A stretch of DNA of 64,000 bases, from contig JAVKID010000001.1 of the NCBI GenBank assembly GCA_031459655.1, positions 893-64,892 on the forward strand, read 5' to 3'. The position numbers and the translations under genes were made by a program. Source of the stretch: Candidatus Fervidifonticultor octavus. Lineage in GTDB: Bacteria > Sysuimicrobiota > Sysuimicrobiia > Sysuimicrobiales > Humicultoraceae. The notes beneath the pieces are model-generated. The model was not told the origin of the DNA. It saw only the letters and a program-made list of their open reading frames with translations, and did not search any database. Below, piece by piece: positions 1-64,000 of the stretch; within the stretch, counting starts at the first letter, position 1; every line of letters starts with the position of its first letter.

Positions 1-215
1 TTCGCTGGATCCACCAGGTCCGGAGTGGAGAAGTCGTAATCGGTCTGAAGGCTCGAGGGGGAGAAGGAGATCTCCTCGACCTCGCAATCAAGGCGGCCGA
101 GCCGCTGTGCGACCCATCGCTGTGTAGATGTCTCGCCGTCCGCCGAGGCCTGCAGGATCTCCTGCAGCGCGGCGATGCAGGCCGCACGGTCGGGGACGAC
201 AGGTCGGGGCGCCAC
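1..215 (-). CDS. Hypothetical protein, N-terminal 71 codons only; gene runs off the window start. GTG start at 215, preceded by an in-frame TAA
   Basis: Minus-strand frame reads VAPRPVVPDRAACIAALQEILQASADGETSTQRWVAQRLGRLDCEVEEISFSPSSLQTDYDFSTPDLVDPA with a protein-like composition and an in-frame stop just upstream of the GTG. Family not recognised; the N-terminus is vaguely M20/amidase-like. Confidence 0.4.
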   Translation of the reverse strand, partial: MAPRPVVPDRAACIAALQEILQASADGETSTQRWVAQRLGRLDCEVEEISFSPSSLQTDYDFSTPDLVDPA

Positions 216-248
216 CGGATGGTCTTCAGGTATGCGCGTGATATGTTA

Positions 249-277
249 ATGATATCTCAGATGGCGCCCGTTGTCAA
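249..277 (-). promoter_or_regulatory. Sigma70-like promoter on the minus strand: TTGACA (272-277) -17 nt- TATCAT (249-254), for the partial gene at 1-215
   Basis: An AT-rich island in a 70% GC background. The -35 is an exact consensus match, the spacer is 17 nt, the -10 matches 5/6, and it sits about 35 nt upstream of the GTG start. Confidence 0.4.
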
Positions 278-292
278 CCCCCGCCCCCGGCG

Positions 293-1606
293 TCAGGGCG
301 GCAGGCACGCCGCCTCCATCTCCCTCCGGACGCGCAGCGTCGGATCTGCGGGGTCTATCGCGACATCCTCGTATCCGACGATCCGACCCGCCCGCACGTC
401 CCGCACCAGCCGCACGCCGTGGGCCAGCCCGATCGGCAGCATCCCCGCCCGCACCGATTCCTCCGCCCGCCGCAGCACACCGTAGACCGTGTAGCCCCCC
501 TCCCCGTCGAGTCGCTCCCCGGCGCGCAGGTCGCGCTTGGCGGCGGCCACCACGTCGCCCTGGCACGCGACCGGAGCGCCGGTCGGCTCGCCGAGCAACC
601 CCACGCGCAGCACGCTGACGGACAGTTCCAGCCCGACCAGGTGATACGGCCGGTACAGCGCCGCGAAGCGGCCGGACTCATCGGTGACCAGTCCGTACTC
701 GGCGAAGCAGCGCCTCACATAGTCGCCGGGTGCCTCGAACGTCACATAGACCCCCCACCGCAGATCGCCCTCCACCTGGCGGCCGTCACGGTAGAGACTG
801 GAGACGACCTCCACCGTGCCGGCATGCGCCAGCGTCCCTCCCGCCTGACGCGGTCGGCACACCTGGGGCAGGTCGCGGATCCCCGCTGGGGGGAACCCCA
901 GGCCCTCCGGCTGCGGGACCAGGCCCGTGGCGTTGGCGACCGCGGCCATCTCGATGGCGGACTTCGTCCCGTCCAGGAACGAGTTGAACATCCGGGGGTT
1001 CATCCCGCCGCTGGCGGCCTGCTCGGCTGTGAGGCCGTAGTGCTCCCAGACGGTGTCGGGCGTGGAGGCGTGGTAGGCCGGCAGGTACTTCGTGCCCTTG
1101 CCGGCGGCGGTGACCTCGAACCCCGCGGCCCGTGCCCAGGCCACCAACTCACAGATCAGTGCCGGCTGGTCACCATAGGCCAGGCTGTAGACCACCCCGC
1201 GCTCCCGCGCTCGCCGGGCCAGCAGCGGACCCGCCAGCGCATCGGCCTCGACGTTGACCATCACGAGGTGGACGCCGGCTTCGATGGCGGTCAGGGCATG
1301 ACGGATGCCGGCGGCGGGCACACCGGTGGATTCGACGAGGACATCGAGGCCCGGAGCATGGATGAGGGCCTGCGCGTCGTCCGTGATGAAAGTTGTGCCG
1401 ATGGCCTCCTCCGGCCACCCGGCCCGCAGGAGCGCGCTCCGGGCACGGTCAGGCACGAGGTCGGCCACGCCGAGCACCTGCAGGCCGCGCAGCCGCCGCG
1501 CCTGGGCGAGGAACATGGTGGCGAACTTCCCAGCGCCGACGACGCCGACCCGGAGGGGGCGTCCGGATGCGTCGCGCTGGGTGAGGCGGTCGAGAAGGGC
1601 ATCCAT
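293..1606 (-). CDS. NAD(P)-binding oxidoreductase with a C-terminal SAF domain (COG4091-type predicted homoserine-dehydrogenase-like)
   Basis: Rossmann motif VGVVGAGKFATMF near the N-terminus. Start taken at MDALLDRL (ATG 1606), not at the longer R/P-rich N-terminal extension. C-terminal SAF-like segment (GERLDGEGGYTVYGVL...). Confidence 0.6.
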   Translation of the reverse strand: MDALLDRLTQRDASGRPLRVGVVGAGKFATMFLAQARRLRGLQVLGVADLVPDRARSALLRAGWPEEAIGTTFITDDAQALIHAPGLDVLVESTGVPAAGIRHALTAIEAGVHLVMVNVEADALAGPLLARRARERGVVYSLAYGDQPALICELVAWARAAGFEVTAAGKGTKYLPAYHASTPDTVWEHYGLTAEQAASGGMNPRMFNSFLDGTKSAIEMAAVANATGLVPQPEGLGFPPAGIRDLPQVCRPRQAGGTLAHAGTVEVVSSLYRDGRQVEGDLRWGVYVTFEAPGDYVRRCFAEYGLVTDESGRFAALYRPYHLVGLELSVSVLRVGLLGEPTGAPVACQGDVVAAAKRDLRAGERLDGEGGYTVYGVLRRAEESVRAGMLPIGLAHGVRLVRDVRAGRIVGYEDVAIDPADPTLRVRREMEAACLPP

Positions 1607-1781
1607 CGGTCCCGACTCCCGGTTTTGGGTGGACAGGTTCTCCCTGGCGCGGCCCTGCTCCCCCCAGCGGACCGCGGTCTTGATCGGCGACACGCCACCC
1701 GCCACAATAGACGCAACGCGTGGATCGACCCTGGGGTCACGCAGAGTGAAGAGGAGCCTGCGGAGAGGACGGGGCACCTGA

Positions 1782-2738
1782 GTGAACTGGAAGTACCCCG
1801 CATTCCTCTGGCTACTGCCGGCGCTGGCTGGGCTGAGCGCCCTCTCCCTGGCCGTCCTGTGGCGCAGGCAGGCGCGCGGCGCCGTGCGCTACCCCCTCTG
1901 GATCGTGGCCGAGGCCGCCTCGCACGCCGGTCCGATCCGCCGGCACCTGCCGGCCGTCTTCCTCATCCTCGCCCTGGCCGCCGCCATCCTCGGCGCCGCC
2001 GGGCCGGTGGTCCCGTGGTGGACGCCGACCGGGTGGCCGGTGGTGCTTATCATCGATGTCAGCCGCAGCATGGAAGAGCCGGACATCCCGCCCAGCCGCA
2101 TCGAGGCCACCAAGGCGGCCGCCCTGGACTTCGTGGCGCGGCTCCCGCGCGCGACGAGGGCGGCGCTGGTCACGTTCGGGAACTATGCGACCGTCGTGGT
2201 GCCCCTCACAGCCGATCGGGCGAGGATGCAGGAGGCGATCCGGGGCATCACCACGCAACTGCGCACGCAACTTGGCAACGGTCTGGTGGAAGGGGTCCGC
2301 GCGGTGGCGGGCGAGGGCGGCTCCTCCCCAGGGCCGAATGCGGCGCCGGGAAGCGGAACTCGGGCGATCGCCATCCTCCTGTCGGACGGCCGCGCGAGCG
2401 ACGGGATTCCACCCCTGGAGGCTGCGGAGGAAGCGAGGCGCCGGGGCGTCCGGGTCTACACGGTCGGCGTCGGGACGCTGCAGGACCCGTCGAACTTCCG
2501 CAGCGGCTACTGGGGGGTGCTGGACGAGCCGACGCTGCGGGCGATCGCGGCCGAGACGGGAGGGCAGTACTTCCACGCCGCCGAGGCCGGGCGGCTGCGG
2601 GAGATTTACCGCGACCTGGCCGGGATGGTGGGATGGGAGCGGCGACCGACCGAGGTCTCGGCCGTCGCGGGCGGGATGGCGATGGCCCTCCTGGTGGTCT
2701 CGGTCGTACTGCGATTCCTGCTCTTCCCGATGGGGTAG
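1782..2738 (+). CDS. VWA domain-containing membrane protein (BatA-like)
   Basis: Two N-terminal TM helices, then a von Willebrand A fold with a MIDAS-like DVSRSM motif (LIIDVSRSMEE), and a C-terminal TM. GTG start. Confidence 0.7.
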   Translation: MNWKYPAFLWLLPALAGLSALSLAVLWRRQARGAVRYPLWIVAEAASHAGPIRRHLPAVFLILALAAAILGAAGPVVPWWTPTGWPVVLIIDVSRSMEEPDIPPSRIEATKAAALDFVARLPRATRAALVTFGNYATVVVPLTADRARMQEAIRGITTQLRTQLGNGLVEGVRAVAGEGGSSPGPNAAPGSGTRAIAILLSDGRASDGIPPLEAAEEARRRGVRVYTVGVGTLQDPSNFRSGYWGVLDEPTLRAIAAETGGQYFHAAEAGRLREIYRDLAGMVGWERRPTEVSAVAGGMAMALLVVSVVLRFLLFPMG

Positions 2739-2743
2739 ACGGC

Positions 2744-2920
2744 ATGCTATGTTCGACGCGGCCGAGGCTTTGCTGCACGAAGGAGGCCTTCGGCAAGCGG
2801 ATCGAAGGTAACGACGGTGTCTACGCCCGCGTGACGGCGGAAGACTTGGAGACCATGCTCCGGCAGGCCAGGGAGGTCCTGCTGGCAGCCCGACCTCACC
2901 TTCGGTCCGGCCGGCGATGA
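2744..2920 (+). CDS. Small hypothetical ORF (58 codons) whose stop overlaps the XPB start (ATGA)
   Basis: The frame reads ...KEAFGKRIEGNDGVYARVTAEDLETMLRQAREVLLAARPHLRSGRR. The second half is protein-like, and it ends TGA overlapping ATG 2917 of the helicase. The N-terminus and the true start are uncertain. Confidence 0.25.
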   Translation: MLCSTRPRLCCTKEAFGKRIEGNDGVYARVTAEDLETMLRQAREVLLAARPHLRSGRR

Positions 2921-4392
2921 CCCCCTCCGCCCGCCTCCGCTTCGACCGCGGCTCCCTCCGCCTGGACGCCCCCCGGCAGACGCGCGTCCCGCCCTCTCTC
3001 ATCTGGGACAGCCGCGTGGGCGCCTGGCGGACGGAAGCGCTCCACTACCAGCAGGTCCGCGAAGAGGCCGCGCGGTACCACCTTGCCCTGACCGACGAGG
3101 CCGAGCGCTACTTCGACTGTCCGCCGCTCTCCGTGGCCCTCCCCCCGCTGCGCCCGGACCAGCAGGCAGCCGTCCTGGCCTGGGAACGGGCGGGCTGCCG
3201 GGGCGTGATCGTCAAGCCTACCGGCACCGGGAAGACCGAGATCGCCCTGGCCATCATCGCCCGCCACCGGGTCCCGGCGATCGTCGTCGTGCCCCTGCGG
3301 GATCTGATGTACCAGTGGCAGCGGCGCATCCGGCAGGGGTTGGGGGCAGACGCCGGCATCCTCGGCGACGGCCGGCGCGAGGTCTGGCCGATCACCGTGA
3401 CCACCTACGACAGCGCCTATATCCACATGAAGGAGATCGGCAACCGGTTCCGCCTGATCGTCTACGACGAGGCGCACCACCTGCCGGCGCCCACGCTGCG
3501 GGAGAGCGCGCTGGACTGCCTGGCGCCCATGCGCCTCGGGCTCACCGCCACGCCCTGGCGGGCCGACGGGGCCGACCGGTTGCTGGAGGATCTCATCGGG
3601 CCGGTCGTCTACCAGGAGCAGATCTCCCAGGCACGGGGCAAGACGCTGGCCACCTACAGTCTCATCCGCGTGCCGGTCCATCTCGGCGAGGAGGAGCAGG
3701 CCGAGTTCGACGCCCTGTCGCGGCGCATCCGCGCCTACGTGGCCCGCCGGCGCCGCGCAGGCCGTCCGGCAGAGGCGGACGGCCCGAGGCCGATGGGGGC
3801 GGGAAGGGACCGGAGGCTCACTGCGGGCTTCGACTGGACGCGGGATCTGGCCATGCATGCCCGCACCGATCCTGAGGCCCGGGCGATCCTGCGGGCCTAC
3901 CGGCGGAAGCTTGCCATCACCCACCGCTCCGCAGAGAAACTCCGCGTGGTCGAGGACATCCTGCGTCTGCATCCGGACGATCAGGTGGTGATCTTCACCG
4001 CCTCGAACCGGATGGCGCTCGACGTCTCGGCGCGCTTTCTCATCCCGGCTTTGACCTCGCATTCCGACAAGCAGGAGCGCACCCGCGTCCTCGACCTCTT
4101 CGCCCTGGGGAGGTTTCGGGCCCTGGTGGCCTGCGAGGTGCTCAACGAGGGGTGGGACGCGCCCGCCGTCAAGGTCGGGGTGGTGCTCGGGGGAGAGAAG
4201 GGGACCAGGGAGGCGATCCAGCGCATCGGCCGTCTGCTCCGGAAGAGCGGGGACCGCACCGCGCGCCTCTACGAGGTGGTGGTCCAGGAGTCCCCCGATC
4301 TGGCCCGGGCGCGGCGACGGGGCCGCACCGATGCTTACCAGACCGCAACGCGTCTATCACTGGATCAGGCCCGGCAGGTCGATCTCTTCTGA
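2917..4392 (+). CDS. XPB/Ssl2(ERCC3)-like superfamily-2 DNA helicase
   Basis: Walker A VKPTGTGKTEIA, DEAH box (IVYDEAHHL), helicase C motifs, and an XPB-type damage-recognition-like N-terminus. Followed by a Bax1/DUF790 gene, as in archaeal XPB-Bax1 pairs. Confidence 0.8.
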   Translation: MTPSARLRFDRGSLRLDAPRQTRVPPSLIWDSRVGAWRTEALHYQQVREEAARYHLALTDEAERYFDCPPLSVALPPLRPDQQAAVLAWERAGCRGVIVKPTGTGKTEIALAIIARHRVPAIVVVPLRDLMYQWQRRIRQGLGADAGILGDGRREVWPITVTTYDSAYIHMKEIGNRFRLIVYDEAHHLPAPTLRESALDCLAPMRLGLTATPWRADGADRLLEDLIGPVVYQEQISQARGKTLATYSLIRVPVHLGEEEQAEFDALSRRIRAYVARRRRAGRPAEADGPRPMGAGRDRRLTAGFDWTRDLAMHARTDPEARAILRAYRRKLAITHRSAEKLRVVEDILRLHPDDQVVIFTASNRMALDVSARFLIPALTSHSDKQERTRVLDLFALGRFRALVACEVLNEGWDAPAVKVGVVLGGEKGTREAIQRIGRLLRKSGDRTARLYEVVVQESPDLARARRRGRTDAYQTATRLSLDQARQVDLF

Positions 4393-5580
4393 CCGGCTGG
4401 ACGACGCCTGCCTGCCGCACCTGGCCCGGGCGGTCGCCGTCTACCGGCGGATGGCCGGCCGAACCCGCGGCGAGGTGCGCAATGCGGCGCGGATGGCCCT
4501 GGGCCGGTTGCGGCCCGACCGGGTCGAGGCGATCGTCAAACTCCTCGACGACGTCGCGACCTACGAATGGCCCCGCGGCGGCCGGCAGGCGGAACGGCGG
4601 CTGCGGGTGTTCGAGGCGGCCGCGCGGGCGCATCCCCTGGTGGATCCCGGGCGCGCCCAGGCGCTCCTCCGCGAGGCATTGGGCGCCGTTTGGGCCGGGG
4701 ACCAGGGGCGCGGGGCGCCGGGGGCGCCGCCGCGTCTCGACGAGGCCGTGCCCGCCCTCTATGCGGACTACCCGGAGTTCCACCGCCTCCGCGCCTTTCC
4801 CGCGGACTACTCCGCAGACGCCCTGCGGGCCGACTACGACCTGGCCCAGGCCCAGGCGCTGCTCTACGATGCGATCCGCGTCACCGTGGAGGCGACCGGC
4901 GACTTCAAGCACATCGTGCGCTATGCGCGGCTGGCCCGCCTGCTGCACCGCATCCAGCGGCTGCGCGGAGGAGGGTACCGGTTGGTCTTTGACGGGCCGA
5001 ACTCGGTGCTGCGGCAACCCACGCCTACGGGGTGGACTTCGCCAGGTTCCTGGCGGCGCTCGTCCAGGCCCGGGGCTGGACGTTGACCGCGGAGGTCGTG
5101 CTGAGGCGGGGATGGCGGCCGGCGACGTATGTCCTCTCGGACGCCGACGGACTCCGCTCGCGGGTGCCCGCGCCGGCGCTCTTCGACTCCAGGCTGGAGG
5201 AGACGTTCGCGCGCTTGTTCGGGCCGCACCGCGACGGCTGGCGGCTGTCGCGCGAGGCTGTGATCCTCGAGGCCGGCGAGGGGCTGCTGGTCCCCGACTT
5301 CGTCTTCACGCACGACGACGGCACCGAAGTGGCGTTGGAGATTGTCGGCTATTGGACGCCGGACTATCTGGCGACGAAGTTCGCCAAGCTGGGCGGGGTC
5401 CGGACTCCCCACCTGATGGTGGCGGTGCGCAAGTCGCTCGCCCTGCGCGCCGGGAGCCTGCCTGCGACGGTCCTGCCCTTTGCCAGCGGGATCCTGCTGC
5501 GGGACCTGATGCCCAGGCTGGAGGCCTTCCGGTCCGGGGCGCCTACCAGACCATCGGCGAGCCGGCCGTCGGCTCGATGA
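4331..5580 (+). pseudogene. Bax1-like nuclease (DUF790) partner of XPB, split by a frameshift near 4990-5035 into 4331-5086 and 5032-5580
   Basis: The N-terminal frame (MLTRPQRVYHW...GGGYRLVFDGP) and the C-terminal frame (YGVDFARFLAAL...LVPDFVFTHDDGTEVALEIVGYW, a PD-(D/E)XK-like nuclease core) sit in different frames and together make a Bax1-length protein (~415 aa). The start overlaps the XPB 3' end. Confidence 0.6.
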
Positions 5581-6955
5581 CCCGGACGTCCGGCACCAGG
5601 GCCTTCCACATCGCCGCCTGCTCCGTGTGGATCGGCACCAGGATCTCCGGCCGCAGCCGCCGGACCATCCGAACCAGATCCGCCTGCCCCGCGTGACCCG
5701 ACGCGTGGCTGACGACCCGCCGCTGCACGCCCAGTCGGTCCAGCCAGTTGTCCAACCGCCACCGGTCGAAGACCTGCTCTTCGTCGTGCGGCTCGCTGGC
5801 CGAGGAGACATACAGCGCATCGGCGCCGACGTGGAGGTCGATCAGGTTCAGGATGTCCCAGAACGACAGGGCCAGGATCAACCGGGACGCCATCGGCCGC
5901 AGGTCCTCCGGCGACCGCGCGGTCGGCCAGCGGAGCACCCGACGCTCCCAGGTGGCGTAGTCCTTCTCACTGTAGGTGCCACTCTTCTTGCGTTCCTTGA
6001 GGATCAGCATGGGCTCGGCGCGGGGGTCGGGCACGAGCGGGTGGAGGCCGCGCAGGCGGTCGAGCAGGAAGGCGTCCTGCGGGAGGACGACGAGAACGCG
6101 TCCGGTCTCCTGCGCAATGCGCAGGAACGTCGCGAGCCGGTAGAGGTCGCGGGGCGCGAAGTCGGCGATCACCGGCCCGCGTGTCTCGCGGACGGCCGCC
6201 AGGCACTCGGCGAAGACGTCCTGCTCGGTGCGCCGCACGGTCTCGTCCAGGCGCGTGCCCTCGGCCAGCAACATCCAGACGCCCTCGGCCGCCGCCGCCT
6301 CGAGCATGGCCTCGCTGAGGTGTGCGTCCGGGCCGTGGAAGCGCAGGTCGCCGGTGTAGAGGATGGTGCCGCGCGAGGTGCGCAGCAGGAACGCGACGCA
6401 GCCGAGCATCGAGTGGTCGACCGGCAGCGCACGGCAGGAGAGCCCGCCGACGTTGAACTCGCCTTCGACCTCGAGGAAGGGCCGCGGGGTCGCCACGCCC
6501 CTGTCGTCGAAGGCGGGCCGGCGCTTGAAGTTGACGATCTCGGTCTCGAAGTCGCGGGCGCGGCTCTCCTGCATCGCCTGCAGGGTGCGGAGGCACAGCG
6601 GCGAGCAGACCGTCGGGACCCGCTCGTCCAGGAAGCCGATGTGCCCGGCGTGGTCGAGGTGCGCGTGCGTGAGCAGGACCGCCTGCGGGAGCGGTTCGGT
6701 GTGGACCGGCAGCCCGTGGTCGCCGATCGCCAGCAGGTCGCGGCGGTAGAGGCCCGGGACCGCAGGCAAGACGCCGGTGACGAGCAGGTCGGTCAGGCCG
6801 GCCGCCGTGCGCGGCTTGAGGTACTCCTCGAAGTAGCGCTTGCGGCGCGCGTAGGAGATCCCGAAGTCCAGGAAGACGCAGGCCTCGCCGTCCTCCAGGA
6901 GGATCTTGTTGCCGCCGATCTCGCCGGCGCCGCCGAACACCGTGAGGCGGAGCAT
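5543..6955 (-). CDS. MBL-fold metallo-hydrolase of the beta-CASP type (RNase J-like / RNA-metabolising)
   Basis: HxHxDH motif (THAHLDHAGHIGFL), a further histidine motif (VSHASGH) and a beta-CASP-like C-terminal region. Start at MLRLTVFGGAGEIGGN (ATG 6955); the upstream R-rich extension was rejected. Confidence 0.7.
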   Translation of the reverse strand: MLRLTVFGGAGEIGGNKILLEDGEACVFLDFGISYARRKRYFEEYLKPRTAAGLTDLLVTGVLPAVPGLYRRDLLAIGDHGLPVHTEPLPQAVLLTHAHLDHAGHIGFLDERVPTVCSPLCLRTLQAMQESRARDFETEIVNFKRRPAFDDRGVATPRPFLEVEGEFNVGGLSCRALPVDHSMLGCVAFLLRTSRGTILYTGDLRFHGPDAHLSEAMLEAAAAEGVWMLLAEGTRLDETVRRTEQDVFAECLAAVRETRGPVIADFAPRDLYRLATFLRIAQETGRVLVVLPQDAFLLDRLRGLHPLVPDPRAEPMLILKERKKSGTYSEKDYATWERRVLRWPTARSPEDLRPMASRLILALSFWDILNLIDLHVGADALYVSSASEPHDEEQVFDRWRLDNWLDRLGVQRRVVSHASGHAGQADLVRMVRRLRPEILVPIHTEQAAMWKALVPDVRVIEPTAGSPMVW

Positions 6956-7016
6956 GACACTACTGTAGGGGGAAACCCGGGCGGCTGGTAGCCATGGGGT
7001 GCGCCCGACGGGCCGG

Positions 7017-8366
7017 CTACCTGAGGTAGTCCAGGTGCGGCGCCAGGCGGCGCCGGAACTCCTCCGCCATGCGCCGCGCGACCTCGGCCGAGGGCACCAG
7101 CGGGTGTCGGGCCAGCGCCGCGACCGCGCCGGCCCATGACCCCTCCAGGGCTGCCTCGACGGTGGCGCGTTCGTAGGCCTTGACCTGCAGCACCAGGTCA
7201 CGTACCTGCGCCGGCAGCCGGCCCATCCGCCGCGGCCGGACTCCACCGGTATCGACGCGGCAGGGGACTTCCACCACGTCGTCCGCGGCGAGATCGTCGA
7301 TGGCGCGGCCGTTCGTCGTGTTCACGATCAGTTCATGGCGTGAGGGGGTCACCATCGCCTCGATGACGCCCAGCGCCGCGCGGGCGTAGCCGCCCTCGAC
7401 CCGCCCGCCCATCATGGCGAGATCGCGGGCCTGCCCGGTCTCGGTCGCCATGTAGGACGACCGCCGCGCGAACACCGCGGCCTCGTAGTGCGGGAGGGGA
7501 TCCTCACCGCGGGCCGCCGCCTGCAGCACCGCTTCCCGCAGCTGCGAGGCCACATCGGCCACGGCCTGGCCGCGCGTCTTGGGGGCGGCGCGCAGGCGCC
7601 TGACGACCTCCTGGTGGTGGTAGTAGTAGTGCAGGTACTCGTTGGGCAACAGGCCGAGGCGCCTGATCTCGGCAGGCTCGAAGAGGGGCCGTCCGTAGAC
7701 GGTGCGGATGGCGTCGTCGCTGGCGAGGATGTCGGGCAGGCGGTCGATCCCGTCGACCCAGACGGCGCGGACCCACCCCAGGTGGTCGAGGCCCAGGTAG
7801 TCGAGGCGCAGCGCGTCTTCGGGGACGCCCAGGCGGTCGGCGATCCTGCGGCCCAGCGCAGGCGGCGCGTCACAGATGCCGATGACGCGGGCCTCGCCCG
7901 ACGCGGTCAGGGCCTGGGTGACCAGGCCCGCTGGGTTGGTGAAGTTGATCAGCCAGGCCGCGCTCGCCCGCCGGCGCAGCCGCGCGGCGATGCCGGTGAG
8001 TACGGGAATCGTCCGCAGCGCCATGGCCCATCCGCCGGGGCCGGTGGTCTCCTGCCCGACGACCCCGAACGCCAGCGGGACCTGCTCGTCCACCGTGCGG
8101 CCCGCCAGGCCGCCGACGCGGATGCTGGTGACCACGAACGACGGCCCCTCCAGCGCCTCATCGAGGGACGTGGTCGTGCGCACCGCAAACGGGCGCCCGC
8201 TGCGGGCCAGCAGCGCGTCGGCCAGCGCGCCGACGACCGCCAGGGCGTCGGCGTCGACGTCGTGGAGGATCACCTGTTCGACCGGCACCCGTGCGCGCCG
8301 CTCGATCAATCCGCCGACCAGCAGCGGGGTCCGCATCCCGCCGCCGCCGATGACCGAGAGGATCAT
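7017..8366 (-). CDS. Glycoside hydrolase family 4 (6-phospho-beta/alpha-glucosidase-like)
   Basis: N-terminal NAD-binding MILSVIGGGGMRTP, GH4 motifs (GQETTGPGG, NFTNPAG, ICDAP). Its ATG overlaps the stop of the upstream PfkB gene (ATGA). Confidence 0.8.
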   Translation of the reverse strand: MILSVIGGGGMRTPLLVGGLIERRARVPVEQVILHDVDADALAVVGALADALLARSGRPFAVRTTTSLDEALEGPSFVVTSIRVGGLAGRTVDEQVPLAFGVVGQETTGPGGWAMALRTIPVLTGIAARLRRRASAAWLINFTNPAGLVTQALTASGEARVIGICDAPPALGRRIADRLGVPEDALRLDYLGLDHLGWVRAVWVDGIDRLPDILASDDAIRTVYGRPLFEPAEIRRLGLLPNEYLHYYYHHQEVVRRLRAAPKTRGQAVADVASQLREAVLQAAARGEDPLPHYEAAVFARRSSYMATETGQARDLAMMGGRVEGGYARAALGVIEAMVTPSRHELIVNTTNGRAIDDLAADDVVEVPCRVDTGGVRPRRMGRLPAQVRDLVLQVKAYERATVEAALEGSWAGAVAALARHPLVPSAEVARRMAEEFRRRLAPHLDYLR

Positions 8367-9340
8367 GCCGGTGCCCGCTCGGCGTCCCGGAGCGCCGCAT
8401 GCAGTCGGCGCAGGGTCGGAAATGCCGTCGTGCCGCCTGGGGCCTGCGTGGACAGCGCCCCGCAGATGTTCCCGGCGCGCAGGCAGCGCGGCAGCGGCTC
8501 GCCGCGCAGCCAGGCCCACAGGAATCCGGCGTTGAAGGCGTCCCCGGCGCCGGTGGTCTCGACCGGCGCGACTTCCGGGGGGCGCACCCGAAGGGGGCGG
8601 CCCTCTTCCAGGCCGACGGCGCCCTCGGCGCCCAATTTGATGACCGGGACCGGCACCAGGTCGCCCAGGATCCTCACCGCCTGCTCGGGCGTCGCCCGCC
8701 CCGTGAACCACCGGGCATCCGGCCACGACGGCAGGAAGATCGTCACACTCGTGACGACCTCCCGGAACTGCGGGTCGCTGTAGACCGCCGGGTTCCACCC
8801 CATGTCGAGGGACGTCGTGACGCGCATGACGCGCAGCCGCCGCATTAGGTCCACGGCGGCGTCGAAGGGCGGTCGCACCCCGGCGAAGTGCACGTGGCGG
8901 ACCCGGGGGTCGGTGGCCCACTTCCAGTCGCGGAGCAGCCTGGCGTTCTCGGCCGCGCACCCGGCGAAGCTCACGAACCCGCGGTCGGCGGTCGTCGAGA
9001 ACGCCACCGAGACGGCGGTCCCCAGCCGGGGATGGGGCCTCACCAGGGAGACGTCCACCCGCTCCCGGCGCAGCCCGTCCAGCTGGAACTGCCCCAGGAT
9101 GTCGCGCCCCACATAGGCCCGCACCGCCACCTCCAGGCCGAGGCGGCGCAGCCCGACCGCCGTGATGTAGGCGCCCCCGCCCAGCGTGATGGCGAACCGG
9201 TCCTTCCGGACCTCCTCGCCGAGCGCCGGTACGCCGTCCAGGTTGAAGAAGATGAGGTCGCAGTAGATGCTGCCGACCACGACAACCCGGGGGCCGGGCG
9301 GGCGGCGACGACGGGCCTGGCGGGCGAGCCTGCCGGGCAT
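8363..9340 (-). CDS. PfkB-family carbohydrate kinase (ribokinase-like)
   Basis: VVVVGSIYCDLIF N-terminal motif and a C-terminal TGAGDAFNAGF anion-hole/ATP motif. Start at MPGRLARQ (ATG 9340); the ORF upstream of that is an extension in a different context. Confidence 0.75.
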   Translation of the reverse strand: MPGRLARQARRRRPPGPRVVVVGSIYCDLIFFNLDGVPALGEEVRKDRFAITLGGGAYITAVGLRRLGLEVAVRAYVGRDILGQFQLDGLRRERVDVSLVRPHPRLGTAVSVAFSTTADRGFVSFAGCAAENARLLRDWKWATDPRVRHVHFAGVRPPFDAAVDLMRRLRVMRVTTSLDMGWNPAVYSDPQFREVVTSVTIFLPSWPDARWFTGRATPEQAVRILGDLVPVPVIKLGAEGAVGLEEGRPLRVRPPEVAPVETTGAGDAFNAGFLWAWLRGEPLPRCLRAGNICGALSTQAPGGTTAFPTLRRLHAALRDAERAPA

Positions 9341-9351
9341 GATCCTCCTCC

Positions 9352-9531
9352 TCAGAGCGCAAGACCCAGCAACCGGGCGGCGTTGCCCGCGATGATCATC
9401 CGCAGGGCCTCCTCGCCGGCGCCGATCTCGCAGCACGCCTGGTACTGCACCTCGAGGTAGCGCCGGGCGAATCCCCGCAGGAACCACGAAGAATCCGTCC
9501 CGAAGATGATCCGACGCGGGGCGATCCCCAT
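9352..9531 (-). pseudogene. Remnant: C-terminal 59 codons of an amidohydrolase-2 (TIM-barrel metal-dependent hydrolase) gene
   Basis: MGIAPRRIIFGTDSSWFLRGFARRYLEVQYQACCEIGAGEEALRMIIAGNAARLLGLAL matches the characteristic C-terminus of PF04909-type amidohydrolases (...iiFGTDsp ... NAarllgl). There is an in-frame stop 33 nt upstream and no N-terminal part anywhere nearby. Confidence 0.45.
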
Positions 9532-9542
9532 AGATTCCCGGC

Positions 9543-9571
9543 TTCGACTTCGCCACCTCCTGCCCTATACT
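9543..9571 (+). promoter_or_regulatory. Candidate promoter TTCGAC -17- TATACT upstream of the FdhF/YdeP gene
   Basis: Hexamers are spaced 17 nt apart, about 25 nt before ATG 9597, with a GGGGGG Shine-Dalgarno in between. Confidence 0.3.
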
Positions 9572-9596
9572 CGTAGGTAGCCGGCGGGGGGCTGTC

Positions 9597-11864
9597 ATGG
9601 ACCGTCACTTCAGGATTGCGGGCTGGGATCCGTCGCTGTGGGCCAGCCGCAGGCCGCTGGGCATCGGCGAGGGCCGGCCCAACAACTATGCGGAAATCTG
9701 GAGGGCCATCTGGGAGAACCGGGACCAGATCCCCTTCGCCTGGCGGATCCTCACCCGGGGGGTCTGTGACGGGTGCGCGCTGGGGACCGCCGGGATGCGG
9801 GACTGGACTCTGGACGGCAACCACCTGTGCAACATCCGGCTGCGCCTGCTGCGCCTGAACACGATGCCCGCGCTGGACGCCCGGCTGCTGGCGGATGTCT
9901 CGGCCCAGGGCGGCAGGCGCAACGAGGACCTGCGCGCGCTGGGCCGGCTGCCCTACCCCCTGGTGCGCCGCCGGGGAGAGGCCGGCTTCCGCCGCATCAC
10001 GTGGGACGACGCCCTCGACCTCATCGCGGGCCGCATCCGCGACGCCCTGGCGCGGCCTGAGGGGTCCCGGCGCATCGGCTTCTACCTGACCAGCCGCGGC
10101 ATGGCCAACGAAGCCTACTACGCGGCGCAGAAGGCCGTCCGCGCCATCGGGACCAACTCCATCGACAACGCCGCGCGCGTCTGCCACGCGCCGAGCACGT
10201 ACGCGTTGAAACAGGCCCTCGGCGTGGCGGCCAGCACGTGTTCCTATGTGGACTGGATCGGCTCCGACCTGGTGGTTTTCATCGGGTCCAACGTTGCCGG
10301 CAACCAGCCGGTCGCCGTGAAGTACCTGTACTACGCCAAGAAGGCCGGCACGAAGGTCGTTACCATCAACAGCTACCGCGAGCCGGGGATGGAGCGCTTC
10401 TGGGTCCCCTCGATCCCCGAGAGCGCGCTGTTCGGCACGAAGATCACCGACCGGTTCTTCCTCGTCAATGTCGGCGGGGACATCGCGTTCCTCAACGGAA
10501 CGCTGAAGGCAATGATCGAACGAGGGTGGGTGGACGACGCGTTCATCGAGGCGCACACGGCTGGCTTCGAGGAGCTGCGGGCCGCGCTGGCGGCCCAACC
10601 GTGGGACGCGCTGGAGCGCCACAGCGGCGTCGGCCGCGCCGAGATGCTGGAGTTCGCGAGGATGGTCGGCGAGGCCCGGACCGCCGTGTTCGTCTGGTCG
10701 ATGGGCATCACGCAGCACGCGTTCGGGGAGAACAACGTCCGCGCCATCGTGAACCTGGCGCTGGCGCGCGGCTTCATAGGGCGCGCTCGGTGCGGTCTGA
10801 TGCCGATCCGCGGACACTCCGGCGTGCAGGGCGGGGCCGAGATGGGCGCCTACGCCACCGCCTTTCCCGGCGGGCTTTCGATCACCCCCGAGCACGCGCG
10901 GCGGTTCGCCGACCTGTGGGGCTTTCCGGTCCCGGACCGCCCCGGCCTGACGGCGCCCGAGATGATGGACGCGGCCGCCGACGGCCGGCTGGACGTGCTC
11001 TTCTCGGCGGGCGGGAACTTCCTGGAGGTGCTGCCCGATGCGGCCTTCGTCCGGGAGGCGCTGTGTCGCATCCCACTGCGGGTCCACATGGATATCGTCC
11101 TGACCCGGCAGATGCTGCTGGAACCCGCAGACCTGGTCGTGCTGCTCCCGGCGGCCACGCGGTACGAGACGCCCGGCGGCGTGACCCAGACCAGCACCGA
11201 GCGGCGGATCATCTATAGCCCCGAGATCCCGGGACGGCGCATCGGCGAAGCCCGGCCCGAGTGGGAGGTCTTCATGGATCTGGCGCGGCGGGTCCGGCCG
11301 CAGTGGGCCGACCGCCTGCGGTTCGACGGCACCGCGGCGATTCGCCAGGAGATCGCCCGCGCGGTGCCGTTCTACGACGGCATCCAGTACCTCAAGCGGG
11401 CCGGGGATCAGGTCCAGTACGGTGGGCCGCACCTGTGCGCGGGGTGGATGTTCCCGACCCCGGACGGCCGGGCGCACTTCACCGCCGTGCCGCTCCCGGA
11501 CGCCGGGGTGCCCGAAGGGATGTTTCTGGTGGCCACGCGCCGGGGCAAGCAGTTCAACAGCATGGTGCACGAGACGCGTGACGCGCTGACCGGCGCGGCG
11601 CGCGAGGCGGTGCTCATCAGCCGCCAGGACGCCGAACGTCTGGGGCTGCGCGATGGCGACCCGGTGGTGCTGCGCAGCGCCACCGGCGAGTTCCGCGGCC
11701 GGGCCTGCGTGGCGCCGGTCAAGCCCGGGACGCTGGAGGTGCACTGGCCGGAGGGCAATGTGCTCATCGACCGCCGGCGGCGGTCACCGGAGGCGGGGAT
11801 TCCGGACTACAACGCCGTGGTGCGGCTGGAGGTCCCGGCCGCCGCCGGTCCCGCGGGAGGCTGA
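9597..11864 (+). CDS. FdhF/YdeP-family molybdopterin oxidoreductase (formate-dehydrogenase-like)
   Basis: N-terminal Cys cluster (CDGCALGTAG...C), molybdopterin oxidoreductase domains, and a C-terminal molybdopterin dinucleotide-binding region. Followed directly by fdhD. Confidence 0.8.
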   Translation: MDRHFRIAGWDPSLWASRRPLGIGEGRPNNYAEIWRAIWENRDQIPFAWRILTRGVCDGCALGTAGMRDWTLDGNHLCNIRLRLLRLNTMPALDARLLADVSAQGGRRNEDLRALGRLPYPLVRRRGEAGFRRITWDDALDLIAGRIRDALARPEGSRRIGFYLTSRGMANEAYYAAQKAVRAIGTNSIDNAARVCHAPSTYALKQALGVAASTCSYVDWIGSDLVVFIGSNVAGNQPVAVKYLYYAKKAGTKVVTINSYREPGMERFWVPSIPESALFGTKITDRFFLVNVGGDIAFLNGTLKAMIERGWVDDAFIEAHTAGFEELRAALAAQPWDALERHSGVGRAEMLEFARMVGEARTAVFVWSMGITQHAFGENNVRAIVNLALARGFIGRARCGLMPIRGHSGVQGGAEMGAYATAFPGGLSITPEHARRFADLWGFPVPDRPGLTAPEMMDAAADGRLDVLFSAGGNFLEVLPDAAFVREALCRIPLRVHMDIVLTRQMLLEPADLVVLLPAATRYETPGGVTQTSTERRIIYSPEIPGRRIGEARPEWEVFMDLARRVRPQWADRLRFDGTAAIRQEIARAVPFYDGIQYLKRAGDQVQYGGPHLCAGWMFPTPDGRAHFTAVPLPDAGVPEGMFLVATRRGKQFNSMVHETRDALTGAAREAVLISRQDAERLGLRDGDPVVLRSATGEFRGRACVAPVKPGTLEVHWPEGNVLIDRRRRSPEAGIPDYNAVVRLEVPAAAGPAGG

Positions 11865-11865
11865 G

Positions 11866-12765
11866 ATGCGCCCCCGTCCGGGCAGCAAGACGCGCGCGCA
11901 GGTCCTGGTGGTAAGTGACGGGCGTCTCGCGCCCCACCCCGACCAGGTGGCCACCGAGGAACCCATGGAGATCCGCGTCGCGGCGGGGCCGGGCGGGGAC
12001 GCCGGCCGACGGACGGTCGCGGTCACGATGCGGACCCCGGGCGCCGACTTCGAACTGGCCGCCGGATTCCTCTTCAGCGAAGGCCTCCTCCGGTCGCGAG
12101 ACGAGATCCGGCGGATCAGCTACTGTACCGATCCCGCCGTCGGCCCGGACCAGCGGTACAACGTGGTGACGGTCGAACTGGCCGGTACAGCCCTTCCGGA
12201 CCTGGCGCCGCTGGAACGACACTTCTTCACCTCCAGCGCCTGCGGGGTGTGCGGCAAGGCCGGCATCGAGGCGCTCCGCGTGCGCGGCTGCAGGCCGGTG
12301 GCCTCCGGTCCGGCGGTCGAGGCCCGCGTGCTGGCAGGGTTGCCCGAGACACTCCGGGCGGCCCAGAGGGGCTTCCGGGCGACCGGCGGCCTGCACGCCG
12401 CCGCCCTCTTCGATGCCAAGGGCACCCTAGTGATGGCGAAGGAAGACGTGGGCCGGCACAACGCGATGGACAAACTCGTGGGCTGGGCCCTCCTGGAGGG
12501 CCGGGTGCCGCTGGACGATCATCTCGTCCTGGTCAGCGGGCGGGCCAGTTTCGAACTGGTGCAGAAGAGCCTCGCCGCGGGCATTCCCGTCTTCTGCGCG
12601 GTCTCGGCACCCACCAGCCTGGCGGTGGGCCTGGCACGGGACTTCGGGATGACGCTCGTGGGCTTCCTCCGGGGAAGCCGGTTCAACGTCTACGCAGGGG
12701 TCGAGCGGGTCGTGGCCGGCGTTCCGCGCACGGTGGCGCCCGCGCGCCGGGCGGGCTCTGGCTGA
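11866..12765 (+). CDS. fdhD: Formate dehydrogenase accessory sulfurtransferase FdhD
   Basis: Conserved SACGVCG cysteine motif and GGLHAAALF. Start at MRPRPGSK (ATG 11866), 1 nt after the YdeP stop. Confidence 0.8.
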   Translation: MRPRPGSKTRAQVLVVSDGRLAPHPDQVATEEPMEIRVAAGPGGDAGRRTVAVTMRTPGADFELAAGFLFSEGLLRSRDEIRRISYCTDPAVGPDQRYNVVTVELAGTALPDLAPLERHFFTSSACGVCGKAGIEALRVRGCRPVASGPAVEARVLAGLPETLRAAQRGFRATGGLHAAALFDAKGTLVMAKEDVGRHNAMDKLVGWALLEGRVPLDDHLVLVSGRASFELVQKSLAAGIPVFCAVSAPTSLAVGLARDFGMTLVGFLRGSRFNVYAGVERVVAGVPRTVAPARRAGSG

Positions 12766-12771
12766 GACCGG

Positions 12772-13689
12772 CTACGCCGCGGGATCGGGGAGCAGGGCCG
12801 CCGTCGGGCTGGTGAGCTGATCGGCGCCGGCTTCCAGCAGCGCGAGCAGCACGCCCCTGACGTCCGGGGCGTCCGCGTCCAGCGTCCACACGTCCACGAC
12901 GGCGCCTGGCAGGTGCTCGTGGATGAACCGGATGGGGTTGAACCCGTCGCCCAGAGCCTGGAGCACGAACTCCCTGCGCAGGTAGAACTCGCTCGCCCCG
13001 CCGACCTGGGTCAGCAGCACCTCCATGCGGTCTTCCAGGTAGGCCGCCGGGGGGAGCAGCCTCCGGTAGCCCAGCGGGTGGTCGTCGAGGTAGCCGTAGG
13101 CGTTGACGCGCAGCGGCAGGCGGATCGGTCCGTCGTCGGGGGCGTCGAGGTAGAGGGCGAAGTCAACGCCCACCGCCAGGGTGGCGTCCAGCCGCCGCAG
13201 GGCCCGCAGGTTCCAGTCGGCCTCGCAGCCGACCACCACCCGCACGGGCGTGGAGCGTCGAAGCGGGGCCAGCGCATCCAGCAGGCGCGCGGCCGCCTGG
13301 GGGGCCACCGGCGCGTGCTCCTTGAGGTCCACCTGAACCTTTAACGGGCGCCGCACCTCCCGCAGGATGTCGACCGCCTCGGCCAGCGTCGCCGGCGCCT
13401 CGTCCGTCCCCCGCAGGCGCAACGCCCGGAACTGGTCGGCCGTGATCTGCCGCAGCGGGCCGACCCCGTTCGTCTCCCGCTCGAGGGTGGCGTCGTGGAG
13501 GAGGACGTAGTGGTCGTCGCCGGTGAGGCCCACGTCGAACTCGATGACCTCCGCCCCATCGGCGAGGACTTGGCGCAGGGCCGAGAGGGAATTGGGCGGA
13601 CGGCTGTGCATACCGCCCAGCAGCCTGTGGTACTTCAGGAGGACCTTCCGGCCGCGGTGGACCAAGGAGGTCCGGGGACGCTCGTTCAC
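12772..13689 (-). CDS. Glycerophosphodiester phosphodiesterase family protein (GDPD); start uncertain, a GTG at 13689 is proposed
   Basis: GDPD core: HRG-like ...HRLLGGMHSRPPNSL, EFDV, VLLHD, ETNG. The listed 736-aa ORF is an artefact running antisense to the SBP gene. Confidence 0.55.
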   Translation of the reverse strand: MNERPRTSLVHRGRKVLLKYHRLLGGMHSRPPNSLSALRQVLADGAEVIEFDVGLTGDDHYVLLHDATLERETNGVGPLRQITADQFRALRLRGTDEAPATLAEAVDILREVRRPLKVQVDLKEHAPVAPQAAARLLDALAPLRRSTPVRVVVGCEADWNLRALRRLDATLAVGVDFALYLDAPDDGPIRLPLRVNAYGYLDDHPLGYRRLLPPAAYLEDRMEVLLTQVGGASEFYLRREFVLQALGDGFNPIRFIHEHLPGAVVDVWTLDADAPDVRGVLLALLEAGADQLTSPTAALLPDPAA

Positions 13690-13860
13690 CTCGTGCCCCT
13701 GCCCTTTCCGACGGCGGACCCCACGCCCTGTACTTACGTTCCGGATCGTCCCCATCCTCCGACGGACGGCCCGCCGGGCGCGGCGGGCCGGACCGCGTTC
13801 TCTGCTAGAATGGGGGCAGGTGGATCCGAGACGCTGGCCGACTGCAGAGGGGTGAGAGGC

Positions 13861-15231
13861 ATGGACAGATCCGGCAGGTCCTGGAAGGCGGCTGGTGCGG
13901 CCGCGCTCGCCGCGTCCCTGATCGTGGGCGCCGGTCCCCTGGTCACAGGAGGGCCCGCCAAGCGTGTGGTGGTCATCCGCGCCGCTGTCCGGGCGGATGC
14001 CAGCGGTCCCGACCGGGCCATCAACCTCAAGCGGGCTGTGGACCGCCTGAACCCCAAACTCACCGACGTGGCCATCCAACTCCAGATCGAGGAACCTCCC
14101 ACGCCGACCTGGGCGGACGAGACGGCGCGGCTGATGCGCGCGTTTGCCGCCGGCGAGGGCCCGGACATCTACACGATCGCCCATCCATTCCTCGGTCAGT
14201 TCGCCAAGGCCGGACACGCGCTGATCCTGGATACCCTGATCAAGCAGTACCCCGACACCTACAACGACTTCTATCCTTCGCTGTGGAACTCGGTGCGCTT
14301 CCGCGGCAGCATTTACGCCATCCCACAGGACACCGAGGCGCGCATGGTCTACTTCCGCCTGGACCGGCTCAGGCAGTTCGGCTGGTCGGACGCGCAGATC
14401 AGGGCGCTGCCCGAGCGCGTCAGGCGCGGCGAGTTCACCCTGCGGGACATGGCGGAGCTGGCGCAGCAGGTCAAGGACCGTGGCATCGTCGAGTGGGGGT
14501 TCATGCACCGCCCGGTGCGCGGGCCCGACTACTACCAGTTGATCATGGCGTTCGGCGGCCGCCTGCAGGACCCTCGATCCGGGAAACTCGTGCTCTCCAA
14601 GTCGGCGACACTGGAGTTCCTGAAGTTCCTCCATGACCTGGTCTACCGGTACCGGGTGACGCCCGCCAGCATGACCAACATGACGTGGCGCTCGATCCTC
14701 GGGGGATTTGCGGCCGAGGGCAAGCTGCTCTTCTGGTTGGGCGGCATCTGGCAGAGCGGCGAGTTCATCAAGGACTACGGCGTGCCGGCCGGTGAGTTCT
14801 TCACCCGGATCGACTGGATGCTCATCCCCCCCGGGACCAAGGGCGGCCGGCCGGTCACGCTGTCCCATCCCATCATCTATGTCGTGAGCGCCCGCAGCCG
14901 GGAGAAGGAACTGGCCTTCCGCATCGTTACCGAGGCGTCGGCGGCCGACCTCAACGCGATCCACAACGTCAACAGCGTGCACCTGGCCATCCGGAAGGCC
15001 GTGGTGGACATCCCCGAGTACAAGAACAACCCGTGGCTGAGCCGGGCGACGGCGCTATTGGAGTACACGACCTTCCTCCCGCTGCACGAGGACTTCGGCA
15101 AGTATGACCAGATCATCTACGAGGCGATCCAGGCAGTCGAGTTCAACCGACTGTCCCCGGAGGCCGCATTGCAGTTCGTCGAGACCCAGCTGCGGTCGCA
15201 GTTGGGCAACCAGCTGATCGTGCAGGACTGA
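13861..15231 (+). CDS. ABC transporter substrate-binding protein (family 1; UgpB/sugar-glycerophosphodiester type)
   Basis: Signal peptide MDRSGRSWKAAGAAALAASLIVGAGP, then an SBP_bac_1-like fold. Start at ATG 13861, preceded by a GAGGGG Shine-Dalgarno; TAGAAT -10-like at about 13806. Confidence 0.75.
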   Translation: MDRSGRSWKAAGAAALAASLIVGAGPLVTGGPAKRVVVIRAAVRADASGPDRAINLKRAVDRLNPKLTDVAIQLQIEEPPTPTWADETARLMRAFAAGEGPDIYTIAHPFLGQFAKAGHALILDTLIKQYPDTYNDFYPSLWNSVRFRGSIYAIPQDTEARMVYFRLDRLRQFGWSDAQIRALPERVRRGEFTLRDMAELAQQVKDRGIVEWGFMHRPVRGPDYYQLIMAFGGRLQDPRSGKLVLSKSATLEFLKFLHDLVYRYRVTPASMTNMTWRSILGGFAAEGKLLFWLGGIWQSGEFIKDYGVPAGEFFTRIDWMLIPPGTKGGRPVTLSHPIIYVVSARSREKELAFRIVTEASAADLNAIHNVNSVHLAIRKAVVDIPEYKNNPWLSRATALLEYTTFLPLHEDFGKYDQIIYEAIQAVEFNRLSPEAALQFVETQLRSQLGNQLIVQD

Positions 15232-15319
15232 GCCCTGTTCGATCGAGGCGTGGGGATCTGAGAGCACCGGGACGGCCCGATCGCAGCGGTCGGGCCGTCC
15301 CGGCTGTGGGGCTGACGCG

Positions 15320-16255
15320 ATGCAGGAGGCCACAGTGCTCCGGGAGGCGGCACGAGGGCCACGGCGGCCCGCTCGGGGCGCCGCGCTGCTCGTGCTGTTT
15401 CTCGGCCCCTTCATCTTGCTCACCGTCACGTTCTTCGTGGCCCCGGCGATCATCACGGCGGTGCTGGGGCTGACCGACCTCGACGAGACGTTCCAGGGTT
15501 CCTTCGTGGGCCTGCAGAACTTCCGGGGCTTCCTGGTCGACCCGCTCCTGCCGCGGGTGCTGTTGAACACGCTGGTCTACGTCGTCTTCACCCTCGGCTT
15601 CAACGTCGGGATGGGGTTGCTGCTGGCGCTGCTGACCACCTACCTGCCCGACCGCGCCGGGACGACCTTCCGGGCCATCTGGCTGCTGCCCCGGCTGACC
15701 CCGGTGGTCGTCTACGGGTTGCTGTGGCTGTGGTTCATCGACCCCACCCCCTACGGCCTCTTCAACGCCGTGCGCACCCGGCTGGGGGTGCCGCCGCTGG
15801 ACCTCATTTCGTGGTCGCCGTGGCTGGTGATCGTGCTGGTCAACGGCCTGATCGGCGCGTCCCTGGGCATGGTGATCTTCACTTCGGCCATCCGGTCGAT
15901 CCCGGAGGACTACATTCGGGCCGCCCGGGTCGACGGCGCCTCCAACCTGGCCGTCGTCAGGCACATCATCCTGCCGCTGATCCGCTGGCCGCTGACGTTC
16001 GTCCTGGTCGCCCAGACGCTGGCACTGCTCACCTCCTACGAGTACATCCTGGTGGTGACCGGGGGCGGGCCGTTCTACGACAGCACCGTCTACGCCCTCT
16101 ACGTGTTCCGCCGGGCCATCCAGAACGGCGACTATGGGTATGGCGCCGCGCTTGCCTTCGTCCTGGTGGTCGTGGGCGCCCTCGCAGCGCTGGTGTACTG
16201 GCGGGTGCTGCGGTTTGGCCGGATGATCACCGAACCGAAGATCGAGGTGGATTGA
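15320..16255 (+). CDS. Carbohydrate ABC transporter permease (UgpA/MalF-like)
   Basis: 6-TM BPD_transp_1 permease with the EAA-like loop (IRAARVDGASNLAVVRHIILP). Confidence 0.8.
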   Translation: MQEATVLREAARGPRRPARGAALLVLFLGPFILLTVTFFVAPAIITAVLGLTDLDETFQGSFVGLQNFRGFLVDPLLPRVLLNTLVYVVFTLGFNVGMGLLLALLTTYLPDRAGTTFRAIWLLPRLTPVVVYGLLWLWFIDPTPYGLFNAVRTRLGVPPLDLISWSPWLVIVLVNGLIGASLGMVIFTSAIRSIPEDYIRAARVDGASNLAVVRHIILPLIRWPLTFVLVAQTLALLTSYEYILVVTGGGPFYDSTVYALYVFRRAIQNGDYGYGAALAFVLVVVGALAALVYWRVLRFGRMITEPKIEVD

Positions 16256-17178
16256 TGGCGCAGACGGCCGCGGCCCTGCGGCCGTGGCGGACCGCGGCGG
16301 AGGTAGCAAGACGGGCGCAGCGGGCCCGCCGGCGCGAGACCGTCGGGCGGCTGTCCCTGTACGCCGTCCTCGGCGTGCTCTCGCTGCCGCTGCTCCTGCC
16401 CTACATGTGGCTGGTGGCCGCAGCCTTCAGCAAGAACGTCAGTTACGGATTGATCCCCAGCGGGTTCACCCTGGAGAACTGGCGCTTTCTCTGGGTGCGG
16501 AACCTGGGGTTGGTCACCGGGACGGAAGGACGCCTCCCCAACATCTGGCAGGTGGTGGGCAACTCGCTGGCGCTGGCCGTGGGGACCACGCTGGTCATCG
16601 TCGTCGTGGCCACGCTGGCTGGCTACTACGCCTCCCGGCGCAGCTTCCCCCACCGGACCGCGTTCCTCCAGGCAGCGCTCATGCTGCAGGCATTCCCCAG
16701 CATCACGCTGCTGGTGGCGCTGTTCATCCTGCTGCGGTCGCTGAACCTGCTCAACTCCATGACCGGCGTTGTGCTGGTGATCGCCTCCCTGCACCTGCCT
16801 TTCGCCCTGTTCGTCATGAAGGGGTTCTTCGACGGCATCCCGTGGGACATCGAGATGTCGGCGATGATTGACGGGGCCAGCCGGCTGCGGACATGGTATG
16901 CGGTCCTGCTGCCTCAGGTCCGCAACGGCATCGCGGCGATCGCCATGTTCTCGTTCCTGTGGGGCTGGACCGACTACGTGTTCGTGTTGACCTTCATCCT
17001 GAAGCGCAGCGCCTGGACGATGGCGCTGTACCTGAGCTCGGTGATCGGGGAGTACCGCTTCGTGGACTACGGCGTCATGGCGGCGGTGGGGGTCTTCTAC
17101 ATGATTCCCAGCCTGGTCTTCTTTGTGTTCACCCAGCAGTACCTGATGCAGATCACCCTGGGCGGGACCAAGGGGTAG
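16255..17178 (+). CDS. Carbohydrate ABC transporter permease (UgpE/MalG-like)
   Basis: Start MAQTAAAL at ATG 16255, overlapping the upstream TGA. Permease signature DGASRLRTWYAVLLP. Confidence 0.8.
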   Translation: MAQTAAALRPWRTAAEVARRAQRARRRETVGRLSLYAVLGVLSLPLLLPYMWLVAAAFSKNVSYGLIPSGFTLENWRFLWVRNLGLVTGTEGRLPNIWQVVGNSLALAVGTTLVIVVVATLAGYYASRRSFPHRTAFLQAALMLQAFPSITLLVALFILLRSLNLLNSMTGVVLVIASLHLPFALFVMKGFFDGIPWDIEMSAMIDGASRLRTWYAVLLPQVRNGIAAIAMFSFLWGWTDYVFVLTFILKRSAWTMALYLSSVIGEYRFVDYGVMAAVGVFYMIPSLVFFVFTQQYLMQITLGGTKG

Positions 17179-17183
17179 AGGGG

Positions 17184-18272
17184 TTGGCGCGGATCGTCCT
17201 CGAGCATCTGGGCAAGCAGTTCGGCAGCGTCGCCGCGCTCCGGCATCTTGACCTGGAGGTCGCCCACGGCGAGTTCATGGCCCTGCTGGGGCCCAGCGGC
17301 TGCGGCAAGACCACGACCCTCCTGCTGCTGGCGGGGATCTACAGGCCGACGTCGGGGCAGATCCTCTTTGACGGGGTCGTGGTCAACGATCTCCCCCCGC
17401 AGGACCGTCATATCGGGATGGTCTTCCAGAGTTACGCCCTCTATCCCCACATGAACGTCTTCGAGAACATCGCGTTCCCGCTACGGCTGCTGCGGCGCCC
17501 GCCCGACGAAGTCCGGCGGCGCGTCGCGGAGGTCGCGGCCCTGGTGCAGATTGAGGGCCTGATGGACCGCAAGCCCTCCCAGCTCTCGGGCGGCCAGCAG
17601 CAGCGAGTGGCGCTGGCGCGGGCGCTGGTGAAAGAGCCGACCCTGCTGCTGCTGGACGAACCGCTGTCCAACCTGGATGCAAAACTCCGGGTGCTGATGC
17701 GCGCGGAAATCAAGCGGCTCCAGCGCCAGCTGGGGATCACGACCATCCTGGTGACCCACGACCAGGTCGAGGCGATGACGATGGCCGACCGCATCGCGCT
17801 GCTCAAGGACGGCCTGCTCCAACAGGTGGGCACGCCCGACGACCTGTACTACCGTCCCGCCAACACCTTTGTCGCCGGGTTCATCGGCAGCCCGCCGATG
17901 AACTTCATCCCAGCACGGATCGAGATGGCCGACGGTCGCGCGACGCTGGTGGGAGAGGGCCTGCACCTGGCCGCCCCCGACGCCCTGGTGCCTGTGCTGG
18001 CCTCCCGGCGAGGGAGCGAGGTGCTGGTCGGCCTGCGGCCCGAAGACATCCGCCTCTCGCCGGTGCCCGCGGAAGGCGCGCCACAGGCCCGCATCCTGGA
18101 CATCGAACCGCTCGGCCGCGAGATGGTCGTCGCGGTGACGGTGGGGCGGCAGATGATCGTCGCCCTGGCCGACCACGGGTTTGGGGGCCGGCATGACCAG
18201 CCGGTCTGGCTGACGGTGCCCACCGGGCGGCTCTACGTCTTCGACCCGGCCACCGACGCCCGCATCGCGTGA
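17184..18272 (+). CDS. ABC transporter ATP-binding protein (MalK/UgpC-like)
   Basis: Walker A GPSGCGKTT, signature LSGGQQQRVALARAL, Walker B LLLLDEPLSNLD, and a C-terminal TOBE-like regulatory domain. A TTG start is proposed at 17184. Confidence 0.75.
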   Translation: MARIVLEHLGKQFGSVAALRHLDLEVAHGEFMALLGPSGCGKTTTLLLLAGIYRPTSGQILFDGVVVNDLPPQDRHIGMVFQSYALYPHMNVFENIAFPLRLLRRPPDEVRRRVAEVAALVQIEGLMDRKPSQLSGGQQQRVALARALVKEPTLLLLDEPLSNLDAKLRVLMRAEIKRLQRQLGITTILVTHDQVEAMTMADRIALLKDGLLQQVGTPDDLYYRPANTFVAGFIGSPPMNFIPARIEMADGRATLVGEGLHLAAPDALVPVLASRRGSEVLVGLRPEDIRLSPVPAEGAPQARILDIEPLGREMVVAVTVGRQMIVALADHGFGGRHDQPVWLTVPTGRLYVFDPATDARIA

Positions 18273-19090
18273 GCGAGGGCTTCCGCGACGCTCTGCAGAG
18301 CGGGCGCGTCCTGATCGTGGCCCACCGCGGAGCGTCCGCCTACGCGCCCGAGAACACGCTGGCCGCGTTTGCGAAGGCCTGCGAGCTGGGGGTCGACGTC
18401 CTCGAACTCGACGTGCACCTGACCCGGGATGAGCAGGTCATCGTCATGCACGACGAGCGTGTCGACCGCACCACGGACGGGCGGGGGGAGATCCGCGGCA
18501 TGACGCTGGACGAGATCCGCTCGCTCGACGCCGGCGGCTGGTTCGGGCCGGCGTGGGCCGGGGAGCGCGTCCCGATGCTGCAGGAGGTGCTGGACCGATT
18601 CGCGGGCCGGGCGCTGATCGACGTGGAACTCAAGGCCGGGATTGCCGCAGACTGGCTTTGCGGCGTCGTGAGGGAAGACGCGGAGACGACCGTCCACCTG
18701 GCCCGCCGCGTGCTCGAGGTCGTCGAGCAGACCGGCGCGGCGCACCGCGTGGTCCTCTCGACCTTCGGGATGCATGCCCTGGCGTGGATTCGAAAGACGG
18801 CGCCTGGGGTCGCCACCCAATGGTCGGTCCTGTCCGGCGACCTGGCGCAGGATGCCGAGGCGGCCGCCGCGGCCGGCTTCGACGTGCTCTCGCCCCAGGA
18901 GTACGCGGCGACCGCGGCCAACGTTGCCAGGGCCCACGCCCACGGGCTGGCTGTCCACATCTTCACCCGGGGCGATGAGGAGGCCATGGCGCGTCTGGTC
19001 GACCTGGGCGTCGACGCGGTGAAGACTCCGCGGCCGGATCGCCTGCGGGTCGTGCTGGTCCGGCGGGGGCGCATGCCAGAGGGAGCGTGA
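18269..19090 (+). CDS. Glycerophosphodiester phosphodiesterase (UgpQ-like)
   Basis: Canonical GDPD motifs: VAHRGASAYAPENT, ELDVHLTRD, VMHDERVDRTTDG. GTG start overlapping the upstream TGA. Confidence 0.8.
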   Translation: MSEGFRDALQSGRVLIVAHRGASAYAPENTLAAFAKACELGVDVLELDVHLTRDEQVIVMHDERVDRTTDGRGEIRGMTLDEIRSLDAGGWFGPAWAGERVPMLQEVLDRFAGRALIDVELKAGIAADWLCGVVREDAETTVHLARRVLEVVEQTGAAHRVVLSTFGMHALAWIRKTAPGVATQWSVLSGDLAQDAEAAAAAGFDVLSPQEYAATAANVARAHAHGLAVHIFTRGDEEAMARLVDLGVDAVKTPRPDRLRVVLVRRGRMPEGA

Positions 19091-19093
19091 TCG

Positions 19094-20341
19094 GTGGCGA
19101 ACCGCGCGGTGGTGATCGGCGGCGGGGCCATCGGGGTGGCGGCTGCGCACTCCCTCACGCTCGCGGGGTGGCAGGTCACGCTCATCGACCGCGGAGAGGT
19201 CGGCCGGGGGTGCTCCTACGCCAACGCCTGTCTGGTCACGGCGAGCCACGCGGTGCCGCTGCCGGCCCCGGAGGTGCCACGCGAGCTCGCGCGGTGGCTG
19301 CTGCGCCCGGACAGCCCGGTCTACGTCAAGCCCCGCCTGGATCCCGGCTTCCTCCGGTGGGGGTGGCGGTTCCTCCACGCGTGCCGCGCCCCGGCCGCCC
19401 AACGGGGGACGGCGGCCCTCGGTGCACTGGCGCGCGCCAGCCTGGGGCTCTTCGAGGAGATGGTGGCCGCCGGAGGCGTGGAGTTCGGCTACCGGCGCGA
19501 CGGCCTCCTGCACGTCTACCTCACCGAGGGGGGTGTCCGCAAGGCCGCCCGCGACCTGGAGGCGCTGCAGCGGGCCGGGATCCCGGCACGGCTCCTGACC
19601 CGGGCCGAGACGTTGGAGTTCGAGCCTACGCTCGCCGGGTGCATACGGGGAGGGATGTACGTCGAGGGCGACGCCCATGGGGACTGCTACGCGTACGTCC
19701 GGGCTCTGGCGGTCGGTGTCCAAGCGAGGGGGGGACGGGTCCTGACCGGTCGTCCGGCCTCCCTCATCCGCCGGCGCGGCGGGCGCGTCGAGGGCGTCGA
19801 GGTCCGAGGTCCCGAGGGTGTGATCCCGGCCGACCTCGTGGTGGTGGCCGCGGGAGCATGGACGCCGTCGCTACTGGCGCCCCTGGGTGTCCGCTTTCCC
19901 ATGGAGCCGGCAAAGGGATACAGCTGCACCCTCCCGGGGTTCGCCGGCTCGCCGGCCGTGCCGGTCTTCGTGGAGGAACGCCGCGTGGCGATCACGCCCC
20001 TGGACGGGCGCCTCCGCGTCGGCGGCACTCTGGAACTGGCGGGCTACCGGGAGGGGATCCACCCTGTCCGGTACCGCGCGGTGGTGGACGCGGCCCAGGA
20101 GGTGCTGGGCCAGACCCTGCCGCTGGACCGCGCCGAAGCCTGGGAGGGGTTCCGGCCGCTGCCCCCCGACGGCCTGCCGGTCATCAGCCGCGTCCCGGGC
20201 ATCGACGGCCTCCTCGTGGCCGCCGGGCACGGGACGCTGGGGTTTACCCTCTCGCCCATCACCGGGAGGCTGGTGGCGGATCTGGCGGAGGGACGGCCGC
20301 CGATGGTGCCGCTCGAGGCGTTCCGGCTGGATCGCTTCTGA
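19094..20341 (+). CDS. FAD-dependent oxidoreductase (D-amino-acid dehydrogenase / glycine oxidase-like)
   Basis: N-terminal GXGXXG (VVIGGGAIGVAAA) and a DAO-family fold through the C-terminal GHGTLGFTL. Confidence 0.75.
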   Translation: MANRAVVIGGGAIGVAAAHSLTLAGWQVTLIDRGEVGRGCSYANACLVTASHAVPLPAPEVPRELARWLLRPDSPVYVKPRLDPGFLRWGWRFLHACRAPAAQRGTAALGALARASLGLFEEMVAAGGVEFGYRRDGLLHVYLTEGGVRKAARDLEALQRAGIPARLLTRAETLEFEPTLAGCIRGGMYVEGDAHGDCYAYVRALAVGVQARGGRVLTGRPASLIRRRGGRVEGVEVRGPEGVIPADLVVVAAGAWTPSLLAPLGVRFPMEPAKGYSCTLPGFAGSPAVPVFVEERRVAITPLDGRLRVGGTLELAGYREGIHPVRYRAVVDAAQEVLGQTLPLDRAEAWEGFRPLPPDGLPVISRVPGIDGLLVAAGHGTLGFTLSPITGRLVADLAEGRPPMVPLEAFRLDRF

Positions 20342-20404
20342 GTCAGCCCGTCGGCTTCCCCGCGGATGAGCGGTCTGCGATCATTGATGTCCAGGAGGGA
20401 GACG

Positions 20405-20524
20405 ATGGCGGTACGCACGCCATCGGCAGTCTGGAACGGGACGCTCACGGTCTGCCGCCAGGAGCGCCTCCGGCTCGCCAGCGAGGCGCATCGTCGCAGC
20501 GAGCTCCTCCTTGGCGACGGGTGA
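20405..20524 (+). CDS. Candidate 39-codon upstream ORF with a strong AGGAGG Shine-Dalgarno
   Basis: AGGAGGGAGACG-ATG spacing is ideal, and the ORF MAVRTPSAVWNGTLTVCRQERLRLASEAHRRSELLLGDG ends 6 nt before the aspartate dehydrogenase start. No homology recognised. Confidence 0.15.
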   Translation: MAVRTPSAVWNGTLTVCRQERLRLASEAHRRSELLLGDG

Positions 20525-20530
20525 TGGCCC

Positions 20531-21352
20531 ATGCGAGCGGAGCGGATCGTGAAGGTCGGGTTGGCCGGGTTCGGCGCCATCGGCCAGCGGGTGGCGGTGG
20601 AGGTAGCGCGGATGGTCCCCGAACTGTGCCTTGCCGCCATCACCAGCGGGGATCTGGAAAGAGCCCGCGTCCGGGCGCAGGCGCTGCTGCAGGTCGCCCC
20701 GCCTGTGGTACCACTGTCTGAACTGGTCGTCCGCTCTGATCTGGTCGTGGAGGCGGCGCCGGCTGCAGCCTTCCAGGAGATCGCCACGGCGACGTTGCGG
20801 GCGGGCAAGCGGTTGCTCGCGGTGAGCGTGGGGGCGCTACTGGACCGCTACAGCGAGTACGCGCATCTGGCGCACCGGTGCGGCGGCCGGATCTACATCC
20901 CTTCAGGGGCGATCGGAGGGTTGGACGCCCTCGCCGCCGCCGCGGTCGGGCAGGTGGAGACGGTCACCATGGTGACGCGCAAACCGCCCCGGGCCCTGGC
21001 CGGCGCGCCCTACCTGGAGAAGCACGGCATCGACGTCATGGCGCTGCGCGAGCCCCAGGTGGTGTTCGAAGGCACCGCGCGCGAGGCGTGTCGGGGCTTC
21101 CCCGCCAATGTTAACGTGTCGGCGGCCGTCAGCCTGGCTGGGATCGGGCCGGACCGCACCCGGGTCCGCATCATCGCCGATCCGGGGATCGACCGCAACG
21201 TGCACGACGTGGAGGTCACGGGCGACTTCGGCCGGTTCGCGGTGCACATCGAGAACGCTCCGTCGGAGAACCCGCGGACCGGGGTACTGGCCGCCCAGTC
21301 GGTGATCGCCATGCTGCGCACACTCGTCTCGCCGGTCCGCGTGGGGACGTAG
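20531..21352 (+). CDS. Aspartate dehydrogenase domain protein (NadX-like, DUF108)
   Basis: N-terminal Rossmann VGLAGFGAIGQ and an AspDH-like C-terminal region. Confidence 0.65.
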   Translation: MRAERIVKVGLAGFGAIGQRVAVEVARMVPELCLAAITSGDLERARVRAQALLQVAPPVVPLSELVVRSDLVVEAAPAAAFQEIATATLRAGKRLLAVSVGALLDRYSEYAHLAHRCGGRIYIPSGAIGGLDALAAAAVGQVETVTMVTRKPPRALAGAPYLEKHGIDVMALREPQVVFEGTAREACRGFPANVNVSAAVSLAGIGPDRTRVRIIADPGIDRNVHDVEVTGDFGRFAVHIENAPSENPRTGVLAAQSVIAMLRTLVSPVRVGT

Positions 21353-21363
21353 GGCGTGCCGCA

Positions 21364-21717
21364 GTGTCGGACCCTGCTGCGCCCGATGCGCAGTTCCTCT
21401 ACCTGACGACCACGGGCCGCTGCACCGGCCGGCCCCGCCAGATCGAGATCTGGTTCGTGGCCTCGGGCGGAAGGTACTATGTCCTGGCCGAGCACTTCCA
21501 CCAAGCGCAGTGGGTGCAAAACATCCTGCGCGAACCCCGCGTGCGCATCCGCGTGGGAAGCCCCGACGCGCCGGAGGAGACCGCCACCGCCCGGGTTCTG
21601 GACGCCGGCCGTGACCCGGAAGCCTGGCACCTGGCGCAGCGGCTGGCCCGGGAGAAATACGGATGGGGTGAGGGCCTGCCGGTCGAGATCACGCCGGTTA
21701 GCGCCACTCGATCGTGA
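21364..21717 (+). CDS. Nitroreductase-family deazaflavin-dependent oxidoreductase (DUF385)
   Basis: LTTTGRCTGRPRQIEIWF and the NILREPRVRIRVG motif typical of DUF385/F420H2-dependent reductases. Confidence 0.6.
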   Translation: MSDPAAPDAQFLYLTTTGRCTGRPRQIEIWFVASGGRYYVLAEHFHQAQWVQNILREPRVRIRVGSPDAPEETATARVLDAGRDPEAWHLAQRLAREKYGWGEGLPVEITPVSATRS

Positions 21718-23677
21718 CCACCTCGACAGGGTCGGCCAGCCCTCTCAAGTGAACGCTACGCGGACTCGACGTGACAACCCTGGTCAATTCCGACGCGACC
21801 GTCTCGCGGCTGGCCAGGATCTGCTCGCCGTCCGCCAGCGCCGCGATGCGCGCCGCCACGTGCACGCCGCCACGTGCACGCCCTTGCCGCGATAGCCCGC
21901 GCCCCGGCGCGTGGCGGTGGCGGTGTGCAGGCCGATCCGCACCTGAGGCGCGAACCCATGGGTGCGGCGGTGGTCTGCGGGTGTGCGCTGGATTGCGACC
22001 CCACACTCAATAGCTGAGCCCGCGTCTGGGAAGGCGACGAAGAAGCCGTCGCCGGCGTGGTCGATCTCCTCGCCGCCGTGCCGCGCGAAGAGTGACCGCA
22101 GCATCTGATCGTGCCACCGCGTCAGGTCGGCCCAGGCGTCGTCGCCGATCGCTTCGACCAAGCTTGACGAGCGCACGATGTCCGTGAACATGAAGGTCCG
22201 CGTCGTCCGTTGACCCGTCGCGGCAGCCGTCCGCCGAACGGCGGTCTCTGTGCCGAGTCGTTCGACGGCCCGTTGCGCATCGAGCCTGGCGCCCAGGCGC
22301 TCGAACGCGACTCGGGCTGCCTGGAGTTCCAGCGTCGCCGCTTCTTCAGCGCTCTCGGCTTGGTACGCATCTGCGAGCAGGACGCAGGTCCGCGCGACCT
22401 CATAGGGACAGTCGAGCTCCTGCGACAGATGCCTGGCGCGGCGCAGGCTGCGCTCGGCGCCGATCGCATCGCCCTGCGCCAGCTGGAGCGCGCCCCTGGC
22501 ATCTGCCGCACTCGCTTCAAGGGCCGGGGTGCCGTGGGCTCGGGCGATGTCCTCCAATTCTTCGACAGCTGCTCGCGCATCGTCGGTCTCCCCGGCCGCG
22601 AGCGCGATCTCGACCAGGGTCGGCAGCAGATGCGCCCTGCGCAGCCGATCCGGGGGATCATGCACTAGGGCGCGCCTGACTGACGTCAGGGCGGCTTTCA
22701 CCTTCCCCTCGGCCAGTCGGAGAAGAGATAGACCTGGCTCCGGGTCCATGCCTAGCTCGTGCGCCTGGCGGAACGCCTCTTCGGCGGCGGCCAGGTCGCC
22801 CTTGTACAGGCGGACCTCACCCAGTTCGTAGAATGCGGCTGCGCAGTATCCCAGGTTGCACTCACGCAGCTCCTCGCAGGCCCGCCGCGCCTCCTGCTCG
22901 GCCTCCGGCCAGGCGCCAGCCTGACGCATGATGCCGGCACAGTAAACGCGGCACATTCCCGGGAAGCCAGCGATCGCCTGGCGCTCGCACCAGCGCTTGG
23001 CGGCTTCGGTCCATTCCCGCGCCCGGGGATGGTCGGCCAGCTCCTTGCAGGCGGTGATGGTGTTGCAGTAGATGATGCCCGTCGCCATCGGGCCCAGCTC
23101 GCCCGAGACGGTTGCCACCGTGGCCTCGTCCATGAGGGCCATTCCTTCGTTCACCTGGCCCCTGGCGACGTGGATGCGTCCCTGATCGTGGAGCGCCAGC
23201 GCCATCAGGTCGCGGTCACGGAAGCGCGCGCCGATGTCGTAGGCTCGCTGGGCCAGCATCAGCGCCTTCTCGTGGCTTTTTGTCCTCGATGGCGACGACG
23301 GCATTGATCCTCATCAGGTAGCCATGTTCGAGGGACTCGGGCTCCTGCTGCAGCAGCCGGTTGGCGCGCTTCAGCCAGGCCATGGCGACCGAGGCGTCGC
23401 CCTTCTGGAAGTAGTTCCGGGCCTGCTCGCCCGCCATGAGCGCGGCCCGGCGCGGATTCCCGGACTCTATGTATCCGGCATACGCGCGGTCCCGCGCAGC
23501 GATGCAATCCGCGAGCCGGCCGGTCCACCAGGCGGCGTCCGCCAGCCGTTCGAGATCCTCTGGCGCCAGGGCTCCGGAGGCATCGGCCGCCTTCAGGAGG
23601 TCGAATGCCTCCCGCCAGGCGTGCCGCCGGCAGGCGTCACACCCAGCCTGAAGGACGTCCTCGACCCTCTGGGTCAT
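21698..23677 (-). pseudogene. TPR-repeat protein with a C-terminal class III adenylate/guanylate cyclase domain, disrupted by two frame-breaking lesions
   Basis: Three frames: 23677-23216 (TPR N-terminus), 23304-21784 (TPR plus the cyclase start: FMFTDIVRSS...HAGDGFFVAF...VRIGLHTA) and 22006-21698 (the cyclase end: GVHVAARIAALADGEQILASRE...). Deleting one copy of the 14-bp tandem repeat at 21853-21880 rejoins the cyclase domain exactly. Confidence 0.6.
21853..21880. repeat. Perfect 14-bp tandem duplication (CCGCCACGTGCACG x2) inside the cyclase catalytic-domain coding region
   Basis: Read directly from the sequence. 14 is not a multiple of 3, so it shifts the frame. Removing one copy restores ...GKGVHVAARIAALADGEQ... 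Confidence 0.9.
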
Positions 23678-24180
23678 CGGTGGCCCTGCGGCAACCCTCG
23701 GCGCTCGGCGTACTGCCGCCTGCGCTTGGCGATCGTCCGCAGGTGGTAGTGGATGTGATCAGCGAAGTGGTTTACGATCCACTCCAGCGTCTGTGGGCCG
23801 TCCTCCGTGTGCATCCCGGTCTGCTCCCATGCGGAGGCCGGCGCACGGCGGAGGAGTTCGGTGGTCGTCGCGCGGATGGCCCGCAGGAGCGCCAGCGCCT
23901 CATCGAGCGGGTGCGCGGCATAGTCGAGGGTGCGCGCCCAGAGGTTCTGGTCGAAGGCCACCAGCGTGGATCCCGGCTGGGCCAGGACGTAGCGGATCCT
24001 GGTTGCGGCCACCAGGTCGGTGTCGGCCACGTGGACGACGTTCTCGTGGATGCTCCAGTGCTCGGGCCCGGGCTTGAAGTGGAGTTCGTCCTCCGGGATG
24101 CCGGCGACGGCCGCTTGGAGCAGCCCGGGCCCCTCGGCGTAAGCCTGGACGAGGTCCGCGATCCTCTGGGCTGTTGGCAT
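23674..24180 (-). CDS. DinB-family (DinB_2) metal-dependent protein
   Basis: DinB-like four-helix protein with His motifs (HENVVHVADTD, HFADHIHYHL). Its stop overlaps the start of the TPR-cyclase gene (ATGA). Confidence 0.7.
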   Translation of the reverse strand: MPTAQRIADLVQAYAEGPGLLQAAVAGIPEDELHFKPGPEHWSIHENVVHVADTDLVAATRIRYVLAQPGSTLVAFDQNLWARTLDYAAHPLDEALALLRAIRATTTELLRRAPASAWEQTGMHTEDGPQTLEWIVNHFADHIHYHLRTIAKRRRQYAERRGLPQGHR

Positions 24181-24283
24181 CGGGCCCCCCGCCTCCTACC
24201 TGAACGCCGGATGCCCCTATGGTAGCAGCGCCCGCGCCGGACGCGGCAGGGACTGTCCACCCGCGGAGGCAATTCCTCAATCC

Positions 24284-24725
24284 ATGAGCCCCTGGGTGAC
24301 CTATCCGCCGCGTCAGGTGCGCGCCCTCGCCGAGCAGATCGAGCAGGACGGCGGCCACGCGCTGGCCGTCTACCAGGAACGGCTGGGCGACCGCTGGCAG
24401 CTGTTCTGCCTGCTGCCCCTCGGCCGGACGGAGCCCACGCCGTTCCGGCGCCGCCTCTCCCCCGGGCACGCCAGGCGTCTCCAAGGGCGAGCTCATCCCG
24501 GCCAGTGCGATCCCCGATCCCGGGATCGCCTACAACATCACGCTCGGCCTGCTCTACGCCGCCGACGAGGTGCTCTCCGACATCGTGGCGAGGCTGCGCC
24601 GGAGGCTGACCGAGAACCTTGAGCGGTTCGACGTCACCCGCATTCGCGTGAGGACGTGGCCCACTCGGCGTCGATGGCCGCGTCGTCCGGCGGCACCTGA
24701 TCGGACGCAGGGGACGGGCGCGTGA
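24284..24725 (+). pseudogene. Hypothetical protein, apparently frameshifted at a C5 run (about 24459-24463); the second frame ends GTGA-coupled to the DUF1684 gene
   Basis: Frame 1 reads MSPWVTYPPRQVRALAEQIEQDGGHALAVYQERLGDRWQLFCLLPL..., then frame +1 reads ...GELIPASAIPDPGIAYNITLGLLYAADEVLSDIVARLRRRLTENLERFDVTRIRV, ending at 24725 and overlapping GTG 24722. Confidence 0.35.
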
Positions 24726-25336
24726 ACGACCGACTGGCCCTACTGGACTACCGGCGCATGGTCGCCGAGATGTACGCTCGGGTGCGGAGCGGCCGCCTCG
24801 GGGAGCCCGCGTGCTGCCTCCAGTTCAGACGGGAGCGGGACGCGCTGTTTGGGAATCACCCGCAATCGGCGCTGTCACCCCAGCAGCAGACACGCTTTAC
24901 AGGGTTGTCCTACTACCCGTATGACCCGGGTTTCCGCTTCGTGGTCCCGGTGGAGCGGGTGGCGGACACACCGCCGGCGGAAGTCCACCTGAGTGAGGAC
25001 GGGCCGGTCCGGCTGCAGCGGAGCGGTCGGGTGCGTTTCCCCGTGGCCGGCCAGGAAATTACCCTCACGCTGTTCTGGATCCTCGGCTACGGGGGCGGGC
25101 TGTTCCTGCCGTTCCGCGATGCCACCAACAAAGACGAGACCTACGAGGGCGGCCGCTACCTGCTGGACACGATCAAGGGCGCCGACCTGGGGCAGGACGG
25201 CGGCAGGCTGATCCTGGACTTCAACTACGCCTACAATCCCTCGTGCGCCTATGATCCCCGCTGGGACTGCCCGCTGGCACCGCCGGAGAACTGGCTGTCG
25301 GTCCCCATCCGCGCGGGAGAGAGGCGGTTCGCCTGA
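24722..25336 (+). CDS. DUF1684 domain-containing protein
   Basis: Characteristic ...GGRLILDFNYAYNPSCAYDPRWDCPLAPPEN segment of DUF1684. Confidence 0.7.
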   Translation: MNDRLALLDYRRMVAEMYARVRSGRLGEPACCLQFRRERDALFGNHPQSALSPQQQTRFTGLSYYPYDPGFRFVVPVERVADTPPAEVHLSEDGPVRLQRSGRVRFPVAGQEITLTLFWILGYGGGLFLPFRDATNKDETYEGGRYLLDTIKGADLGQDGGRLILDFNYAYNPSCAYDPRWDCPLAPPENWLSVPIRAGERRFA

Positions 25337-25433
25337 TCGGCGGTGGGGGCGAGCGGACCGCGTCCGGGCGCCTGAATGGGCTCTCGCCTGTTGCGACCCA
25401 GCGCCTCGGGAGCATGGAAGACCCGGGACGGCT

Positions 25434-27992
25434 TCACGTCAGAATGCTCCGCAGCCACTCCGCGAGCGCTCCCCACCCGAACCCGATGAGCCCCGCGATG
25501 AGCGCGACGATCAGCAGGACGCCCCACCGCCGGTTGAGCAGGAGCACCCAGAGCACAAAGGGCAGGGCGAGCAGCCCTTCCCACAGGAGCAGGGTTCCGG
25601 TGGGGGTCATGATGCCGATTGACCCCGCCACAACCGTCAGGACGGCCCAACCGAAGAAGAACACCAGCGCCAGGGTGACCAGTTTGCGGACCGCGCTGTC
25701 GCGGCCCCAGATCGCGATGGCCGGCCACTGGATGAAACCGAGCGCGATTCCCAACCCCCGCCCCGTGTAGCCGAACAGCGGGCGGAGGGGCTTCGGGGCG
25801 CCCACGTCCCCCAATCGCCGGAGCATGTTCCGGAAGACCCACCCCGCCCGCAGGGCCAGCGGCACCTTGGCCTCGGCCGGCAGGTCGGCCACCGTCTCCG
25901 CGCCGATCTTGTACTCGCGCTCGAGAAAGGTCCGGTAGTCGGGATGGGTGGCAGGCTGCCAGAACCCGGAGAGTTCCTCCCGGCAGACAGCTTCCTGGGC
26001 CGCCCGGATGTGACGCTCCACGACCTGGGGTGCCTGGCCTTCCAGCAGGACCCGCATGATGACCTCGGAGGCGTCCAGCCGTCCCCAGAGGATGTCGTTG
26101 GCGCGCCAGCGCCCGCTGAGGAACCCGCCGAAGTGCCCCAGCACGTCGCCGGAGAGTTTGTCCTCGGGTGGCTTGCGAACGTACAGGGCGGCCTGGGGGC
26201 TGATGCGGATGAAGCGCACTTCCTGACGCTCGCCGAGGTCGGCCAGGAGGTCCAGCGGGAGAATGAACATGTCCCTGATCTCGTAGCGGTCGAAGATCGC
26301 CGGAAAGGGATGCGGGGGGAACCTGGACGACGCCACGCCCTGGACTCGCAGCCGGGCGATGGCGTCCTCGATCTCCTCGCAGGCGGCCAGCGTGTCCCTC
26401 CGCAGGCGCTCCAGGCCGTCTTCCAGCGCGGCACCGACGAGCACCAGCGTTCGCTGAACCGCCACGCTGAGCGCATCCCCACCCTGGCCTCGCAGTCCGC
26501 GCATCGCCTGAGCGGTGTTCTCCTCTTGCTCGAACACGCGCCGGCTGAGGGAGCGGATCCCCTCCAGCCGCGCCCACAGGGCGGCGCGGGCCGCCTTGAA
26601 CAGGTCGCGCTGCTCCGGGATGAGGGTGGCGGAAAACTCGTCGAGCGTGGCAATCAAATAGTACGCCCGCCGCAGCCGGAAGCCGTCGTCGAAGGTGTGG
26701 AGGAACTGCGCATCGCCGGCCTCGCGCGCGCAGGCCCGCACGCCGTCCTCCACAAACTGCCGTTGGTCGGCCGCCAGGGGCGCGGTGCGGACGATCCGCT
26801 CGGTCACCGCGGAGACGACCGCGTCCTTCTTGAGGGCCTGGTAGGCGTAGTAGAGGACCTGCTGTTCCAGGAAGGCCCGGAACTGCTCGGTGGTGCCTTC
26901 ATTGACGACCCGCTGGAACCTCTCGGTGATGACCCGCTCGATCTTGAACATCTGCCCGGCGAAGGCCCGCACCCGGGCGTTGTGGGCCTCGAGACGTTCC
27001 AGGTCTCCGGCGATGCTCTGGTACATGGGGATGCCCGAGGCGGCCTTGAACAGGACCTCCAGGACCTCGGGTTCCGGACCGGGCTCGTCCTGCGATGCGT
27101 AGCGTTCGGGGTCGGGCTCGACGCTGAACAGCCAGCGCCGCACCGGCCGGTCGCTCTGGCGCGCGAAGATCGTCTGGAGGGTCTCCGTAAACGGCTTGTT
27201 GTGGAGGATGCCGCCGTCGGAGAAATAGGCCGCCTCGGGTTCGCCGGGACGGAAGAGCGCGGCGTTGTCGGCACGTTTGCGGATCAGGTCGGGCTCGAAG
27301 GCCGCGGGAAAGGCGCTGGTGGCCCTGGCGACCTCGACCAGCGCCGCGTTGCTCGCCGGGCCGAAGTCGCTGTGGTCGTACCCCAGGCTGGGGTCGGCCG
27401 GGTTGTAGCCCTTCGTGCGGAAGCGCAACTGGAACAGCTTGCGGTAGTCCCGGGTCTGCACGGTCTGTCCCAGGCTGTCGGTGAACTCCCTGACCATGCC
27501 CCGCAGCCGCGTGCCCGAGACGAACAGGTCGAGCACCTCGATCAGGCGTCGGCCGCTCGCGGTGCGGTCCATGGTGCGGAACGCCTCGGCGAGCTGCTCC
27601 TCGAAGAAGTCCGACCGCAGCAGCGACCGCGGCACCGGTTCGGTGGGCGGCCGGAGGAGTTTGTCGAAGTCGGCCCGGTCGATCCAGAACTGGCTGATCG
27701 CGGTGAGGTCGGCGCCGGTGGCCAGGGCTTTCGCGAGCAGGACGCCGTTGATGCCGCCGGCGGACGTGCCGGAGATGACGTCAACCGTGGCGGTCACGTT
27801 GGCCAGCTTCAGGGCGCCGGTGTAGGCGTTGAACTCCTCGCCCCGGCTGGCCCGGAGCAGGTGCCAGAACTCCCGGACGATGCCGAACATGTAGACCGCC
27901 AGCGAGACCCCGCCGTACAACACCAGTCCGATACGGAGTTCGCGGAGGGGATCGGGGACGGGCAGCGCGGATGTCGCCGGAGGAGCAGGCAT
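25434..27992 (-). CDS. Large patatin-like phospholipase family protein (852 aa) with a C-terminal multi-TM anchor (DUF3376-type architecture)
   Basis: Oxyanion YGGVSLAVY, nucleophile GTSAGGING (GxSxG) and catalytic Asp in FSDGGIL. Long helical middle region, then 3-4 TM helices at the C-terminus. Confidence 0.8.
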   Translation of the reverse strand: MPAPPATSALPVPDPLRELRIGLVLYGGVSLAVYMFGIVREFWHLLRASRGEEFNAYTGALKLANVTATVDVISGTSAGGINGVLLAKALATGADLTAISQFWIDRADFDKLLRPPTEPVPRSLLRSDFFEEQLAEAFRTMDRTASGRRLIEVLDLFVSGTRLRGMVREFTDSLGQTVQTRDYRKLFQLRFRTKGYNPADPSLGYDHSDFGPASNAALVEVARATSAFPAAFEPDLIRKRADNAALFRPGEPEAAYFSDGGILHNKPFTETLQTIFARQSDRPVRRWLFSVEPDPERYASQDEPGPEPEVLEVLFKAASGIPMYQSIAGDLERLEAHNARVRAFAGQMFKIERVITERFQRVVNEGTTEQFRAFLEQQVLYYAYQALKKDAVVSAVTERIVRTAPLAADQRQFVEDGVRACAREAGDAQFLHTFDDGFRLRRAYYLIATLDEFSATLIPEQRDLFKAARAALWARLEGIRSLSRRVFEQEENTAQAMRGLRGQGGDALSVAVQRTLVLVGAALEDGLERLRRDTLAACEEIEDAIARLRVQGVASSRFPPHPFPAIFDRYEIRDMFILPLDLLADLGERQEVRFIRISPQAALYVRKPPEDKLSGDVLGHFGGFLSGRWRANDILWGRLDASEVIMRVLLEGQAPQVVERHIRAAQEAVCREELSGFWQPATHPDYRTFLEREYKIGAETVADLPAEAKVPLALRAGWVFRNMLRRLGDVGAPKPLRPLFGYTGRGLGIALGFIQWPAIAIWGRDSAVRKLVTLALVFFFGWAVLTVVAGSIGIMTPTGTLLLWEGLLALPFVLWVLLLNRRWGVLLIVALIAGLIGFGWGALAEWLRSILT

Positions 27993-28067
27993 CGACGAAC
28001 CTCCTGGATTGGTGCAGGGAGGTTCGCGCCTGGCTCGGGAAACCCCTGGCTGGCAGGACTCCTCGGG

Positions 28068-28586
28068 TTACGGCGCGAGGGGGGCCACCGCGAACACGAC
28101 GTGGAACGGCTTGCAGTAGATGACCACCGCGCGGTAGTCGGCGAGGTTGGTTTCCGCCGGCAGCGTGTAGTTCTGGCTGCCGACGTTACCCTTGAGCCTG
28201 GCGACCTCGATGTACCCCGTCATCACGTCGGCGCGCGTCCTGGGCGCGGCGTGCCTCGTGAGGATCACGTACAGGTCGGGACCATTCGTCACCCTGAACG
28301 GGTCTAGGCGGAGCACGACCTCCCCGCCGACCCGGTAGACCGTCGCGGTCCCTTCGCCCTTGTGGAAGTCGTCGGCGCCGGCGAAGGTGCCGCGGGCGAG
28401 GACCGTGCCCTGGGCGGTGCCTGGGGGCATCGGATCCGCGGATGCGGCCGGCACACCGCCCGGGAACGACTCGTCCACCACGCGGTTGATGAACAGCGGC
28501 GAGCCCAGATACCAGGCGATCGGCACGCCGACGATGACGAGGACGGCGACCATCCCCCAGGCCCACTTCGGGATCCGTCGTCGCAT
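28068..28586 (-). CDS. DM13 domain-containing protein (N-terminal TM anchor)
   Basis: Start at MRRRIPKWAWGMVAVLVIVGV (ATG 28586), then a DM13-like beta-rich domain (ARGTFAGADDFHKGEGTATVYRVGGEVVLRL...). Confidence 0.6.
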   Translation of the reverse strand: MRRRIPKWAWGMVAVLVIVGVPIAWYLGSPLFINRVVDESFPGGVPAASADPMPPGTAQGTVLARGTFAGADDFHKGEGTATVYRVGGEVVLRLDPFRVTNGPDLYVILTRHAAPRTRADVMTGYIEVARLKGNVGSQNYTLPAETNLADYRAVVIYCKPFHVVFAVAPLAP

Positions 28587-28737
28587 GGGCTGACTTCCTC
28601 CTCCCTGTGGCAGGCTCGTGGTCCGCCACAAGCGATTGCCACCCACCTGGACGTGCTGCCCGTGCTCTTTCACGATCGGTACCTGAGAGCGCCTAAACTA
28701 CGATGAAGGTTCGGTCAAGATTACGTAACATCTTCGC

Positions 28738-29730
<993 letters not shown>

Positions 29731-30063
29731 TGTCGCATTCCTCATCTTGAGCTACGTGCCAGGCGTCCCCGATCTGTTTACGCCTCCGACGCTTGCTCCT
29801 CTCCTTCTGGCATTCGGTGTGTGGACCGGCTACAAGATCGTCCAGTTCCATGGCGGATTTGTCGACGCCCTCATCGCCGGTGGGGCGGTGGGCGTGGTGT
29901 GCGGCGTTCTCATCATCATCGGGAACGGGTTCATTCGGGGGGCCGGGTTCGCAGCCGTCTGGCCTCTCGCCGTCTGGGCCTTTGGCATGAACCTGTTCGG
30001 AGGCGTCGGTGGAGGAGGGTACGCGTTGAGCAAGTAGCAGGTCAAATCGACGCCACTGCCGAC

Positions 30064-30104
30064 AGGGACGCGGCGCTGACCGCGTCCCTGTTGATATTCT
30101 TCCG
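30064..30104 (+). terminator. Intrinsic terminator: perfect 11-bp stem CAGGGACGCGG / CCGCGTCCCTG with a 6-nt loop, then TTGATATTCTTCC
   Basis: Read directly from the sequence, 27 nt after the stop of the small membrane protein gene. The T-rich tail is on the plus strand. Confidence 0.5.
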
Positions 30105-30161
30105 CTCGCTCCCGCCGAGCAGGGCCAGGATGCCAAGACGCCAGCCGACAGGCGGACGGCC

Positions 30162-31583
30162 CTAGCGGTTCAGCAGGATCGGCAGGGTCAGCGCGATCAC
30201 CACCACCAGCGCCCACAGCGCTGGCGCCGAGGTGAGCAGGTGTTCCCTGCGGCGGACCACGCGGGCTTCCTCGACCCGCGACCGCGGGATCCACCACGGG
30301 TTGAAGCGGGCCTCCAGCAGGTGGAAGACGACGCCCATCGCGGCACCGTAGGCGAAGTGCGCCACCAGGCTGCCGAAAAGTGCTGCGGCGGCCTCGGCCG
30401 TCCACTGGGGCGCCGCGCCCAGCAGGACCGGCATGAGCGTGAGCGGGCCGAGCACCCACCACAGGAAGCCGTAGGTGACGCCCCAGCCCAGCGCCGAGCC
30501 GACGTCGAGGCTCTGCCGGCGGAAGAACAGCCCGTAGCTCGCGCCGATGGCGCAGGCCACGACAACCTGTACGGTGACGCCGGCCAGCGCCGACCGCGAC
30601 CCGAGCAGGCCGGCCGCCGCCGGGACGAACCCGGTGCGCACGGCCACCACGGTGAAGAGCGCTCCGCCGGCCAGCCCGGCCAGCACGCCACGGCCGATGG
30701 CGCGCAGACCCTCGGTGCCGATGCCTTCCTGGTCCCCGCCGCCGCGGATGTCGGAGAACAGCAGGCGCGCCACGCCGTCCAGCCACTGGACGCCCAGGCC
30801 GACCGCGGCCCCGAAGAGCAGGTAGCCTGGCAGCACGGAAAACCCTGCGCGGGCGTCCTCGACCGACCATGCCAGCCCGGCCCCCCGCGCCAGCGGCACG
30901 ATGGTCAGGGGCCAGAGGGCCCACCAGAAGAAGCCAAAGACCATGCCGCGAACCAAGGCCGGTCCGGTGCCGTCCGGGGGCCGCGGGTAGAGCAGGGCGA
31001 AGCTGACCCCGCCCAACAGGCCGATCACCGGGGTCGACGGGCCGTCCGCCCGCGGTCCGAGCAGCGCGAGAAGCGGCCAGGCACCGGCGAGGCCCGCGAC
31101 GGCGCCCCGGACCAGCACGCCGACCAGCGTCCAGCCCCGTAGCGCGCCTCCAGGCAGGGGGTCGCGCCGGATCGCCGCCAGGGCCAGGCCCGTGGCGGCG
31201 CCGTAGCCGAGATGCGCCAGCAGGCCCGCAAAGGCCTCCTGCGCCGAGTGCACGTCCCAGGCGATGACTCCGAGCTGCAACAGCGGCAGCAGGGTCAGCG
31301 GGCCGAGGAACCACCAGAGCGCGCCGTAGGTGAGGCCCCAGAACAGCGTCTCGCCGGCTCCCGGGCGCTGGTGCCAGACGAGCACGCCGAAGCCAGCCCC
31401 GAGGATCGCCGCGACAACCAGGTGGACGACCACGCCGGCGCCGGCAGCGCCCGGGCGCACCAGCGACGCGGTGGAGGGGAGCGCGGCGATCTGCGCCAGG
31501 GCCGCTGCGGAGATCAGGCCGCCGACCAGGCCGGCCAGGGTGCCGGGAAGAACGCCACGGGCGAACCAGTCGCGGGTCCTCAC
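30162..31583 (-). CDS. Polytopic membrane protein built from three tandem ~110-aa modules (signature YGxxWWxxGPLTLxPxLLG ... HxxYGAxxG), paralogous to the NDH-2 N-terminal module
   Basis: GTG start at 31583 overlapping the NDH-2 TGA (GTGA). Three internally homologous repeats are visible by eye. The 170 R/P-rich codons upstream in the listed ORF are rejected because they overlap the NDH-2 coding region. Confidence 0.65.
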   Translation of the reverse strand: MRTRDWFARGVLPGTLAGLVGGLISAAALAQIAALPSTASLVRPGAAGAGVVVHLVVAAILGAGFGVLVWHQRPGAGETLFWGLTYGALWWFLGPLTLLPLLQLGVIAWDVHSAQEAFAGLLAHLGYGAATGLALAAIRRDPLPGGALRGWTLVGVLVRGAVAGLAGAWPLLALLGPRADGPSTPVIGLLGGVSFALLYPRPPDGTGPALVRGMVFGFFWWALWPLTIVPLARGAGLAWSVEDARAGFSVLPGYLLFGAAVGLGVQWLDGVARLLFSDIRGGGDQEGIGTEGLRAIGRGVLAGLAGGALFTVVAVRTGFVPAAAGLLGSRSALAGVTVQVVVACAIGASYGLFFRRQSLDVGSALGWGVTYGFLWWVLGPLTLMPVLLGAAPQWTAEAAAALFGSLVAHFAYGAAMGVVFHLLEARFNPWWIPRSRVEEARVVRRREHLLTSAPALWALVVVIALTLPILLNR

Positions 31584-33397
31584 GCGCCGGCTCCCGGGGG
31601 CGACGGCATCGTCGCCGGGGTGCGCGAACTCGCCCCCGTCACCTGCGGCAGCGTCGGCGTGGGGACGCCGCCGGTCAGCACGATGTCCCGCGGGAAGAAG
31701 AGGTCGAGCGTCCAGTCGAGCACGACGCGGACCTTCTTCTCGAGGCCGGGCAGTTTGCTCAGGTAGACGGTCCGCCACAGGAACCAGGCGAGCAGGCCGG
31801 AGAACTTCCATCCGCGGATCTCGGCCACGGCCGTGCGATGGCCCAGGGCGACCAGGGTGCCGATCGTGCGGAAGCGAAATGGTCTGGGCGGCTGGCCGCG
31901 CAGTGCGGCCGCGATGTTCTCGGCCGCGGCCTGCCCCTCGCGCAGCGCGTGCTGCGCCGTGGGCGGGCAGGACGTCCCCGGGCGGTTGGGGTCCGGGATC
32001 TGGGCGCAGTCGCCGACGGCCCACACGGCTTCCAGGCCCCTGACCCGCAGGGCCTGGTCGGCGACTGCGGCGCCGGCGCGGCTGCGCTCGCATGGCAGAG
32101 TCGCCAGCAGCGGATGAGGCTGGTTCCCGGCGGTCCAGACCAACGTCCGTGTCGGGATCGCACGGCCGTCGCCCAGCAGGACCGCGTCGGATGTGGCCCC
32201 GCCCACGCGGGTGTTCAGCAGGAACTCGATCCCGCGCGCCTGGAGCTTCCGCAGGGCGTAGTCCGCCAGCGCCCGGCTGATCTCAGGCAGGATGCGCCCG
32301 CCGGAGTGGATCAGGAGGAAGCGCGGTTCGTGGGGCTGGATGCCGGGATAGTACCGGAGCACGCTCCCCACCAGGTCGAACAGTTCGGCGATCATCTCGG
32401 TGCCGGCGAACCCGCCCCCGGCGACCACGAAGGTCAACTGGCGCACGCGCTCCTGGGGATCGGTCTCCGCGTCCGCGCGCTCCAACAGCGCGATGACGTG
32501 GTTGCGCAGCCGCGTGGCGTCGTCCAGGGTCTTCAGCGTGAAGGCGTGGGTTTCGAGGCCGGGGAGGCCGTAGAAGTTGGGAACCGCACCCAGGGCGAGG
32601 ATCAGGTGGTCGTAGGGGAGCACCTCGGTCGGGGCGGTCGGGTCGGTCCGGATGCTGACGGTTCTGGCGGCGCCGTCGACGGCCTCCACCTCGGCCCGCC
32701 GGAAGCGCGTGTGCTGCAGCGCCGCGCGCACCGGCGCGCTGATGTGCTGGGCCTCCAGGCCGCTGCTTGCCACCTCGGCCAGCATGGGGGTGAAGAGTAG
32801 GTAGTTGCTCTGACTGACCAGGGTGATCTCCAGCCGCGGATCGCGCGCGAAGAGGTGCTCCAGGCGCTGCGCGGCACTGACGCCTCCGAATCCGCCTCCC
32901 AGGATGACCACCCGCCAGGACGGCGCCTCCGGGAGCGGCAGACGGCCGAGGGCCGCGGTCTGGGGGTGCCGGCGCAAATAGAGCGCGACGAGTCCATAGA
33001 AGCTACCGCCGAGGAGCGCGCCGTAGAGCAGGTGCCCGACCAGGTTGGGCAACGCGGCCGCCGCGGCCGCAGCCGTCCAGGTTGGCGCGCCGCCCCGGAG
33101 GAGCGGGATCAGGGTCAGGGGGCCGGCGATCCACCAGAGGAGCGCGTAGAGGACACCGCCGGTGATCGTCGACGCGTAGCCGAGCGGCTGGTAGCGGAAG
33201 ATGACCCCGAACCCGGCGCCGATCAGCACCGCGGAGCCCAGGTGGACGGCGAGCCCGGCCCCCAACGACGCGAGCCCGATCAGGCCGGCAACACTAGCCA
33301 GCAGGCCCTGGGCCTGCATGGCCCAGGCCGAGGCCAGGCCCCCGACCAGTCCCCCGATCCCGCCGGCGACGAGGTCACGGCGTAGCGCGTGCGACAC
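31580..33397 (-). CDS. Type II NADH dehydrogenase (NDH-2)-like FAD/NAD(P) oxidoreductase with an extra N-terminal 4-TM membrane module
   Basis: Residues ~1-140 form a membrane module (GAGFGVIFRYQPLGYASTITGGVLYALLWWIAGPLTLIPLLRGG...). Then the canonical NDH-2 region: GGGFGG FAD site, GGGFAG second dinucleotide site, GDCA. Confidence 0.75.
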   Translation of the reverse strand: MSHALRRDLVAGGIGGLVGGLASAWAMQAQGLLASVAGLIGLASLGAGLAVHLGSAVLIGAGFGVIFRYQPLGYASTITGGVLYALLWWIAGPLTLIPLLRGGAPTWTAAAAAAALPNLVGHLLYGALLGGSFYGLVALYLRRHPQTAALGRLPLPEAPSWRVVILGGGFGGVSAAQRLEHLFARDPRLEITLVSQSNYLLFTPMLAEVASSGLEAQHISAPVRAALQHTRFRRAEVEAVDGAARTVSIRTDPTAPTEVLPYDHLILALGAVPNFYGLPGLETHAFTLKTLDDATRLRNHVIALLERADAETDPQERVRQLTFVVAGGGFAGTEMIAELFDLVGSVLRYYPGIQPHEPRFLLIHSGGRILPEISRALADYALRKLQARGIEFLLNTRVGGATSDAVLLGDGRAIPTRTLVWTAGNQPHPLLATLPCERSRAGAAVADQALRVRGLEAVWAVGDCAQIPDPNRPGTSCPPTAQHALREGQAAAENIAAALRGQPPRPFRFRTIGTLVALGHRTAVAEIRGWKFSGLLAWFLWRTVYLSKLPGLEKKVRVVLDWTLDLFFPRDIVLTGGVPTPTLPQVTGASSRTPATMPSPPGAGA

Positions 33398-33436
33398 CGC
33401 GTCCCCCGATCGCCGCCCAGGTCGTCTGGACGGAAC

Positions 33437-33904
33437 CTACTTGAGGTTCTCGGCGATGATGTTCAGCAGGGCGGCCACGCCCTTGGCCGCCATGCGGGCC
33501 TCGGTCAGGTTCTTGCTCCTCACGCCCGCCACCGCCAGCGCGTCCGCCTGCTCCGCGAGCAGCATGAAGTCGCCGCCGCCCGGCGCCCCCTTCAGGTCCG
33601 CGAGGATCCCGTTCCCCATGCCCTGGCACACGTGGCCCCAGGCCTGATTGAAGTTCTTCCCCCTCGTGCCCTCGAGGCAGTTGAGCGCGTGGCCCAGGTG
33701 CTGCTGCACGTAGCCGAGCGCATTGCCCTCGCCGGCGAACCCGGCATGGGTGACCGCCGTCTTCAGTTGTCCCTTGACGTCGGCCGCCTGCCCGGCCCGC
33801 GCGGGCGGCGCGTACTGGTACTGGCTATGGTAATCGCCGTAGGTCAGCCCTGCGAGCCCGGACACGAGCAGTCCGACCACCAGAGACGCCACCAGGAATC
33901 TCAC
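33437..33904 (-). CDS. Secreted hypothetical protein (signal peptide); GTG start at 33904 proposed
   Basis: Proposed N-terminus MRFLVASLVVGLLVSGLAGLTYG, then a mostly helical Gly/Ala-rich mature region. No family recognised. Confidence 0.4.
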   Translation of the reverse strand: MRFLVASLVVGLLVSGLAGLTYGDYHSQYQYAPPARAGQAADVKGQLKTAVTHAGFAGEGNALGYVQQHLGHALNCLEGTRGKNFNQAWGHVCQGMGNGILADLKGAPGGGDFMLLAEQADALAVAGVRSKNLTEARMAAKGVAALLNIIAENLK

Positions 33905-33970
33905 GGTTTGCACCCCCCTACGCTTTCGCCCACCCCGTCTCGCGGGGCAAGGTGTTGATCCCGGCATGTC

Positions 33971-34563
33971 CTACGTATCAGGCCCGTGTGACGGTTCTGT
34001 CACGTCGGCGAAGACAATCCTCCCGTCGCGCATGTCGCTGATCCGCGCCAGCGCCTCGACCGGCACGCCCAGCCGCATGACCGCCTCGCGTCCCCCTTCA
34101 AAGGTCTTCTCGATGACCACGCCGATCCCCACGACCGTCCCCCCGGCCGCCTGGACCAGGCGTGCCAGCGCCAGGATTGTTTCGCCGCTGGCCAGGAAGT
34201 CGTCGATGATGACCACGCGGTCTCCGGGCCCCAGGTATTCGGGCGAGACCATCAACTCCACGGGCCGGCCCTTGGTGTGGGATGGGGCGACGGTGAGGTA
34301 GACCTGGTCGGGCATCGTGATGGGCCGCTGCTTGCGGGCGTAGAGGACCGGGACGCCGAGCACCGTCGCCGCGCACAGGGCCGGCGCGATGCCCGAGATC
34401 TCCGCCGTCAGCACCTTGGTGGCCCCCACCCCGGCGAACCGGCGGGCGAGTTCCCGCCCGCACGCCTGCATCAGGGTCGGGTCCACCTGATGGTTGAGGA
34501 AGGCGTCGACCTTGAGGATGCCGCCTCCCAGGTTCTTCCCCTCGGCGGCGATACGGCGAATGA
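33971..34563 (-). CDS. xpt: Xanthine phosphoribosyltransferase
   Basis: MDALIRRIAAEGKNLGGGILKVDAFLNHQVD N-terminus and the PRPP-binding motif VVIIDDFLASGETI. Start ATG 34563. Confidence 0.8.
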
Positions 34564-34605
34564 GTGCGTCCATGGGCTGGCCTCCCCACCGCAAGGGGAT
34601 TATCC

Positions 34606-34635
34606 TCCTGACGCCTTGACCCCTTTCTGAAGGGC
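34606..34635 (+). promoter_or_regulatory. Near-consensus sigma70 promoter TTGACC -18- TATAAT driving the sulfite-oxidase-like operon
   Basis: Read directly from the sequence, in a 70% GC context. The predicted TSS is about 34642. An AGGGGG Shine-Dalgarno lies 5-10 nt before the GTG at 34681. Confidence 0.5.
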
Positions 34636-34680
34636 TCCGTATAATTTGTGCACATTCCGGCGCGATACAGGGGGTGGGTC

Positions 34681-35928
34681 GTGCGACAGGATGATCTGCG
34701 CGACGAAGCCATCTACGAGCGGACCCGGCAGGACGAGTTCGTCTGGCGGCGCGCGCGGGAACTGGGGATCTCGCGGCGCCGCTTCCTCGCCCTCCTGGCT
34801 GCCGGCGGAGCATCGGCCGCTCTGGGCGGCGTGCGGCCGGCGGGCCCCGCGTCCCTCCATGCCGCCCCGGCCGCGCCGCTGGTCGTCAAACCGGTGCCGC
34901 CGGACCTGTTCTACAACTTCGGCAGCAACCACGAGATGCGCTGGGAGCACATGACCGGCCGCGGCTACCTGGTGCCCAACGAGCTGTTCTTCATCCGCAA
35001 CCACACCCGCACCCCGCGCATCGACCCGTCTACCTGGCGCCTGAGGGTCGAGGGCTCCGGCGTCCGGCGTCCCCTGGAGTTGACCTACGACGACATCCTC
35101 TCGCTGCCGGACGTCTCGGTGCGCCGCTACGTGGAGTGCGCCGGCAACGGCCGCAGTTTCTTCGAACTGCAGTATGGCAGGCGCGCCCAGGGGACCCAGT
35201 GGCGGCTCGGCGCGGTGGGCGTGGCCGAGTGGACCGGGGTGCCCTTGCGCGAGATCCTGGACCGGGCGGGGCTGAAGACGACGGCCGTGGACGTGCTGCC
35301 GGAGGGCCTCGACGACCTGAAGGTGCGCAGGCCGATGTCCGTGGCCAAGGCGCTGGAGCCCGACACATTGCTGGTCTACGCGATGAACGGCCATCCCCTG
35401 CCCCCCGACCACGGGTTCCCCGCGCGGATCCTCGTGCCGGGGTGGATCGGTATCGCCAACATCAAGTGGGTAGGCCGGCTCGAGGTTTCGGAGACCCCGC
35501 TCTACACCCCGTGGAACACCGAGAGCTATGTCATGATCGGGCCCGACTACAAGAAGCCCGACGGCCCGGCACTGGGGCCGGTCCTGTCGGCGCAGAACGT
35601 CAAGAGCGCCTTCGAACTCGCCTGGCCGGCCGAGGTGCGGGCCGGCCGACGCGTCGTCCGCGGTCGGTCCTGGGGCCCCTACGCCATCACGAAGGTCGAG
35701 TACAGTCTCGACCGCGGCATTACGTGGCAGACCGCCCGCATCCGCGATGCGGCCGCGCCGCGGGCCTGGGTGCGCTGGGAGTTCGAGTGGGACGCGCGGC
35801 CGGGCGACTACAGCCTGCGCGTGCGGGCCACCGACGCCCAGGGGAACACCCAGCCGGCCGGAGTCCCGTGGAACGAGCAGGGGTACCTCTACAATGCGGT
35901 GGTCGGCCACCCGGTGACCGTAACGTGA
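34681..35928 (+). CDS. Sulfite oxidase-family molybdopterin oxidoreductase (SorA/YedY-like), Tat-exported
   Basis: Twin-arginine motif SRRRFLALLAAGGASAAL. Moco-binding Cys region VECAGNGRS, and a dimerisation-like C-terminal domain. The start was moved to GTG 34681 because the -10 element sits only 7 nt before the first listed start codon. Confidence 0.7.
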   Translation: MRQDDLRDEAIYERTRQDEFVWRRARELGISRRRFLALLAAGGASAALGGVRPAGPASLHAAPAAPLVVKPVPPDLFYNFGSNHEMRWEHMTGRGYLVPNELFFIRNHTRTPRIDPSTWRLRVEGSGVRRPLELTYDDILSLPDVSVRRYVECAGNGRSFFELQYGRRAQGTQWRLGAVGVAEWTGVPLREILDRAGLKTTAVDVLPEGLDDLKVRRPMSVAKALEPDTLLVYAMNGHPLPPDHGFPARILVPGWIGIANIKWVGRLEVSETPLYTPWNTESYVMIGPDYKKPDGPALGPVLSAQNVKSAFELAWPAEVRAGRRVVRGRSWGPYAITKVEYSLDRGITWQTARIRDAAAPRAWVRWEFEWDARPGDYSLRVRATDAQGNTQPAGVPWNEQGYLYNAVVGHPVTVT

Positions 35929-35942
35929 GGCCGGGCAGCCGG

Positions 35943-36374
35943 ATGTGGCGGGCGCCGCGTCTCGGCGCGGGGCCCGCGCGCATGGCGGTCGGTGCCGTGA
36001 CCGCGGGGATCCTGCTGGCAGTGTCGGTCGCGCTGCCCGCGGGGCAGAGGGCCCGGGGTCGGTCGGTGCTGGCCGCGCCGGCACCGTCACCGCGGCCGGT
36101 GCTGATGAAGGCCCGAGAGTTCGTCTTCGATCCCAAGGAGGTGACGGTGCGCGCCGGCGAGGTGACCTTCGAGGTGAAGAACGAGGGCTCGATCGAACAC
36201 AACTTCCTCATCGAGGATGTCAACCGCCGCACGCTGGCCCAGATCCCCATCATCGAGCCGGGCAAGACCGAGGACGTGAAGGTCACGATCCGGCCGGGGA
36301 CCTACCCCATTGTTTGCTCGCTGCCCGGCCACAAGGAAGCCGGCATGACCGGGACGCTGCGGGTCCAGCCGTGA
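35943..36374 (+). CDS. Cupredoxin (plastocyanin/azurin-like blue copper protein) with a signal-anchor
   Basis: Type-1 Cu ligands H (IEHNF), C-x2-H (CSLPGH) and M (GMTG). N-terminal hydrophobic segment. Confidence 0.7.
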   Translation: MWRAPRLGAGPARMAVGAVTAGILLAVSVALPAGQRARGRSVLAAPAPSPRPVLMKAREFVFDPKEVTVRAGEVTFEVKNEGSIEHNFLIEDVNRRTLAQIPIIEPGKTEDVKVTIRPGTYPIVCSLPGHKEAGMTGTLRVQP

Positions 36375-36856
36375 TCCATCCCCAGACGCGCATCGGGCAC
36401 GTCCACCTCAAGGTCTCGAACCTCGAACGGGCGGTGGCTTTCTACCGCGACGCGCTGGGCTTCGAGGTGACGACCTACTACGGCGCGCAGGCCGCCTTCC
36501 TGTCGGCCGGCGGGTACCACCACCACATCGGCCTGAACACCTGGGAGAGCGAGGGCGCGGGTCCGCCGCCGCGGCGCTCCACCGGGCTCTATCACTTCGC
36601 CATCCTGCTGCCCGACCGGCGCGAGCTGGCCCGGACCTTCAAGCGGCTGCTGGATCACGGCGTGCCCATCGAGGGCGCGTCCGATCACGGGGTGAGCGAG
36701 GCGATCTACTTCCACGACCCCGACGGCAACGGGATCGAGATCTACGCCGACCGGGATCCCGCCCGGTGGCCGCGGCGGCCCGACGGGACCCTGGCCATGA
36801 CCACGCAGCCGCTGGACCTGGAGTCGCTGCTGCGCGAACTCGACGCTACTTCCTGA
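36371..36856 (+). CDS. VOC-family protein (glyoxalase / extradiol dioxygenase fold)
   Basis: GTG start overlapping the upstream TGA (GTGA). Paired beta-alpha-beta-beta-beta modules with metal-ligand His/Glu positions (HVHLKV, HHHIGL, EIYFHDPDGNGIEIY). Confidence 0.7.
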   Translation: MIHPQTRIGHVHLKVSNLERAVAFYRDALGFEVTTYYGAQAAFLSAGGYHHHIGLNTWESEGAGPPPRRSTGLYHFAILLPDRRELARTFKRLLDHGVPIEGASDHGVSEAIYFHDPDGNGIEIYADRDPARWPRRPDGTLAMTTQPLDLESLLRELDATS

Positions 36857-37202
36857 GGTAGGCGTCGGCGCCGGAGATCCAGTCCTGCCGCGGCGGGCTG
36901 AAGACGTCCATCTCCACCACGTCGTCCAGCATCTCCGCGCCGTGCGGCACGTGGCCCGGGATGAGCACCACCTCGCCGCCGCGGACGACGAGGTCACGAC
37001 CGTCGATGGTAAAGCGCATGGTGCCGGAAATGCAGTAGGTGAGCTGTTCATGCTCGTGCTGGTGGACGGGCACCACGGCGCCCGCCTTGAACTCGAGCAA
37101 CGCCGCCATCAGCCGCTCCCCCCACAGCATCCGCCGCGTCATCTTGGGGTTGACGGCCTCGGCCGGCATCGACGCCAGCACCCGGTGCTGTACCTCGCTC
37201 AT
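36846..37202 (-). CDS. Cupin domain-containing protein
   Basis: Cupin motifs PVHQHEHEQLTYCISG and GEVVLIPGHVPH. Start at MSEVQHRV (ATG 37202). Confidence 0.65.
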   Translation of the reverse strand: MSEVQHRVLASMPAEAVNPKMTRRMLWGERLMAALLEFKAGAVVPVHQHEHEQLTYCISGTMRFTIDGRDLVVRGGEVVLIPGHVPHGAEMLDDVVEMDVFSPPRQDWISGADAYLRK

Positions 37203-37369
37203 GGCACCCTCCCCTCCGGGCATGACCCCGGGCCGGCGCCCGGAGCCGTCCAGCCAACCAGAGGGTGGGGTTACGCGTCGGCGCGACAGTTCCTGCCGGC
37301 GGCATCCACGCAGGACCTGTGCCCCCACGAAGCCAAGGATGGGCTGGAGTCCGCTGCGGGAGGGTGCCT

Positions 37370-38326
37370 ATGCGTTATCGTCGGCTGGGGAGATCGGGGC
37401 TCAAGGTGTCGGTCCTGGGGTTGGGCTGCAACACGTTCGGGCGGTTTGCGGATGCCGATCAGACCGCCCGCATCGTGCATGCGGCCCTCGACCTCGGTGT
37501 GAACTTTTTCGATACGGCCGACGTCTACAGCCAGGGGGTCTCGGAGGAATTCCTCGGCCGCGCGCTGGGCAGCCGCCGCGGTCGGGCCGTGGTGGCCACG
37601 AAGGTGGTCGGGGCCATGGGAGACGGCCCCAACGACCGCGGGGCCTCGCGCGCCCACATCACAGACGGCGTCCACGCCAGCCTGCGCCGCCTCGGGACCG
37701 ACCACATCGACCTGCTCCAACTGCACAACTGGGATCCTGAGACGCCCCTCGAGGAATCCCTTGAAGCCCTCAACGATCTGGTCCGGGCCGGCAAGGTCCG
37801 CTACATCGGGTGCTCCAACTACACGGCCTGGCAACTGGTCTGGTCGCTGTGGATCAGCGACCGGCGCGGTTGGGCCTCCTTCGTCTCCGTGCAGCCCGAG
37901 TACAGCCTGCTGGCGCGCGGGGTGGAGGCCGACCTGCTGCCGGCGTGCGTGACCTTCGGGGTCGGCGTGATCCCCTACTTCCCGCTGGCCGCCGGGATGC
38001 TCACGGGGAAGTATCGTGCAGGCGAGCCGGCGCCGCCCGGCACCCGCGGCTACGAGAACCCGCGGTTCCAGCAGCGGTTTGCCACCCCGCGCAACTTCGC
38101 CATCGTGGGGCGCCTGGAGGCGTGGGCGCGCGAGCGCGGGCACTCCGTCGCCGAACTGGCCATCGCCTGGCTCCTGGCGCGGCCTGCGGTCTCCACGGTG
38201 ATCACCGGCACGACGAGGCCCGAGCAGGTGGAGGCCAATGTCCGGGCGACCGCCTGGGAGCTGACGCCATCGGAGGTCGAGGAGGTCGCGGCGCTGGCGC
38301 CGGTGGACGGCTGGGAGCGTCCCTGA
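37370..38326 (+). CDS. Aldo/keto reductase
   Basis: Complete AKR with the canonical N-terminus MRYRRLGRSGLKVSVLGLGCNTFG, DTADVY, and GCSNY. ATG 37370. Confidence 0.8.
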   Translation: MRYRRLGRSGLKVSVLGLGCNTFGRFADADQTARIVHAALDLGVNFFDTADVYSQGVSEEFLGRALGSRRGRAVVATKVVGAMGDGPNDRGASRAHITDGVHASLRRLGTDHIDLLQLHNWDPETPLEESLEALNDLVRAGKVRYIGCSNYTAWQLVWSLWISDRRGWASFVSVQPEYSLLARGVEADLLPACVTFGVGVIPYFPLAAGMLTGKYRAGEPAPPGTRGYENPRFQQRFATPRNFAIVGRLEAWARERGHSVAELAIAWLLARPAVSTVITGTTRPEQVEANVRATAWELTPSEVEEVAALAPVDGWERP

Positions 38327-38344
38327 ACAGGGGTCCCCGCGGGA

Positions 38345-38539
38345 TCAGCGCGCCAGGGCGGCCAGGATGGGGGAACCCAGCAGCCCGTAGGTCAGGGCGA
38401 TGAAGATGCCCGCGATCAACTCCTGTTCCTCGGGGACGCCGAACAGCGTCACGCTGAACCGCGTGAGCGGCACGATGACGATGACGCTGACGATGATCAG
38501 GGATGCCAGGTGCCAGACCGCCACGCGCGATCCCTCCAT
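38345..38539 (-). CDS. Small membrane protein (64 aa, 2 TM), hypothetical
   Basis: MEGSRVAVWHLASLIIVSVIVIVPLTRFSVTLFGVPEEQELIAGIFIALTYGLLGSPILAALAR. Confidence 0.35.
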   Translation of the reverse strand: MEGSRVAVWHLASLIIVSVIVIVPLTRFSVTLFGVPEEQELIAGIFIALTYGLLGSPILAALAR

Positions 38540-38627
38540 GGCAGGAATCGTTGGCGCGCAGTATACCACGAAACCAGGCGGCGCCGCTACAGGGCGGCGC
38601 CGCGCCGGGATGGCGGAGACGGAACCG

Positions 38628-38984
38628 TCAGCGGGCAGGCTCCTCCTTGGCCAGAACACCGAAGGCCATCCAGGCACTCAGTACCAGCGCCAGGAGCCCA
38701 CCGATGATCGAGGTCCAGAGGACGCCCACCCGGTCGGACATGGTGAAGATGAACGGAAAGAGGACGAACCAAATCCCGACCAAGCCGTTCACGTACTGAA
38801 TCCACTTCTGCTTGCGGGCTGGTTCGCTGAAGACTGCCCACCCTGCGAGGATCAGCAGGATGAGCCCGCCGACAATGCTGGTCCACATCGCGTTGGGAAC
38901 GTCCTGGAAATTCAACACGAACGGCGCGATGATGAACCAGACGCCCACAAGGGCATTGACGACGTTGGCCCACACCATCCGCAT
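38628..38984 (-). CDS. SPW-repeat membrane protein
   Basis: Two SPW-type repeats with conserved W/P spacing (WANVVNALVGVWFIIAPFV ... WIQYVNGLVGIWFVLFPFI). A GGAGGTG Shine-Dalgarno lies 3 nt before the ATG, and there is a TATAAT -10 at 39040-39045 on the minus strand. Confidence 0.6.
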   Translation of the reverse strand: MRMVWANVVNALVGVWFIIAPFVLNFQDVPNAMWTSIVGGLILLILAGWAVFSEPARKQKWIQYVNGLVGIWFVLFPFIFTMSDRVGVLWTSIIGGLLALVLSAWMAFGVLAKEEPAR

Positions 38985-39180
38985 TCACCTCCGTACTGCC
39001 TGGAGTCCTCCGCCATCGTCCGGTGCGGCGCCACCTCTTATTATAGCGCCTGGAGGAGCCACAGGCGCCGCCATCCCCGCCCCGATGGTGGCCAGGCTCT
39101 TCCGCGTGCCGCGCGGGCCTTTGGGACCCACACGTGGTCGGGCCGCTGGGCGAAGGCGCCATCGGGCATCGCAGGCCGGA

Positions 39181-39696
39181 CTAGAAGACCCACGGAATCA
39201 GGCGTCTCGCACGCACGCGGTAGTCTGCATACTCGGGGAAGCGGTCCTGCAGGAAGCTTTCCTCCCGGACGGCCTTGGCATACAGGTAGCCGGCAAAGCC
39301 TCCTGCCAGGAGCAGGTGCAGCCCGCTCTCCCTCACCAGGGCCCATCCCACCGCCGCCAGGATGAGCCCGCCGTAGATGGGATGCCGCGCATGCGCGTAG
39401 AGGCCGGTCTGGACCAGGACGGCCCGCTCCCGAGGCTTGGGCAACGCCGACAGGTTTGGGCCCAACTCCCGTACAGCAAGGGCCGCCAGACCCAGGCCGA
39501 GCAGCATGAGCAGCCCGCCCGCTCCTCTCCAGAGCGGACGCCAGGGCCCTTTCCATCTCCACGCGGCCGGTACCACGACCAATACGGCCAGCAGCACGCC
39601 CTGCCCGACGACCCACCACTCCCCCCGCGCGCCTGTCCACCACGGCGGTGATGGTGTGGAAGGTGTCTCGACGGGCATCGGCTGGAATTCTACCAT
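39181..39696 (-). CDS. Isoprenylcysteine carboxyl methyltransferase (ICMT/PEMT)-family membrane methyltransferase
   Basis: C-terminal SAM-binding region LVQTGLYAHARHPIYGGLIL...RVRARRLIPWVF typical of the ICMT/PEMT family; 4-5 TM helices. Confidence 0.65.
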   Translation of the reverse strand: MVEFQPMPVETPSTPSPPWWTGARGEWWVVGQGVLLAVLVVVPAAWRWKGPWRPLWRGAGGLLMLLGLGLAALAVRELGPNLSALPKPRERAVLVQTGLYAHARHPIYGGLILAAVGWALVRESGLHLLLAGGFAGYLYAKAVREESFLQDRFPEYADYRVRARRLIPWVF

Positions 39697-39738
39697 GCCA
39701 GGATGGTCGAGGAGGTCGTGTCGAATGGGTCACCGACG

Positions 39739-40902
39739 ATGATCACTGACTCCACGGCCGACGTCACGGAGGCGGCCCTCCGCGCCCGGAAGGGCGACAA
39801 ATGGAGTAGGTACGGCGCAGACGTTCTCCCCGCATGGGTCGCCGATATGGATTTTCCGGTGCCCGATTCCGTGCGCGAGGTCCTGGTCTGGTCTGCCGAA
39901 CACTCCGCCCTGGGCTACGGGCGGCCGGAGGACGAGAGGGAGATGTTCGAGGCCGGGTCGCGGTGGCTTGCGACGCGCCACGGCTGGGAGCCTGACCCCG
40001 AGTCGTTTGCCTCGCTGGGGAATCTGGTGCAGGGTCTGTACCTGGCCGTCTGGGCCTTCACCGAACCCGGCGAGGGAGTCGTCGTCCAGACGCCGATCTA
40101 CCCGCCCTTCCTCACCGGCGTCGCCGCGCTGGGCCGGCGGGTGGTGGAGAACCGGCTCGTGGACGCCTGCGGGTCGGCCTCCCTCGACCTCGACGGCCTG
40201 CGCCGTCTCGCGGCTGATCCCCACACCAGGCTGTTGCTGCTGTGCAACCCGCACAACCCCACGGGCCGTGTGCTGCGCCGCGACGAACTCGAGGCCATCG
40301 CGGCCATCGCCCTGGACTGCGATCTGGTGGTCGTCTCTGATGAGATCTGGATGGACGTCGTCTATCCGGGTCGCCGTCACATTCCCTTTGCCACGATCAG
40401 TCCCGAGGCGGCCGCGCGCACCGTCACCCTGACCTCGGCCACCAAGGCCTTCAACATCGCGGGATTGCGCTGCGCCGTGGCCATCTTCGGCAGCCCCGCG
40501 CTCCGGGAACGGTTCTCGGTGCTGCCGCCCAAGATGTGGGGGACACCCGGCGTGCTGGGCATCCGGGCGACGGCGGCGGCGTGGACGGACGGCGGGCCCT
40601 GGCTCGATGTCGTCCTCCGGCAGCTGGACGCCAACCGGCGGGCTCTGGCGCAGTTCGTCCGGGAGCGCCTGCCCGGCGTCCGCCACCGGAGCCCTGAGGG
40701 GACGTATCTCGCCTGGCTGGACTTCTCGGCGCTGCGCCTGGACCGCCCGGCGGCCGCCTTCCTCCTCGACCGGGCCCGCGTGGCCCTCAGCGACGGCAGC
40801 GACTTCGGAGGGGGCGGTCACTGTGCCCGGCTCAACTTCGCGACCACGCCGGCAATCCTGTCGCAGATCTGTGAGCGGATCGCCCGGGCCCTGGACGGCT
40901 AG
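39739..40902 (+). CDS. PLP-dependent aminotransferase class I/II, MalY/PatB-type C-S lyase
   Basis: DKWSRY, the ADMDFP motif, NPHNPTGRV, and a lysine region SATKAFNIAGLR. Start at either 39703 or 39739. Confidence 0.65.
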   Translation: MITDSTADVTEAALRARKGDKWSRYGADVLPAWVADMDFPVPDSVREVLVWSAEHSALGYGRPEDEREMFEAGSRWLATRHGWEPDPESFASLGNLVQGLYLAVWAFTEPGEGVVVQTPIYPPFLTGVAALGRRVVENRLVDACGSASLDLDGLRRLAADPHTRLLLLCNPHNPTGRVLRRDELEAIAAIALDCDLVVVSDEIWMDVVYPGRRHIPFATISPEAAARTVTLTSATKAFNIAGLRCAVAIFGSPALRERFSVLPPKMWGTPGVLGIRATAAAWTDGGPWLDVVLRQLDANRRALAQFVRERLPGVRHRSPEGTYLAWLDFSALRLDRPAAAFLLDRARVALSDGSDFGGGGHCARLNFATTPAILSQICERIARALDG

Positions 40903-42035
40903 CGGGCCGTCGGGACGACCGATCGCCGGGTCGCGGCGATCGCTTGGCCCACCATCCACGCCACGACAGCCAGGCCCGCCACGAACAGGACGAGGAAGAG
41001 GACCAGTGGGCCCCACTGCGGGTCTACGCGCTCGGCCGTCACGTCCAGGAACCGGCGGAGTTCCGCGTTCTGCACGATCTGACGGCTTAAGGCGTTGGCG
41101 GCCAGCACCCCGATCTGCGAGGCGGCTACCAGCAGGGCGAGGGCTGGCGTGATCCCCCCGCGCCCGACCCAAAGCAGCAGCCAGGGGAGCCCGGGCGAGA
41201 GCGCGGTCGCGGCCGTCAGGACCACCAGCGGCCGGGCGAGCATCATCTGGCGGATCGCTGCCGGCCAGGTCCAAAACACGTACCACGATCCCGCCACCCC
41301 AACCCACGCCAGGCCCAGCGTGTACAGCCGCCACCCGAACCCGGCTGCCCAGCGTCGGTACGCGCTGGTCTCGCGCACCGCGAAGAGGCCGGCGTCCACC
41401 ACGGCATAGGCCGCGGTGGTCGTCAGCGCCAGCCCCAGGACCATCAGCCAGCGGGGCAGCCACGTGGGATCGCCGGTGTTGAGGGCCACCCCGAGCGGTG
41501 CGCCGGCGACGCTCGTCCGCTGCCAGAGCGCCGGCCAGGCCTCCACGCGGGTCATCAGGCTGAGGGCGTTGGAAAACACAAAGCTGATGGCCACGAAGAG
41601 GAGCGCGGCCACCCACCCGGCGGCCTGCCGCCACGGCCCCAGCCGCCCGGTCCGAAGTCCGACCGCATAGAGGTACACGCCGTAGTAGGCCACCATGAGG
41701 GCCGCGATGACCCCCAGCCAGGGCCAGGCCATCAGGATCGTCGCGGGATAGAACACTCTGGCGTACGCCACCTGCGTGAACAGGAGGGGCACGATCCCGA
41801 AGTTGATCCCCAGTGCCAGGATGATCGGCATCTGGACCATCACCCGGCCCGACCAGGTGCGGGCGTGCTCGCCCCCTCGCCAGCGGCCCAGCATGGCCAG
41901 CAGCGTCCCGGCCAGCCACAGGGTCATCGGGATCAGGTGGAGCGTAAAGCCCAGGACCTTGAAGAAGGCCAGTACCCAGTAGGGCGCAGGGTACCCCAGC
42001 GGCGCGGGCGGTCCGATCAACTGGTTCGGGTCCAT
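40899..42035 (-). CDS. Polytopic membrane protein (9 predicted TM) downstream of the CydA-like gene; putative subunit II of a bd-type oxidase by position and topology only
   Basis: Hydropathy profile, CydB-like size (378 aa), and a 33-nt gap after the CydA-like stop. No CydB sequence signature is recognised. Confidence 0.5.
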   Translation of the reverse strand: MDPNQLIGPPAPLGYPAPYWVLAFFKVLGFTLHLIPMTLWLAGTLLAMLGRWRGGEHARTWSGRVMVQMPIILALGINFGIVPLLFTQVAYARVFYPATILMAWPWLGVIAALMVAYYGVYLYAVGLRTGRLGPWRQAAGWVAALLFVAISFVFSNALSLMTRVEAWPALWQRTSVAGAPLGVALNTGDPTWLPRWLMVLGLALTTTAAYAVVDAGLFAVRETSAYRRWAAGFGWRLYTLGLAWVGVAGSWYVFWTWPAAIRQMMLARPLVVLTAATALSPGLPWLLLWVGRGGITPALALLVAASQIGVLAANALSRQIVQNAELRRFLDVTAERVDPQWGPLVLFLVLFVAGLAVVAWMVGQAIAATRRSVVPTAR

Positions 42036-42068
42036 CTCAGGTTCCTGCTTCGCCCGGCTTGACTACCC

Positions 42069-43463
42069 TTACGGACCGGTCGCGGGCTCCATGCCGCCTG
42101 GCCGCGGCCAGCGGATGGACGACAGGTACTTGGTCAGCACCTCGGCCTCTTCCGCCGTCCCCGCCCAGGGCGGCATGAAGAAGTTGGTCTCACTGAGGTG
42201 GTCGAGGAGATGGCGGATCATCTCGGGCGTCCACCCCCGCGTCAGATGGCTGACGGCGGAGTAGCCGACGGTCGCGGCGTGGCAGTTGTTGCACTGGTAC
42301 TGGAAGATCACCCGGCCGAGGGAGACCTGATCGGCCTCGGGCAGGTCGAGCAGCCGGCGCTCGTCGATCGCGCCACCGTCCATCACCTGGGGATACTGCG
42401 ACGCCACCAGCACTCTGGTCCAAGTGCCGGTCTCCAGGTAGCCCTGCCGCCGGGCTGCGGGCACCTGCTCCACCAATAGCTGGTTCCCCATGACGACGTT
42501 GTAGATGATGTACGGCTTGCGGACCGCCTCGCGGATGAACTCGCCGGTCGCAAACGCCGCCAGCCCCAGCGCGAAGAACAGGATGGCGAAGCCGGGCGAC
42601 AGCCAGCCCGGGTGCCGGTACGGGCCCAGGTAGAGCATGATGAAGACCGCGATGGTGATGGCGAAGATGAGCACCATCATGATGTTGAGCGAGGCGGCCG
42701 CACTCAACGCGGCCCTGGCCGATTCCGGCAGGAAGACGTACCACCCCGCCCCTCCGGCGACGACGAGGATCGCGCCCAGCAGCGCCGGCCGCGCCGAGCG
42801 GGCGGCGATGAGGTCGCGCAGCGCGGGATCCCTGACCCTGAAGGCCGCGTGCAGGTAGACATAGAGCGACGCCAGCAGGAAGGCACCGCCGGTGCGGGCC
42901 AGGACCTGGGGGACGAACTGCGGGTTGAAGAACGCCACCCAGAAGGTTCGCCGCTCAGGCCAGGCGCCGGGGTGCAGCATGAAGGCGGTGATGCCGGTGA
43001 TGAGCACCAGGCTCATCCAGGCCGAGCCCGCGTAGATCCACCCCACGGTCTGGTGCGTCCTGGCGTCCAGGCGTCCCCAGAAGTAGTAGAAGATGAACGC
43101 CGAGACGATCTCCAGGACGAAGAAGACGTACTCCATAGCCCAGCCGAAGACGAAGATCTGGATGAGCATCGAGGTGGCCAGCGGCGAAGCCAGCCCGATG
43201 GTCCACCAGATGCCCACACCGGTGATGGCGCCGTAGACGACCGTCACCAGGATGAAGAACCAGGCGTGGTCCCTGAGGTAGGCCAGGTAGGCGCGGTGGC
43301 CGGTGCGGTAGGCGTGCGCCGTCTCCAGGGCCAGGAACAGCCCGCCGCCGACGGCATAGTGCGCCACCAGCACGTGCAGGACCGCGACGATGGCGATGAG
43401 CATCGGCGCGGTCAGGAATGGAACGTACCACCAGGGATAATGCACGGGTGCATCCAAAAGCAT
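42069..43463 (-). CDS. Cytochrome bd oxidase subunit I (CydA)-like protein lacking a Q-loop, with a fused C-terminal mono-haem cytochrome c domain (CNNCH)
   Basis: N-terminus MLLDAPVHYPWW...LHVLVAHYAVGGGLFLALETAHAYRTG aligns to the E. coli CydA helix 1 (His19 ... ETVYVLSG). Nine TM helices. The C-terminus ...VIFQYQCNNCHAATVGYS is a CxxCH haem-c site with a Met-rich tail. Confidence 0.7.
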   Translation of the reverse strand: MLLDAPVHYPWWYVPFLTAPMLIAIVAVLHVLVAHYAVGGGLFLALETAHAYRTGHRAYLAYLRDHAWFFILVTVVYGAITGVGIWWTIGLASPLATSMLIQIFVFGWAMEYVFFVLEIVSAFIFYYFWGRLDARTHQTVGWIYAGSAWMSLVLITGITAFMLHPGAWPERRTFWVAFFNPQFVPQVLARTGGAFLLASLYVYLHAAFRVRDPALRDLIAARSARPALLGAILVVAGGAGWYVFLPESARAALSAAASLNIMMVLIFAITIAVFIMLYLGPYRHPGWLSPGFAILFFALGLAAFATGEFIREAVRKPYIIYNVVMGNQLLVEQVPAARRQGYLETGTWTRVLVASQYPQVMDGGAIDERRLLDLPEADQVSLGRVIFQYQCNNCHAATVGYSAVSHLTRGWTPEMIRHLLDHLSETNFFMPPWAGTAEEAEVLTKYLSSIRWPRPGGMEPATGP

Positions 43464-43584
43464 ACCACAGGTTGCGCCCGACTTCATCGGGTCCGGACTG
43501 GAGAATCGGGTTGGCTGAGAGTCGCGGCCGGGATCGCAGGGTCACCCAGGAGGGCCGGGCCGCCGGGGTGCGAAGTACGAGGAC

Positions 43585-43981
43585 ATGAAGAGGCCCCGCG
43601 TTGCCAGCGGCACGCCCTGGGAACCCATCGTCGGCTACTCCCGCGCCATTCGCGTCGGAATCACCGTTCACGTGTCGGGGACGACCGCCACTGACGAGGA
43701 AGGCAACATCGTCGGCCGGGGCGATCCCTACCTGCAGACCGTCCAGGCGCTCAGGAACATCGGGAAGGCGCTGGACGCCGTGGCGGCTCGCCTGGAGGAC
43801 GTGGTGCGCACGCCGCATCTATGTTACCAACATTGACGCCTGGGAGAAGGTCGGAAAGGCCCACGGGGAGGTCTTCGGCGCAATCCGGCCGGCCACCAGC
43901 ATGGTGGAGGTCAGTCGGCTCATCGATCCCGACATGATGGTGGAGATCGAGGCCGACGCCGTCGTTGGCGATCCGGCGTAG
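43585..43981 (+). pseudogene. RidA/YjgF-family protein, frameshifted (+1 nt) at about 43808
   Basis: Frame 1 reads [76 protein letters not shown]; the second frame reads [52 protein letters not shown]. Deleting one C in CGCACGCCGCATC joins them. Confidence 0.55.
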
Positions 43982-43995
43982 GGGCTCCTCGGCCC

Positions 43996-44451
43996 GTGGA
44001 CGCCGGCGTCTTCCTCCGCCGGTTTGTCATCGGTTTCTCGATCGCAGCACTGGTGGGGCCGATCGGCGTACTGTGCATCCGTCGGACCAGCACCGACGGC
44101 CGCGCCGCCGGCTGTGTGTCGGGATTGGGCACCGCCAGCGCCGACGCCGTCTACGGCAGCATCGCGGCCTGCGGGCTGACGGTTGTCTCGGGATTCCTCA
44201 TCGGCCAGCAGGTCTGGTTGCGGCTGATCGGTGCCTGCGCCTCCACGTTCCTCCTGACGCTGACCAATCCCATGACGATCCTGTCGTCTGCAGCGATCTT
44301 CGCCGGGCTGGGCCTTGCGGGCATGTCGTCGGGCTTCGCCGCAGCAGGCTTCATGGTCGCAGGTGGCTTGCTGGGCTCCGCGGCCTGGCGACGGTCACGA
44401 ACGGGATGGTGGAGTTGCCTTTGGCTCGCGCCAGCGGAACTGGGGCGGTGA
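43996..44451 (+). CDS. LysE/RhtB-family amino-acid exporter, probably C-terminally truncated or frameshifted (151 aa against ~205 typical)
   Basis: LysE-family N-terminus and 4 TM helices (GPIGVLCIRRTSTDGRAAGCVSGLGTASADAVYG). The ORF ends in a non-membrane tail; no convincing continuation was found. Confidence 0.5.
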   Translation: MDAGVFLRRFVIGFSIAALVGPIGVLCIRRTSTDGRAAGCVSGLGTASADAVYGSIAACGLTVVSGFLIGQQVWLRLIGACASTFLLTLTNPMTILSSAAIFAGLGLAGMSSGFAAAGFMVAGGLLGSAAWRRSRTGWWSCLWLAPAELGR

Positions 44452-44566
44452 GCGTCACGACGAGGAACCCCGCCAGAAGTGCCATCCCCGTCAGTCCTGC
44501 CGTGGGCCCGCGGACCATATTGCCGTCGCCTCCATCGGGGAGAGATCGCTGCGGTTTCCCGGATCT

Positions 44567-45442
44567 CTATTGGTTAGACGCAGGCCGCGGCGGGACGGTT
44601 CCATCCAGTGGCTCCATGCGCCAGCCGTCGTCTGTGCGCGCCGCCAGTTCCCCGCACTCCACCTCCCGCAGCAGCGCCTCCGCCCGGGAGTAGAAGTCCG
44701 TCACGCGCGATGGGGCGTGCGCGTCGCTGGTGACCACCAGCGGGATGCCCAGGTCCAGGCACCGGCGCACGATCCACGGGCTCGGATACGGCTGCCGCGC
44801 CGCCTGTCGCCAGCCGTTGGTGTTGACCTCCACGACGACGCCGGCGCGCGCGCACGCCTGGACCGTCGCCTCCACCTCGCGCCGGTACCAGGGCTCGTCC
44901 TCCCGGAAGTACCTGGCCCCCCGGTTCCATATCTTGATGCGGTCCAGGTGGCCGACGATGTCGGCGCGACCCCACGCCACCATCCCGCGCACCCGCGCGT
45001 AGTACTCTCCGACCAGACGCCGCACCTGGCCGCCGAAGACGTCGCGCAACACACGCTCGAACTCGCGGCGCGAGAGGTCGTAGGCCGCAGGCACGCCGGT
45101 GGGACCGGGGCCGAGGAAGTGCACCGATCCGATCATGTAGTCGAAGCGGTAGGCCGAGAACTCCCGCCACATCCGCTCGACGTATTCGGGCAGGTAGTCG
45201 AACTCCAGCCCGAGGTGGATCCGGAGCCGGTCGCGGTGGGCGTCCTGGAGGCGCGCGATCTCCGCGCAGTAGGCCGGCAGGGCATCCTGGCGCATGGCGG
45301 AGGGGTCGGGGAAGGGGAGCGGGCAGTGGCTGGTGATGCCCAGGGCCTCCAGGCCGGCGGCGACCGCGGCCTCCACGTACTCCGCGATCTCGCCTTTGCC
45401 GTCGCAGAAGCGGTTGTGGGTGTGGTAGCTGGTCCGCAGCAC
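44567..45442 (-). CDS. PHP-domain histidinol-phosphatase (HisJ/HisK) family protein
   Basis: N-terminal SYHTHNRFCDGKG, ITSHCP, and later His/Asp metal ligands (GSVHF, VGHLD, VNTNG, TSDAH). GTG start overlapping the upstream TAG. Confidence 0.7.
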   Translation of the reverse strand: MLRTSYHTHNRFCDGKGEIAEYVEAAVAAGLEALGITSHCPLPFPDPSAMRQDALPAYCAEIARLQDAHRDRLRIHLGLEFDYLPEYVERMWREFSAYRFDYMIGSVHFLGPGPTGVPAAYDLSRREFERVLRDVFGGQVRRLVGEYYARVRGMVAWGRADIVGHLDRIKIWNRGARYFREDEPWYRREVEATVQACARAGVVVEVNTNGWRQAARQPYPSPWIVRRCLDLGIPLVVTSDAHAPSRVTDFYSRAEALLREVECGELAARTDDGWRMEPLDGTVPPRPASNQ

Positions 45443-46350
45443 TACGGGGGCTCCAGGCGCTGGGTGCCCTCCACGTCCAGCGGTCCGGCAGGCGCCCGGA
45501 AGAGGTCGGCCAGGATCTCCAGCCCGCGGACGATGCGCGGGCCCGGTCGGCTAAAGTAGGCGCTCCCGTCGGCGAGGAAGACCCGGCCGGTGCGGACCGC
45601 CGGCAGGTCATCCCACCCGGGACGCCCGGCCAGCAGGGAGCCCTCGGCCCGGGCCCGGGCGAGGTCGAAGCCGCACGGGGCGACCACGATGACCTCCGGG
45701 GCGTAGGCCACCACCTGGTCCCACTCGATCACGGTCGAGGCCCCGCCCGGGGTCCCCAGGCCATCCCAGCCGCCGGCGATCTGGACCATCTCGGGCACCC
45801 AGTGGCCGGCGACGAAGAGCGGATCCAGCCACTCGAGGCAGAGCACCCTCGGGCGAGGGCGCGGGGGAGGCCGGCGGCGGACCTCCTCGATCCGGCCCCG
45901 CAGCCGCGCCACCAGGTCGGCGGCCGCGCGGGCCGCGCCGGTCAGGCCGCCCACCACCAGGATCGTTTCCAGGATGTCCTCCAGGCTGTGGGGATCCAGC
46001 GAGACGATCTTCGTCCGTCCCTCCAGGACCTTGGTGGCGCCCCGGACCTCGCTGAAGGACGGCGCGCACACCTGACACAATTCCTGGGTCAGGATCAGAT
46101 CGGGCTCGAGCCCGGCCAGGAGCTGGGCATCCAGGTGGTAGACGCTCTTGCCGCGGTGGACCTGCCGGCGGATGGCGGCGTCGATGTCGGCGCTGCCCAT
46201 CGCGTTGGAGACGATGGCGTCGCTCAACACGCGCCTGGTTCGGACCTCCGGCGGGTAGTCGCAGTCGTGGGAGACGCCCACCAGGGATTCGCCCAGGTCC
46301 AGGGCGCAGACGATCTCGGTGGCGCTGGGAAGGAGCGAGACGATCCTCAC
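45442..46350 (-). CDS. BtuF/FhuD-like periplasmic binding protein (cobalamin/siderophore-type ABC SBP fold)
   Basis: RIVSLLPSATEIVCALDLGESLVGVSHDCDYP and the ...LDPLFVAGHWVPEMVQIAGG pattern typical of PBP-type-8 proteins. GTG start overlapping the MFS TGA (GTGA). No cognate permease or ATPase nearby. Confidence 0.6.
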   Translation of the reverse strand: MRIVSLLPSATEIVCALDLGESLVGVSHDCDYPPEVRTRRVLSDAIVSNAMGSADIDAAIRRQVHRGKSVYHLDAQLLAGLEPDLILTQELCQVCAPSFSEVRGATKVLEGRTKIVSLDPHSLEDILETILVVGGLTGAARAAADLVARLRGRIEEVRRRPPPRPRPRVLCLEWLDPLFVAGHWVPEMVQIAGGWDGLGTPGGASTVIEWDQVVAYAPEVIVVAPCGFDLARARAEGSLLAGRPGWDDLPAVRTGRVFLADGSAYFSRPGPRIVRGLEILADLFRAPAGPLDVEGTQRLEPP

Positions 46351-47546
46351 CGGCGTTCCTCCGGTGGCCGTACGTGTCGGAACATGGCGAAGAGCACCAG
46401 GTCGTAGACGATCTTCAGGCCGCCGCCGAGGAGGAACGGGACGCCGAGTCCCGCGACCTGCATGGCGGCGCCGGCGATCACCGGGGTGACGGCCTGGGCC
46501 ACGTTGCGGGCGATATTCGTCACGCCCGCCGCGGCCACCCGCTCGTTGGGGTCCACGACCGCCACCACGTACGACTGCCGGGCAGGCACGTCCATCTGCG
46601 AGAGCGCGTGGCGTGCCAGCAGCAGGCCCACCGCCCACGCCAGCGACGGCGCCAGAGGGATCGCCATCAGCAGGACGTTGGACGGCAGGTGGGTGAACAC
46701 CATGGTGTTGATCAGGCCGATCCGCTCCGCGACGCGGGCGGCGGCCAGGAAGGAGGCGGCCTGGAGCAGGCCGACCCCCAGGAAGATGGGGCCCAACAGT
46801 TCCGGCCCGGCGCCCCACCGCAGGTGGAAGTAGAACGCGATCAGGCCCTGCACCACGAAGCCGCCGGCGAGCGAGTCCAGGCCAAAGAGCGCGGCGAGCC
46901 GGAGGACCACCCTGCGGGACCGGCGCAGGCCGCCGGCGCCTCCCGGTGCCGTCCCCTCGGTGCCGACCTCGACACGGCCGCTGAGGCGCCCGAACAGCCT
47001 CAGGACGATGGCGGCGCAGCCGGCGTAGACCAGGAACATCACCCGGTACGCCGCCGGGCCGCCCAGGCCCAGCCACCGCTCCAGCAGCGCGGGGAGGCCG
47101 GCAGACAGCGCCCCGGCCGAACCGGCCAGGGCGCCGACCAGGTTGTAGAGCGAGAACAGGCGCGTGCGGCGCGCCTCCGAAGCGGTCTGGGGCAGCATCG
47201 CCTGCTCGAGGGAGAGGAACGGGCCGACTTCGCCCGACGTCGCCCCGACCGTGCCGGTCAGCGAGACCAGGATGAGGAGGGGGTAGGACGTGCTGGAGGC
47301 AAAGGCCGCGCCGCTGGCGGCCATGCACAGGGCGGAGATCCGCAACATCCTGCGCCGGCCGTAGCGGTCGGCGGTGGCGGCGAACAGGGCGGTGAGCGCG
47401 GCCGATCCCACGAGCGTTGCGGTGAGCACGCCGCCGACCTGCCACGGCGCGAACCCCACCTCGGTCAGGTAGACGCCCAGCAGGACGGACTGGAAGCCGT
47501 AGGCGAACGTGCGGATGCCGCGCGCGGCCAGGATCAGGCGGCCGTC
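46347..47546 (-). CDS. MFS transporter
   Basis: 12-TM profile and the MFS motif RYGRRRMLRISAL. Start at MDGRLILAARGI. Confidence 0.7.
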   Translation of the reverse strand, partial: DGRLILAARGIRTFAYGFQSVLLGVYLTEVGFAPWQVGGVLTATLVGSAALTALFAATADRYGRRRMLRISALCMAASGAAFASSTSYPLLILVSLTGTVGATSGEVGPFLSLEQAMLPQTASEARRTRLFSLYNLVGALAGSAGALSAGLPALLERWLGLGGPAAYRVMFLVYAGCAAIVLRLFGRLSGRVEVGTEGTAPGGAGGLRRSRRVVLRLAALFGLDSLAGGFVVQGLIAFYFHLRWGAGPELLGPIFLGVGLLQAASFLAAARVAERIGLINTMVFTHLPSNVLLMAIPLAPSLAWAVGLLLARHALSQMDVPARQSYVVAVVDPNERVAAAGVTNIARNVAQAVTPVIAGAAMQVAGLGVPFLLGGGLKIVYDLVLFAMFRHVRPPEERR

Positions 47547-47708
47547 CATCGAGATCCAGCACGGCGACGCAGGCGCTGCAGCCAGCACGTCCTTACGTTT
47601 GGCGGGCGGCCCGCCCTGCCCTATGGCGGACCGCCCGCCAGGACTCCACGCCCGCGGAGGGGGGTCGTGGTATCCTTTCGCTGGATCCTGTCCCGAGGGG
47701 GTGGGGTC

Positions 47709-48143
47709 ATGAAGTGGGTCACGCGGGAGCGCGTCAAGGTCGATCGCGTCGCCTGCCCCTGGCTGATCAAGCACTTCATCGATCCCGACGCCGAGTTCCT
47801 GTTCGTGCCGTCAGACCAGGTGACAGACGTCGCCCGTCGGACGGGCGCCATCCCCTACGATGTCGAGGGCGCGGAACTCGGGCACGTCGAGGGCCGCTGC
47901 TCCTTTGAATCCCTCATCCTGAAATACGGGTTGACGGATCCGGCGCTGGACTACCTGGCCAAGATCGTCCACGGGGCCGACACGAAGGACACCGACATCG
48001 TCCCCGAAGCCGCCGGATTGAAGGCGGTCGCCTTGGGGTTCAGCCTGCTCTATCCGGACGACGACCACCGCATCCTGGCCGAGGAGTTTCGCGTCTACGA
48101 CGCGCTGTATGCCTGGTGCCGCCAGCAGGTGGGGGCGGCCTGA
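47709..48143 (+). CDS. ChrB C-terminal-domain (rhodanese-like / chromate-resistance-associated) protein
   Basis: [33 protein letters not shown] matches the ChrB-C domain signature. Only the 144 C-terminal codons of the listed 589-aa ORF are accepted. Confidence 0.5.
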
Positions 48144-48244
48144 CCCGCAGCCCGGCCGCCCCGCTTGGGGAGCCTCCAAGGGGGGAACCCGTCCCGCAGG
48201 CACGAACTCTGGGGTACCGGCCCTGTGGCGGGAGGTGGGCGACG

Positions 48245-49846
48245 GTGGTCATTGAGGAAGGCATCCGCAGCCGCACCGGGCTCGAGGTCCACGGCATCCA
48301 CCCGGAGATGGTGGGGTGGAACCTGACCACGCCGGCGCTGTACGAGCACGCCGTGCGCCGCCGCGAGGGGCTGATCGCCGAAGGGGGACCGCTGGTGGTC
48401 CGGACCGGGCACCACACCGGCCGGTCCCCCCAGGACAAGTTCATCGTCCGCGAACCCTCCAGCGAGGAGCGGATCTGGTGGGGGAAGCACAACCGGCCGA
48501 CGACCCCCGAGGCCTTCGAGACTCTGCACCGCCGGCTGCTGGCCTACCTCCAGGGGAAGGAACTCTTCGTGCAGGACGTCTTCGTCGGCGCCGATCCGCG
48601 CTACCGCCAGCGCGTCCGGGTCATCACCGAGTACGCGTGGCACAGCCTGTTCGCCCGCACCATGTTCATCGTGCCCGACGGCGAGGCGCTGGCCCAGCAC
48701 ACCCCGGAGTTCACCATCATCGATGCGCCGCGGTTCCACGCCGACCCCGAGACCGACGGGACCCGCAGCGAGGTCTTCATCCTGATGCACCTGGCCCGGA
48801 AACTGGTCCTCATCGGCGGCACGTCGTATGCCGGCGAGATCAAGAAGTCGGTGTTCACGCTCATGAACTACCTGCTCCCACTGCAGGACGTCCTGCCGAT
48901 GCACTGTTCGGCCAACGTGGGCCCTTCGGGGGAGGTGGCGCTGTTCTTCGGCCTTTCGGGCACCGGGAAGACGACCCTGTCGTCCGACCCGGAGCGGACG
49001 CTGATCGGGGACGACGAGCACGGGTGGTCGGATACCGGCATCTTCAACTTCGAGGGCGGGTGCTACGCGAAGACGATCCGGCTCTCGCGTGAGGGGGAAC
49101 CCGAGATCTACCAGACGACGCGCATGTTCGGCACCGTGCTGGAGAACGTGGCCATCGACCCGGTGACCCGCCGGCTCGACCTGGACGACGACTCGCTCAC
49201 TGAGAATACCCGCGCGGCCTACCCCCTGTCCTTCATCCCCAACGCCTCCCCCACCGGTCTGGCCGGACACCCGCGCGCGGTCGTCTTCCTGACGGCCGAC
49301 GCCTTCGGTGTCATGCCGCCGATCGCGCGCCTGTCAGCCGATCAGGCCATGTACCACTTCCTGGCCGGCTACACCGCCAAGGTCGCCGGCACCGAGAAGG
49401 GCGTCACCGAGCCGCAGGCCACCTTCAGCCCCTGCTTCGGAGCGCCGTTCATGGCCCAGCGGCCCAGCGTCTATGCGGGCATGCTGGGCGAGCGGATCGC
49501 GCGGCACGGGACCTCGGTCTGGTTGATCAACACCGGGTGGACCGGCGGGCCGTACGGCGAGGGGCAGCGGATCAGGCTGTCCGATACGCGCGCCATGGTC
49601 CGCGCGGCGCTGTCGGGAGCCCTGGACGGCGTGCCCACCGTCCGCGATCCGATCTTCGGCGTGCAGGTGCCCACCCACGTGCCCGACGTCCCCCCGGAGA
49701 TCCTACAGCCCCGCGCCACCTGGCGTGATCCCGCGAAGTACGACGCCACCGCCAGGCGCCTCGCCCGGATGTTTGCCGACGCGTTTGAGGAGTTCGCTCC
49801 CCATGTGTCCGCGTCCGTGCGCGTGGCCGCGCCCCGGGCCGACTGA
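48245..49846 (+). CDS. pckA: Phosphoenolpyruvate carboxykinase (ATP)
   Basis: PckA motifs [10 protein letters not shown], the kinase-1a GLSGTGKTT, and [11 protein letters not shown] start proposed at 48245. Confidence 0.85.
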
Positions 49847-49963
49847 CCGGCCTCGTGTCCCGACGCAGGCACAGCGGCGTCCTCACCGGGGGCGGAGAGC
49901 CTGCCGGGCTCGCCGCCATGTCGGGTATGATGGATCGGGGACGCTCCCTTGGAGGTGATGTGA

Positions 49964-50989
49964 GTGCGCATTGCCGTGTTGACAGGCGGCGGGGACGCGC
50001 CGGGGCTGAACGCCGCGATCCGGGCCGTCGTCCGCCGGGCCCTCGAGGGCGGTCACGAGGTCGTCGGAGTCCGCAAGGGCTGGCTGGGCCTGCTGGAGGG
50101 CGACGTGGTCTCGCTGACCCGCGACAGCGTCTCGGGCATCCTGCCCCGCGGCGGCACCATCCTGGGGACCTCGCGTACGAATCCCTTCAAAGACGATGAG
50201 GGTGGCCGGCGCGTGCTGGACACGATTCGGCGGCTGGGCATCGACGCCATCATCGCCATCGGCGGCGACGATACCCTGAGCGTGGCGTTGAAATTGCACC
50301 GGATGGACGTCCGCGTGGTGGGGGTGCCCAAGACGATGGACAACGACGTGCCGGGCACCGACTACACCATCGGGTTCGACACCGCCGTCAATGTGGTGAT
50401 GGAGGCCTGCGACCGGCTGCACACCACCGCGGAGGCCCATCACCGGGTCATGATCATCGAGGTCATGGGGCGGGACGCCGGCTGGGTGGCCGGCGTCGGC
50501 GGGCTGGCCGGCGGGGCCGACGTCATCCTGGTCCCCGAGGTGCCGTTTACGATCGACGAGGTGTGCGAGACCATTCGACGGCGCCACGAGCGGGGCCGGA
50601 CGTTCAGCATCGTCGTGGTGGCCGAGGGCGCGAAGCCCAGCGACTTCGGGGGGCAGATCACCCAGGACGCGCGCGTCGACGAGTTCGGGCATGTGCGGCT
50701 CGGCGGGGTGGGCGCACTGCTGGCCCGCGAGGTCGAGGCTCGGACTGGCTATGAGACGCGCGTGACGGTGCTGGGCCACCTCCAGCGCGGCGGCTCGCCC
50801 ACGGTCTTCGACCGGGTGCTCGCCACGCGCCTGGGAGTGGCGGCGGTGGAGGCCGTCGAGGCGGGGACGTTCGGCATGATGGTGGCCGTGCAGGGGACGA
50901 GGATCGTCACCGTTGGCCTGGAGGAGGCGCTGGGCGGGTCCAAGCCGCTGGATCTGGAGCTGTACAGGCTCTCGCGGCTGTTCCACTAG
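49964..50989 (+). CDS. pfp: 6-phosphofructokinase, probably pyrophosphate-dependent (GGDD and PKTMDND at the E. coli 104/124 positions)
   Basis: PFK fold: GGDAPGLNAA, MIIEVMGR, and HLQRGG. It has GGDD-T and V-PKT-MDNDV where E. coli ATP-PFK has GGDG-S and PGT-IDND. Asp/Lys at these two positions is the established PPi-PFK signature. Confidence 0.8.
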   Translation: MRIAVLTGGGDAPGLNAAIRAVVRRALEGGHEVVGVRKGWLGLLEGDVVSLTRDSVSGILPRGGTILGTSRTNPFKDDEGGRRVLDTIRRLGIDAIIAIGGDDTLSVALKLHRMDVRVVGVPKTMDNDVPGTDYTIGFDTAVNVVMEACDRLHTTAEAHHRVMIIEVMGRDAGWVAGVGGLAGGADVILVPEVPFTIDEVCETIRRRHERGRTFSIVVVAEGAKPSDFGGQITQDARVDEFGHVRLGGVGALLAREVEARTGYETRVTVLGHLQRGGSPTVFDRVLATRLGVAAVEAVEAGTFGMMVAVQGTRIVTVGLEEALGGSKPLDLELYRLSRLFH

Positions 50990-50998
50990 GCCGGCCGC

Positions 50999-51765
50999 CT
51001 ATTTGATGAGCCGGCGGCGCATCAGCACCACCGGCAGCGGGAACAGCGCCACCGTCACGACAGACAGCCAGGTCAGGTCCGCGACGTGGCGCGGTCCCGG
51101 TGTCCCCAGCGCCAGGGCCCGGGTGAGGTGGACAACATGGGAGAGCGGCGTCAGCCACGCCGCGACGCTCACCCACCCCGGCAGGGCATCCAGGGGGAAG
51201 AACACGCCGCTGAACATGAACATGGGCGTGATGAACAGCGCGAAGTAGAAGGTGAAGTAGTCGATGCTGGGGTTGATGGCCGTGAAGGTCATGGCGATGA
51301 CCGAGAACATCAGGCCCGACAGGAAGAACAGCGGCGGGATCAACAGCGCCAGGATCGAGCGGACCACGCCGAACAGGGCGATGACGACCAGGAACACCGT
51401 GCCGTAGAGCACGCTGCGCGTGGCCCCCCACAGGATCTCCCCCACGACCACGTCCTCGATCCCCAGCGGCGTGGTGATGGCCCCGTCGTAGGCCTTCTCG
51501 TAGTACATCTGGACGTAGGCGTTGTACGTGCACTCGAAGGTGGCGCCGAACATCGCCGAGGCTGCCACGAGCCCGGTGGCCACGAAGGTCAGGTAGGGCA
51601 GGCCGGCGACGGTGCTGAGGTAGGCGCCGATCCCGAAGCCCATGGCCAGCAGATAGATCACCGGTTCCAGGAAGTTCACGGCGACGGATTCCGGGAAGAT
51701 CCGCCGAAAGATGAAGGCGTTGCGCTGCCAGAACCGGTAGGCCCCCTTCGGCGAGAACAGCCGCA

Positions 51766-51766
<1 letters not shown>
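50999..51766 (-). CDS. ABC-2 family transporter permease (NodJ/DrrB-like)
   Basis: 6-TM ABC-2 permease. Its ATG overlaps the TGA of the upstream ATPase (ATGA). Confidence 0.75.
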
Positions 51767-52743
<977 letters not shown>

Positions 52744-52759
52744 GACCGCGCTACTTCGG

Positions 52760-53793
52760 CTATCGGGTCAACGTGACCTTCCGCAGGCCTCGCGGCCGAT
52801 CGGGATTCAGCCCCCTCGCCACCGAGACGTAGTAGGCGAAGAGGTGCACGACCGGGGCGGCCGCGACCGGCGCCAGGGCCTCAGGCAGCCCCGCGTTGAC
52901 GGCCACATCCCCGGGGTCGTCTCCGAAGGCGAAGGTGAGCGTGGGGACCGGTCGGACCCGGAGTTGCACGCGGAGGTCGATGAGGCTGGCGCGGGTCCGG
53001 CCGGGCGGGAGCAGGAGGATCACGGTGCTCTTCCTGTCCAGGGCGGCGATGGGCCCGTGCAGCAACTCCGCGGCGGAGAGGGATTCGGCCGCGGCATAGG
53101 CCGTTTCCTTGAGTTTGAGCGCCGTCTCGTCGGCCACCCCGAGCATGTAGCCTCGCGTGGTCACGATCCAGGGATCGCGCCGGGCGTACCGCTTGGCCAG
53201 CGCCGCGACGGTCTCCTCGTGGCGCAGCGCCGCGGTGACCGCGTCGGGGAGGCGTGAGAGCCCCCTGGCCAGATCCCGGTGCTGCCCCCAGCCGACGACC
53301 AGGGCGGCCAGCATCGCCAGCGAGGCGGTGAAGGTCTTCGTGGCGGTCACGCTGAGCTCCGGACCGGCCGACAGCGGCAGGACGTGGGCGCTGGTCTGCG
53401 CCAGCGGGGAGGCGACATCGTTGGTGATGGCCACCGTCAGCGCCCCCTGTTTCCGCGCCTCGGCCACGACCTCGCTGACGTCGACGGACCGGCCGGATTG
53501 GGAGATGCCGATGACGGCGGCGGCGGTCCAGTCCGGGGTGCGGCCATAGAGCGTCGTCACCGACGGCATGGCGGTGGCGGTGGGGATGCGCAGGAGGGTC
53601 TCGATCAGGTACTGGCCGTAGACCGCCGCGTTGTGGGAGGTCCCGCGCGCGACGAAGACGACCAGCGTGGGTTTCCGCCGGCGCAGCGCCGCGACGGCGT
53701 CCCCCACACCGGCGGCGTGTTCGGCGAGCATGCGCGCCAGGACCTGGGGCTGCTCGCGGATCTCGGACAGCATCGCGTGGGACGGTGCCGTCA
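52760..53793 (-). CDS. Tandem-SIS-domain sugar-phosphate isomerase/aminotransferase-like protein (GlmS isomerase-domain / NagB-II / AgaS type)
   Basis: Two SIS modules (VARGTSHNAAVYGQY, ISQSGRSVD; then a second module). Start at MTAPSHAML (ATG 53793). No glutaminase domain. Confidence 0.7.
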
Positions 53794-53862
53794 TGCCGCC
53801 CGGAGCCTTCGTCGGACGCGCCGCCGTCCCCTCCGATGGCGGAGCAGTGCAGAGGACTGTGA

Positions 53863-55242
53863 CTACCAGCGCTTGGCGTTGCCCAGGATCTCCCGGGCGT
53901 ACCCCAGCGTCGCGACCGGCGACATCAAGAACTGGTAGCAGAGCAACCAGGCGACGAACCCCACGCGATTGCGCCGGATGCGCAGTCCCAGTTCCTCGAA
54001 GACCTTCACCTGCTTCCAGTACATGGCCAGCGCCACCAGCGCGATCAGCGGGATGACCAAAAGCGTCATCAGTCCGGCAATCCAGTAGTATCCGAACAGC
54101 GCCAGAACGATGCCGGGGATGAAGACCAGCGAGTAGGTCCCGTCCAGGAGCGGAAAGAGGAGATCCACCACGACGAAGAACGCCGAGAGGCGGGGGCGCT
54201 TCCAGACCAGGTCGAGGTGGGCCTTCAGGCTCTCGATCATCCCTCTGGCCCAGCGCTGGCGCTGGCGGTTGAACCCGCGCCAGGTCGCCGGCACCCGGGT
54301 GAAGGCGCAGGCCGTCGCCTCGAACCCGATGCGGTAGCCGCGCTTCTGGAGGGCCCACGTCGCGAAGATGTCCTCGCCGACCACCGGGGACCAGCCCGTG
54401 ATCTCGAACAGCGCGGCCTTCTTGAAGATGCTGAAGGCGCCCTGGGCCACCAGCGTCCCCTGATACAGCGACTGCTGGCGCTTGACCGACGCGATGGCCA
54501 GGAAGTAGTCCCACTCCTGGAGCCGGGTGAGGAGGTTGTCCCGGGAATTCCTGACCAGGACGGCTCCGGCCACAGCGGCCGTGTGGGGCGGGTCGGTGAC
54601 CATGCGGGCCACGATGCGGCGCAGCGCCTGGTGGTGCAGGAAGGTGTCGGCGTCGATGGTGACCACCAGGTCGGTGGCGGCTGCGGCCAGCCCGTAGTTG
54701 AGGGCGAAGGCCTTCCCCCCATGGGGGGCGGGAATCACCGTGAGGTTGGGATACGTGCCGGCGAGGCGGGCGAGGGTGCCCAGGGTCTCGTCGTGCGACC
54801 CGTCGTCCACCACGATGATGTCCACGCGGGAGGGGTAGTCCTGACCGGCCAGGCTCAGTAGGGTCTCCTCCAGGGAGTCCTCCTCGTTATAGGCCGCGAT
54901 GATGACCGTGACCGGCGGATAGGGAACGTCCAGGCGCAGCGGCGGCGGGCGATCAAGGAGGATGCTGATGGCGAGGTGGGCGTTGAGGAATCCCGGGATC
55001 AGGGCGACGAACAGGACGATGAGCCATGCGGGCACCTCGCCCACGACGCCCCCCAGGTCCGCAACCCAGGGCCGGGCGATGTCCAGCGAGACGCCAAACC
55101 AGGCGGAGGCCAGTCCTGTCGCCAGTGCAAACTTCACCCGTACCGGGATGTAGAACCGCCGGGGAGTCAAGGTGCCGTGCGTCGGACTGGCCGGACCTCG
55201 GGAAGCGCCCTCCGGCTCGACGCGCTCCATCCCACTATGCAA
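53863..55242 (-). CDS. Processive family-2 glycosyltransferase (NodC/PgaC/HasA-like beta-glycan synthase) with an N-terminal TM and C-terminal TMs
   Basis: Motifs DDGS (VVDDGSHDE), DxD (TIDADTF), GED (VGEDIF), and Q-R-Q-R-W (NRQRQRWARG). Membrane topology matches the NodC/chitin-synthase-like class. Confidence 0.75.
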   Translation of the reverse strand: MHSGMERVEPEGASRGPASPTHGTLTPRRFYIPVRVKFALATGLASAWFGVSLDIARPWVADLGGVVGEVPAWLIVLFVALIPGFLNAHLAISILLDRPPPLRLDVPYPPVTVIIAAYNEEDSLEETLLSLAGQDYPSRVDIIVVDDGSHDETLGTLARLAGTYPNLTVIPAPHGGKAFALNYGLAAAATDLVVTIDADTFLHHQALRRIVARMVTDPPHTAAVAGAVLVRNSRDNLLTRLQEWDYFLAIASVKRQQSLYQGTLVAQGAFSIFKKAALFEITGWSPVVGEDIFATWALQKRGYRIGFEATACAFTRVPATWRGFNRQRQRWARGMIESLKAHLDLVWKRPRLSAFFVVVDLLFPLLDGTYSLVFIPGIVLALFGYYWIAGLMTLLVIPLIALVALAMYWKQVKVFEELGLRIRRNRVGFVAWLLCYQFLMSPVATLGYAREILGNAKRW

Positions 55243-55266
55243 GTGCCCAGGGGCGCCCCCCGATAC

Positions 55267-56268
55267 TCATGGTGCCGGAGATCGCCGCTCGTAGACCTCG
55301 GGGTTCACCGCGTGGCTCGGACGCTCCCCGCGCAGCACGGCGAGCACCGCCTCCGCGCAGGCACGCTCCATCCGCGCGACCGTCTCGCGGGTGAAGGAGG
55401 CCACGTGCGGCGTGGCGACCACGTTCTCCAATCCCACCAGGGTGACGTCGCGCACCGGCTCATCGTGGAACACGTCGAGGCCGGCGCCGGCCAGCCGGCC
55501 CTCGCGCAGGGCGCGGGTCAGGGCCGCTTCGTCCACGACGTCTCCCCGGCTGGCGTTGATCAGGATCGCCGTGGGTTTCATCCGGCCCAGGGCCGCGTCG
55601 TCGATCAGGTGCCTGGTGGTGGGGGTCAGCGGGACGTGCAGGGTCACGATGTCGCTGGACGCCAGCAGCGTCGGGAGGTCGCAGAACGTGACCCCCAGTG
55701 CAGCCGCGGCGGAGGGATCCGGGGCGACGTCGCAGGCCAGCAGCCCCATGCCGAATCCGGCTGCGCGCCTGGCGACGGCCCGGCCGATGGCGCCAAACCC
55801 CACGATCCCCAGGGTCTTGCCGCCCACATCGACCCCGAGCGCCCGCTCCCACCGACCTGCCTTCACCATCCGGTCGAAGGAGGGGATCTTCCTGGCCACC
55901 GCCAGGATCAGGCCCAGGGTGTGGTCCGCCACGGCGTCGGTGAGCGCGCCGGCAGTAGCCGTCACGATCACCCCGCGGGCCGTGGCCGCCTCGACGTCGA
56001 CGGAATCCAGCCCGACGCCACGGCGCGCGATGATCTTGAGCCGCGGCGCCGCCGCCAGGACGCGCGCGGTCATCGGCTCGGTCCCGGCGATGATGGCGTC
56101 TGCGTCTGCGACCAGCGCCAGGAGTTCCTCTTCGGTGAGGGTGGCGTTCCTCGGATTGGCGATGATCTCGCAGCCGGCGTCTTCCAGGAGGCGGAAGGCC
56201 GCGTCGCCGGCCCGCCCGAAGTCCGGCGCCGAGATCAGGACGCGGGGAGGGGTGCTGGGGGTCTGCAT
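55267..56268 (-). CDS. D-isomer-specific 2-hydroxyacid dehydrogenase (PGDH/GyaR-like)
   Basis: NAD-binding GIVGFGAIGRAVA and the catalytic R/E/H triad region (INASRG...HVAS). Confidence 0.8.
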   Translation of the reverse strand: MQTPSTPPRVLISAPDFGRAGDAAFRLLEDAGCEIIANPRNATLTEEELLALVADADAIIAGTEPMTARVLAAAPRLKIIARRGVGLDSVDVEAATARGVIVTATAGALTDAVADHTLGLILAVARKIPSFDRMVKAGRWERALGVDVGGKTLGIVGFGAIGRAVARRAAGFGMGLLACDVAPDPSAAAALGVTFCDLPTLLASSDIVTLHVPLTPTTRHLIDDAALGRMKPTAILINASRGDVVDEAALTRALREGRLAGAGLDVFHDEPVRDVTLVGLENVVATPHVASFTRETVARMERACAEAVLAVLRGERPSHAVNPEVYERRSPAP

Positions 56269-56400
56269 TGCCCGGGCGCGGCGAGACCGTGCGTCAGGCG
56301 CGGGCCGCAGCGTAGACGCCAGGGGGATGCTTGCGGGTGCTGCTCCACGGTCCGGAATGCAGTATATTACGCCCAGGGATCCTTTCTCCCTGCTTCGACG

Positions 56401-57684
56401 ATGACGATGCCCGCCGTTTCCCCCGAACGGCTGCGGATGCGCCTGGAGGCGCTGGCGGCCATCGGCGCCGACCCCTCAGGTCGCGGCACCAACCGATTCC
56501 CGTATTCGCCGTCCCACCTGGAGGCGGTGCGGACCGTCGGCAGATGGATGGAAGAAGCCGGACTGGCGGCCGGATGCGATCCCCTCGGCAATCTGGTCGG
56601 CTTCCTCCGGGGCCGGGAGGATTGGCCTGCCATCCTGCTGGGATCGCACCTCGACACGGTCCCCCACGGCGGGATGTTCGACGGCGCGCTGGGGGTCGTG
56701 GCGGGGGTCGAGGTCGCGCAGGCCCTGCGGGAGGCCGGACATCGGCCACGACACGCACTGGCGGTTGTGGGCTTCGCCGACGAAGAAGGCCACGCCTTTG
56801 ACCTGGGGATGCTGGCATCACGGTGCCTGGTGGGCGAGATCCCGACGGGCCGCTTCGGGGCCATCCGCGGGCGCAACGGGCGGACGCTGGCTGAGGCCAT
56901 GGCCGGGTTCACCCCGGGCCTGCCGCGGGCAGCCGTGCCGTCACGCGCGGGGGCGTACCTGGAACTCCACATCGAGCAGGGGCCGGTCCTGGTCCAGGCG
57001 GGGCGCCGCATCGCCGTCGTCACCGCCATCACCGGCATCGCCCGCACCACGGTGGTGCTGGAGGGCGAAGCCACTCACGCCGGCACCACCCCGATGCTCT
57101 CCCGCCGCGACGCCCTGGTGGGCGCCGCGGAGATCGTGCTGGCCATCAAGTCGCTGGCCGAGGTCGTGGGGCCGCCCACCGTGGCCACCGTGGGAAGGCT
57201 GTGGGTGGAACCCGGGGCGACCAACATCGTCCCCGGCCGCGTGGAGTTCAGCGTCGACGTCCGCACGCCGGATGCGTCACGGCTCTCCGACCTGTGTGCG
57301 CGGATTGACCGCGAGATCGGAAGGGTCGGACAGCGCCACGGCCTGACGCCCCACATCGCGGCGTGGGACCGTAGAACCCCGAGGCCCCTGGACGTCTCGG
57401 TGCAGCAGGCCATCGCCCAAGCTGCCCGGGACCTGGGGCACGAGCCGCTGGCGATGCCCAGCGGGGCCGGGCACGACGCGATGATCCTGGCGCCCCACGT
57501 CCCCGCCGGGATGATCTTTGTCCCGAGTCGGGATGGCATCAGCCATTCCCCCCGCGAGTGGACGGAGTGGGAGGATGCGGCGCTGGGCGCCGCGGTGCTG
57601 CTGCACACGGTGCTGGTGCTGGACAGCCGCGGCCCGCTGGACGCCTGCATGCTCCCGATCGCCTATCAGGCGGCTTTGGGCTGA
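56401..57684 (+). CDS. M20-family Zn-dependent amidohydrolase (allantoate amidohydrolase / N-carbamoyl-L-amino-acid hydrolase type)
   Basis: GSHLDTVPHGG, GFADEEG, and a dimerisation-domain pattern. Start at MTMPAVSPERL (ATG 56401). Confidence 0.75.
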   Translation: MTMPAVSPERLRMRLEALAAIGADPSGRGTNRFPYSPSHLEAVRTVGRWMEEAGLAAGCDPLGNLVGFLRGREDWPAILLGSHLDTVPHGGMFDGALGVVAGVEVAQALREAGHRPRHALAVVGFADEEGHAFDLGMLASRCLVGEIPTGRFGAIRGRNGRTLAEAMAGFTPGLPRAAVPSRAGAYLELHIEQGPVLVQAGRRIAVVTAITGIARTTVVLEGEATHAGTTPMLSRRDALVGAAEIVLAIKSLAEVVGPPTVATVGRLWVEPGATNIVPGRVEFSVDVRTPDASRLSDLCARIDREIGRVGQRHGLTPHIAAWDRRTPRPLDVSVQQAIAQAARDLGHEPLAMPSGAGHDAMILAPHVPAGMIFVPSRDGISHSPREWTEWEDAALGAAVLLHTVLVLDSRGPLDACMLPIAYQAALG

Positions 57685-57689
57685 CCTCG

Positions 57690-58337
57690 ATGCTGGATGC
57701 CGCCTACCGCTACGCGCTGGACAATCAGGCCTTCTTCTGGCAGGCCGTGCGGACTCACGTGCGCCTCTCGATTTCGGCCCTGGGCATCGCCGGGGTGCTG
57801 TCGGTCCCCCTCGGCGTCTACGTCGCACGCCGGCGCCTGCTGGCCCCGCAGGTGCTGGGACTCTTCAGCGGGCTGCGGGTCGTCCCGAGCCTGGCGATTC
57901 TGTTCCTGGCCGTCCCCTACCTGGGGCTGGGATTTTTCCCCGCGCTGGTGGCGTTGACCGTCCTGGCCTGCCCGCCCATCCTCATCAACACCGAGGCGGG
58001 ATTCCGCGGCGTGGACGCGGCGGTGATCGAGGCCGCCCGGGGGATGGGGATGAACGCGCGAGCGGTCCTGTGGCGGGTCGAGGTGCCGCTGGCGACCCCG
58101 GTGGTCGTGGCCGGAGTGCGCACGGCCGCCGTCGACGTCTTTGCCAGTGCGACGCTCGCCGCGTTCATCGGCGGGGGCGGGCTGGGTGACTTCATCGCCA
58201 GGGGGTTCGCACTGTTCGACCCCTCGGTGATGCTCGTGGGCGCCATCCCTGTGGCCCTGTTGACCCTGGGTGCTGAGGCCGTGCTGGCGGGCGCCCAGCG
58301 GGTGTTCGAGAATCTCGTCCGTGCCGCCTCAACGTGA
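57690..58337 (+). CDS. Glycine betaine/choline/carnitine ABC transporter permease (OpuBB/OpuCB-like)
   Basis: ABC permease with EAA-like motif IEAARGMGMNARAVLWRVEVPLA. Confidence 0.8.
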   Translation: MLDAAYRYALDNQAFFWQAVRTHVRLSISALGIAGVLSVPLGVYVARRRLLAPQVLGLFSGLRVVPSLAILFLAVPYLGLGFFPALVALTVLACPPILINTEAGFRGVDAAVIEAARGMGMNARAVLWRVEVPLATPVVVAGVRTAAVDVFASATLAAFIGGGGLGDFIARGFALFDPSVMLVGAIPVALLTLGAEAVLAGAQRVFENLVRAAST

Positions 58338-58353
58338 GAGAGGGGGGTAGACG

Positions 58354-59262
58354 ATGAGGTCTCCGTTCCGCGCCGTGGTGTCGCTGCTCGCCGTCGCGGC
58401 GCTGGCCGCTGCCTGTGCGCCCAGGACGGCTCCCCAGGTCACCCTGAAGGTGGGCTCCAAGGATTTCACCGAGGAGTTCATCCTCGGCGAGATGTACGCC
58501 CTGCTGCTGGAGGACGCCGGCTTTGCGGTTGAGCGCAAGTTCAACCTGGGTGGGACGCCGGTGGCCCACGAAGCCCTGCTGAAGGGCGACATCGACCTCT
58601 ACCCGGAGTACACCAGCACCGGGCTGCTGACCGTGCTCAAGCAGCCTGCGATTCAGGATCCCAACGCGGTGCTCGAGGCCGTCCGCAAAGGATACAAGGA
58701 GAAGTTCAACCTCGAGTGGCTCGAGCCTGCCGCGTTCAACAACACGCAGGCTCTGGCCACGACCAAGGAAGTCTCGGCGCGGTACGGCATCAGGACGTTC
58801 TCCGACCTGTCGGTGAAGGCGCCGGCGCTGCGCCTGGGGGGCCCGGCGGAGTTCGCCGAGCGGGAGGACGGCATCAAGGGGCTGCAGCGGGCCTACGGGG
58901 GATTCCAGTTCCAGGAGTTCAGGCAACTGGGGACCGGCAGCCTGCGCTACGAGGCGCTGCGCAACGGCCAGGTGGACGTCATCGTGGCGTTCAGCACCGA
59001 CGGTCAGATCAGCGGCCTGGGACTCGTCCTCCTCAAGGACGACAGGAACTTCTACCCCGCCTATCAGGCGGCGCCGGTCGTCCGCGCCGACGTGCTGGCC
59101 AGGCACCCCAAGATTGCCGAGACGCTCAACAGGCTGGCCGCGCTGCTGACCGAGGACGTGATGGCCGGCCTCAACTGGCAGGTGGATGGCCCTGAGAAGA
59201 AGGAGTTTGCGGCCGTGGCCAGGGCGTTTTTGCAGGAGAAGGGGCTGATCAAGCGGCGGTGA
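58354..59262 (+). CDS. Osmoprotectant-binding lipoprotein (OpuBC/OpuCC-family SBP)
   Basis: Lipobox LAAC and an OpuAC-fold with aromatic-cage residues (W/Y-rich). Confidence 0.8.
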   Translation: MRSPFRAVVSLLAVAALAAACAPRTAPQVTLKVGSKDFTEEFILGEMYALLLEDAGFAVERKFNLGGTPVAHEALLKGDIDLYPEYTSTGLLTVLKQPAIQDPNAVLEAVRKGYKEKFNLEWLEPAAFNNTQALATTKEVSARYGIRTFSDLSVKAPALRLGGPAEFAEREDGIKGLQRAYGGFQFQEFRQLGTGSLRYEALRNGQVDVIVAFSTDGQISGLGLVLLKDDRNFYPAYQAAPVVRADVLARHPKIAETLNRLAALLTEDVMAGLNWQVDGPEKKEFAAVARAFLQEKGLIKRR

Positions 59263-60251
59263 GCGTCATCGAGGTCGAGGGCGTCAGCAAGCGCTTTCCG
59301 GGCTCGGCCCGGCCGGCTGTGGATAACTGCAGCCTGCGCGTATCCAGCGGAGACCTGACGGTGTTGCTCGGGCCTTCCGGATCGGGCAAGACCACCCTGC
59401 TGAAGCTCATCAACCGGCTCTACGAGCCAGACGCCGGCCGGATCCTCATCGACGGGGTCGACGTGCGCACCCTGCGGGCGTCAGAACTGCGGCGGGGGAT
59501 CGGTTACGTGATCCAGCAGGTGGGGCTCTTCCCCCACCTGCGCGTCGAGCAGAACATCGCCACGGTGCCGCAGTTGCTGGGCTGGCCGCGGGAGCGCATC
59601 GAGGCCCGCATCGACGACCTGCTGGACCTGATGGGCCTGCCGCGCGACTACCGCCGGCGCTACCCCCGGCAGCTCTCGGGAGGCGAGCAGCAGCGGGTGG
59701 GGCTGGCGCGGGCGCTGGCCGCCGACCCGAAGATCATGCTGATGGACGAGCCCTTCGGCGCGCTGGACGCCATCACCCGCGCGCGCCTGCAGGACGAATT
59801 CCGGGTCATCCAACAGCGGCTCCACAAGACGATCCTCTTCGTGACCCACGATGTGGATGAAGCGCTGCGCCTGGCCGACCGGATCGCCATCATGCGCCAG
59901 GGCCGCATCGTGCAGTTCGACACCCCGCTGGCCATCATCAGCCGCCCGCGGGACCAGTTCGTCCGGCAGTTGCTGACCAGCGACGACGTGCTGCGCCACC
60001 TGAGCCTGATTCCGGTCCAGGCCGCCCTCGGGGCGCCGGACCGGCCGCCGGCCCACCCTGCGGCCGGGGCCCGAAGCGGCGGCGTCTCCGTGCGGGCCAC
60101 AGACTCGCTGCGCACCGCGCTTTCCCTGCTGCTGCAGATCGGTGAGGCGGCGCTCACCGTGGTCGGCGACGGTGGGGTGCCGGTCGGCCGGCTCACCTTC
60201 GAGGACATCCGCGGGGTGGTCCTGGCCGGCCGCGCGGAGGCGTCGTCCTGA
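59259..60251 (+). CDS. Osmoprotectant ABC transporter ATP-binding protein (OpuBA/OpuCA-like) with a C-terminal regulatory domain
   Basis: GPSGSGKTT, LSGGEQQRVGLARAL, and IMLMDEPFGALD. GTG start overlapping the upstream TGA. Confidence 0.85.
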   Translation: MSVIEVEGVSKRFPGSARPAVDNCSLRVSSGDLTVLLGPSGSGKTTLLKLINRLYEPDAGRILIDGVDVRTLRASELRRGIGYVIQQVGLFPHLRVEQNIATVPQLLGWPRERIEARIDDLLDLMGLPRDYRRRYPRQLSGGEQQRVGLARALAADPKIMLMDEPFGALDAITRARLQDEFRVIQQRLHKTILFVTHDVDEALRLADRIAIMRQGRIVQFDTPLAIISRPRDQFVRQLLTSDDVLRHLSLIPVQAALGAPDRPPAHPAAGARSGGVSVRATDSLRTALSLLLQIGEAALTVVGDGGVPVGRLTFEDIRGVVLAGRAEASS

Positions 60252-60883
60252 TGCGCTACCTGCTGGAGAACCCCGCCCTCGTCCTGCGCCTGCTCGGCCA
60301 GCACCTGTGGTTGACCGTCGTCTCCCTGGCGCTGGCCCTGCTGGTCGCCCTGCCGCTGGGCGTGCTGGCGGCGCGGTCGGCCCGGGCGCGCGGCCTGCTT
60401 TTGGGGGTGCTCGGGGTCGTCTACTCCATTCCCAGCCTGGCGCTGTTCGTGCTCCTGATTCCGCTGTTGGGCCTGGGGCGCCTCCCGGCGGTGACGGCGC
60501 TGGTCGCCTACGCGCAGGTCATCCTGGTCCGCAACGTCACCGTGGGGCTGCTGGGTGTGGACCCCGCGGTGACCGAGGCCGCCAGAGGGATGGGCATGAC
60601 GCGCTGGCAGCGCTTCTGGCGCGTGGAGTTTCTCCTGGCGCTGCCTGTCATCTTGGCCGGGGTGCGCGTCGCGGTGTTGGCCATTATCGGGATCGGCACG
60701 ATTGCGGCGTTCATCAATGCCGGCGGACTGGGCGTGCTGCTGTTTGCGGGCGTGGCCCAGAGCCATCCCGACAAGATCGTCGCCGGCGCCCTGACGGCCT
60801 CAGGGCTGGCGCTGGGTGTCGGTGCCCTGGTGCGCGGGCTGGAGGACCGGATGCTGCGGGCGATGCAACGCGCCGCGCGCTAG
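60251..60883 (+). CDS. Osmoprotectant ABC transporter permease (second permease, OpuBD/OpuCD-like)
   Basis: TEAARGMGMTRWQRFWRVEFLLALP EAA-type motif. Its ATG overlaps the upstream TGA (TGATG). Confidence 0.8.
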   Translation: MRYLLENPALVLRLLGQHLWLTVVSLALALLVALPLGVLAARSARARGLLLGVLGVVYSIPSLALFVLLIPLLGLGRLPAVTALVAYAQVILVRNVTVGLLGVDPAVTEAARGMGMTRWQRFWRVEFLLALPVILAGVRVAVLAIIGIGTIAAFINAGGLGVLLFAGVAQSHPDKIVAGALTASGLALGVGALVRGLEDRMLRAMQRAAR

Positions 60884-62346
60884 AAGGCGATAAAGACGTT
60901 CTTGACCTCCGTGTACAGGTCGAGGGCATGCATCCCCAGCTCGCGGCCGAACCCGCTCATCTTGACACCGCCGAACGGCGCTTCCTGGTGGACGCTGTGG
61001 TTGCTGTTGATGCTGAGCACCCCGCTGCGGATGGCCCGCGCCATGCGCAGGGCACGCCCCAGGTCGCGGGTCCACACCGACCCCGAGAGCCCGTAGGGCG
61101 AGTCGTTGACCATGCGGATCGCGTCCGCTTCGTCGTCGAAGGGGATGAGACAGGCCACCGGCCCGAAAATCTCCTCCTGCGCCACCCGCATCTCGTTGCG
61201 CACGCCTGTCAGCACCGTGGGCAGCAGGAAGGCGCCGGCCGCCAGATGGGGGTCATCTGGCGGCGCCCCTCCGCAGACGACCTCCGCGCCCTCGTCCCGG
61301 CCGACGGCGACGTAGCGCAGGACGTGGTCCCGCTGGCGCGTCGAGACCACCGGCCCCATCTCCGTAGCCGGGTCCATCGGGTCGCCGACGCGCAGCCGTC
61401 TGGCCGCCTCGATGAAGAGGCCGGCGAACCTATCGTAGACCGACCGCTGGATGAAGACCCGGCTGCGCGCGCAGCAGTCCTGTCCCGCGTTGCCGTAGAC
61501 GGCGGCGGCCCCGCCGGCGGCGGCCCGCTCCAGGTCGGCGTCGGCGAAGATCACGTTGGGGGACTTACCGCCCAGCTCCAGCGACACCCGCGTCATCCGG
61601 TCGGCGGCCAGCTTCATGATCTGGATGCCGGTGGCGGTCTCGCCCGTGAGCGACACCTTCCCGACGGCCCGATGGGTCACGATCGCCGCGCCCACCTGGG
61701 CGCCCGGCCCCGTGACGACGTTGAGCACGCCCGGCGGCACCCCGGCCTCCAGCGCCAGCGCGCCGAGGAGCAGCGCGGTGAGCGGCGTGTACGACGCCGG
61801 TTTGAGGATGACGGTGTTGCCTGCGGCCAGCGCCGGCGCCACCTTCCAGGACGTGATGAGGAAGGGGAAGTTCCAGGGCACGATGAGGCCCACGACCCCG
61901 ATCGGATCGCGCAGCGTGAAGTCGAGCCCACGGTCGGCCACCGGGATGGTCTCGCCGAAAAACTTGTTCGCGGCGCCGGCGTAGTACTCGAAACATCCGG
62001 CGGCCGCCTCGATCTCCCCGCGCGCGTCGGTGATGGTCTTGCCGCCGGAGCGGACTTCCAGGGTGACCAGTTCCTCTGCGTGCTCGCGGATCCGATTCGC
62101 CAGGCGCAGGAGCAGCCGGCCCCGCTCGGTGGCGCTCATCGCCGGCCAGGGACCTTCCTCGAAGGCGGTCTGGGCTGCCCGCGCGGCCCGGTCCACATCC
62201 TCCGGACCGCCCTTCGGGACATCGGCCACCACCTCGCCGGTCGCGGGATTGACGACCTCGAAGGTCTCGCCGCTGGCGGCGGCAACCTCCTCGCCGCCGA
62301 TTCGCATGAGCATGCGCAGGCGCTGCTGCGTGGGCTTCGGATTCAT
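60880..62346 (-). CDS. NAD(P)-dependent aldehyde dehydrogenase (betaine-aldehyde dehydrogenase-like)
   Basis: VPWNFP, catalytic Glu in ELGGKSP and catalytic Cys in GQDCCARSR, and EEIFGPV. Start at MNPKPTQQRL (ATG 62346), with a GGAGGGGG Shine-Dalgarno upstream. Confidence 0.85.
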   Translation of the reverse strand: MNPKPTQQRLRMLMRIGGEEVAAASGETFEVVNPATGEVVADVPKGGPEDVDRAARAAQTAFEEGPWPAMSATERGRLLLRLANRIREHAEELVTLEVRSGGKTITDARGEIEAAAGCFEYYAGAANKFFGETIPVADRGLDFTLRDPIGVVGLIVPWNFPFLITSWKVAPALAAGNTVILKPASYTPLTALLLGALALEAGVPPGVLNVVTGPGAQVGAAIVTHRAVGKVSLTGETATGIQIMKLAADRMTRVSLELGGKSPNVIFADADLERAAAGGAAAVYGNAGQDCCARSRVFIQRSVYDRFAGLFIEAARRLRVGDPMDPATEMGPVVSTRQRDHVLRYVAVGRDEGAEVVCGGAPPDDPHLAAGAFLLPTVLTGVRNEMRVAQEEIFGPVACLIPFDDEADAIRMVNDSPYGLSGSVWTRDLGRALRMARAIRSGVLSINSNHSVHQEAPFGGVKMSGFGRELGMHALDLYTEVKNVFIAF

Positions 62347-62446
62347 GGGGCCCCCTCCGGTGTGCTCGACCACAGGATTTCCCCGCGATGCGCCGAACAC
62401 CCTCTGCCAGTCGGGCGCCCCTCGGGCGCAGGGCCGTGGAGGACGC

Positions 62447-63311
62447 GATGCCGCTGCGATTCTGTGTCATCAACGGCTACCCGGAGCCCAACCGCCAGGT
62501 GCTGCTCCAGGCCGGCCACTGCAGCGCCGACGAGATGTACGTCTGGGTGTTCAGGAAACTGCGGCCAGAGGCCCGCCTGGACGTGCTCTACCTGGCCGAC
62601 CTGGACGTGCCCGTTCCCGATGATCGGTGGATTGAGGGCTACGACGCCTTCCTGTGGACGGGCTCCAACCTGACGATCTACGAGGACGACCCCCGCGTGA
62701 CCCGTCAGATCGAGTTCTGCCGGCGGATCTTCGAGATCGGCCGGCCGCAGTGGGGGAGCTGCTGGGGCGTGCAGATGGCGGCGGTGGCGGCCGGCGGGGA
62801 GGTGCGCAAGAACCCCCGCGGCCGCGAGATGGCCTTTGCCCGCCGGATCCGCCTGACCCCCGAAGGGCGCGCCCACCCCATGTACGAGGGCAAACCCGAG
62901 GTCTTCGACGGGTTCATCTCCCACCTGGACGAGGTCACGCGCATCCCCTCAGGTGGCACCCTGCTGGCCACCAACGACCACACCCGGGTTCAGGCTCTTG
63001 AGGTCAGGTACGGGAACGGCGTCTACTGGGCCACCCAGTACCATCCCGAGTACGATCTGCACCAGATGACGCGCCTGATCGTGGCCCGGGGGGAGGCCCT
63101 GATCAAGGAGGGCTTCTTCGCCGATCGAGCCGCGCTGGAGCACCGGGTCGCCCGGATGGAGGCGCTGGCGCGGGATCCGTCGCGCAAGGACCTGCGCTGG
63201 GACCTGGCCATCGGCGACGACCTGCTGGACGAGCGCCTGCGCTGGGTCGAACTGCGGAACTGGTTGGAGAAGGTCGTTATCCCCTCGGCGCGGCGCATGG
63301 AGCGCGTGTAG
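62447..63311 (+). CDS. Class I glutamine amidotransferase-like (GATase1) protein
   Basis: Nucleophile elbow GSCWGVQ, and later His/Glu region YHPEY. Start at MPLRFCVINGY (ATG 62447). Confidence 0.6.
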
Positions 63312-63331
63312 CGAGGCTGGAGGTTCGGTCG

Positions 63332-64000
63332 CTACCCGACGAACGCTGGCTGTGTCCACGCCACGCCGCCGTTGGACGAGAAGACCTTGGCTCGGACGTA
63401 GCCCTCATCGCCCCGCAGCCGGTAGACCGCCTCGTCGCCGTGCACGACCGCCAGCAACCTCCCGCTTGCGCCGATGAAGTGCGTCGTATAGCGGAAGTCC
63501 CGTTCCGCGGCGACCCGCAGGGCGATCGCCTCGCCGGTGACGTAGATCTCCTCCAGGGTCACCTCGGTCGAGGCGTAGAAGTCGCCGCGCTCCATCGCTT
63601 CCAGGATGGCGCTTGCCGACCGTTCGGTCGCCCGCACCACGACCCAGGCCCGGCCAGGGGGAGACCGGTGGCCCCACCACTCGCCGCGGAAGTGGTGCGC
63701 GTCGTCGCTGGCGACCGCCCAGACGCGTCGGCCGGCGGTCAGGAGCCGATCCCAGATCTCCTCGACGCCCGGCCGTCCGCCCCCGCCGAAGTTGTTGCAC
63801 TCGGCGCTGGCGTTGAACACCTCCAGCAGGCGGTAGTGCTCCACGGAGGACAACTGGACATCGGTGAACGCCCACCGGTAGTTCGGGTGGTTGACCTGGG
63901 GGACGCCTCGGGCCGCGCGGACGGCATCGACCTCGCGCTGCAGCAGGGCGGCGATCGTCTCAGCCTGCGGGCGGTCGGGGAGGACGGCGCTGCCCAGCGA
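63332..64000 (-). CDS. PHP-domain / CehA-McbA-like metallohydrolase, partial (continues beyond the window end)
   Basis: VNHPNYRWAF and VASDDAHHF metal-ligand-like motifs. The open frame runs to position 64000 without a start. Confidence 0.45.
   Translation of the reverse strand, partial: SLGSAVLPDRPQAETIAALLQREVDAVRAARGVPQVNHPNYRWAFTDVQLSSVEHYRLLEVFNASAECNNFGGGGRPGVEEIWDRLLTAGRRVWAVASDDAHHFRGEWWGHRSPPGRAWVVVRATERSASAILEAMERGDFYASTEVTLEEIYVTGEAIALRVAAERDFRYTTHFIGASGRLLAVVHGDEAVYRLRGDEGYVRAKVFSSNGGVAWTQPAFVG

Follow-up and report, generated by a model that had tools for sequence, protein, structure and literature searches.

A two-gene cassette, in which an XPB-type helicase is joined by overlap to a Bax1 nuclease, is the probable and best explanation of the locus described here, with the nuclease gene frameshifted in this genome and with an adjacent VWA gene and the relic of a HEPN toxin gene as bystanders. 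The window, meaning the whole stretch of DNA analyzed, comprises 64,000 nt of Candidatus Fervidifonticultor octavus (GCA_031459655.1, JAVKID010000001.1, positions 893 to 64,892, forward strand), an uncultured hot-spring bacterium of the candidate phylum Sysuimicrobiota (CSP1-3). An earlier note had described four ORFs here (VWA, a 58-codon ORF, XPB and Bax1) that might form one unit. All four were present where the note had placed them, and a GC3 frame plot backs each coding frame of the stretch.

The helicase-nuclease pair and its overlap

The helicase gene (2917..4392, + strand) encodes 491 aa and was recognized by Pfam XPB_DRD (E 5.6e-11), ResIII (E 1e-23) and Helicase_C (E 3e-13), and by matches over its full length to archaeal XPB structures in the PDB (E 1e-76 to 1e-79; 6p4f_A at E 2e-79, 2fwr_A at E 3.9e-76). 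The N-terminal DRD is present at residues 7-62 (42.6 bits against a cut-off of 26), and the alignment with AfXPB starts at residue 5. The SF2 core is complete, with ResIII and Helicase_C exceeding their cut-offs and with Walker A GTGKT (3223-3237), DEAH (3466-3477) and motif VI QRIGR (4219-4233) all read in the + strand translation. The RED-position motif, within 3556-3567 (+), reads R-A-D; the region is TATPWRADG in the window versus TATFEREDG in AfXPB and TATPERDDG in StXPB, with R and D kept and A in the middle. The thumb-like (ThM) region of helicase domain 2 is covered by the sequence alignment, and the window protein carries an extra insert of about 20 aa there. Against the NCBIfam model of archaeal XPB (NF045503) the protein scores 148.7 bits, below the equivalog cut-off of 610 bits, and by the NCBI rule it is a homologue, not an equivalog, of archaeal XPB.

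The nuclease gene starts at ATG 4331, inside the 3′ end of the helicase gene, and occupies two frames on the + strand. The first frame (4331-5086, with the stop at 5086) matches Pfam DUF790 at profile positions 12-215 (E 1.3e-27, 97 bits) and the second (5032-5580) at positions 221-384 (E 5.9e-35, 121 bits); both exceed the gathering cut-off of 28.8 bits and jointly they cover positions 12-384 of 387. The earlier note would have given up the Bax1 assignment had the frames not matched DUF790, and the profile search has removed that objection. Both frames also match NCBIfam Bax1 models and Bax1 chains in the PDB. The N-terminal part up to the frameshift (4331..5016), delimited by DUF790 and by the alignment with 13 intact relatives, would by homology comprise the N-terminal domain that binds XPB, together with the beginning of the Cas2-like domain. 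The C-terminal part (5017..5580), a PD-(D/E)xK / VRR-Nuc-like nuclease domain according to DUF790, the NCBIfam Bax1 models (E 1.9e-17 and 1.7e-14) and the profile alignment, holds the residues at the catalytic positions: E (5197-5199), D (5296-5298) and E (5338-5340), followed by an invariant K (5377-5379). Their codons were verified in the window, and E/D/E is invariant in 14 aligned sequences. In the profile alignment to 6p4w_B, the motifs FDS..EE, PDF and EIVG.WT correspond; the active-site acids of AfBax1 are E275, D305 and E318 (PMC7293015). The Bax1 score of 63 bits is below the NCBIfam equivalog cut-off of 500 bits. The homology of the bacterial pair to the archaeal module, as proposed in the earlier note, is thus borne out by Pfam, PDB and NCBIfam matches.

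The immediate succession of the two genes likewise holds. In 68 of the 69 related loci with sufficient upstream DNA, the gene directly upstream of Bax1 is XPB, and the start at 4331 creates a dual-coding overlap of 62 nt (4331..4392, +), in which the C-terminal tail of XPB and residues 1-20 of Bax1 are encoded in different frames. The overlap is exactly 62 nt in all of the 35 close-clade loci in which it was measured. Third-codon-position entropy, at 1.16 bits in the flanks, is only 0.39-0.45 bits within the overlap in both frames, and the overlap is constrained in both reading frames; it probably couples translation of XPB and Bax1. Furthermore, among the 130 flanking genes surveyed in about 40 close-clade loci, no conserved third gene was found, the largest neighbor family comprising 5 genes in 3 loci. 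As judged from sequence, XPB and Bax1 (2917-5580) are a self-contained two-gene cassette and the putative bacterial counterpart of the archaeal XPB-Bax1 complex. A TTGCAT-N17-TAGACAT-like motif whose end is a few bases short of the XPB start in several Rokubacteria loci was counted in favor of independent expression of the pair in relatives. No LexA box of any known type was found upstream of XPB, and there is therefore no sign of damage-inducible control.

Repair, recombination or defence

By homology, XPB would be an ATP-driven enzyme that moves along duplex DNA or opens it at a bubble or fork, and Bax1, attached to XPB by its N-terminal domain, would cut the single-strand/double-strand junction with a PD-(D/E)xK-type site made of E, D and E. 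The outcome would be an accessory DNA-processing activity. The archaeal homologues behind this mechanism share about 30% identity or less with the window proteins, and no experiment on any bacterial Bax1 was found in the literature searched. We tentatively favor a role of XPB-Bax1 in repair or recombination over one in defence. Consistent with such a role is the distant Acidobacteria clade, in which SSB, a CoiA-like nuclease and an exonuclease accompany the pair, a DNA-metabolism setting.

The alternative that survives best, albeit as an unlikely one, is that the cassette is accessory and horizontally spread, and that it attacks foreign DNA or serves the replication or recombination of mobile elements rather than host excision repair. 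Copies labelled CSP1-3/‘Armatimonadota’, Rokubacteria/Methylomirabilota, Bacillota, Gemmatimonadota and Binatia share 56-76% identity, and the CSP1-3 copies nest among the Rokubacteria copies in the tree; however, the argument for horizontal transfer is weakened by the unreliability of the taxon labels of metagenome-assembled genomes. The flanks of the pair vary, and toxin-antitoxin genes are frequent in them (PIN 6, MazE 3 and Uma2 3 of the 130 flanking genes), a pattern as compatible with an accessory or mobile region as with a repair locus. Most flanking genes of the close loci are nevertheless metabolic or transport genes, and matches to defence models are few among the 130 (type I methyltransferase 1, MzaA 1, PDC-S03 3). 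Two genomes carry two copies of the pair, and the apparent decay of the module in the window genome would suit a dispensable function. The neighbors in Acidobacteria match phage families (SSB, phrog_44; phrog_10048; exonuclease, phrog_192; HNH, phrog_5200), but the cluster is itself flanked by ordinary chromosomal genes, e.g., for an amidase and a TPR regulator. A possibly selfish character was raised in the 2005 analysis (PMC1189080).

The comparison with PADLOC that the earlier note had suggested yielded a match for one partner only: the XPB core matches PbeA, the helicase of a phosphorothioation-linked defence system (E 6e-49), whereas neither Bax1 nor the VWA protein matches any model, and Bax1 has no PHROG family either. 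A more specific version, in which the bacterial pair is a compact, horizontally spread cassette whose 62-nt overlap enforces coupled expression and which acts on foreign or mobile DNA, by defence or by mobile-element recombination, and not in host excision repair, is somewhat more doubtful still. If it were true, the flanks rich in toxin-antitoxin genes, the similarity across phyla, the phage-like neighbors in Acidobacteria and the decay would mark an accessory immune or selfish module, one that is absent from current defence catalogues.

The upstream genes and the broken nuclease

The gene upstream of the pair (1782..2738, +) encodes, as the earlier note had recognized, a VWA/MIDAS membrane protein. 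It is BatA-like and 318 aa long, matches Pfam VWA (E 4.8e-20) and VWA_2 (E 6.5e-18), and has the MIDAS motif DxSxS as DVSRS (residues 92-96, at 2055-2069). Hydrophobic segments lie near residues 6-27, 52-80 and 290-318, with the VWA/MIDAS domain between the terminal segments as in the BatA type. Matches to NCBIfam PRK13685 and BatA are sub-threshold, and in the orthologue of the sister locus (L003, 92% identical to the window locus) the BatA N-terminal match is weak, at 21.9 bits, below the cut-off of 25.9. Neither a MoxR AAA+ ATPase nor DUF58 was found among the genes called in the ±10 kb flanks of XPB, which reach from about 7 kb upstream to 11 kb downstream of VWA.

Joint action of the VWA protein, the small ORF, XPB and Bax1, possibly against phage and with the VWA protein sensing or anchoring, is highly improbable, the four-gene unit being largely refuted by the neighborhood survey. 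In its favor, the four genes share a strand and are separated by short gaps, the small ORF runs into XPB through an ATGA, and no terminator-like site was found between the genes. Within the interval between VWA and XPB there is neither a promoter-like nor a terminator-like site, and read-through co-transcription in the window genome is thus possible. A VWA orthologue also adjoins the pair in L003 and in a further relative, L038. Against this, these are the only 2 of about 40 close loci with such a neighbor (2/130 flanking genes). VWA is not conserved next to XPB, which is one half of the second objection that the earlier note had set against its own reading. Moreover, the VWA gene is on opposite sides of the pair in the two, upstream in L003 and downstream of Bax1 in L038. 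In L038 it stands beside molybdopterin oxidoreductase and FdhD genes, both of which are also near in the window, which points to local synteny. The VWA gene lends no weight to a defence role. It is a bystander, sharing a neighborhood with the pair only in the closest relatives.

The small ORF (2744..2920, +) has a different history. Its stop overlaps the XPB start codon (ATGA at 2917-2920), as had been noted earlier, yet it is not a member of a unit. No Pfam, NCBIfam or PADLOC model matches the 58-codon ORF, and no HEPN domain with its catalytic motif was found by Pfam in the 58 aa. At the DNA level, by contrast, window 2744-2781 corresponds to L003 6313-6350 (34/38 matches) and window 2782-2925 to L003 6452-6595 (126/144 matches), with two stretches of L003, 747 nt and 101 nt long, absent from the window. 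In L003, positions 6204-6590 are an intact HEPN toxin gene of 128 aa (Pfam HEPN, E 3.5e-15), preceded by MazE plus nucleotidyltransferase at 5641-6207. The ORF is kept only there, as the 3′ end of the intact HEPN gene of this MNT-HEPN toxin-antitoxin pair. Of the L003 protein, the window has lost HEPN residues 1-36 and 50-83; it keeps two fragments, one of 38 nt and one made of the final 45 codons, that are mutually out of frame and lack the central HEPN segment. The dN/dS of the remnant is 1.74, compared with 0.16 for XPB. From this correspondence, the ORF is recognizable as the surviving 3′ end of a degraded HEPN toxin gene. An MNT-HEPN cassette probably integrated so as to abut the XPB start codon in the ancestor shared with Ca. 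Fervidifonticultor sextus, and has since been mostly deleted in the window genome.

The nuclease gene itself is damaged. The earlier note was right about the DUF790 family, but Bax1 in the window is not one ORF; it is split over 4331-5086 and 5032-5580 by a one-base deletion at 5016..5017 (+). At this site L003 reads CGGCACACC and the window CGGCA-ACC, and the extra base is also present in L004, L038 and L010, so that the deletion is seen against four relatives. Bax1 is uninterrupted across the junction in the 13 aligned relatives, and the best 120 of the 478 Bax1 homologues found are 387-440 aa long, consistent with intact genes. The NCBI annotation has no gene in this stretch. All three catalytic acidic residues are located downstream of the break. 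Because the two Bax1 parts have dN/dS values of 0.29-0.50 and XPB one of 0.16, the break would be recent or artefactual, and the module is either freshly inactivated or mis-assembled. Programmed ribosomal frameshifting that joins the frames as one protein, for which their overlap over 5032-5086, with high GC3 and conserved residues in both, might speak, is rejected as scarcely credible, since the break is a deletion relative to uninterrupted relatives and the site (CGG CAA CCC ACG) lacks the X XXY YYZ pattern of a slippery heptamer.

Relation to known systems

The locus is an ordinary further case of a pairing on record from bioinformatic work since 2005. The bacterial clade is well delimited and offers a usable experimental entry, having only two genes, an overlap of fixed length and many intact orthologues. 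The window is a poor exemplar, its nuclease gene being broken and the proposed extra components bystanders. The result serves chiefly to correct the annotation, which should read XPB, a frameshifted Bax1 and a HEPN remnant rather than a four-gene system.

PbeA (DndCDEA-PbeABCD; PDLC02703-02707; TIGR04095) shares the SF2 helicase core with the window XPB (E 6e-49 and 8.8e-39). The match is limited to this core, at PbeA positions of roughly 370-680, whereas the window protein has the DRD of XPB and matches archaeal XPB structures with far better scores. PbeB, PbeC, PbeD and dnd genes were not found near the window locus, where the neighbors are metabolic. As in HEPN-MNT type II/VII modules, a MazE/AbrB-nucleotidyltransferase gene precedes the HEPN gene in L003, with ATGA overlaps at the joins, but the window keeps only the two out-of-frame fragments.

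Among bacterial relatives, the XPB of Mycobacterium tuberculosis has demonstrated ATPase and helicase activity, and no bacterial XPB-nuclease complex had been identified at that time (PMC3353954). The window XPB belongs to the same family but, unlike the mycobacterial protein, is joined by overlap to a Bax1 partner gene. The association of DUF790/COG3372 with COG1061 (SSL2) in prokaryotes is known from two surveys (Kosinski et al. 2005, PMC1189080; Steczkiewicz et al. 2012, PMC3424549), and bacterial members in Cyanobacteria, Deinococci and Rubrobacter were already recorded there. The pairing in the window is the same; the CSP1-3/Rokubacteria clade, the fixed 62-nt overlap and the SSB/CoiA context in Acidobacteria are not part of those surveys.

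From the archaeal XPB-Bax1 of Archaeoglobus fulgidus and Sulfurisphaera tokodaii (6p66, 6p4f, 6p4w, 6p4o) the window pair differs in its bacterial host, its low identity and its scores far below the NCBIfam equivalog cut-offs. Further differences are R-A-D at the RED position, a clade-specific C-terminal tail of about 20 aa that is encoded in the Bax1 overlap, the frameshift in the nuclease gene, and a match to AfBax1 that covers chain residues 30-380 and ends before its CTD (400-468). The likeness is nonetheless extensive: the helicase gene is followed by the nuclease gene, XPB aligns end to end across the DRD, both helicase domains and the region of a putative thumb insertion, and the N-terminal, Cas2-like and nuclease domains of Bax1 align with E/D/E kept.

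XPB and Bax1 as a conserved gene pair

The DNA of the window is ~72% G+C and long spurious open reading frames (ORFs) are plentiful in it; therefore, coding frames were assigned from a third-position GC plot together with profile searches. Over positions 1-14392, the part compared, the window agrees base for base with contig JAVKIM010000007.1 of NCBI assembly GCA_031459465.1. Its first base falls at 48226 of that 63,776-nt contig, which should therefore stop close to window position 15551; since the window continues to 64,000 with no N, it may join more than one contig of the assembly. Within the genome collection, Candidatus Fervidifonticultor sextus (sister locus L003) is the closest relative of the window, and the genus belongs to the candidate phylum Sysuimicrobiota, formerly CSP1-3. 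A DRL-type oxidoreductase gene on the minus strand (293-1777; NCBI start, 1606) is followed on the plus strand by genes for a VWA protein (1782-2738), the SF2 helicase XPB (2917-4392) and the DUF790 nuclease Bax1, the last in two frames (4331-5580), and then by a convergent beta-CASP/metallo-beta-lactamase gene on the minus strand (5543-6955). The 3' ends of Bax1 and of this RNase J-like gene share 38 nt (5543-5580) in a tail-to-tail overlap, an arrangement also seen in L003; no terminator-like site was found. A promoter and terminator scan of 1550-5800 returned nothing and is uninformative at 72% GC.

The identification of an XPB-type helicase in the earlier note was borne out. Profile search and motif check placed a damage-recognition domain, GTGKT, DEAH and a Helicase_C domain in the protein, of which residues 5-469 align to Archaeoglobus XPB (E = 3.9e-76); Sulfurisphaera XPB aligns in two blocks (E = 2e-79). 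The RED motif position reads R-A-D.

With each species represented by one genome, a scan yielded 80 loci encoding Bax1 relatives. Of the 69 loci for which 1.5 kb or more of upstream DNA was available, 68 have XPB directly 5' of Bax1; the proposed pairing is real. The overlap between the two genes is exactly 62 nt in the window (4331-4392) and in all 35 scorable loci of the close clade (the nearer Bax1 relatives). At third codon positions, entropy falls from 1.16 bits in the flanks that encode XPB or Bax1 alone to 0.39-0.45 bits within the overlap, in either frame. Constraint thus acts on both the XPB tail (DAYQ.A.RLSL.QA.QLDLF) and the Bax1 N-terminus (MLT...RVYHW.....SISSDRL). Given that the archaeal XPB alignments end at residue 468-469, this C-terminal tail is specific to the clade, with no counterpart in archaeal XPB.

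A one-base deletion in Bax1

The DUF790 profile is covered by two frames, positions 12-215 in 4331-5086 and positions 221-384 in 5032-5580, both well above the Pfam DUF790 threshold. Further matches to both frames came from the NCBIfam models of Bax1 and from Bax1 chains in PDB entries 6p4w, 6p4f, 6p4o and 6p66. Thus, the nuclease homology expected downstream of XPB was confirmed, but the gene is not one intact ORF. The best 120 of 478 Bax1 homologs are 387-440 aa in length, which fits intact genes, and 13 aligned relatives read GPNSVLRHTHAYGVDFARFL through the junction uninterrupted. In a DNA alignment with L003, which is 92% identical, and three other loci, the window lacks one base, a C, between 5016 and 5017 (L003, CGGCACACC; window, CGGCA-ACC). 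Programmed frameshifting can be rejected, since the relatives are intact and the site is neither a homopolymer nor a slippery heptamer.

[quoted passage not shown] The matching codons in the window (5197-5199, 5296-5298 and 5338-5340) are all 3' of the break and, the deletion aside, no position that is invariant across the family alignment has changed in the window Bax1. Measured against L003, the N-terminal and C-terminal parts of Bax1 give dN/dS values of 0.50 and 0.29, compared with 0.16 for XPB; the lesion therefore arose recently or reflects an assembly error. No gene was called by NCBI in the Bax1 stretch. Exact-pattern scans of JGI metagenome contigs for other assemblies of the population matched neither the Bax1 junction, whether or not the extra base was included, nor the deletion junction of the HEPN gene described below. 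As it stands in the window, the XPB-Bax1 copy is damaged.

Genes around the pair

The earlier note had proposed that the VWA gene, a 58-codon ORF, XPB and Bax1 form one unit. The ATGA junction between the small ORF and XPB is exact (2917-2920), but the ORF itself proved to be a remnant. In Ca. Fervidifonticultor sextus (L003), ~1 kb separates the VWA stop from the XPB start, and an intact toxin-antitoxin pair is encoded there (5641-6590): a MazE/AbrB-nucleotidyltransferase protein (MNT; 5641-6207) and a HEPN protein of 128 aa (6204-6590; Pfam HEPN, E = 3.5e-15). The genes run MNT, HEPN, XPB, Bax1, and ATGA overlaps link MNT and HEPN each to the next gene. The window keeps only L003 6313-6350 at 34/38 bases and 6452-6595 at 126/144 bases; 747 nt and 101 nt of L003 sequence are absent. 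Because the length of the second deletion is not divisible by three, the surviving HEPN pieces are mutually out of frame; the same deletion takes out HEPN residues 50-83, including RYRKHGGVH, probably the Rx4-6H catalytic motif. In the last 45 codons of the 58-codon ORF, 12 residues are changed relative to L003, with a dN/dS of 1.74. The ORF has no family match of its own in Pfam, PADLOC or NCBIfam, and HEPN and MNT adjoin XPB in no further locus. Taken together, these observations identify the ORF as the decaying relic of a HEPN toxin gene (window 2744-2920) under neutral evolution; a conserved coupling peptide is ruled out.

The MNT-HEPN cassette lies flush with the start codon of XPB and so may have displaced the gene's native promoter. 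A promoter-like motif resembling TTGCAT-N17-TAGACAT ends a few bases 5' of the XPB start in Rokubacteria/Methylomirabilota loci (L022, L025, L029, L030, L035, L037 and L040), which suggests a leaderless XPB-Bax1 transcript there. The motif is missing in the window and in L003, with HEPN sequence in its place. Loss of the toxin-antitoxin promoter could then have lowered expression of the pair in the window, ahead of the Bax1 lesion. Regular expressions for six LexA-box types (seven patterns) found no sign of SOS control upstream of XPB in 35 loci.

The VWA protein is present as described, a BatA-like membrane protein that carries the MIDAS motif DVSRS, with hydrophobic stretches at either end. 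It is not a conserved neighbor of XPB-Bax1. Among the 80 loci, tblastn detected it in only two: L003, where it is upstream of the pair (88% identity), and L038, where it is downstream of Bax1 (72%). In the ~40 close-clade loci, the two closest genes to either side of the pair were called, and 2 of the resulting 130 products were VWA proteins by Pfam; the commonest families were ABC permeases (7), PIN (6) and creatininase (5). All-against-all BLAST of the neighbors turned up no third gene that is conserved across the close clade, the largest neighbor family being 5 genes in 3 loci. The VWA gene is a bystander, and the four-gene unit is unsupported. In the CSP1-3-like genome of L038/L083 (9459-13478), the VWA ortholog downstream of Bax1 lies beside a molybdopterin oxidoreductase gene and FdhD. 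The same two genes occur in the window (9597-11864) a few kilobases downstream, with XPB-Bax1 and three sugar/RNase genes between them and VWA. We read this as local synteny reshuffled around the XPB-Bax1 pair.

Distribution, likely role and known pairings

Close-clade copies are 56-76% identical to the window Bax1 and carry the labels Armatimonadota (probably CSP1-3), Rokubacteria/Methylomirabilota, Bacillota, Gemmatimonadota and Binatia; a neighbor-joining tree places the CSP1-3 copies together in a single group, nested among those of Rokubacteria. Two Rokubacteria genomes have two XPB-Bax1 loci each (L015 and L019; L024 and L032), which are possibly paralogs, strain mixtures in a bin or a mobile unit. 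A pair of small minus-strand genes (151 aa and 75 aa) is common to the upstream regions of L015, L019 and L043. The similarity across labels, the nested CSP1-3 group and the two-copy genomes suggest some horizontal spread of XPB-Bax1, although the taxon labels of such genomes are unreliable.

A second setting is found in Acidobacteria, mostly Pyrinomonadaceae (L046-L082; e.g., L049 4698-10009 and L052 3035-10147), whose Bax1 is ~30% identical to the window copy. A recurrent cluster there comprises SSB, a 352-aa protein matching phrog_10048, XPB then Bax1, and a CoiA-like nuclease, sometimes with a DnaQ-like exonuclease or an HNH endonuclease. Each neighbor family occurs in 7-12 of the 37 loci, and ordinary chromosomal genes lie on both flanks of the cluster. 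The gene before XPB in L052 contains a LAGLIDADG homing-endonuclease domain. This setting is one of DNA metabolism, compatible with repair or recombination and also with a mobile-element origin.

Homology, conserved motifs, invariant adjacency and a dual-coding overlap are all in evidence for the pair. By analogy with archaeal structures and biochemistry (PMC7293015, PMC7672443; reviewed in PMC13024598), XPB would grip the duplex/single-strand junction and translocate with ATP. We favor an accessory repair or recombination function. The defense role raised in the earlier note, or a role in mobile elements, is unlikely: Bax1 had no match among PHROG families, and PADLOC found no known defense system, matching only the helicase core (as PbeA) among five window proteins and giving sporadic matches among the 130 neighbors (one type I methyltransferase, one MzaA and three PDC-S03).

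Papers found on the function of bacterial Bax1/DUF790, or on a role in defense, were limited to classifications and studies in archaea. According to the paper on Mycobacterium tuberculosis XPB, a bacterial complex of XPB with a nuclease had yet to be identified (PMC3353954), and no later experimental work was found in the literature searched. The association of DUF790 with SSL2 helicases in prokaryotes, some bacteria included, was reported in 2005 and 2012 (PMC1189080, PMC3424549). The XPB-Bax1 pairing itself is thus already known, and the window locus adds a member to it.

Follow-up and report, generated by a model that had tools for sequence, protein, structure and literature searches.

The locus described here raises the question of whether a signalling gene has truly been lost. 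An earlier note had reported it as a TPR-adenylate cyclase gene inactivated by a tandem duplication and a second frame break, and two such breaks might reflect genuine decay, an error of assembly, a reversible switch, or the remodelling of the gene into something shorter. Throughout, the window refers to the whole 64-kb stretch of DNA that was analysed.

Layout of the locus and its neighbours

On the minus strand, as read over positions 21500-24300, the gene starts with an ATG at 23677 and ends with a TAA at 21698. It comprises the following features, listed together with the two adjacent genes.

21698..23677, minus strand: the whole TPR-cyclase gene, a probable pseudogene; 1980 nt, with a 654/655-aa ORF once repaired
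23216..23677, minus strand: N-terminal fragment ORF, 153 aa; in NCBI 'hypothetical protein QN131_11035'
23277..23281, minus strand: lesion 1, an A5 run (T5 on the plus strand); net -2 nt (or +1 nt) vs orthologues
21784..23304, minus strand: middle fragment ORF, 506 aa; TPR region and cyclase domain to Ala605, then 27 out-of-frame codons
21853..21880, minus strand: lesion 2, a perfect 14-bp tandem duplication, CGTGCACGTGGCGG x2 on the gene strand
21698..21852, minus strand: stranded 3' remnant; Arg606, the last ~50 cyclase-domain residues in the original frame, and the stop codon
23674..24180, minus strand: intact upstream DinB_2 / YfiT-like gene, 168 aa; its stop overlaps the ATG of the cyclase gene (ATGA)
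21364..21717, plus strand: convergent downstream gene, 117 aa, deazaflavin (F420)-dependent oxidoreductase-like

Residues 1-132 of the 153-aa fragment are authentic and are followed by ~21 out-of-frame codons and a stop. NCBI annotates the middle ORF as a protein of 491 aa, beginning from a Met at 23259, under the name 'helix-turn-helix transcriptional regulator'. This name is unsupported, because Pfam and NCBIfam domain searches detected no HTH domain, nor any NTPase domain, in the protein.

The upstream gene matches Pfam DinB_2 (3.7e-19), with a match to the NCBIfam YfiT-like family that falls under the cut-off. The TGA of this gene (24180..23674) overlaps the ATG of the cyclase gene, just as the earlier note had described in calling the two ATGA-coupled, and the ancestral cyclase gene would have been translationally coupled to its DinB_2 neighbour. 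The pairing is common only to the closest orthologue, L003, and a DinB-cyclase operon as a family-wide arrangement was dropped from consideration, as the other examined loci have different upstream genes. At the opposite end, the 3' end of the oxidoreductase-like gene shares 20 nt with that of the cyclase gene. A tblastn search of the window found no paralogue of the TPR-cyclase, there was no Rfam match in the window, and a promoter and terminator scan of 21300-24700 was empty. No RNA or regulatory element was detected that would explain the region.

The ancestral protein and its family

Naive repair of the gene, by deletion of one copy of the 14-mer and one A of the A5 run, yields an uninterrupted 654-codon ORF. 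This repaired ORF has more than 4000 database matches over its full length, nearly all of them ~650 aa long and with 100% coverage. Its alignment to hundreds of these ~650-aa proteins covers 100% of its length, in keeping with the earlier proposal that all of the segments match one TPR-cyclase protein. The homologues derive from Armatimonadota, Gaiellales, Rokubacteria, and other metagenome-assembled genomes, and those that carry an annotation at source are labelled 'class 3 adenylate cyclase' or 'adenylate/guanylate cyclase domain-containing protein'. In a scan of GTDB genomes, the best match was 69% identical.

The closest relative, L003 (JGI contig Ga0073934_10051331), is 89% identical in protein and 90% identical in DNA, and it carries neither lesion. 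Its flanks are homologous to those of the window gene on both sides, including a DinB_2 gene upstream with the same 4-nt overlap, and by sequence and gene order it is the positional orthologue. Only three indels separate the window from L003 at the DNA level: a 2-nt gap, a 14-nt insertion, and a 3-nt in-frame difference near the 3' end. Neither frame break is found in any of 118 full-length homologues. The comparison with orthologues that the earlier note had proposed as a check thus agrees with its reading of an interrupted gene.

In the repaired protein, Pfam identified TPR_MalT (43 bits, just under the cut-off of 45) and TPR_12, along with a weak match to Guanylate_cyc (22.7 bits vs a cut-off of 21.9). 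Among PDB sequences, the cyclase domain matched Ma1120 with an E-value of 4e-25 and Rv1900c with an E-value of 5e-18. The structure was considered through an AlphaFold2 model of the orthologue P0001 (89% identical, 654 aa; mean pLDDT 90), in which 25 helices form a TPR-like superhelix over residues 1-480, followed by a disordered linker at 478-489 and a cyclase-homology domain at 491-651. By Foldseek, this domain resembles Ma1120 with a TM score of 0.88-0.92 and Rv1900c with one of 0.82-0.88, making Ma1120 the best solved-structure match by both measures. The ancestor would thus have been a cytoplasmic signalling protein of ~655 aa, with a TPR-like N-terminal region of ~480 residues, a flexible linker, and a C-terminal class III cyclase domain. 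The superhelix may have served as a regulatory or partner-binding module, and the domain probably had cyclase activity.

Two lesions interrupt the gene

The 14-mer CCGCCACGTGCACG has exactly two occurrences in the window, at 21853 and 21867, and these abut head to tail, confirming the tandem duplication that the earlier note had placed at 21853-21880. The period-14 tract spans 21851-21882 when the two further bases that match on each side are counted, and it includes the 4-nt microhomology; TRF calls the duplication at 21847-21882 with 2.6 copies and a score of 65. It is the sole perfect tandem duplication with a period of at least 10 in the window, and perfect duplications with a period of at least 14 appeared in 0 of 200 simulations under a first-order Markov model. 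The duplication sits in the G-V-H-V-A-A-R codons of the cyclase domain, inside the catalytic domain as had been claimed. More precisely, it falls in codons 601-605, at the start of the helix bearing His602 and Arg606, and it replaces Arg606 and everything downstream with the 27 out-of-frame codons, so that the last ~50 residues are lost. Removal of one copy reopens the frame down to the stop at 21698, which also bears out the original description.

In the inferred single-copy sequence, two 4-nt direct repeats, GGCG on the gene strand, lie exactly 14 nt apart, and the duplicated unit contains the palindromes CGTGCACG and CACGTG. The spacing of the repeats makes the replication-slippage origin suggested earlier a plausible one, and the duplication most likely arose by slipped-strand mispairing between the two GGCG repeats, a mechanism read from its footprint. 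In common with slipped-strand duplications as a general bacterial mechanism, it is perfect, head to tail, and composed of a unit bounded by a 4-nt direct repeat, and there is nothing unusual about it in this respect.

The second frame break had been placed near a T5 run. The site, at 23277-23281, was confirmed; a reading as a 1-bp gain, which a naive repair suggests, fares less well. When its DNA is aligned with that of L003, the window shows a gap of 2 nt in the A run, and the protein alignment of the family (118 homologues) is gapless here only with one extra codon restored, as seen from the window sequence IED-KSHEKAL vs FEGQRDHEKAL in P0001. Because the window is both 2 nt short of the orthologous DNA and one residue short of the 118 homologues, we read this lesion as a 2-bp loss, and on these alignments a 2-bp deletion appears more likely than a 1-bp insertion.

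Taken in order along the gene, a 2-bp loss (or, less likely, a 1-bp gain) at the A run after authentic codon 132 would end translation at residue 153, and the 14-bp duplication, between the codons for His602 and Arg606, would remove the transition-state Arg along with the C-terminal end of the domain. Either lesion by itself would be expected to abolish the full-length cyclase, and the locus has probably lost its function.

The lesions in independent assemblies

The window derives from a metagenome-assembled genome, and some sequencing platforms are known to make indel errors in homopolymers. It could therefore be supposed that both breaks are artefacts of sequencing or assembly and that the true genome has the 14-mer only once and keeps the A run in frame. 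To set against this, there are Logan contigs, which were built separately for each run by a pipeline other than the one behind the window assembly. Contigs from SRR27730035 (3852 bp) and SRR27730037 (3438 bp) extend across both lesions and are 100% identical to the window. The duplication is also crossed by contigs from SRR27730036 and SRR27730039, for a total of 4 runs, and the A-run lesion is also crossed by contigs from SRR27730036, -39, and -41, as well as from SRR27730034 with one SNP (D7H), for a total of 6 runs. The separate assemblies of these 4 to 6 runs agree base for base with the window over 0.9-3.9 kb, both lesions included. The two-copy state in the reads, which the earlier note had marked for checking, is thus supported by proxy, through contigs of 4 runs with 100% identity across the duplication.

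Moreover, the duplication junction ...GTGGCGGCGTGCACG... cannot form in a k-mer graph without reads that carry it, which makes an artefact very unlikely. A perfect 14-bp duplication is not a base-calling error either, and the other large ORFs of the window have no obvious frame break, as judged from a coarse GC3 survey and the list of ORFs, so that the assembly does not give the impression of being prone to errors in general. The supporting runs have neighbouring accession numbers and probably belong to one study, possibly to one site. Both fragments also exist in NCBI under two accessions each (MDR7517958.1 and MDR7550451.1 for the 491-aa product, MDR7517959.1 and MDR7550452.1 for the 153-aa product), all four of which are named as Armatimonadota MAG proteins. 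The duplicate accessions suggest two NCBI records, probably corresponding to two genome bins.

An intact allele was also sought in public collections. None was present in a 5.8-billion-cluster protein collection, where the full-length query found nothing closer than 89%, and short queries across the lesions returned matches of at most 81% at the duplication site and, at the A run, only the truncated fragment itself. The JGI metagenome contigs likewise contained no intact allele, with a motif scan finding 26 loci, all of them single-copy and only L003 closely related. As to whether the duplication is polymorphic, a single allele was found in all of the runs and databases searched, with the qualification that Logan contigs are simplified graphs in which a minority intact allele could be hidden. 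Given that independent assemblies carry the lesions, that intact orthologues exist, and that no intact allele was found in these collections, the argument of the earlier note for genuine pseudogenisation is well supported. The gene is very probably a genuine pseudogene, apparently fixed in its population.

Short tandem duplications revert at high frequency, and this raises the issue of whether the gene might be subject to reversible ON/OFF phase variation or, alternatively, whether programmed ribosomal frameshifting might still give a full-length protein. The earlier note had spoken of three reading frames. When the repaired protein was compared with the window by tblastn, it matched in three collinear segments, in frames -1/-2/-1, meaning that only two frames are used and that the first and third segments share one. 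This follows from the lesions themselves, as -2 and +14 sum to +12, and a pair of shifts that adds up to a multiple of three speaks for such a mechanism. However, the shared frame of the outer segments has no functional meaning, as the 1.4-kb stretch that separates the lesions has many stop codons in that frame, which also argues against frameshifting. The full-length homologues examined have neither frame break, and hence there is no conserved recoding site. For phase variation, the repeats are minimal, consisting of two copies of the 14-mer and an A5 run, and two independent reversions would be required; the ON allele was found in none of the 6 runs nor in the databases searched. The locus has neither a hypermutable tract nor coexisting ON and OFF lengths of the kind that characterize phase-variable loci. 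Switching or recoding at this locus is therefore extremely unlikely, and both breaks are best regarded as lesions in a pseudogene.

Selection on the window lineage

If the gene is a pseudogene, the pattern of substitution may indicate how long it has been one. Pairwise dN/dS against the orthologue is 0.22, vs 0.12 for the adjacent DinB gene, and the total number of derived amino-acid changes is 30 in the window lineage vs 26 in the orthologue. This dN/dS, together with the balanced number of changes, indicates that most of the divergence took place under purifying selection and that any neutral period was short. The distribution of the changes is less even. At columns that are at least 90% conserved, there are 11 derived replacements in the window lineage vs 2 in the orthologue (one-sided binomial p = 0.011), and at columns at least 95% conserved there are 7 vs 1 (p = 0.035), an excess that depends on the threshold, with p = 0.27 at 50% and p = 0.19 at 99%. 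Replacements at invariant positions in the window lineage include W419S, R432C, and L567P. Such a pattern is suggestive of a short period of relaxed constraint on the window lineage, bearing in mind that the signal is threshold-dependent.

The same data bear on the possibility that the gene has been remodelled rather than lost, with the ~500-aa middle ORF, which holds the TPR superhelix and three quarters of the cyclase domain, and perhaps the 153-aa piece, still being made and acting as a TPR scaffold or regulator that lacks catalytic activity. In favour of this, the 506-aa ORF remains open and begins inside the end of the upstream fragment, making translational re-initiation conceivable, NCBI lists the middle ORF as a CDS, and the overall dN/dS is that of a gene under constraint for most of its history. 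However, of the 11 replacements at strongly conserved columns, 9 are located within the TPR part itself (R13C, L170H, A190T, Y217H, R247C, F274C, W419S, R432C, and G443S). The first five TPR-like helices are cut from the rest, the cyclase domain is cut mid-helix and, judging from the model, likely misfolds, and the truncated architecture is found in no homologue among the top matches. Remodelling is thus improbable, and loss of the gene remains the preferred explanation for the locus.

Catalytic residues and substrate

To place the cyclase domain among known enzymes, the catalytic positions were scored across the 118 full-length homologues. The window gene has both of the metal-binding Asp residues, which are almost universal in the family (D500 in 118/118 and D544 in 117/118). 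His602 and Arg606 are invariant (118/118), lie on the helix spanning 599-609 in the P0001 model, and align to His402 and Arg406 of Rv1900c. Of the transition-state pair, then, the Arg606 codon is still present in the window gene, now out of frame, and the Asn position is occupied by the invariant His. In Rv1900c, an active atypical cyclase, the transition-state Asn is likewise replaced by His (PMC4886424). An alignment to Ma1120 had at one point led us to read the Asn as replaced by Gly and the family as catalytically dead; this reading was dropped, as the Rv1900c alignment and the rule that the residue lies four before the Arg both lead to His602.

The residues that specify the substrate are another matter. 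In Ma1120, the substrate-specifying pair is K101/D157, with K101 as the ATP-specifying Lys (PMC4215837). At the Lys position, the window gene and 96/118 homologues have Asp, and the Asp specificity position is Gly in the window gene and variable across the family. The window gene accordingly does not have the Lys/Asp pair of adenylate cyclases. For the description of the gene as a TPR-adenylate cyclase, this means that the TPR region and the class III cyclase fold stand, whereas 'adenylate' is an assumption. Because the substrate Lys is replaced by Asp and the second position is Gly or variable, the term is a label by homology only, and the domain is, as far as its sequence indicates, an atypical class III cyclase of the Rv1900c/Ma1120 type. 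A link to Pycsar-type defence was also considered and rejected, with the PADLOC PycC profile matching only part of the domain (E 1.4e-3, 16 bits), and PADLOC found no matches in the two flanking genes scanned.

Relation to known systems and significance

The closest precedent is Rv1120c of Mycobacterium tuberculosis, a class III cyclase pseudogene with an intact orthologue, Ma1120, in M. avium (Shenoy et al. 2005, via PMC4215837; PMC2447327). In both cases, a class III cyclase gene has been disabled in one lineage, with an intact orthologue in a close relative. The proteins themselves differ, as Ma1120 consists of a cyclase domain alone and has the canonical Lys101/Asp157 pair, whereas the window protein has a TPR-like N-terminal region of 480 residues and carries Asp in place of the Lys.

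Rv1900c (LipJ; PDB 1ybt/1ybu) is similar in having kept both metal-binding Asp residues and the Arg and in having His for Asn, with His602 of the window protein aligning to the His of ...GVAVHIGAR.... Its own N-terminus is an alpha/beta-hydrolase domain, in contrast to the TPRs of the window protein. The best NCBIfam match of the window protein is to the cyclase part of LipJ at 82 bits, and since this is far under the cut-off of 800 bits, the window protein is not a LipJ orthologue.

A combination of TPRs with a cyclase is also known from Rv0386, Rv1358, and Rv2488c, which are mycobacterial cyclase-ATPase-TPR-HTH proteins. The window protein shares a MalT-like TPR region with these and with TPR regulators of the MalT/LuxR type. 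However, the domain order is reversed, with the TPRs first and the cyclase last, and the NTPase and HTH modules of the mycobacterial proteins have no detected counterpart.

Small slippage indels are a routine route of bacterial gene loss, and the pseudogene is, in biological terms, an ordinary gene-loss event. Its main value is for annotation, in that the two fragment names in NCBI, neither of them supported, should give way to one frameshifted TPR-cyclase pseudogene. The locus also offers a clean, datable case of recent signalling-gene loss in an uncultured Armatimonadota population, with a textbook slipped-mispairing footprint.

There is, finally, a slim chance that the locus is not simply dead and persists as a stand-alone TPR scaffold of ~500 aa and, separately, that the intact family makes a nucleotide other than cAMP. 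The former would imply a pathway in the course of being rewired by domain amputation, and the latter that this lineage has discarded an uncharacterised second-messenger pathway. Since the substrate-specifying residues are non-canonical, the large uncharacterised TPR-cyclase family is of greater interest than the pseudogene, and the question of its substrate is independent of the fate of the window gene.

Public annotation and family of the TPR-cyclase

The TPR-cyclase pseudogene is represented in the public annotation by two fragments, named by NCBI as follows:

21784-23259 (-), pseudogene fragment, 'helix-turn-helix transcriptional regulator' (MDR7517958.1)
23216-23677 (-), pseudogene fragment, 'hypothetical protein' (QN131_11035)

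No HTH domain was detected with Pfam or NCBIfam; the only domains returned were TPR and a truncated cyclase.

The repaired protein, obtained by undoing both frame lesions, belongs to a TPR-cyclase family of >4000 members (family set P0001-P0120), in which the specificity and catalytic positions correspond to window codons 540, 595, and 602. Among the 118 full-length homologues compared, the position of the ATP-specifying Lys is occupied by Asp in 96, the second specificity residue varies, and the position of the transition-state Asn is an invariant His, a substitution shared with the atypical class III cyclase domain of Rv1900c from M. tuberculosis. A Gaiellales MAG (JBBDMP010000093.1, locus L007) encodes a tandem pair of full-length paralogues, at 2068-3990 and 4001-5953, and the family can therefore be multi-copy; redundancy may permit losses within it.

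Variation among sequencing runs

Every Logan contig over the 5' part of the pseudogene (six runs) ends exactly at window 24066, within the intact upstream DinB_2 gene, and no repeated 20-mer was found at this contig end (24066/24067). These shared ends suggest a strain-level branch point just upstream of window 24066. Within the pseudogene, the contigs of SRR27730036 and SRR27730039 are interrupted at 22050-22093 and those of SRR27730035 and SRR27730037 are continuous through this interval; either low coverage or local polymorphism could have caused the breaks. The pseudogene population contains one SNP, at about window 23659 in the SRR27730034 locus (L041), which produces D7H in the N-terminal fragment (P0122 versus P0121).

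Other features of the window

An ORF at 31580-33397 (-), assigned by eye only to the pyridine-nucleotide-disulfide (NDH-2-like) family, bears the motif ...LWWxxGPLTLxPLL... in its N-terminal membrane segment, and the ORF directly after it, from 30162 to about 31600 (-), contains three repeats of that motif; the pair may represent two genes or a split fusion. The 89-nt tRNA-Trp called by ARAGORN at 50912-51000 (+) overlaps an ORF (49964-50989) at its 3' end, and Rfam detected no tRNA at the gathering threshold. The ARAGORN call is probably a false positive. The top TRF score within the window, 70, belongs to an imperfect tandem repeat at 60320-60368 (24-nt x2, 84% matches), which lies in an ORF and has a period that is a multiple of three.

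Follow-up and report, generated by a model that had tools for sequence, protein, structure and literature searches.

NDH-2 (type II NADH:quinone oxidoreductase) is the textbook monotopic, non-pumping entry point of the respiratory chain and a drug target in mycobacteria and parasites. Canonical members are described as monotopic (PMC5299459, PMC13433803), and NDH-2s with fused domains were explicitly left out of the reference data set of PMC5299459. In Bacillales, Ndh (YjlD) depends on a dedicated partner encoded by the adjacent gene, YjlC, a helical membrane plug-in (HMP); YjlC is a small protein that makes lipid-filled tubes in the cytoplasm, and the C-terminal domain of Bacillus Ndh has been repurposed from lipid binding to YjlC binding (PMC13433803). 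A further point of comparison is DUF1440 (PF07274, COG3477), whose E. coli representative, the inner-membrane protein YagU, has acid resistance as its sole reported phenotype, with no mechanism in the literature searched.

Within the window, a 64,000-nucleotide stretch of contig JAVKID010000001.1 from Candidatus Fervidifonticultor octavus, we detected an NDH-2 gene (p1) followed by a membrane protein gene (p2). Like canonical NDH-2 (C. thermarum 4NWZ, S. aureus 5NA1, yeast Ndi1), p1 has two GxGxxG domains, the catalytic Glu, the AQxAx(Q/R) motif and the Pfam NDH2_C domain. Unlike them, it carries an N-terminal four-helix transmembrane (TM) module and has an obligately adjacent 13-TM partner, its C-terminal domain is hyper-conserved, and a His rather than an acidic residue ends beta-strand 2 of the nucleotide site. 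A monotopic NDH-2 has neither TM helices nor fused domains, whereas p1 has its TM module at residues 1–146, so that the departure from the paradigm of PMC5299459 and PMC13433803 claimed in the initial annotation of this DNA is real. As in Ndh–YjlC, the enzyme is paired with a dedicated partner from the adjacent gene; p2, however, belongs to an unrelated family of polytopic membrane proteins (homology to YjlC-type HMP proteins was tested and is absent), a copy of its module is also fused to the enzyme, and the pair occurs in several Terrabacteria-type phyla while Ndh–YjlC is found in Bacillales only. One NDH-2 lineage thus appears to be an integral-membrane complex and not a surface-attached enzyme. 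After the case of Bacillales, shown only very recently, it would represent a second way of giving NDH-2 a partner, unrelated to the first and far wider in taxonomic range.

Gene pair and NDH-2 core

The features of the locus are as follows (strand is minus unless stated).
31580..33397, minus: p1, an ORF of 605 aa with GTG start and TGA stop, NDH-2 with N-terminal membrane module
31583–33397, minus: p1 coding part without its stop codon, which lies at 31580–31582
32960..33397, minus: N-module of p1 (aa 1–146), four predicted TM helices with the N-terminus cytoplasmic, from AF2 and homology to the p2 modules
31673..32917, minus: NDH-2 catalytic core and C-terminal domain of p1 (aa 161–575), from motifs, alignment and conservation
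31580..31583, minus: GTGA start/stop overlap, seen in the sequence, translational coupling
30162..31583, minus: p2, an ORF of 473 aa with GTG start, triple-module membrane protein
30165–31583, minus: p2 coding part without its stop codon, which lies at 30162–30164
31164..31583, minus: module A of p2 (aa 1–140), from homology to the other modules and the AF2 model
30744..31148, minus: module B of p2 (aa 146–280), the most degenerate copy
30294..30734, minus: module C of p2 (aa 284–430), the most conserved copy, with Y350, W367, Y371, H409 and E424
30165..30293, minus: C-terminal region of p2, with NPWW motif, basic amphipathic helix and final TM helix
30060..30093, no strand assigned: 14-bp GC-rich hairpin downstream of p2, between convergent genes, from a consensus scan only
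28068..28673, minus: membrane-anchored DM13-domain protein (Pfam DM13, E 1.4e-18), a recurrent neighbour of the pair

The minus strand reads GCG TGA at the end of p1, and the GTG of p2 occupies 31583–31581, as the initial annotation had noted. A GGGAG Shine–Dalgarno-like motif lies 7 nt upstream of the p2 start and a GGGGGA 4 nt upstream of the p1 start. The overlap is kept in relatives: in 53 of 76 related loci the p1 stop codon overlaps the p2 start, with 4-nt NTGA overlaps in 35 of the 76 (possible in 47) and overlaps of 8–29 nt in the remaining 18. The two genes are thus a conserved, translationally coupled unit. The hairpin downstream of p2 is likely the end of the transcription unit, though the count of such sites in the region is not above shuffled expectation.

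Motifs and predicted fold show the catalytic part of p1 to be a complete NDH-2. Pyr_redox_2 matches residues 162–488 (E 5.8e-44), with Pyr_redox also found, and NDH2_C matches residues 513–571 at 43.1 bits against a cut-off of 27.7, leaving residues 1–146 outside the Pfam NDH-2 domains as an extra N-terminal region. Both GxGxxG motifs (GGGFGG 167–172, GGGFAG 327–332) are invariant in a 30-sequence alignment, as is E334, which aligns with the equivalent Glu of 4nwz and corresponds to S. aureus E172. The quinone-site motif is AQxAxQ, with AQxAxR and APxAxQ as accepted alternatives (PMC5299459); p1 has the AQxAxR variant, AQHALR at 481–486, with A, Q, H, A and R invariant. In the PDB, C. thermarum NDH-2 (4nwz, E 1.6e-47) is the closest match by sequence, and Foldseek aligned the p1 fold to NDH-2 structures with TM-scores of 0.81–0.84; FSP1 is also among the structural relatives of the core. 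The best 120 p1 homologues listed are mostly about 560–640 aa long (one of 675) at a query coverage of at least 90%.

Two features set this core apart. In C. thermarum NDH-2, beta-strand 2 of the nucleotide Rossmann fold ends in a Glu (NVEAAPTVLP); p1 has His364 there, at least 97% conserved and followed by Arg368, a pattern that we take to resemble NADPH-binding sites and that suggests NADPH or dual specificity. The C-terminal domain (513–575) is the most conserved part of the protein, with a mean top-residue frequency of 0.82 against 0.71–0.72 in the catalytic domains and 28 of 63 columns at 95% conservation or above. In the AF2 monomer (pTM 0.64) this segment has a pLDDT of about 30–39, its helices 534–546 and 552–567 are modelled at low confidence, and the N-module is placed against the core without confidence.

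The repeated membrane module and DUF1440

The module occurs four times in the two genes, once in p1 (N) and three times in tandem in p2 (A, B and C), just as the initial annotation had proposed, although its length is about 135–145 aa once the first helix is counted and not the ~110 aa given there. Pairwise BLASTP identities among the four copies are 30–44% (E 8e-13 to 2.5e-27), and Smith–Waterman scores of 159–270 stand against means of 41–51 and maxima of 73–84 for shuffles that preserved composition (z = 12.8–26.6), so the alignment proposed as a check gave significant similarity. Modules N, A and C show the signature GAGFGxxF...YGxxWWxxGPLTLxPLLxG...HxxYGAxxG, which is degenerate in B. Twenty alignment columns hold the same residue in all four copies, among them WW, P-L-T, P, W and G-A..G. 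The quinone site or channel suggested earlier from the WW-GPLTL-P and His/Tyr positions is conjectural; the His is not universal, the one in TM4 being replaced by Tyr in module B and variable in module A. Gly, Trp, Pro, Leu and Ala make up most of the cross-module invariants, Arg142 being the only charged one, which fits a purely structural role, and no quinone-site residues were identifiable in the module.

The AF2 helices of the N-module span 3–29, 48–67, 74–100 and 116–143, with K+R counts of 5.8 on the predicted inside and 1.2 outside. p2 is modelled as all-helical with about 13 TM helices (pLDDT 83.3, pTM 0.85) and has 18.9 K+R on the predicted cytoplasmic side against 3.6 outside, a distribution by which its conserved loop motifs would face the same side of the membrane as the NDH-2 domain. 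Its C-terminal region forms helices 436–449 and 453–470 in the AF2 model, and P429, W430, P454, A455 and W457 are each at least 97% conserved. The PDB held no sequence match to the p2 profile and no analogue of the module, and NCBIfam has no family for p2.

Pfam DUF1440 scored 19.7 bits (E 8.9e-4) on p2 and 12.2 bits (E 0.19) on the p1 N-terminus against a cut-off of 34.7, but it matched 26 of 30 p2 homologues at E<=1e-3 (best 2.7e-12), and homologues carry the JGI name 'YagU involved in acid resistance'. Since the window proteins fall below the cut-off while homologues reach E 2.7e-12, the module is, on these profile matches, a remote, superfamily-level relative of DUF1440, with the similarity to YagU lying over module TM2–TM4. 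The DUF1440 profile has 135 positions, about one module; in p1 and p2 the module is instead fused to a flavoprotein or tripled, and the instances found are triple repeats, NDH-2 fusions or fragments and not the stand-alone single-domain form of DUF1440. The p1 enzyme is thus tethered by an N-terminal four-helix DUF1440-like module, with its flavoprotein domain predicted to be cytoplasmic. The idea of an undescribed family of accessory subunits needs qualifying, as the module is not wholly new, while its association with NDH-2 is absent from the literature searched: we found no report of this architecture in the searchable literature on DUF1440, COG3477, YagU, fused or transmembrane NDH-2, or NDH-2 evolution and partners, though a brief earlier mention is possible. 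DUF1440 has no known molecular function, so the match does not refute the accessory-subunit idea, and the pair gives the DUF1440/YagU superfamily a concrete, testable functional context. The acid resistance of E. coli YagU, the lone DUF1440 phenotype, is uninformative for the pair.

Distribution and genomic neighbourhood

Relatives of p2 were detected in at least 372 species genomes, and more than 689 p2 homologues are 440–500 aa long. The fused NDH-2 lies directly upstream on the same strand in 78 of the 80 best p2 loci, the other two ending at contig ends, which answers the earlier question of whether the module co-occurs with ndh. At every complete locus examined, a module HMM matched the NDH-2 ORF once and the partner three times, as expected of a genuine fusion. 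Against 1.84 billion representative proteins, the module profile gave 1179 matches at E<=1e-3; the best 150 of these are essentially p2-type (three stretches), p1-type (an N-terminal stretch plus NDH-2 core) or fragments, with almost no module outside the two architectures. Phyla with the pair include Actinomycetota, Chloroflexota, Armatimonadota, Deinococcota and Bipolaricaulota, and hosts include Streptomyces, Nocardia, Actinomadura, SAR202 and other Dehalococcoidia, Armatimonadota and Trueperaceae. The 1+3 module architecture and the gene adjacency are therefore conserved across several phyla. The isolate genomes of Streptomyces sp. NBC_01092, Kutzneria buriramensis DSM 45791 and Nocardia callitridis have the same architecture, so that the fusion is no product of assembly or annotation. 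Direct tests are feasible in culturable, genetically tractable hosts such as Streptomyces.

Beyond p1 and p2 themselves, no neighbour is common to the best 80 loci once out-of-frame shadow ORFs within the pair are discounted. The next real family is DM13, counted in 18 loci among the neighbouring families; in all, DM13 genes adjoin the pair in 20 of the 80 (11 Actinomycetota, 7 Chloroflexota, 2 Armatimonadota), located upstream on the same strand in Dehalococcoidia and convergently downstream in Streptomyces; the DM13 protein is a possible third component. Its presence in a quarter of loci hints at a process on the outer face of the membrane, which a simple anchor leaves unexplained. Genes for ECF sigma factors (12 loci), zf-HC2 anti-sigma factors (10) and FMN_red (9) also adjoin the pair, the examples checked being from Actinomycetota, and hint there at stress response and not core respiration. 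In one locus from Trueperaceae, genes for cytochrome oxidase and SURF1 precede the pair.

Possible roles of the membrane part

On balance, we lean towards the reading that the pair is an NDH-2 docked on a 17-helix membrane complex, which anchors the enzyme and forms or gates its quinone site. The two proteins would assemble, probably 1:1, bringing together four homologous modules and 17 TM helices. That the 'membrane' domain at the C-terminus is the most conserved region of p1 suggests docking on a protein, as do its low pLDDT in the monomer model and the analogy with Bacillus Ndh. This domain, lipid-binding in canonical enzymes, may dock on conserved parts of p2 that face the cytoplasm, chiefly module C with its loops and the NPWW helix; from such docking it would follow that the membrane part anchors the flavoprotein and forms or gates the site where the quinone is bound and reduced. 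The phyla carrying the pair probably use menaquinone. In role, though not in ancestry, p2 would be analogous to the YjlC scaffold. Transmembrane electron transfer and ion pumping are both disfavoured, since conserved heme ligands and conserved buried charges are lacking.

A stress-response role shares this architecture and differs in physiology: an inducible NADPH:quinone reductase would keep quinones or lipophilic acceptors reduced, like FSP1 or WrbA, with the modules positioning the enzyme in the bilayer. His364 in place of the acidic residue and the Arg368 after it, the ECF sigma, zf-HC2 and FMN_red neighbours and FSP1 among the structural relatives all point this way, but the regulators are lineage-specific, the Trueperaceae pair adjoins cytochrome oxidase genes and the nucleotide preference is read from sequence alone, and we consider this role rather unlikely. 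An NADPH-linked quinone reductase and a link with DM13 proteins are possible leads for bioenergetics.

It is less probable still that the 17-helix, four-module arm links the oxidation of cytoplasmic NAD(P)H to an event across the membrane, be it ion translocation or the supply of reducing power to extracytoplasmic DM13 proteins. If true, such coupling would be the first molecular function for the DUF1440/YagU superfamily and would define a previously unrecognised, widespread class of polytopic NDH-2 complexes. Taken separately, its two forms fare worse. A redox relay, in which electrons from cytoplasmic NAD(P)H travel through or along the four modules and reach an acceptor outside the cytoplasm, for example the membrane-anchored DM13 protein, seems distinctly improbable to us. 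DM13 genes lie directly beside the pair in three phyla, the N-terminal anchor of DM13 proteins would put their domain outside the cell, and His409 of module C and His122 of the N-module are highly conserved in the outer half of TM4. No module, however, has a conserved His pair or any Cys motif able to hold heme or metal, module C of the window protein has Gln at the position of the TM2 His, the TM4 His is not kept in A and B, three quarters of loci have no DM13 gene nearby, and the 'electron transfer' label of DM13 is itself just a prediction. A heme-binding four-helix bundle was rejected, as the His residues are not conserved across modules or species.

We give very little credence to an energy-conserving NDH-2 in which quinone reduction would drive ion translocation by the 17-helix part: this membrane domain is large, repeat-built and conserved, loosely like the repeated antiporter-type subunits of complex I, and an extra coupling site would be of use to lineages that have the pair, yet its TM helices have no conserved chain of buried Lys, Glu, Asp or His, the conserved residues being mainly Gly, Trp, Tyr, Pro and Thr. 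Lacking conserved buried charges, an ion pump was rejected. That hydrophobic segments resemble one another by chance, or that an artefact produced the fusion, has negligible probability: TM segments can give rise to spurious similarity and the window and most relatives are metagenome-assembled, but the module scores stand at z 13–27 against composition-preserving shuffles, isolate genomes share the architecture, and a protein identical to p1 (100%) is present in an independent assembly.

The NDH-2 gene and its membrane partner

We found that a four-helix membrane module recurs in two adjacent minus-strand genes, p1 and p2, laid out as follows:

31580-33397, minus strand: p1, type II NAD(P)H:quinone oxidoreductase (NDH-2) with one N-terminal module; 605 aa, GTG start, GGGGGA ahead of the start
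30162-31583, minus strand: p2, partner membrane protein with three tandem modules and a C-terminal helix; 473 aa, GTG start, GGGAG motif 7 nt upstream
30060-30093: 14-bp GC-rich hairpin downstream of p2, between it and a convergent 121-aa ORF
p1 residues 1-146: module N
p2 residues 1-140: module A
p2 residues 146-280: module B
p2 residues 284-430: module C

The initial annotation had described a module of about 110 aa occurring four times in these genes, and the repeat is real: the modules share 30–44% pairwise identity (BLASTP, E 8e-13 to 2.5e-27), and their Smith–Waterman scores lie 12.8–26.6 sd above 300 composition-preserving shuffles, none of which came near the real scores. Twenty columns, including a WW..GPLT..P..W core, are invariant in all four modules; module C is the best conserved copy and module B the most degenerate. 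AF2 models p2 with confidence (pLDDT 83.3, pTM 0.85): each of the three modules has four helices, and a basic amphipathic helix and a final TM helix complete the protein. Positive-inside counts (K+R 18.9 inside vs 3.6 outside in p2, 5.8 vs 1.2 in module N) place the N-terminus, TM2-TM3 loops and inter-module linkers in the cytoplasm, and because four helices follow a cytoplasmic N-terminus, the flavoprotein domain of p1 is cytoplasmic as well. AT skew reaches +0.29 at 30001-32000, far higher than in the remainder of the window, likely because minus-strand p2, which is very hydrophobic, has codons rich in T at the second position. The convergent ORF (29672-30037, plus strand) encodes a Gly-rich small membrane protein with no Pfam match.

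A conserved, coupled gene pair

More than 689 p2 homologues were present in the protein collection, nearly all of 440-500 aa and many labelled 'YagU' by JGI, and a genome scan detected p2 relatives in 372 species. The best 80 pair loci fell mainly in Actinomycetota (36), Chloroflexota (22) and Armatimonadota (6), with 3 in Bipolaricaulota, 2 in Deinococcota, one each in a Bacillota and a Calditrichota MAG, and others elsewhere; the nearest genome was that of Ca. Fervidifonticultor sextus (Armatimonadota; p2 identity 94%). Co-occurrence of the module with ndh, raised by the initial annotation, extends to nearly every locus, with an NDH-2 core directly upstream of the p2 relative on the same strand in 78 of 80 and the other two cut by contig ends. 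The fusion, too, recurs in relatives: in every complete locus, a module HMM hit the NDH-2 ORF exactly once and the partner three times. Clustering of all ORFs left only p1 and p2 common to all loci. The last two bases of the p2 GTG and the next A form the TGA stop of p1 (GTGA), and the stop and start codons overlap in 53 of 76 loci, by 4 nt in 35. The best 120 p1 homologues listed are all fusion-length (at least 90% query coverage), and a 100% identical one among the matches listed comes from an independent assembly. In Streptomyces/Nonomuraea loci (L043, L051-L055, L070, L075, L076) the module HMM matches the N-module over only ~80 residues (~36-124 of the NDH-2 ORF) and the NDH-2 proteins are shorter (544-566 aa), so the N-module may be reduced in this lineage.

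Pfam leaves p1 residues 1-146 unassigned except for a weak match to DUF1440, the family of E. coli YagU, which is also the sole, sub-threshold match of p2. A profile built from the four window modules and run against 1.84 billion representative proteins gave 1179 matches at E<=1e-3, of which 581 reached E<=1e-10; the best 150 of the 1179 were p2-type, p1-type or evident fragments, and the module is therefore essentially confined to this system. DUF1440 was matched by 26 of 30 homologues at E<=1e-3 (best E 2.7e-12) and DUF6789 by 3, and the module is a remote relative of DUF1440. For that family the literature gives only that E. coli yagU is acid-induced with an acid-resistance phenotype.

Our literature search found no paper tying NDH-2 to DUF1440, COG3477 or YagU, and a 2025 preprint on NDH-2 evolution does not mention transmembrane or fused forms. 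A polytopic NDH-2 with a dedicated repeat-module partner is real and widespread, and apparently undescribed. The fused clade has probably gone unnoticed because the reference analysis of 1762 NDH-2s left out any enzyme carrying a fused domain at either terminus (PMC5299459).

The NDH-2 core and a putative membrane complex

By sequence and modelled fold, p1 appears to be a genuine NDH-2. Pfam places Pyr_redox_2 at residues 162-488 and NDH2_C at 513-571; among solved structures, C. thermarum NDH-2 matches best (E 1.6e-47), ahead of mycobacterial NDH-2, B. subtilis YjlD, S. aureus NDH-2 and yeast Ndi1, and the AF2 core superposes on solved NDH-2 structures with TM 0.81-0.84. Both GxGxxG motifs are invariant among homologues, as is E334, equivalent to catalytic E172 of S. 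aureus NDH-2. The quinone motif, AQHALR, follows the alternative AQxAxR form accepted in the reference analysis (PMC5299459).

One of two notable deviations lies at the following site:

p1 residues 364-369 (window 32290-32308): His364/Arg368 stretch

Where beta-strand 2 of the nucleotide fold ends, the C. thermarum structure 4nwz has NVEAAPTVLP with an acidic residue, whereas the fused clade has IHS(R/G)(D/G)RILPE, with His364 (at least 97% conserved) replacing the acidic residue and Arg368 at least 90% conserved. We take this pattern to resemble NADPH sites, which suggests NADPH or dual specificity.

The second deviation is the C-terminal domain, the most conserved p1 segment (mean top-residue frequency 0.82 vs 0.71-0.72 for the catalytic domains; 28 of 63 columns at least 95% conserved across residues 513-575, window 31673-31861). 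Despite this, its pLDDT is only ~30-39 in the AF2 monomer model, as if its conformation depended on a partner. The evidence best supports a reading in which p1 and p2 would form a single membrane complex, built on their four homologous modules and anchoring the flavoprotein, and the C-terminal domain would dock on conserved cytoplasmic-side elements of p2:

module C loop FRRQSxD
GWG.(S/T)YGF.W at the start of TM3
E424
NPWW helix

Docking has a precedent in the Bacillus Ndh C-terminal domain, repurposed for YjlC binding (PMC13433803), although p2 and YjlC are unrelated. The analysis establishes the architecture, its conservation and the coupling; we infer the physical complex and its quinone role, in which quinone access would be built by protein rather than bare lipid. 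A stress-linked NADPH:quinone reductase role is also possible, as it fits the same architecture. Transmembrane electron transfer is disfavoured, as neither a His pair nor a Cys motif is retained in any of the modules: in the window, Gln takes the place of the TM2 His of module C, and module B has Tyr instead of the TM4 His. Ion pumping is likewise disfavoured by the absence of conserved buried charged residues.

Neighbouring genes

A recurrent neighbour of the p1–p2 pair is the following:

28068-28673, minus strand: membrane-anchored DM13-domain protein (Pfam 'electron transfer DM13')

Of the 80 loci, 20 have a DM13 gene next to the pair, in Actinomycetota, Chloroflexota and Armatimonadota, and the protein may serve as a third component at the external face of the membrane. 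Actinomycete loci often also carry an ECF sigma factor, a zf-HC2 anti-sigma factor and an FMN_red protein. A Trueperaceae MAG (L036:2297-5980) provides a respiratory-chain context, with the pair directly following genes for a COX1-COX3 cytochrome oxidase fusion and the assembly factor SURF1.

Upstream of p1, the gene for an N-terminally anchored 176-aa protein (33437-33967, minus strand) ends 39 nt before the NDH-2 gene; the protein had no match in a Pfam search, its homologues accompany the pair in only 7 of the 80 loci, and the gene may be co-transcribed with the pair in the window's lineage. We also observed an 852-aa protein (25434-27992, minus strand) that combines patatin-like phospholipase and DUF3376 domains with a hydrophobic tail at its C-terminus. 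The plus-strand stretch 34616-35928 holds a sulfite-oxidase-type molybdoenzyme gene (Oxidored_molyb and Mo-co_dimer) directly preceded by a near-consensus sigma-70-type promoter (11/12 matches). An overlapping frame downstream of this gene (~36000-36374) has, by eye, a cupredoxin-like Cys..His..Met motif at its end.

Follow-up and report, generated by a model that had tools for sequence, protein, structure and literature searches.

A two-gene cytochrome bd homologue of the OR-C1a/OR-C1b type with a fused haem c domain and no Q-loop

Two adjacent minus-strand genes, here called A and B, lie in the 64-kb stretch of DNA that was analysed (the window), and we think it quite likely that their products form a two-subunit bd-type terminal oxidoreductase of the OR-C1 family, which would take its electrons from a c-type cytochrome and not from quinol. 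Both open reading frames are present on the minus strand where the initial annotation had placed them, and both have coding-type GC3 (0.91). The locus is a clean, fresh example of the catalogued OR-C1a/OR-C1b pair and no new kind of system. For the cytochrome bd superfamily, biochemistry and structures are available for the quinol-oxidising branch only, and the OR-C branch would add a third kind of cytochrome c oxidase that shares no ancestry with the haem-copper enzymes. The coordinates of the features are collected in Table 1.

Table 1 Features of the A–B locus in window coordinates.
Feature	Position	Strand	Basis
Gene A, OR-C1a-type CydA homologue	42069..43487	-	ORF, Pfam, AlphaFold model, Foldseek
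Membrane core of A, residues 28-333 (TM1-TM8)	42486..43406	-	hhalign, Pfam coordinates, invariance
Short TM6-TM7 connection of A, residues 244-264 AGGAGWYVFLPESARAALSAA, at the canonical Q-loop site	42696..42758	-	AlphaFold, Pfam
Cytochrome c domain of A, residues 388-455	42123..42326	-	PF13442, invariant columns, profile alignment
A-B spacer, 33 nt; an AGGAA motif resembling a ribosome-binding site lies 7 nt upstream of the B start codon (ATG)	42036..42068	-	Sequence
Gene B, OR-C1b-type partner, 378 aa	40899..42035	-	ORF, AlphaFold, Foldseek, hhalign

The 472-aa protein reported initially stands as the longest open reading frame of gene A, but all 28 of the 28 aligned homologues begin at its residue 15, and the product is probably a 458-aa protein starting at a GTG at 43445. 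The resemblance to CydA proposed for helix 1 and for the segment ETAHAYRTG held up when we aligned A to E. coli CydA with hhalign: LHVLV pairs with MYHFLF, which places H38 at E. coli H19, and ETAHAYRTG pairs with ETVYVLSG. The profile search against the CydA family was significant as well, with PF01654 matching residues 30-242 (E=2.6e-16, 59.7 bits versus a cut-off of 26.2) and a C-terminal fragment, residues 265-336, matching CydA profile positions 314-378 (E=3.8e-5). Foldseek with the AlphaFold model of A ranked CydA chains at the top (E down to 2.4e-6). This model is of moderate quality (pLDDT 70, below 50 near CxxCH and M-P-P) and has 8 transmembrane helices, not the approximately 9 counted initially. 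The chain divides into a membrane core of ~320 aa, a linker of ~50 aa and, at the end, ~90 aa of cytochrome c domain; this corrects the ~380-aa core described before.

In the same hhalign comparison, E126, H145 and S159 of A align with E. coli E107, H126 and S140. E119 corresponds to E99, and the six-residue spacing between E119 and E126 is that of Geobacillus-type enzymes. Toward the C-terminal end of the core, the ungapped Pfam positions 358, 362, 365 and 367 set E316, E320, R323 and P325 of A on E. coli W441, E445, R448 and P450. The equivalents of H19, E99, E107, H126, S140 and E445, and likewise E316, R323 and P325, are all invariant, even in relatives only 35% identical; for H38, E320, E119 and E126 the invariance was counted over 29 close sequences. 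As judged from these aligned residues, gene A retains the catalytic half of CydA, namely the active-site haem His (H38), the second high-spin haem Glu (E320) and the cytoplasmic proton channel (E119, E126, H145 and S159). Three other histidines of A, H43, H74 and H213, are specific to its clade and lie toward the cytoplasmic side.

The absence of a Q-loop, as claimed initially, survived re-alignment. The AlphaFold helices 221-251 and 265-290 flank the short TM6-TM7 connection, and only its 21 residues stand against the 90 CydA profile positions 224-313, which include the Q-loop and have no counterpart in A; E. coli CydA has ~137 residues over most of this span. The haem b558 ligand H186 is not conserved in A either, as its position falls on A197 or R198 (±1 residue) with the nearest His 15-16 residues off, and the M393 region carries no conserved Met in the aligned homologues or the distant relatives. 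Since A has neither H186 nor M393, it would hold no canonical haem b558. The loss of both ligands backs the earlier proposal that electrons arrive through the fused haem c and not from quinol, which we likewise infer.

We weighed this proposal against a pair that is still a quinol oxidase, whose quinol site is non-canonical (in B or at the A–B interface, for example) and in which haem c serves as an accessory or alternative way in for electrons. The names given to A by NCBI and JGI would suit such an enzyme, but they are automatic transfers from the PF01654 match, and the precedent of a structural quinone in E. coli CydB is weakened by the position of that quinone beyond electron-transfer distance of the haem chain. 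The window encodes NDH-2, so a quinone pool exists, and within its 64 kb no cytochrome c donor was seen: genes for cytochrome c maturation, a soluble cytochrome c or a bc complex are all absent from it. Against these points, A is without the Q-loop and without both ligands of b558, the haem reduced by quinol, and a distant relative (L082/L083, described below) encodes a separate Rieske/cytochrome b quinol oxidase, for which there would be no need if the pair itself oxidised quinol. Taken together, we regard quinol oxidation by A–B as very improbable, and continue with electron entry through haem c.

The C-terminal domain described initially, ~90 aa with a single CNNCH and candidate Met ligands, is recovered by PF13442 (cytochrome c) with 31.8 bits, just over the cut-off of 27. 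Its single CxxCH (C399-N-N-C402-H403) and its M438-P-P are both invariant among the aligned homologues. In profile alignment M438 falls on the M-P-A-W motif of cytochrome c-552 and c6, and it is a candidate sixth haem ligand. Gene A carries the sole CxxCH among the coding-type open reading frames of the window. The predicted placement of the haem c domain is periplasmic, since 8 helices return the chain to the side of the N-terminus, which is external in CydA, and counts of K+R in the short loops (8 inside versus 3 outside) agree with this N-out/C-out topology. On this model the domain should face the periplasm, as had been expected. In addition, natural A–B fusions link the C-terminus of A to the N-terminus of B, the latter predicted outside.

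Gene B has no match in Pfam (E<=1) or NCBIfam and encodes no cysteine; its AlphaFold model (pLDDT 82, pTM 0.83) has 9 predicted long helices. The initial annotation had described a 9-helix partner without a CydB signature, and this remains accurate, yet B does belong to the bd family. Foldseek with its model returned bd-oxidase subunits only (E<=0.02), CydA outranking CydB, and hhalign of the B alignment against the A alignment gave 93.9% probability (E=1.6e-7) in register. In this register H33 of B, which does not vary among 71 sequences with identities as low as 25%, aligns with H38 of A and thus with H19, while no Glu occupies the E119 or E126 column, so that both proton-channel glutamates are missing. 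On profile and fold comparison, then, gene B is a diverged CydA paralogue, a pseudo-symmetric 'b type' subunit predicted to sit in CydB's usual place. CydB itself was considered as an identity for B and rejected: PF02322 was unmatched, hhalign against E. coli CydB gave E=0.09, and CydB ranked below CydA in the fold search.

Conserved gene order ties the two proteins together. In 78 of the 80 related loci, B comes directly after A in the same orientation, at a spacing of mostly -4 to +30 nt and with an overlap of 1 or 4 nt in 27 of them. The pair was found again in five of five distant contexts, and two independent in-frame fusions of A and B occur. Because of this adjacency, recurrence and fusion, we take A and B to be one enzyme. 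No third gene is conserved beside the pair among the 80 loci, and no gene for a small CydX or CydS was seen. In the distant relative L082/L083, the pair forms an operon with a Rieske protein and a cytochrome b, which are encoded between the two genes. Of the five distant contexts one shows this arrangement, and the 80 close loci never do; it would be the natural layout if the haem c received its electrons from a bc-type complex. The clade of this A (57-83% identical) spans about ten phyla, its members coming nearly all from MAGs, and at least 573 species genomes, most of them uncultured and from lineages generally held to be anaerobic, encode close relatives; judged by record titles, the hosts include Bipolaricaulota, Anaerolineae, Thermoguttaceae and Zixibacteria. 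Many of the host lineages are usually regarded as anaerobic or microaerophilic. The L082/L083 operon is divergent from a gene for a hybrid-cluster protein (Prismane), in this single lineage.

The OR-C family consists of CydA homologues without a quinol site and with a CxxCH haem c in subunit I, among which OR-C1a and OR-C1b were catalogued by Murali, Gennis & Hemp 2021 (bioRxiv 10.1101/2021.01.16.426971). [quoted passage not shown] The tables of that study list single-haem OR-C1a and zero-haem 'hypothetical' OR-C1b proteins from the same genomes, often neighbours by gene identifier (Thermoanaerobaculum, Hydrogenobacter, Thermocrinis), and score Armatimonadota as OR-C positive; its authors take OR-C to be an oxygen reductase with a cytochrome c donor (bioRxiv 10.1101/2021.01.16.426971). 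No biochemical study of OR-C enzymes was found in the literature searched, which agrees with the earlier remark that these types are catalogued phylogenetically without biochemistry.

By this published definition and its residue tables, the A–B pair is a match to OR-C1a/OR-C1b at the sequence level. A resembles OR-C1a in the first four helices of CydA, the lack of a quinol site, the 8 helices and the C-terminal periplasmic CxxCH, and B resembles OR-C1b as an adjacent CydA-derived gene without the proton-channel glutamates. Compared with the OR-C1a reference row, 8 of 11 positions in A are identical at equal numbers (H24, E105, E112, H131, S145, Y121, V77 and W80, in 458-aa numbering); the other three are 183 Ala (Phe in the reference, neither having the His whose lack there is diagnostic), 119 Phe (Tyr) and 153 Thr (Leu). 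Some differences from the catalogue were also noticed. H126 is poorly conserved in the family according to the paper and invariant in this clade, and no counterpart of E445/W441 is listed there, whereas A has E320/E316 at exactly those profile positions (bioRxiv 10.1101/2021.01.16.426971). OR-C1b is stated to have 8 helices and B has 9 in its AlphaFold model, although the predictor used in the paper may differ.

OR-C1a proteins of Desulfovibrio carry up to 8 haems c (bioRxiv 10.1101/2021.01.16.426971), which recalls the membrane redox complexes of sulfate reducers. This likeness, the invariant H19-equivalent His in B and the clade-specific H43, H74 and H213 toward the cytoplasmic side would fit an electron-transfer or structural module without terminal catalysis, an anchor or conduit in which the His of B holds an extra haem as a wire. 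However, A keeps the complete proton channel and the two active-site haem ligands without variation, which a simple wire could do without, distant relatives do not share H43, H74 and H213, and no third gene accompanies the pair through the 80 loci. We consider such a module highly improbable, and retain a catalytic enzyme.

Comparison with other bd-type systems places the pair further. With CydAB (qOR1 of E. coli; qOR3 of Geobacillus thermodenitrificans) it shares the fold of both subunits; A also shares the equivalents of H19, E99, E107, H126, S140 and E445, an R-x-P-aromatic motif after helix 8 and, with the Geobacillus type, the glutamate spacing. In contrast, CydAB has the Q-loop, H186 and M393, none of which A has; its helix 9 is replaced in A by the cytochrome c domain, its second subunit is CydB and not a CydA paralogue with a conserved His, and its donor is quinol, while that of A–B is predicted to be cytochrome c. 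The second subunit of CydAA' (qOR4a/qOR4b) from Caldivirga maquilingensis is like B in keeping H19 and losing the proton-channel glutamates and the quinol site. Unlike A, the catalytic subunit of CydAA' retains its quinol site as well as the ligands of haem b558 and has no haem c, and CydAA' is archaeal and arose by a separate duplication (bioRxiv 10.1101/2021.01.16.426971). The OR-N5a/b and OR-N1 (with petA/petB) types, like A–B, are without a quinol site and pair 'a' and 'b' CydA paralogues. They have Rieske/cytochrome b genes alongside, as at L082/L083, whereas the pair in the window stands alone with no pet genes; moreover, unlike A, an OR-N protein has a total of 10-14 helices, retains the H186-type His and lacks a fused haem c.

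As a working mechanism, a periplasmic donor (a soluble cytochrome c, a bc-type complex or possibly a cupredoxin) would reduce the fused haem c, which would assume the electron-entry role of haem b558 and feed the two-haem active site. There, O2 would be reduced to water with cytoplasmic protons, and the charge separation would build a membrane potential without pumping. O2 is named as the acceptor solely because the active-site residues are conserved, and the pair likely functions as a cytochrome c-dependent O2 reductase. Since the hosts often come from lineages regarded as anaerobic or microaerophilic, its physiological role may be high-affinity O2 scavenging.

The same architecture could serve other chemistry, with NO, H2O2 or nitrite reduced or detoxified by cytochrome c electrons at the buried haem site. 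Such a role would suit hosts from lineages held to be anaerobic, and the literature searched yielded no OR-C biochemistry. Bd oxidases of anaerobes are known O2 scavengers, though, so an anaerobic host is no argument against O2. Hybrid-cluster proteins are a family tied to NO and hydroxylamine stress, and the gene divergent from the L082/L083 operon points the same way, but in one lineage only. In characterised bd oxidases, the residues that A conserves belong to the O2-reducing site and the proton channel, and the authors of the family class OR-C as an oxygen reductase. On balance we find a substrate other than O2 unlikely and keep to O2 reduction.

A wider proposal, which we put forward as speculative and rather doubtful, places cofactors in both subunits: H33 of B would bind an extra haem, of which characterised bd oxidases have none, the haem c would fully replace b558, and the pair would have spread laterally over about ten phyla, many regarded as anaerobic, as a self-contained cytochrome c-driven scavenger of O2 (or NO). 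An extra haem in CydA' has been proposed by Murali et al. and neither verified nor refuted (bioRxiv 10.1101/2021.01.16.426971).

With two genes, one haem c, no accessory genes and strong conservation, the clade looks well suited to expression and cryo-EM, which would address how electrons reach a bd-type active site in the absence of haem b558 and whether a cofactor is present in the second subunit. In public databases (NCBI, JGI), A is named 'cytochrome ubiquinol oxidase subunit I' and B 'hypothetical', and under these names metabolic reconstructions from these MAGs probably misread the pair.

Gene A, a CydA homologue with a C-terminal cytochrome c domain, and its partner gene B both show a GC3 of 0.91, the value characteristic of genuine genes in a window with 70% GC. 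The longest ORF of A encodes 472 residues, on which we number positions unless stated otherwise. Because residue 15 of this ORF, a GTG at 43445, is the start in all 28 aligned homologues, alignment indicates that the product is probably 458 residues long. B follows after a 33-nt spacer, with an AGGAA motif just 5' of its ATG. At the 3' end of B an aminotransferase gene is convergent, and upstream of A a RidA-like gene is divergent; A and B therefore form a self-contained two-gene unit. A promoter and terminator scan gave nothing exceeding shuffled background. The RidA/YjgF-family gene (43585-43981, + strand) is itself split over two reading frames: the ORF at 43585-43836 accounts for PF01042 positions 6-69, and positions 70-121 are found in the other frame, which ends at 43981. 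A frameshift near 43800-43836 is thus indicated, caused by an assembly error or marking a pseudogene.

Coordinates of the oxidase genes and of other redox genes in the window
Feature	Position	Strand	Remark
Gene A	42069-43487	-	ORF
Gene B	40899-42035	-	ORF, adjacent to A
Molybdopterin oxidoreductase with FdhD	9534-12765	+	redox genes
DM13 'electron transfer' domain protein	28068-28697	-	redox gene
Type II NADH dehydrogenase (NDH-2)	31580-33436	-	redox gene
Sulfite-oxidase-family molybdoenzyme	34645-35928	+	PF00174 and PF03404
Cupredoxin	35955-36374	+	CSLPGHKEAGM type-1 copper motif; follows the molybdoenzyme

The CydA homology proposed for A in the initial annotation was borne out by profile and structure. 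Pfam placed PF01654 on residues 30-242 (59.7 bits, cut-off 26.2), and the AlphaFold model (pLDDT 70), consisting of eight long helices and then a helical C-terminal domain, had only CydA chains as its top structural matches, with E-values down to 2.4e-6. Alignment of A to E. coli CydA with hhalign reproduced the suggested correspondence of ETAHAYRTG to ETVYVLSG and paired H38 with H19, an active-site haem ligand, E126 with E107, H145 with H126 and S159 with S140. The spacing between E119 and E126 is six residues, which is Geobacillus-type, versus seven in E. coli. For the C-terminal half, hhalign with the E. coli protein alone as reference gave no significant alignment and was dropped; this half was placed by Pfam profile coordinates, calibrated with matched fragments of A and E. 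coli CydA that both aligned to the profile without gaps. Profile positions 358, 362, 365 and 367 correspond to E316, E320, R323 and P325 in A and to W441, E445, R448 and P450 in E. coli. Since the profile positions are identical, the E445 haem ligand and the R-x-P-aromatic motif are kept in A.

The elements for quinol oxidation are missing. Helices 6 and 7 of A are connected by 21 residues, compared with 90 profile positions and well over 100 residues in E. coli, which leaves A with no Q-loop, as had been anticipated from the length of the core. The counterpart of the haem b558 ligand H186 is A197 or R198 (within one residue), and no Met is conserved in the M393 region. The nearest histidine to the H186 position, H213, lies 15-16 residues further on and is absent in distant relatives, so that we rejected it as a b558 ligand. 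H43 and H74 are likewise clade-specific. By sequence and predicted structure, the subunit thus retains the two-haem site and the proton channel and has lost the quinol/b558 module. H43, H74 and H213 are invariant in 29 aligned close homologues and missing in some distant relatives, H43 being replaced already in Bacteroidota members at 57-59% identity. All three are located toward the cytoplasmic side of helices 1, 2 and 5, close to H145 and E55; a cluster for proton entry or a binding site for an additional cofactor is a possible role.

The C-terminal domain of A matches PF13442 over residues 388-455 (31.8 bits, cut-off 27). In agreement with the single CxxCH and candidate Met ligands noted earlier, C399, C402, H403 and the M438-P-P motif are invariant in the alignment of close homologues. 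Profile alignment places M438 on the M-P-A-W motif of cytochromes c-552 and c6, whose Met is the sixth haem ligand in those proteins. The initial annotation had counted about nine transmembrane helices, but the AlphaFold model contains eight. Nine would put the haem c domain in the cytoplasm, where maturation would be impossible; with eight, and with the N-terminus of CydA outside, the domain is predicted to be periplasmic, as first proposed. The Lys and Arg residues of the short loops (8 inside, 3 outside) agree with an outward-facing C-terminus. Both topology and charge distribution thus show a predicted outward-facing haem c.

We next turn to gene B, which contains no cysteine and has no match in Pfam or NCBIfam. 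A narrow profile of 28 close homologues yielded noise alone in a profile search of PDB, 1.6% probability against A by hhalign, and E-values of 0.3 and 0.09 against E. coli CydA and CydB, respectively; a 71-sequence alignment also found no match among PDB sequences and Pfam. The relationship of B to CydA became visible only by deep profile-profile comparison and fold search. The AlphaFold model of B is confident (pLDDT 82, pTM 0.83) and has 9 helices, and at E<=0.02 it retrieved bd-oxidase subunits exclusively, with CydA chains (1.9e-5 to 1e-3) ranking ahead of CydB chains (3.5e-3 to 1.7e-2). The family is large, comprising 1,337 clusters at E<=1e-3 in a representative library search, and the deep B profile aligned to the A alignment with 93.9% probability and E=1.6e-7 over 229 columns. 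The two run in register, B 17-268 with A 17-269, and H33 in helix 1 of B, invariant in the 71-sequence alignment down to 25% identity, falls on H38; no B residue matches either proton-channel Glu of A. By these profile and fold comparisons, B is a CydA paralogue, not a CydB. The earlier view that the partner lacks a CydB signature therefore holds as regards Pfam and NCBIfam, yet B still belongs to the bd family. Cluster names looked up for remote B homologues were all metagenomic, with no cultured organism of the published lists among them.

Of 80 related genome loci, 78 have B next to A, downstream and in the same orientation, and in the other two the contig stops just past A. Overlaps of 1 or 4 nt between the genes occur in 27 loci, and each of the five distant contexts sampled also has the pair. 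In-frame fusion of A to B was found twice independently, in an 894-aa ORF of the related locus L073 (7896-10580) and in the related protein P0268 (865 aa), with Pro/Ser-rich linkers that are mutually unrelated. Such fusions fit the topology, because the C-terminus of A and the N-terminus of B are both predicted outside. No conserved third gene was found near A-B in the related loci. Gene order and modelling thus argue that A and B work together and that B is the obligate paralogous partner. In a distant relative (loci L082 5001-9255 and L083 2199-6453), one operon holds, in this order, a partner-like gene, a Rieske protein, cytochrome b and CydA with cytochrome c, divergent from a hybrid-cluster (Prismane) protein; the arrangement, seen in a single lineage, fits an electron path in which quinol feeds a bc-type complex and haem c then supplies the oxidase.

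Murali, Gennis and Hemp (2021; bioRxiv 10.1101/2021.01.16.426971) recognise three groups in the bd superfamily, qOR, OR-C and OR-N, and define OR-C by a subunit I that has lost the quinol site but has one for haem c. In their account OR-C1b is a duplicated, adjacent CydA, and E99 and E107 are generally missing from 'b' subunits. Their Supplementary Table 6 lists H24, E105, E112, S145, H131, Y119, Y121, V77, W80, L153 and F183 for the OR-C1a reference. In 458-aa numbering, A has H24, E105, E112, S145, H131, Y121, V77 and W80 at the same numbers, all invariant, and at position 183, as in the reference, a residue unable to ligate haem. Their Table 7 contains many single-haem OR-C1a proteins and zero-haem OR-C1b 'hypothetical proteins', with consecutive gene identifiers in several genomes, and Armatimonadota are scored OR-C-positive. 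From this match to the published definition and tables, A-B is a member of the catalogued family. Some features differ: the H126 equivalent is invariant in the A clade, whereas the paper describes it as poorly conserved in OR-C; the E445 counterpart of A has no entry in their table; and B is predicted to have 9 helices, compared with 8 for OR-C1b. Rieske/cytochrome b operons were reported there solely for OR-N, not for haem c-fused enzymes. No characterised OR-C enzyme appears in the literature searched, in line with the initial annotation, and a 2026 structural paper cites OR-C merely as a phylogenetic class. A-B belongs to an already-known kind of system, biochemically unstudied in that literature. 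Overall, the original observation is confirmed and its interpretation supported. Our additions are modest: in A, the E445-equivalent motif and an invariant Arg on the H186 position or beside it; in B, a His that is invariant throughout the family; and further the two fusions of A with B, the Rieske/cytochrome b operon variant, and an unusually high cross-phylum conservation.

Across loci L001-L080 and proteins P0001-P0120, identity within the A clade is 57-83% over about ten phyla, which include Armatimonadota, Chloroflexota, Planctomycetota, Bipolaricaulota, Zixibacteria, Bacteroidota, Ignavibacteria, Acidobacteriota, Binatia and UBP7; MAGs are the source of almost every member. This conservation is far above the expectation for vertical descent and suggests that the gene pair has spread laterally. 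In public records A is named 'cytochrome ubiquinol oxidase subunit I' (in an Armatimonadota MAG that is 100% identical to the window), although it has neither the quinol-binding loop nor the haem b558 ligands, and the name given to Armatimonadota homologues of B, of which the closest shares 93% identity, is 'hypothetical protein'. Metabolic reconstructions built on these names would be misled.

In the mechanism we propose, electrons from a periplasmic donor would enter at haem c in place of b558, and O2 would be reduced with cytoplasmic protons, resulting in charge separation. Within the 64-kb window we found no cytochrome c maturation genes, other CxxCH proteins, soluble cytochromes c or bc complex; its redox genes are listed in the table. 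The molybdoenzyme, at a distance of about 6 kb from A-B, is paired with a blue-copper protein instead of a cytochrome c. It is conceivable that this cupredoxin serves as the periplasmic electron donor.
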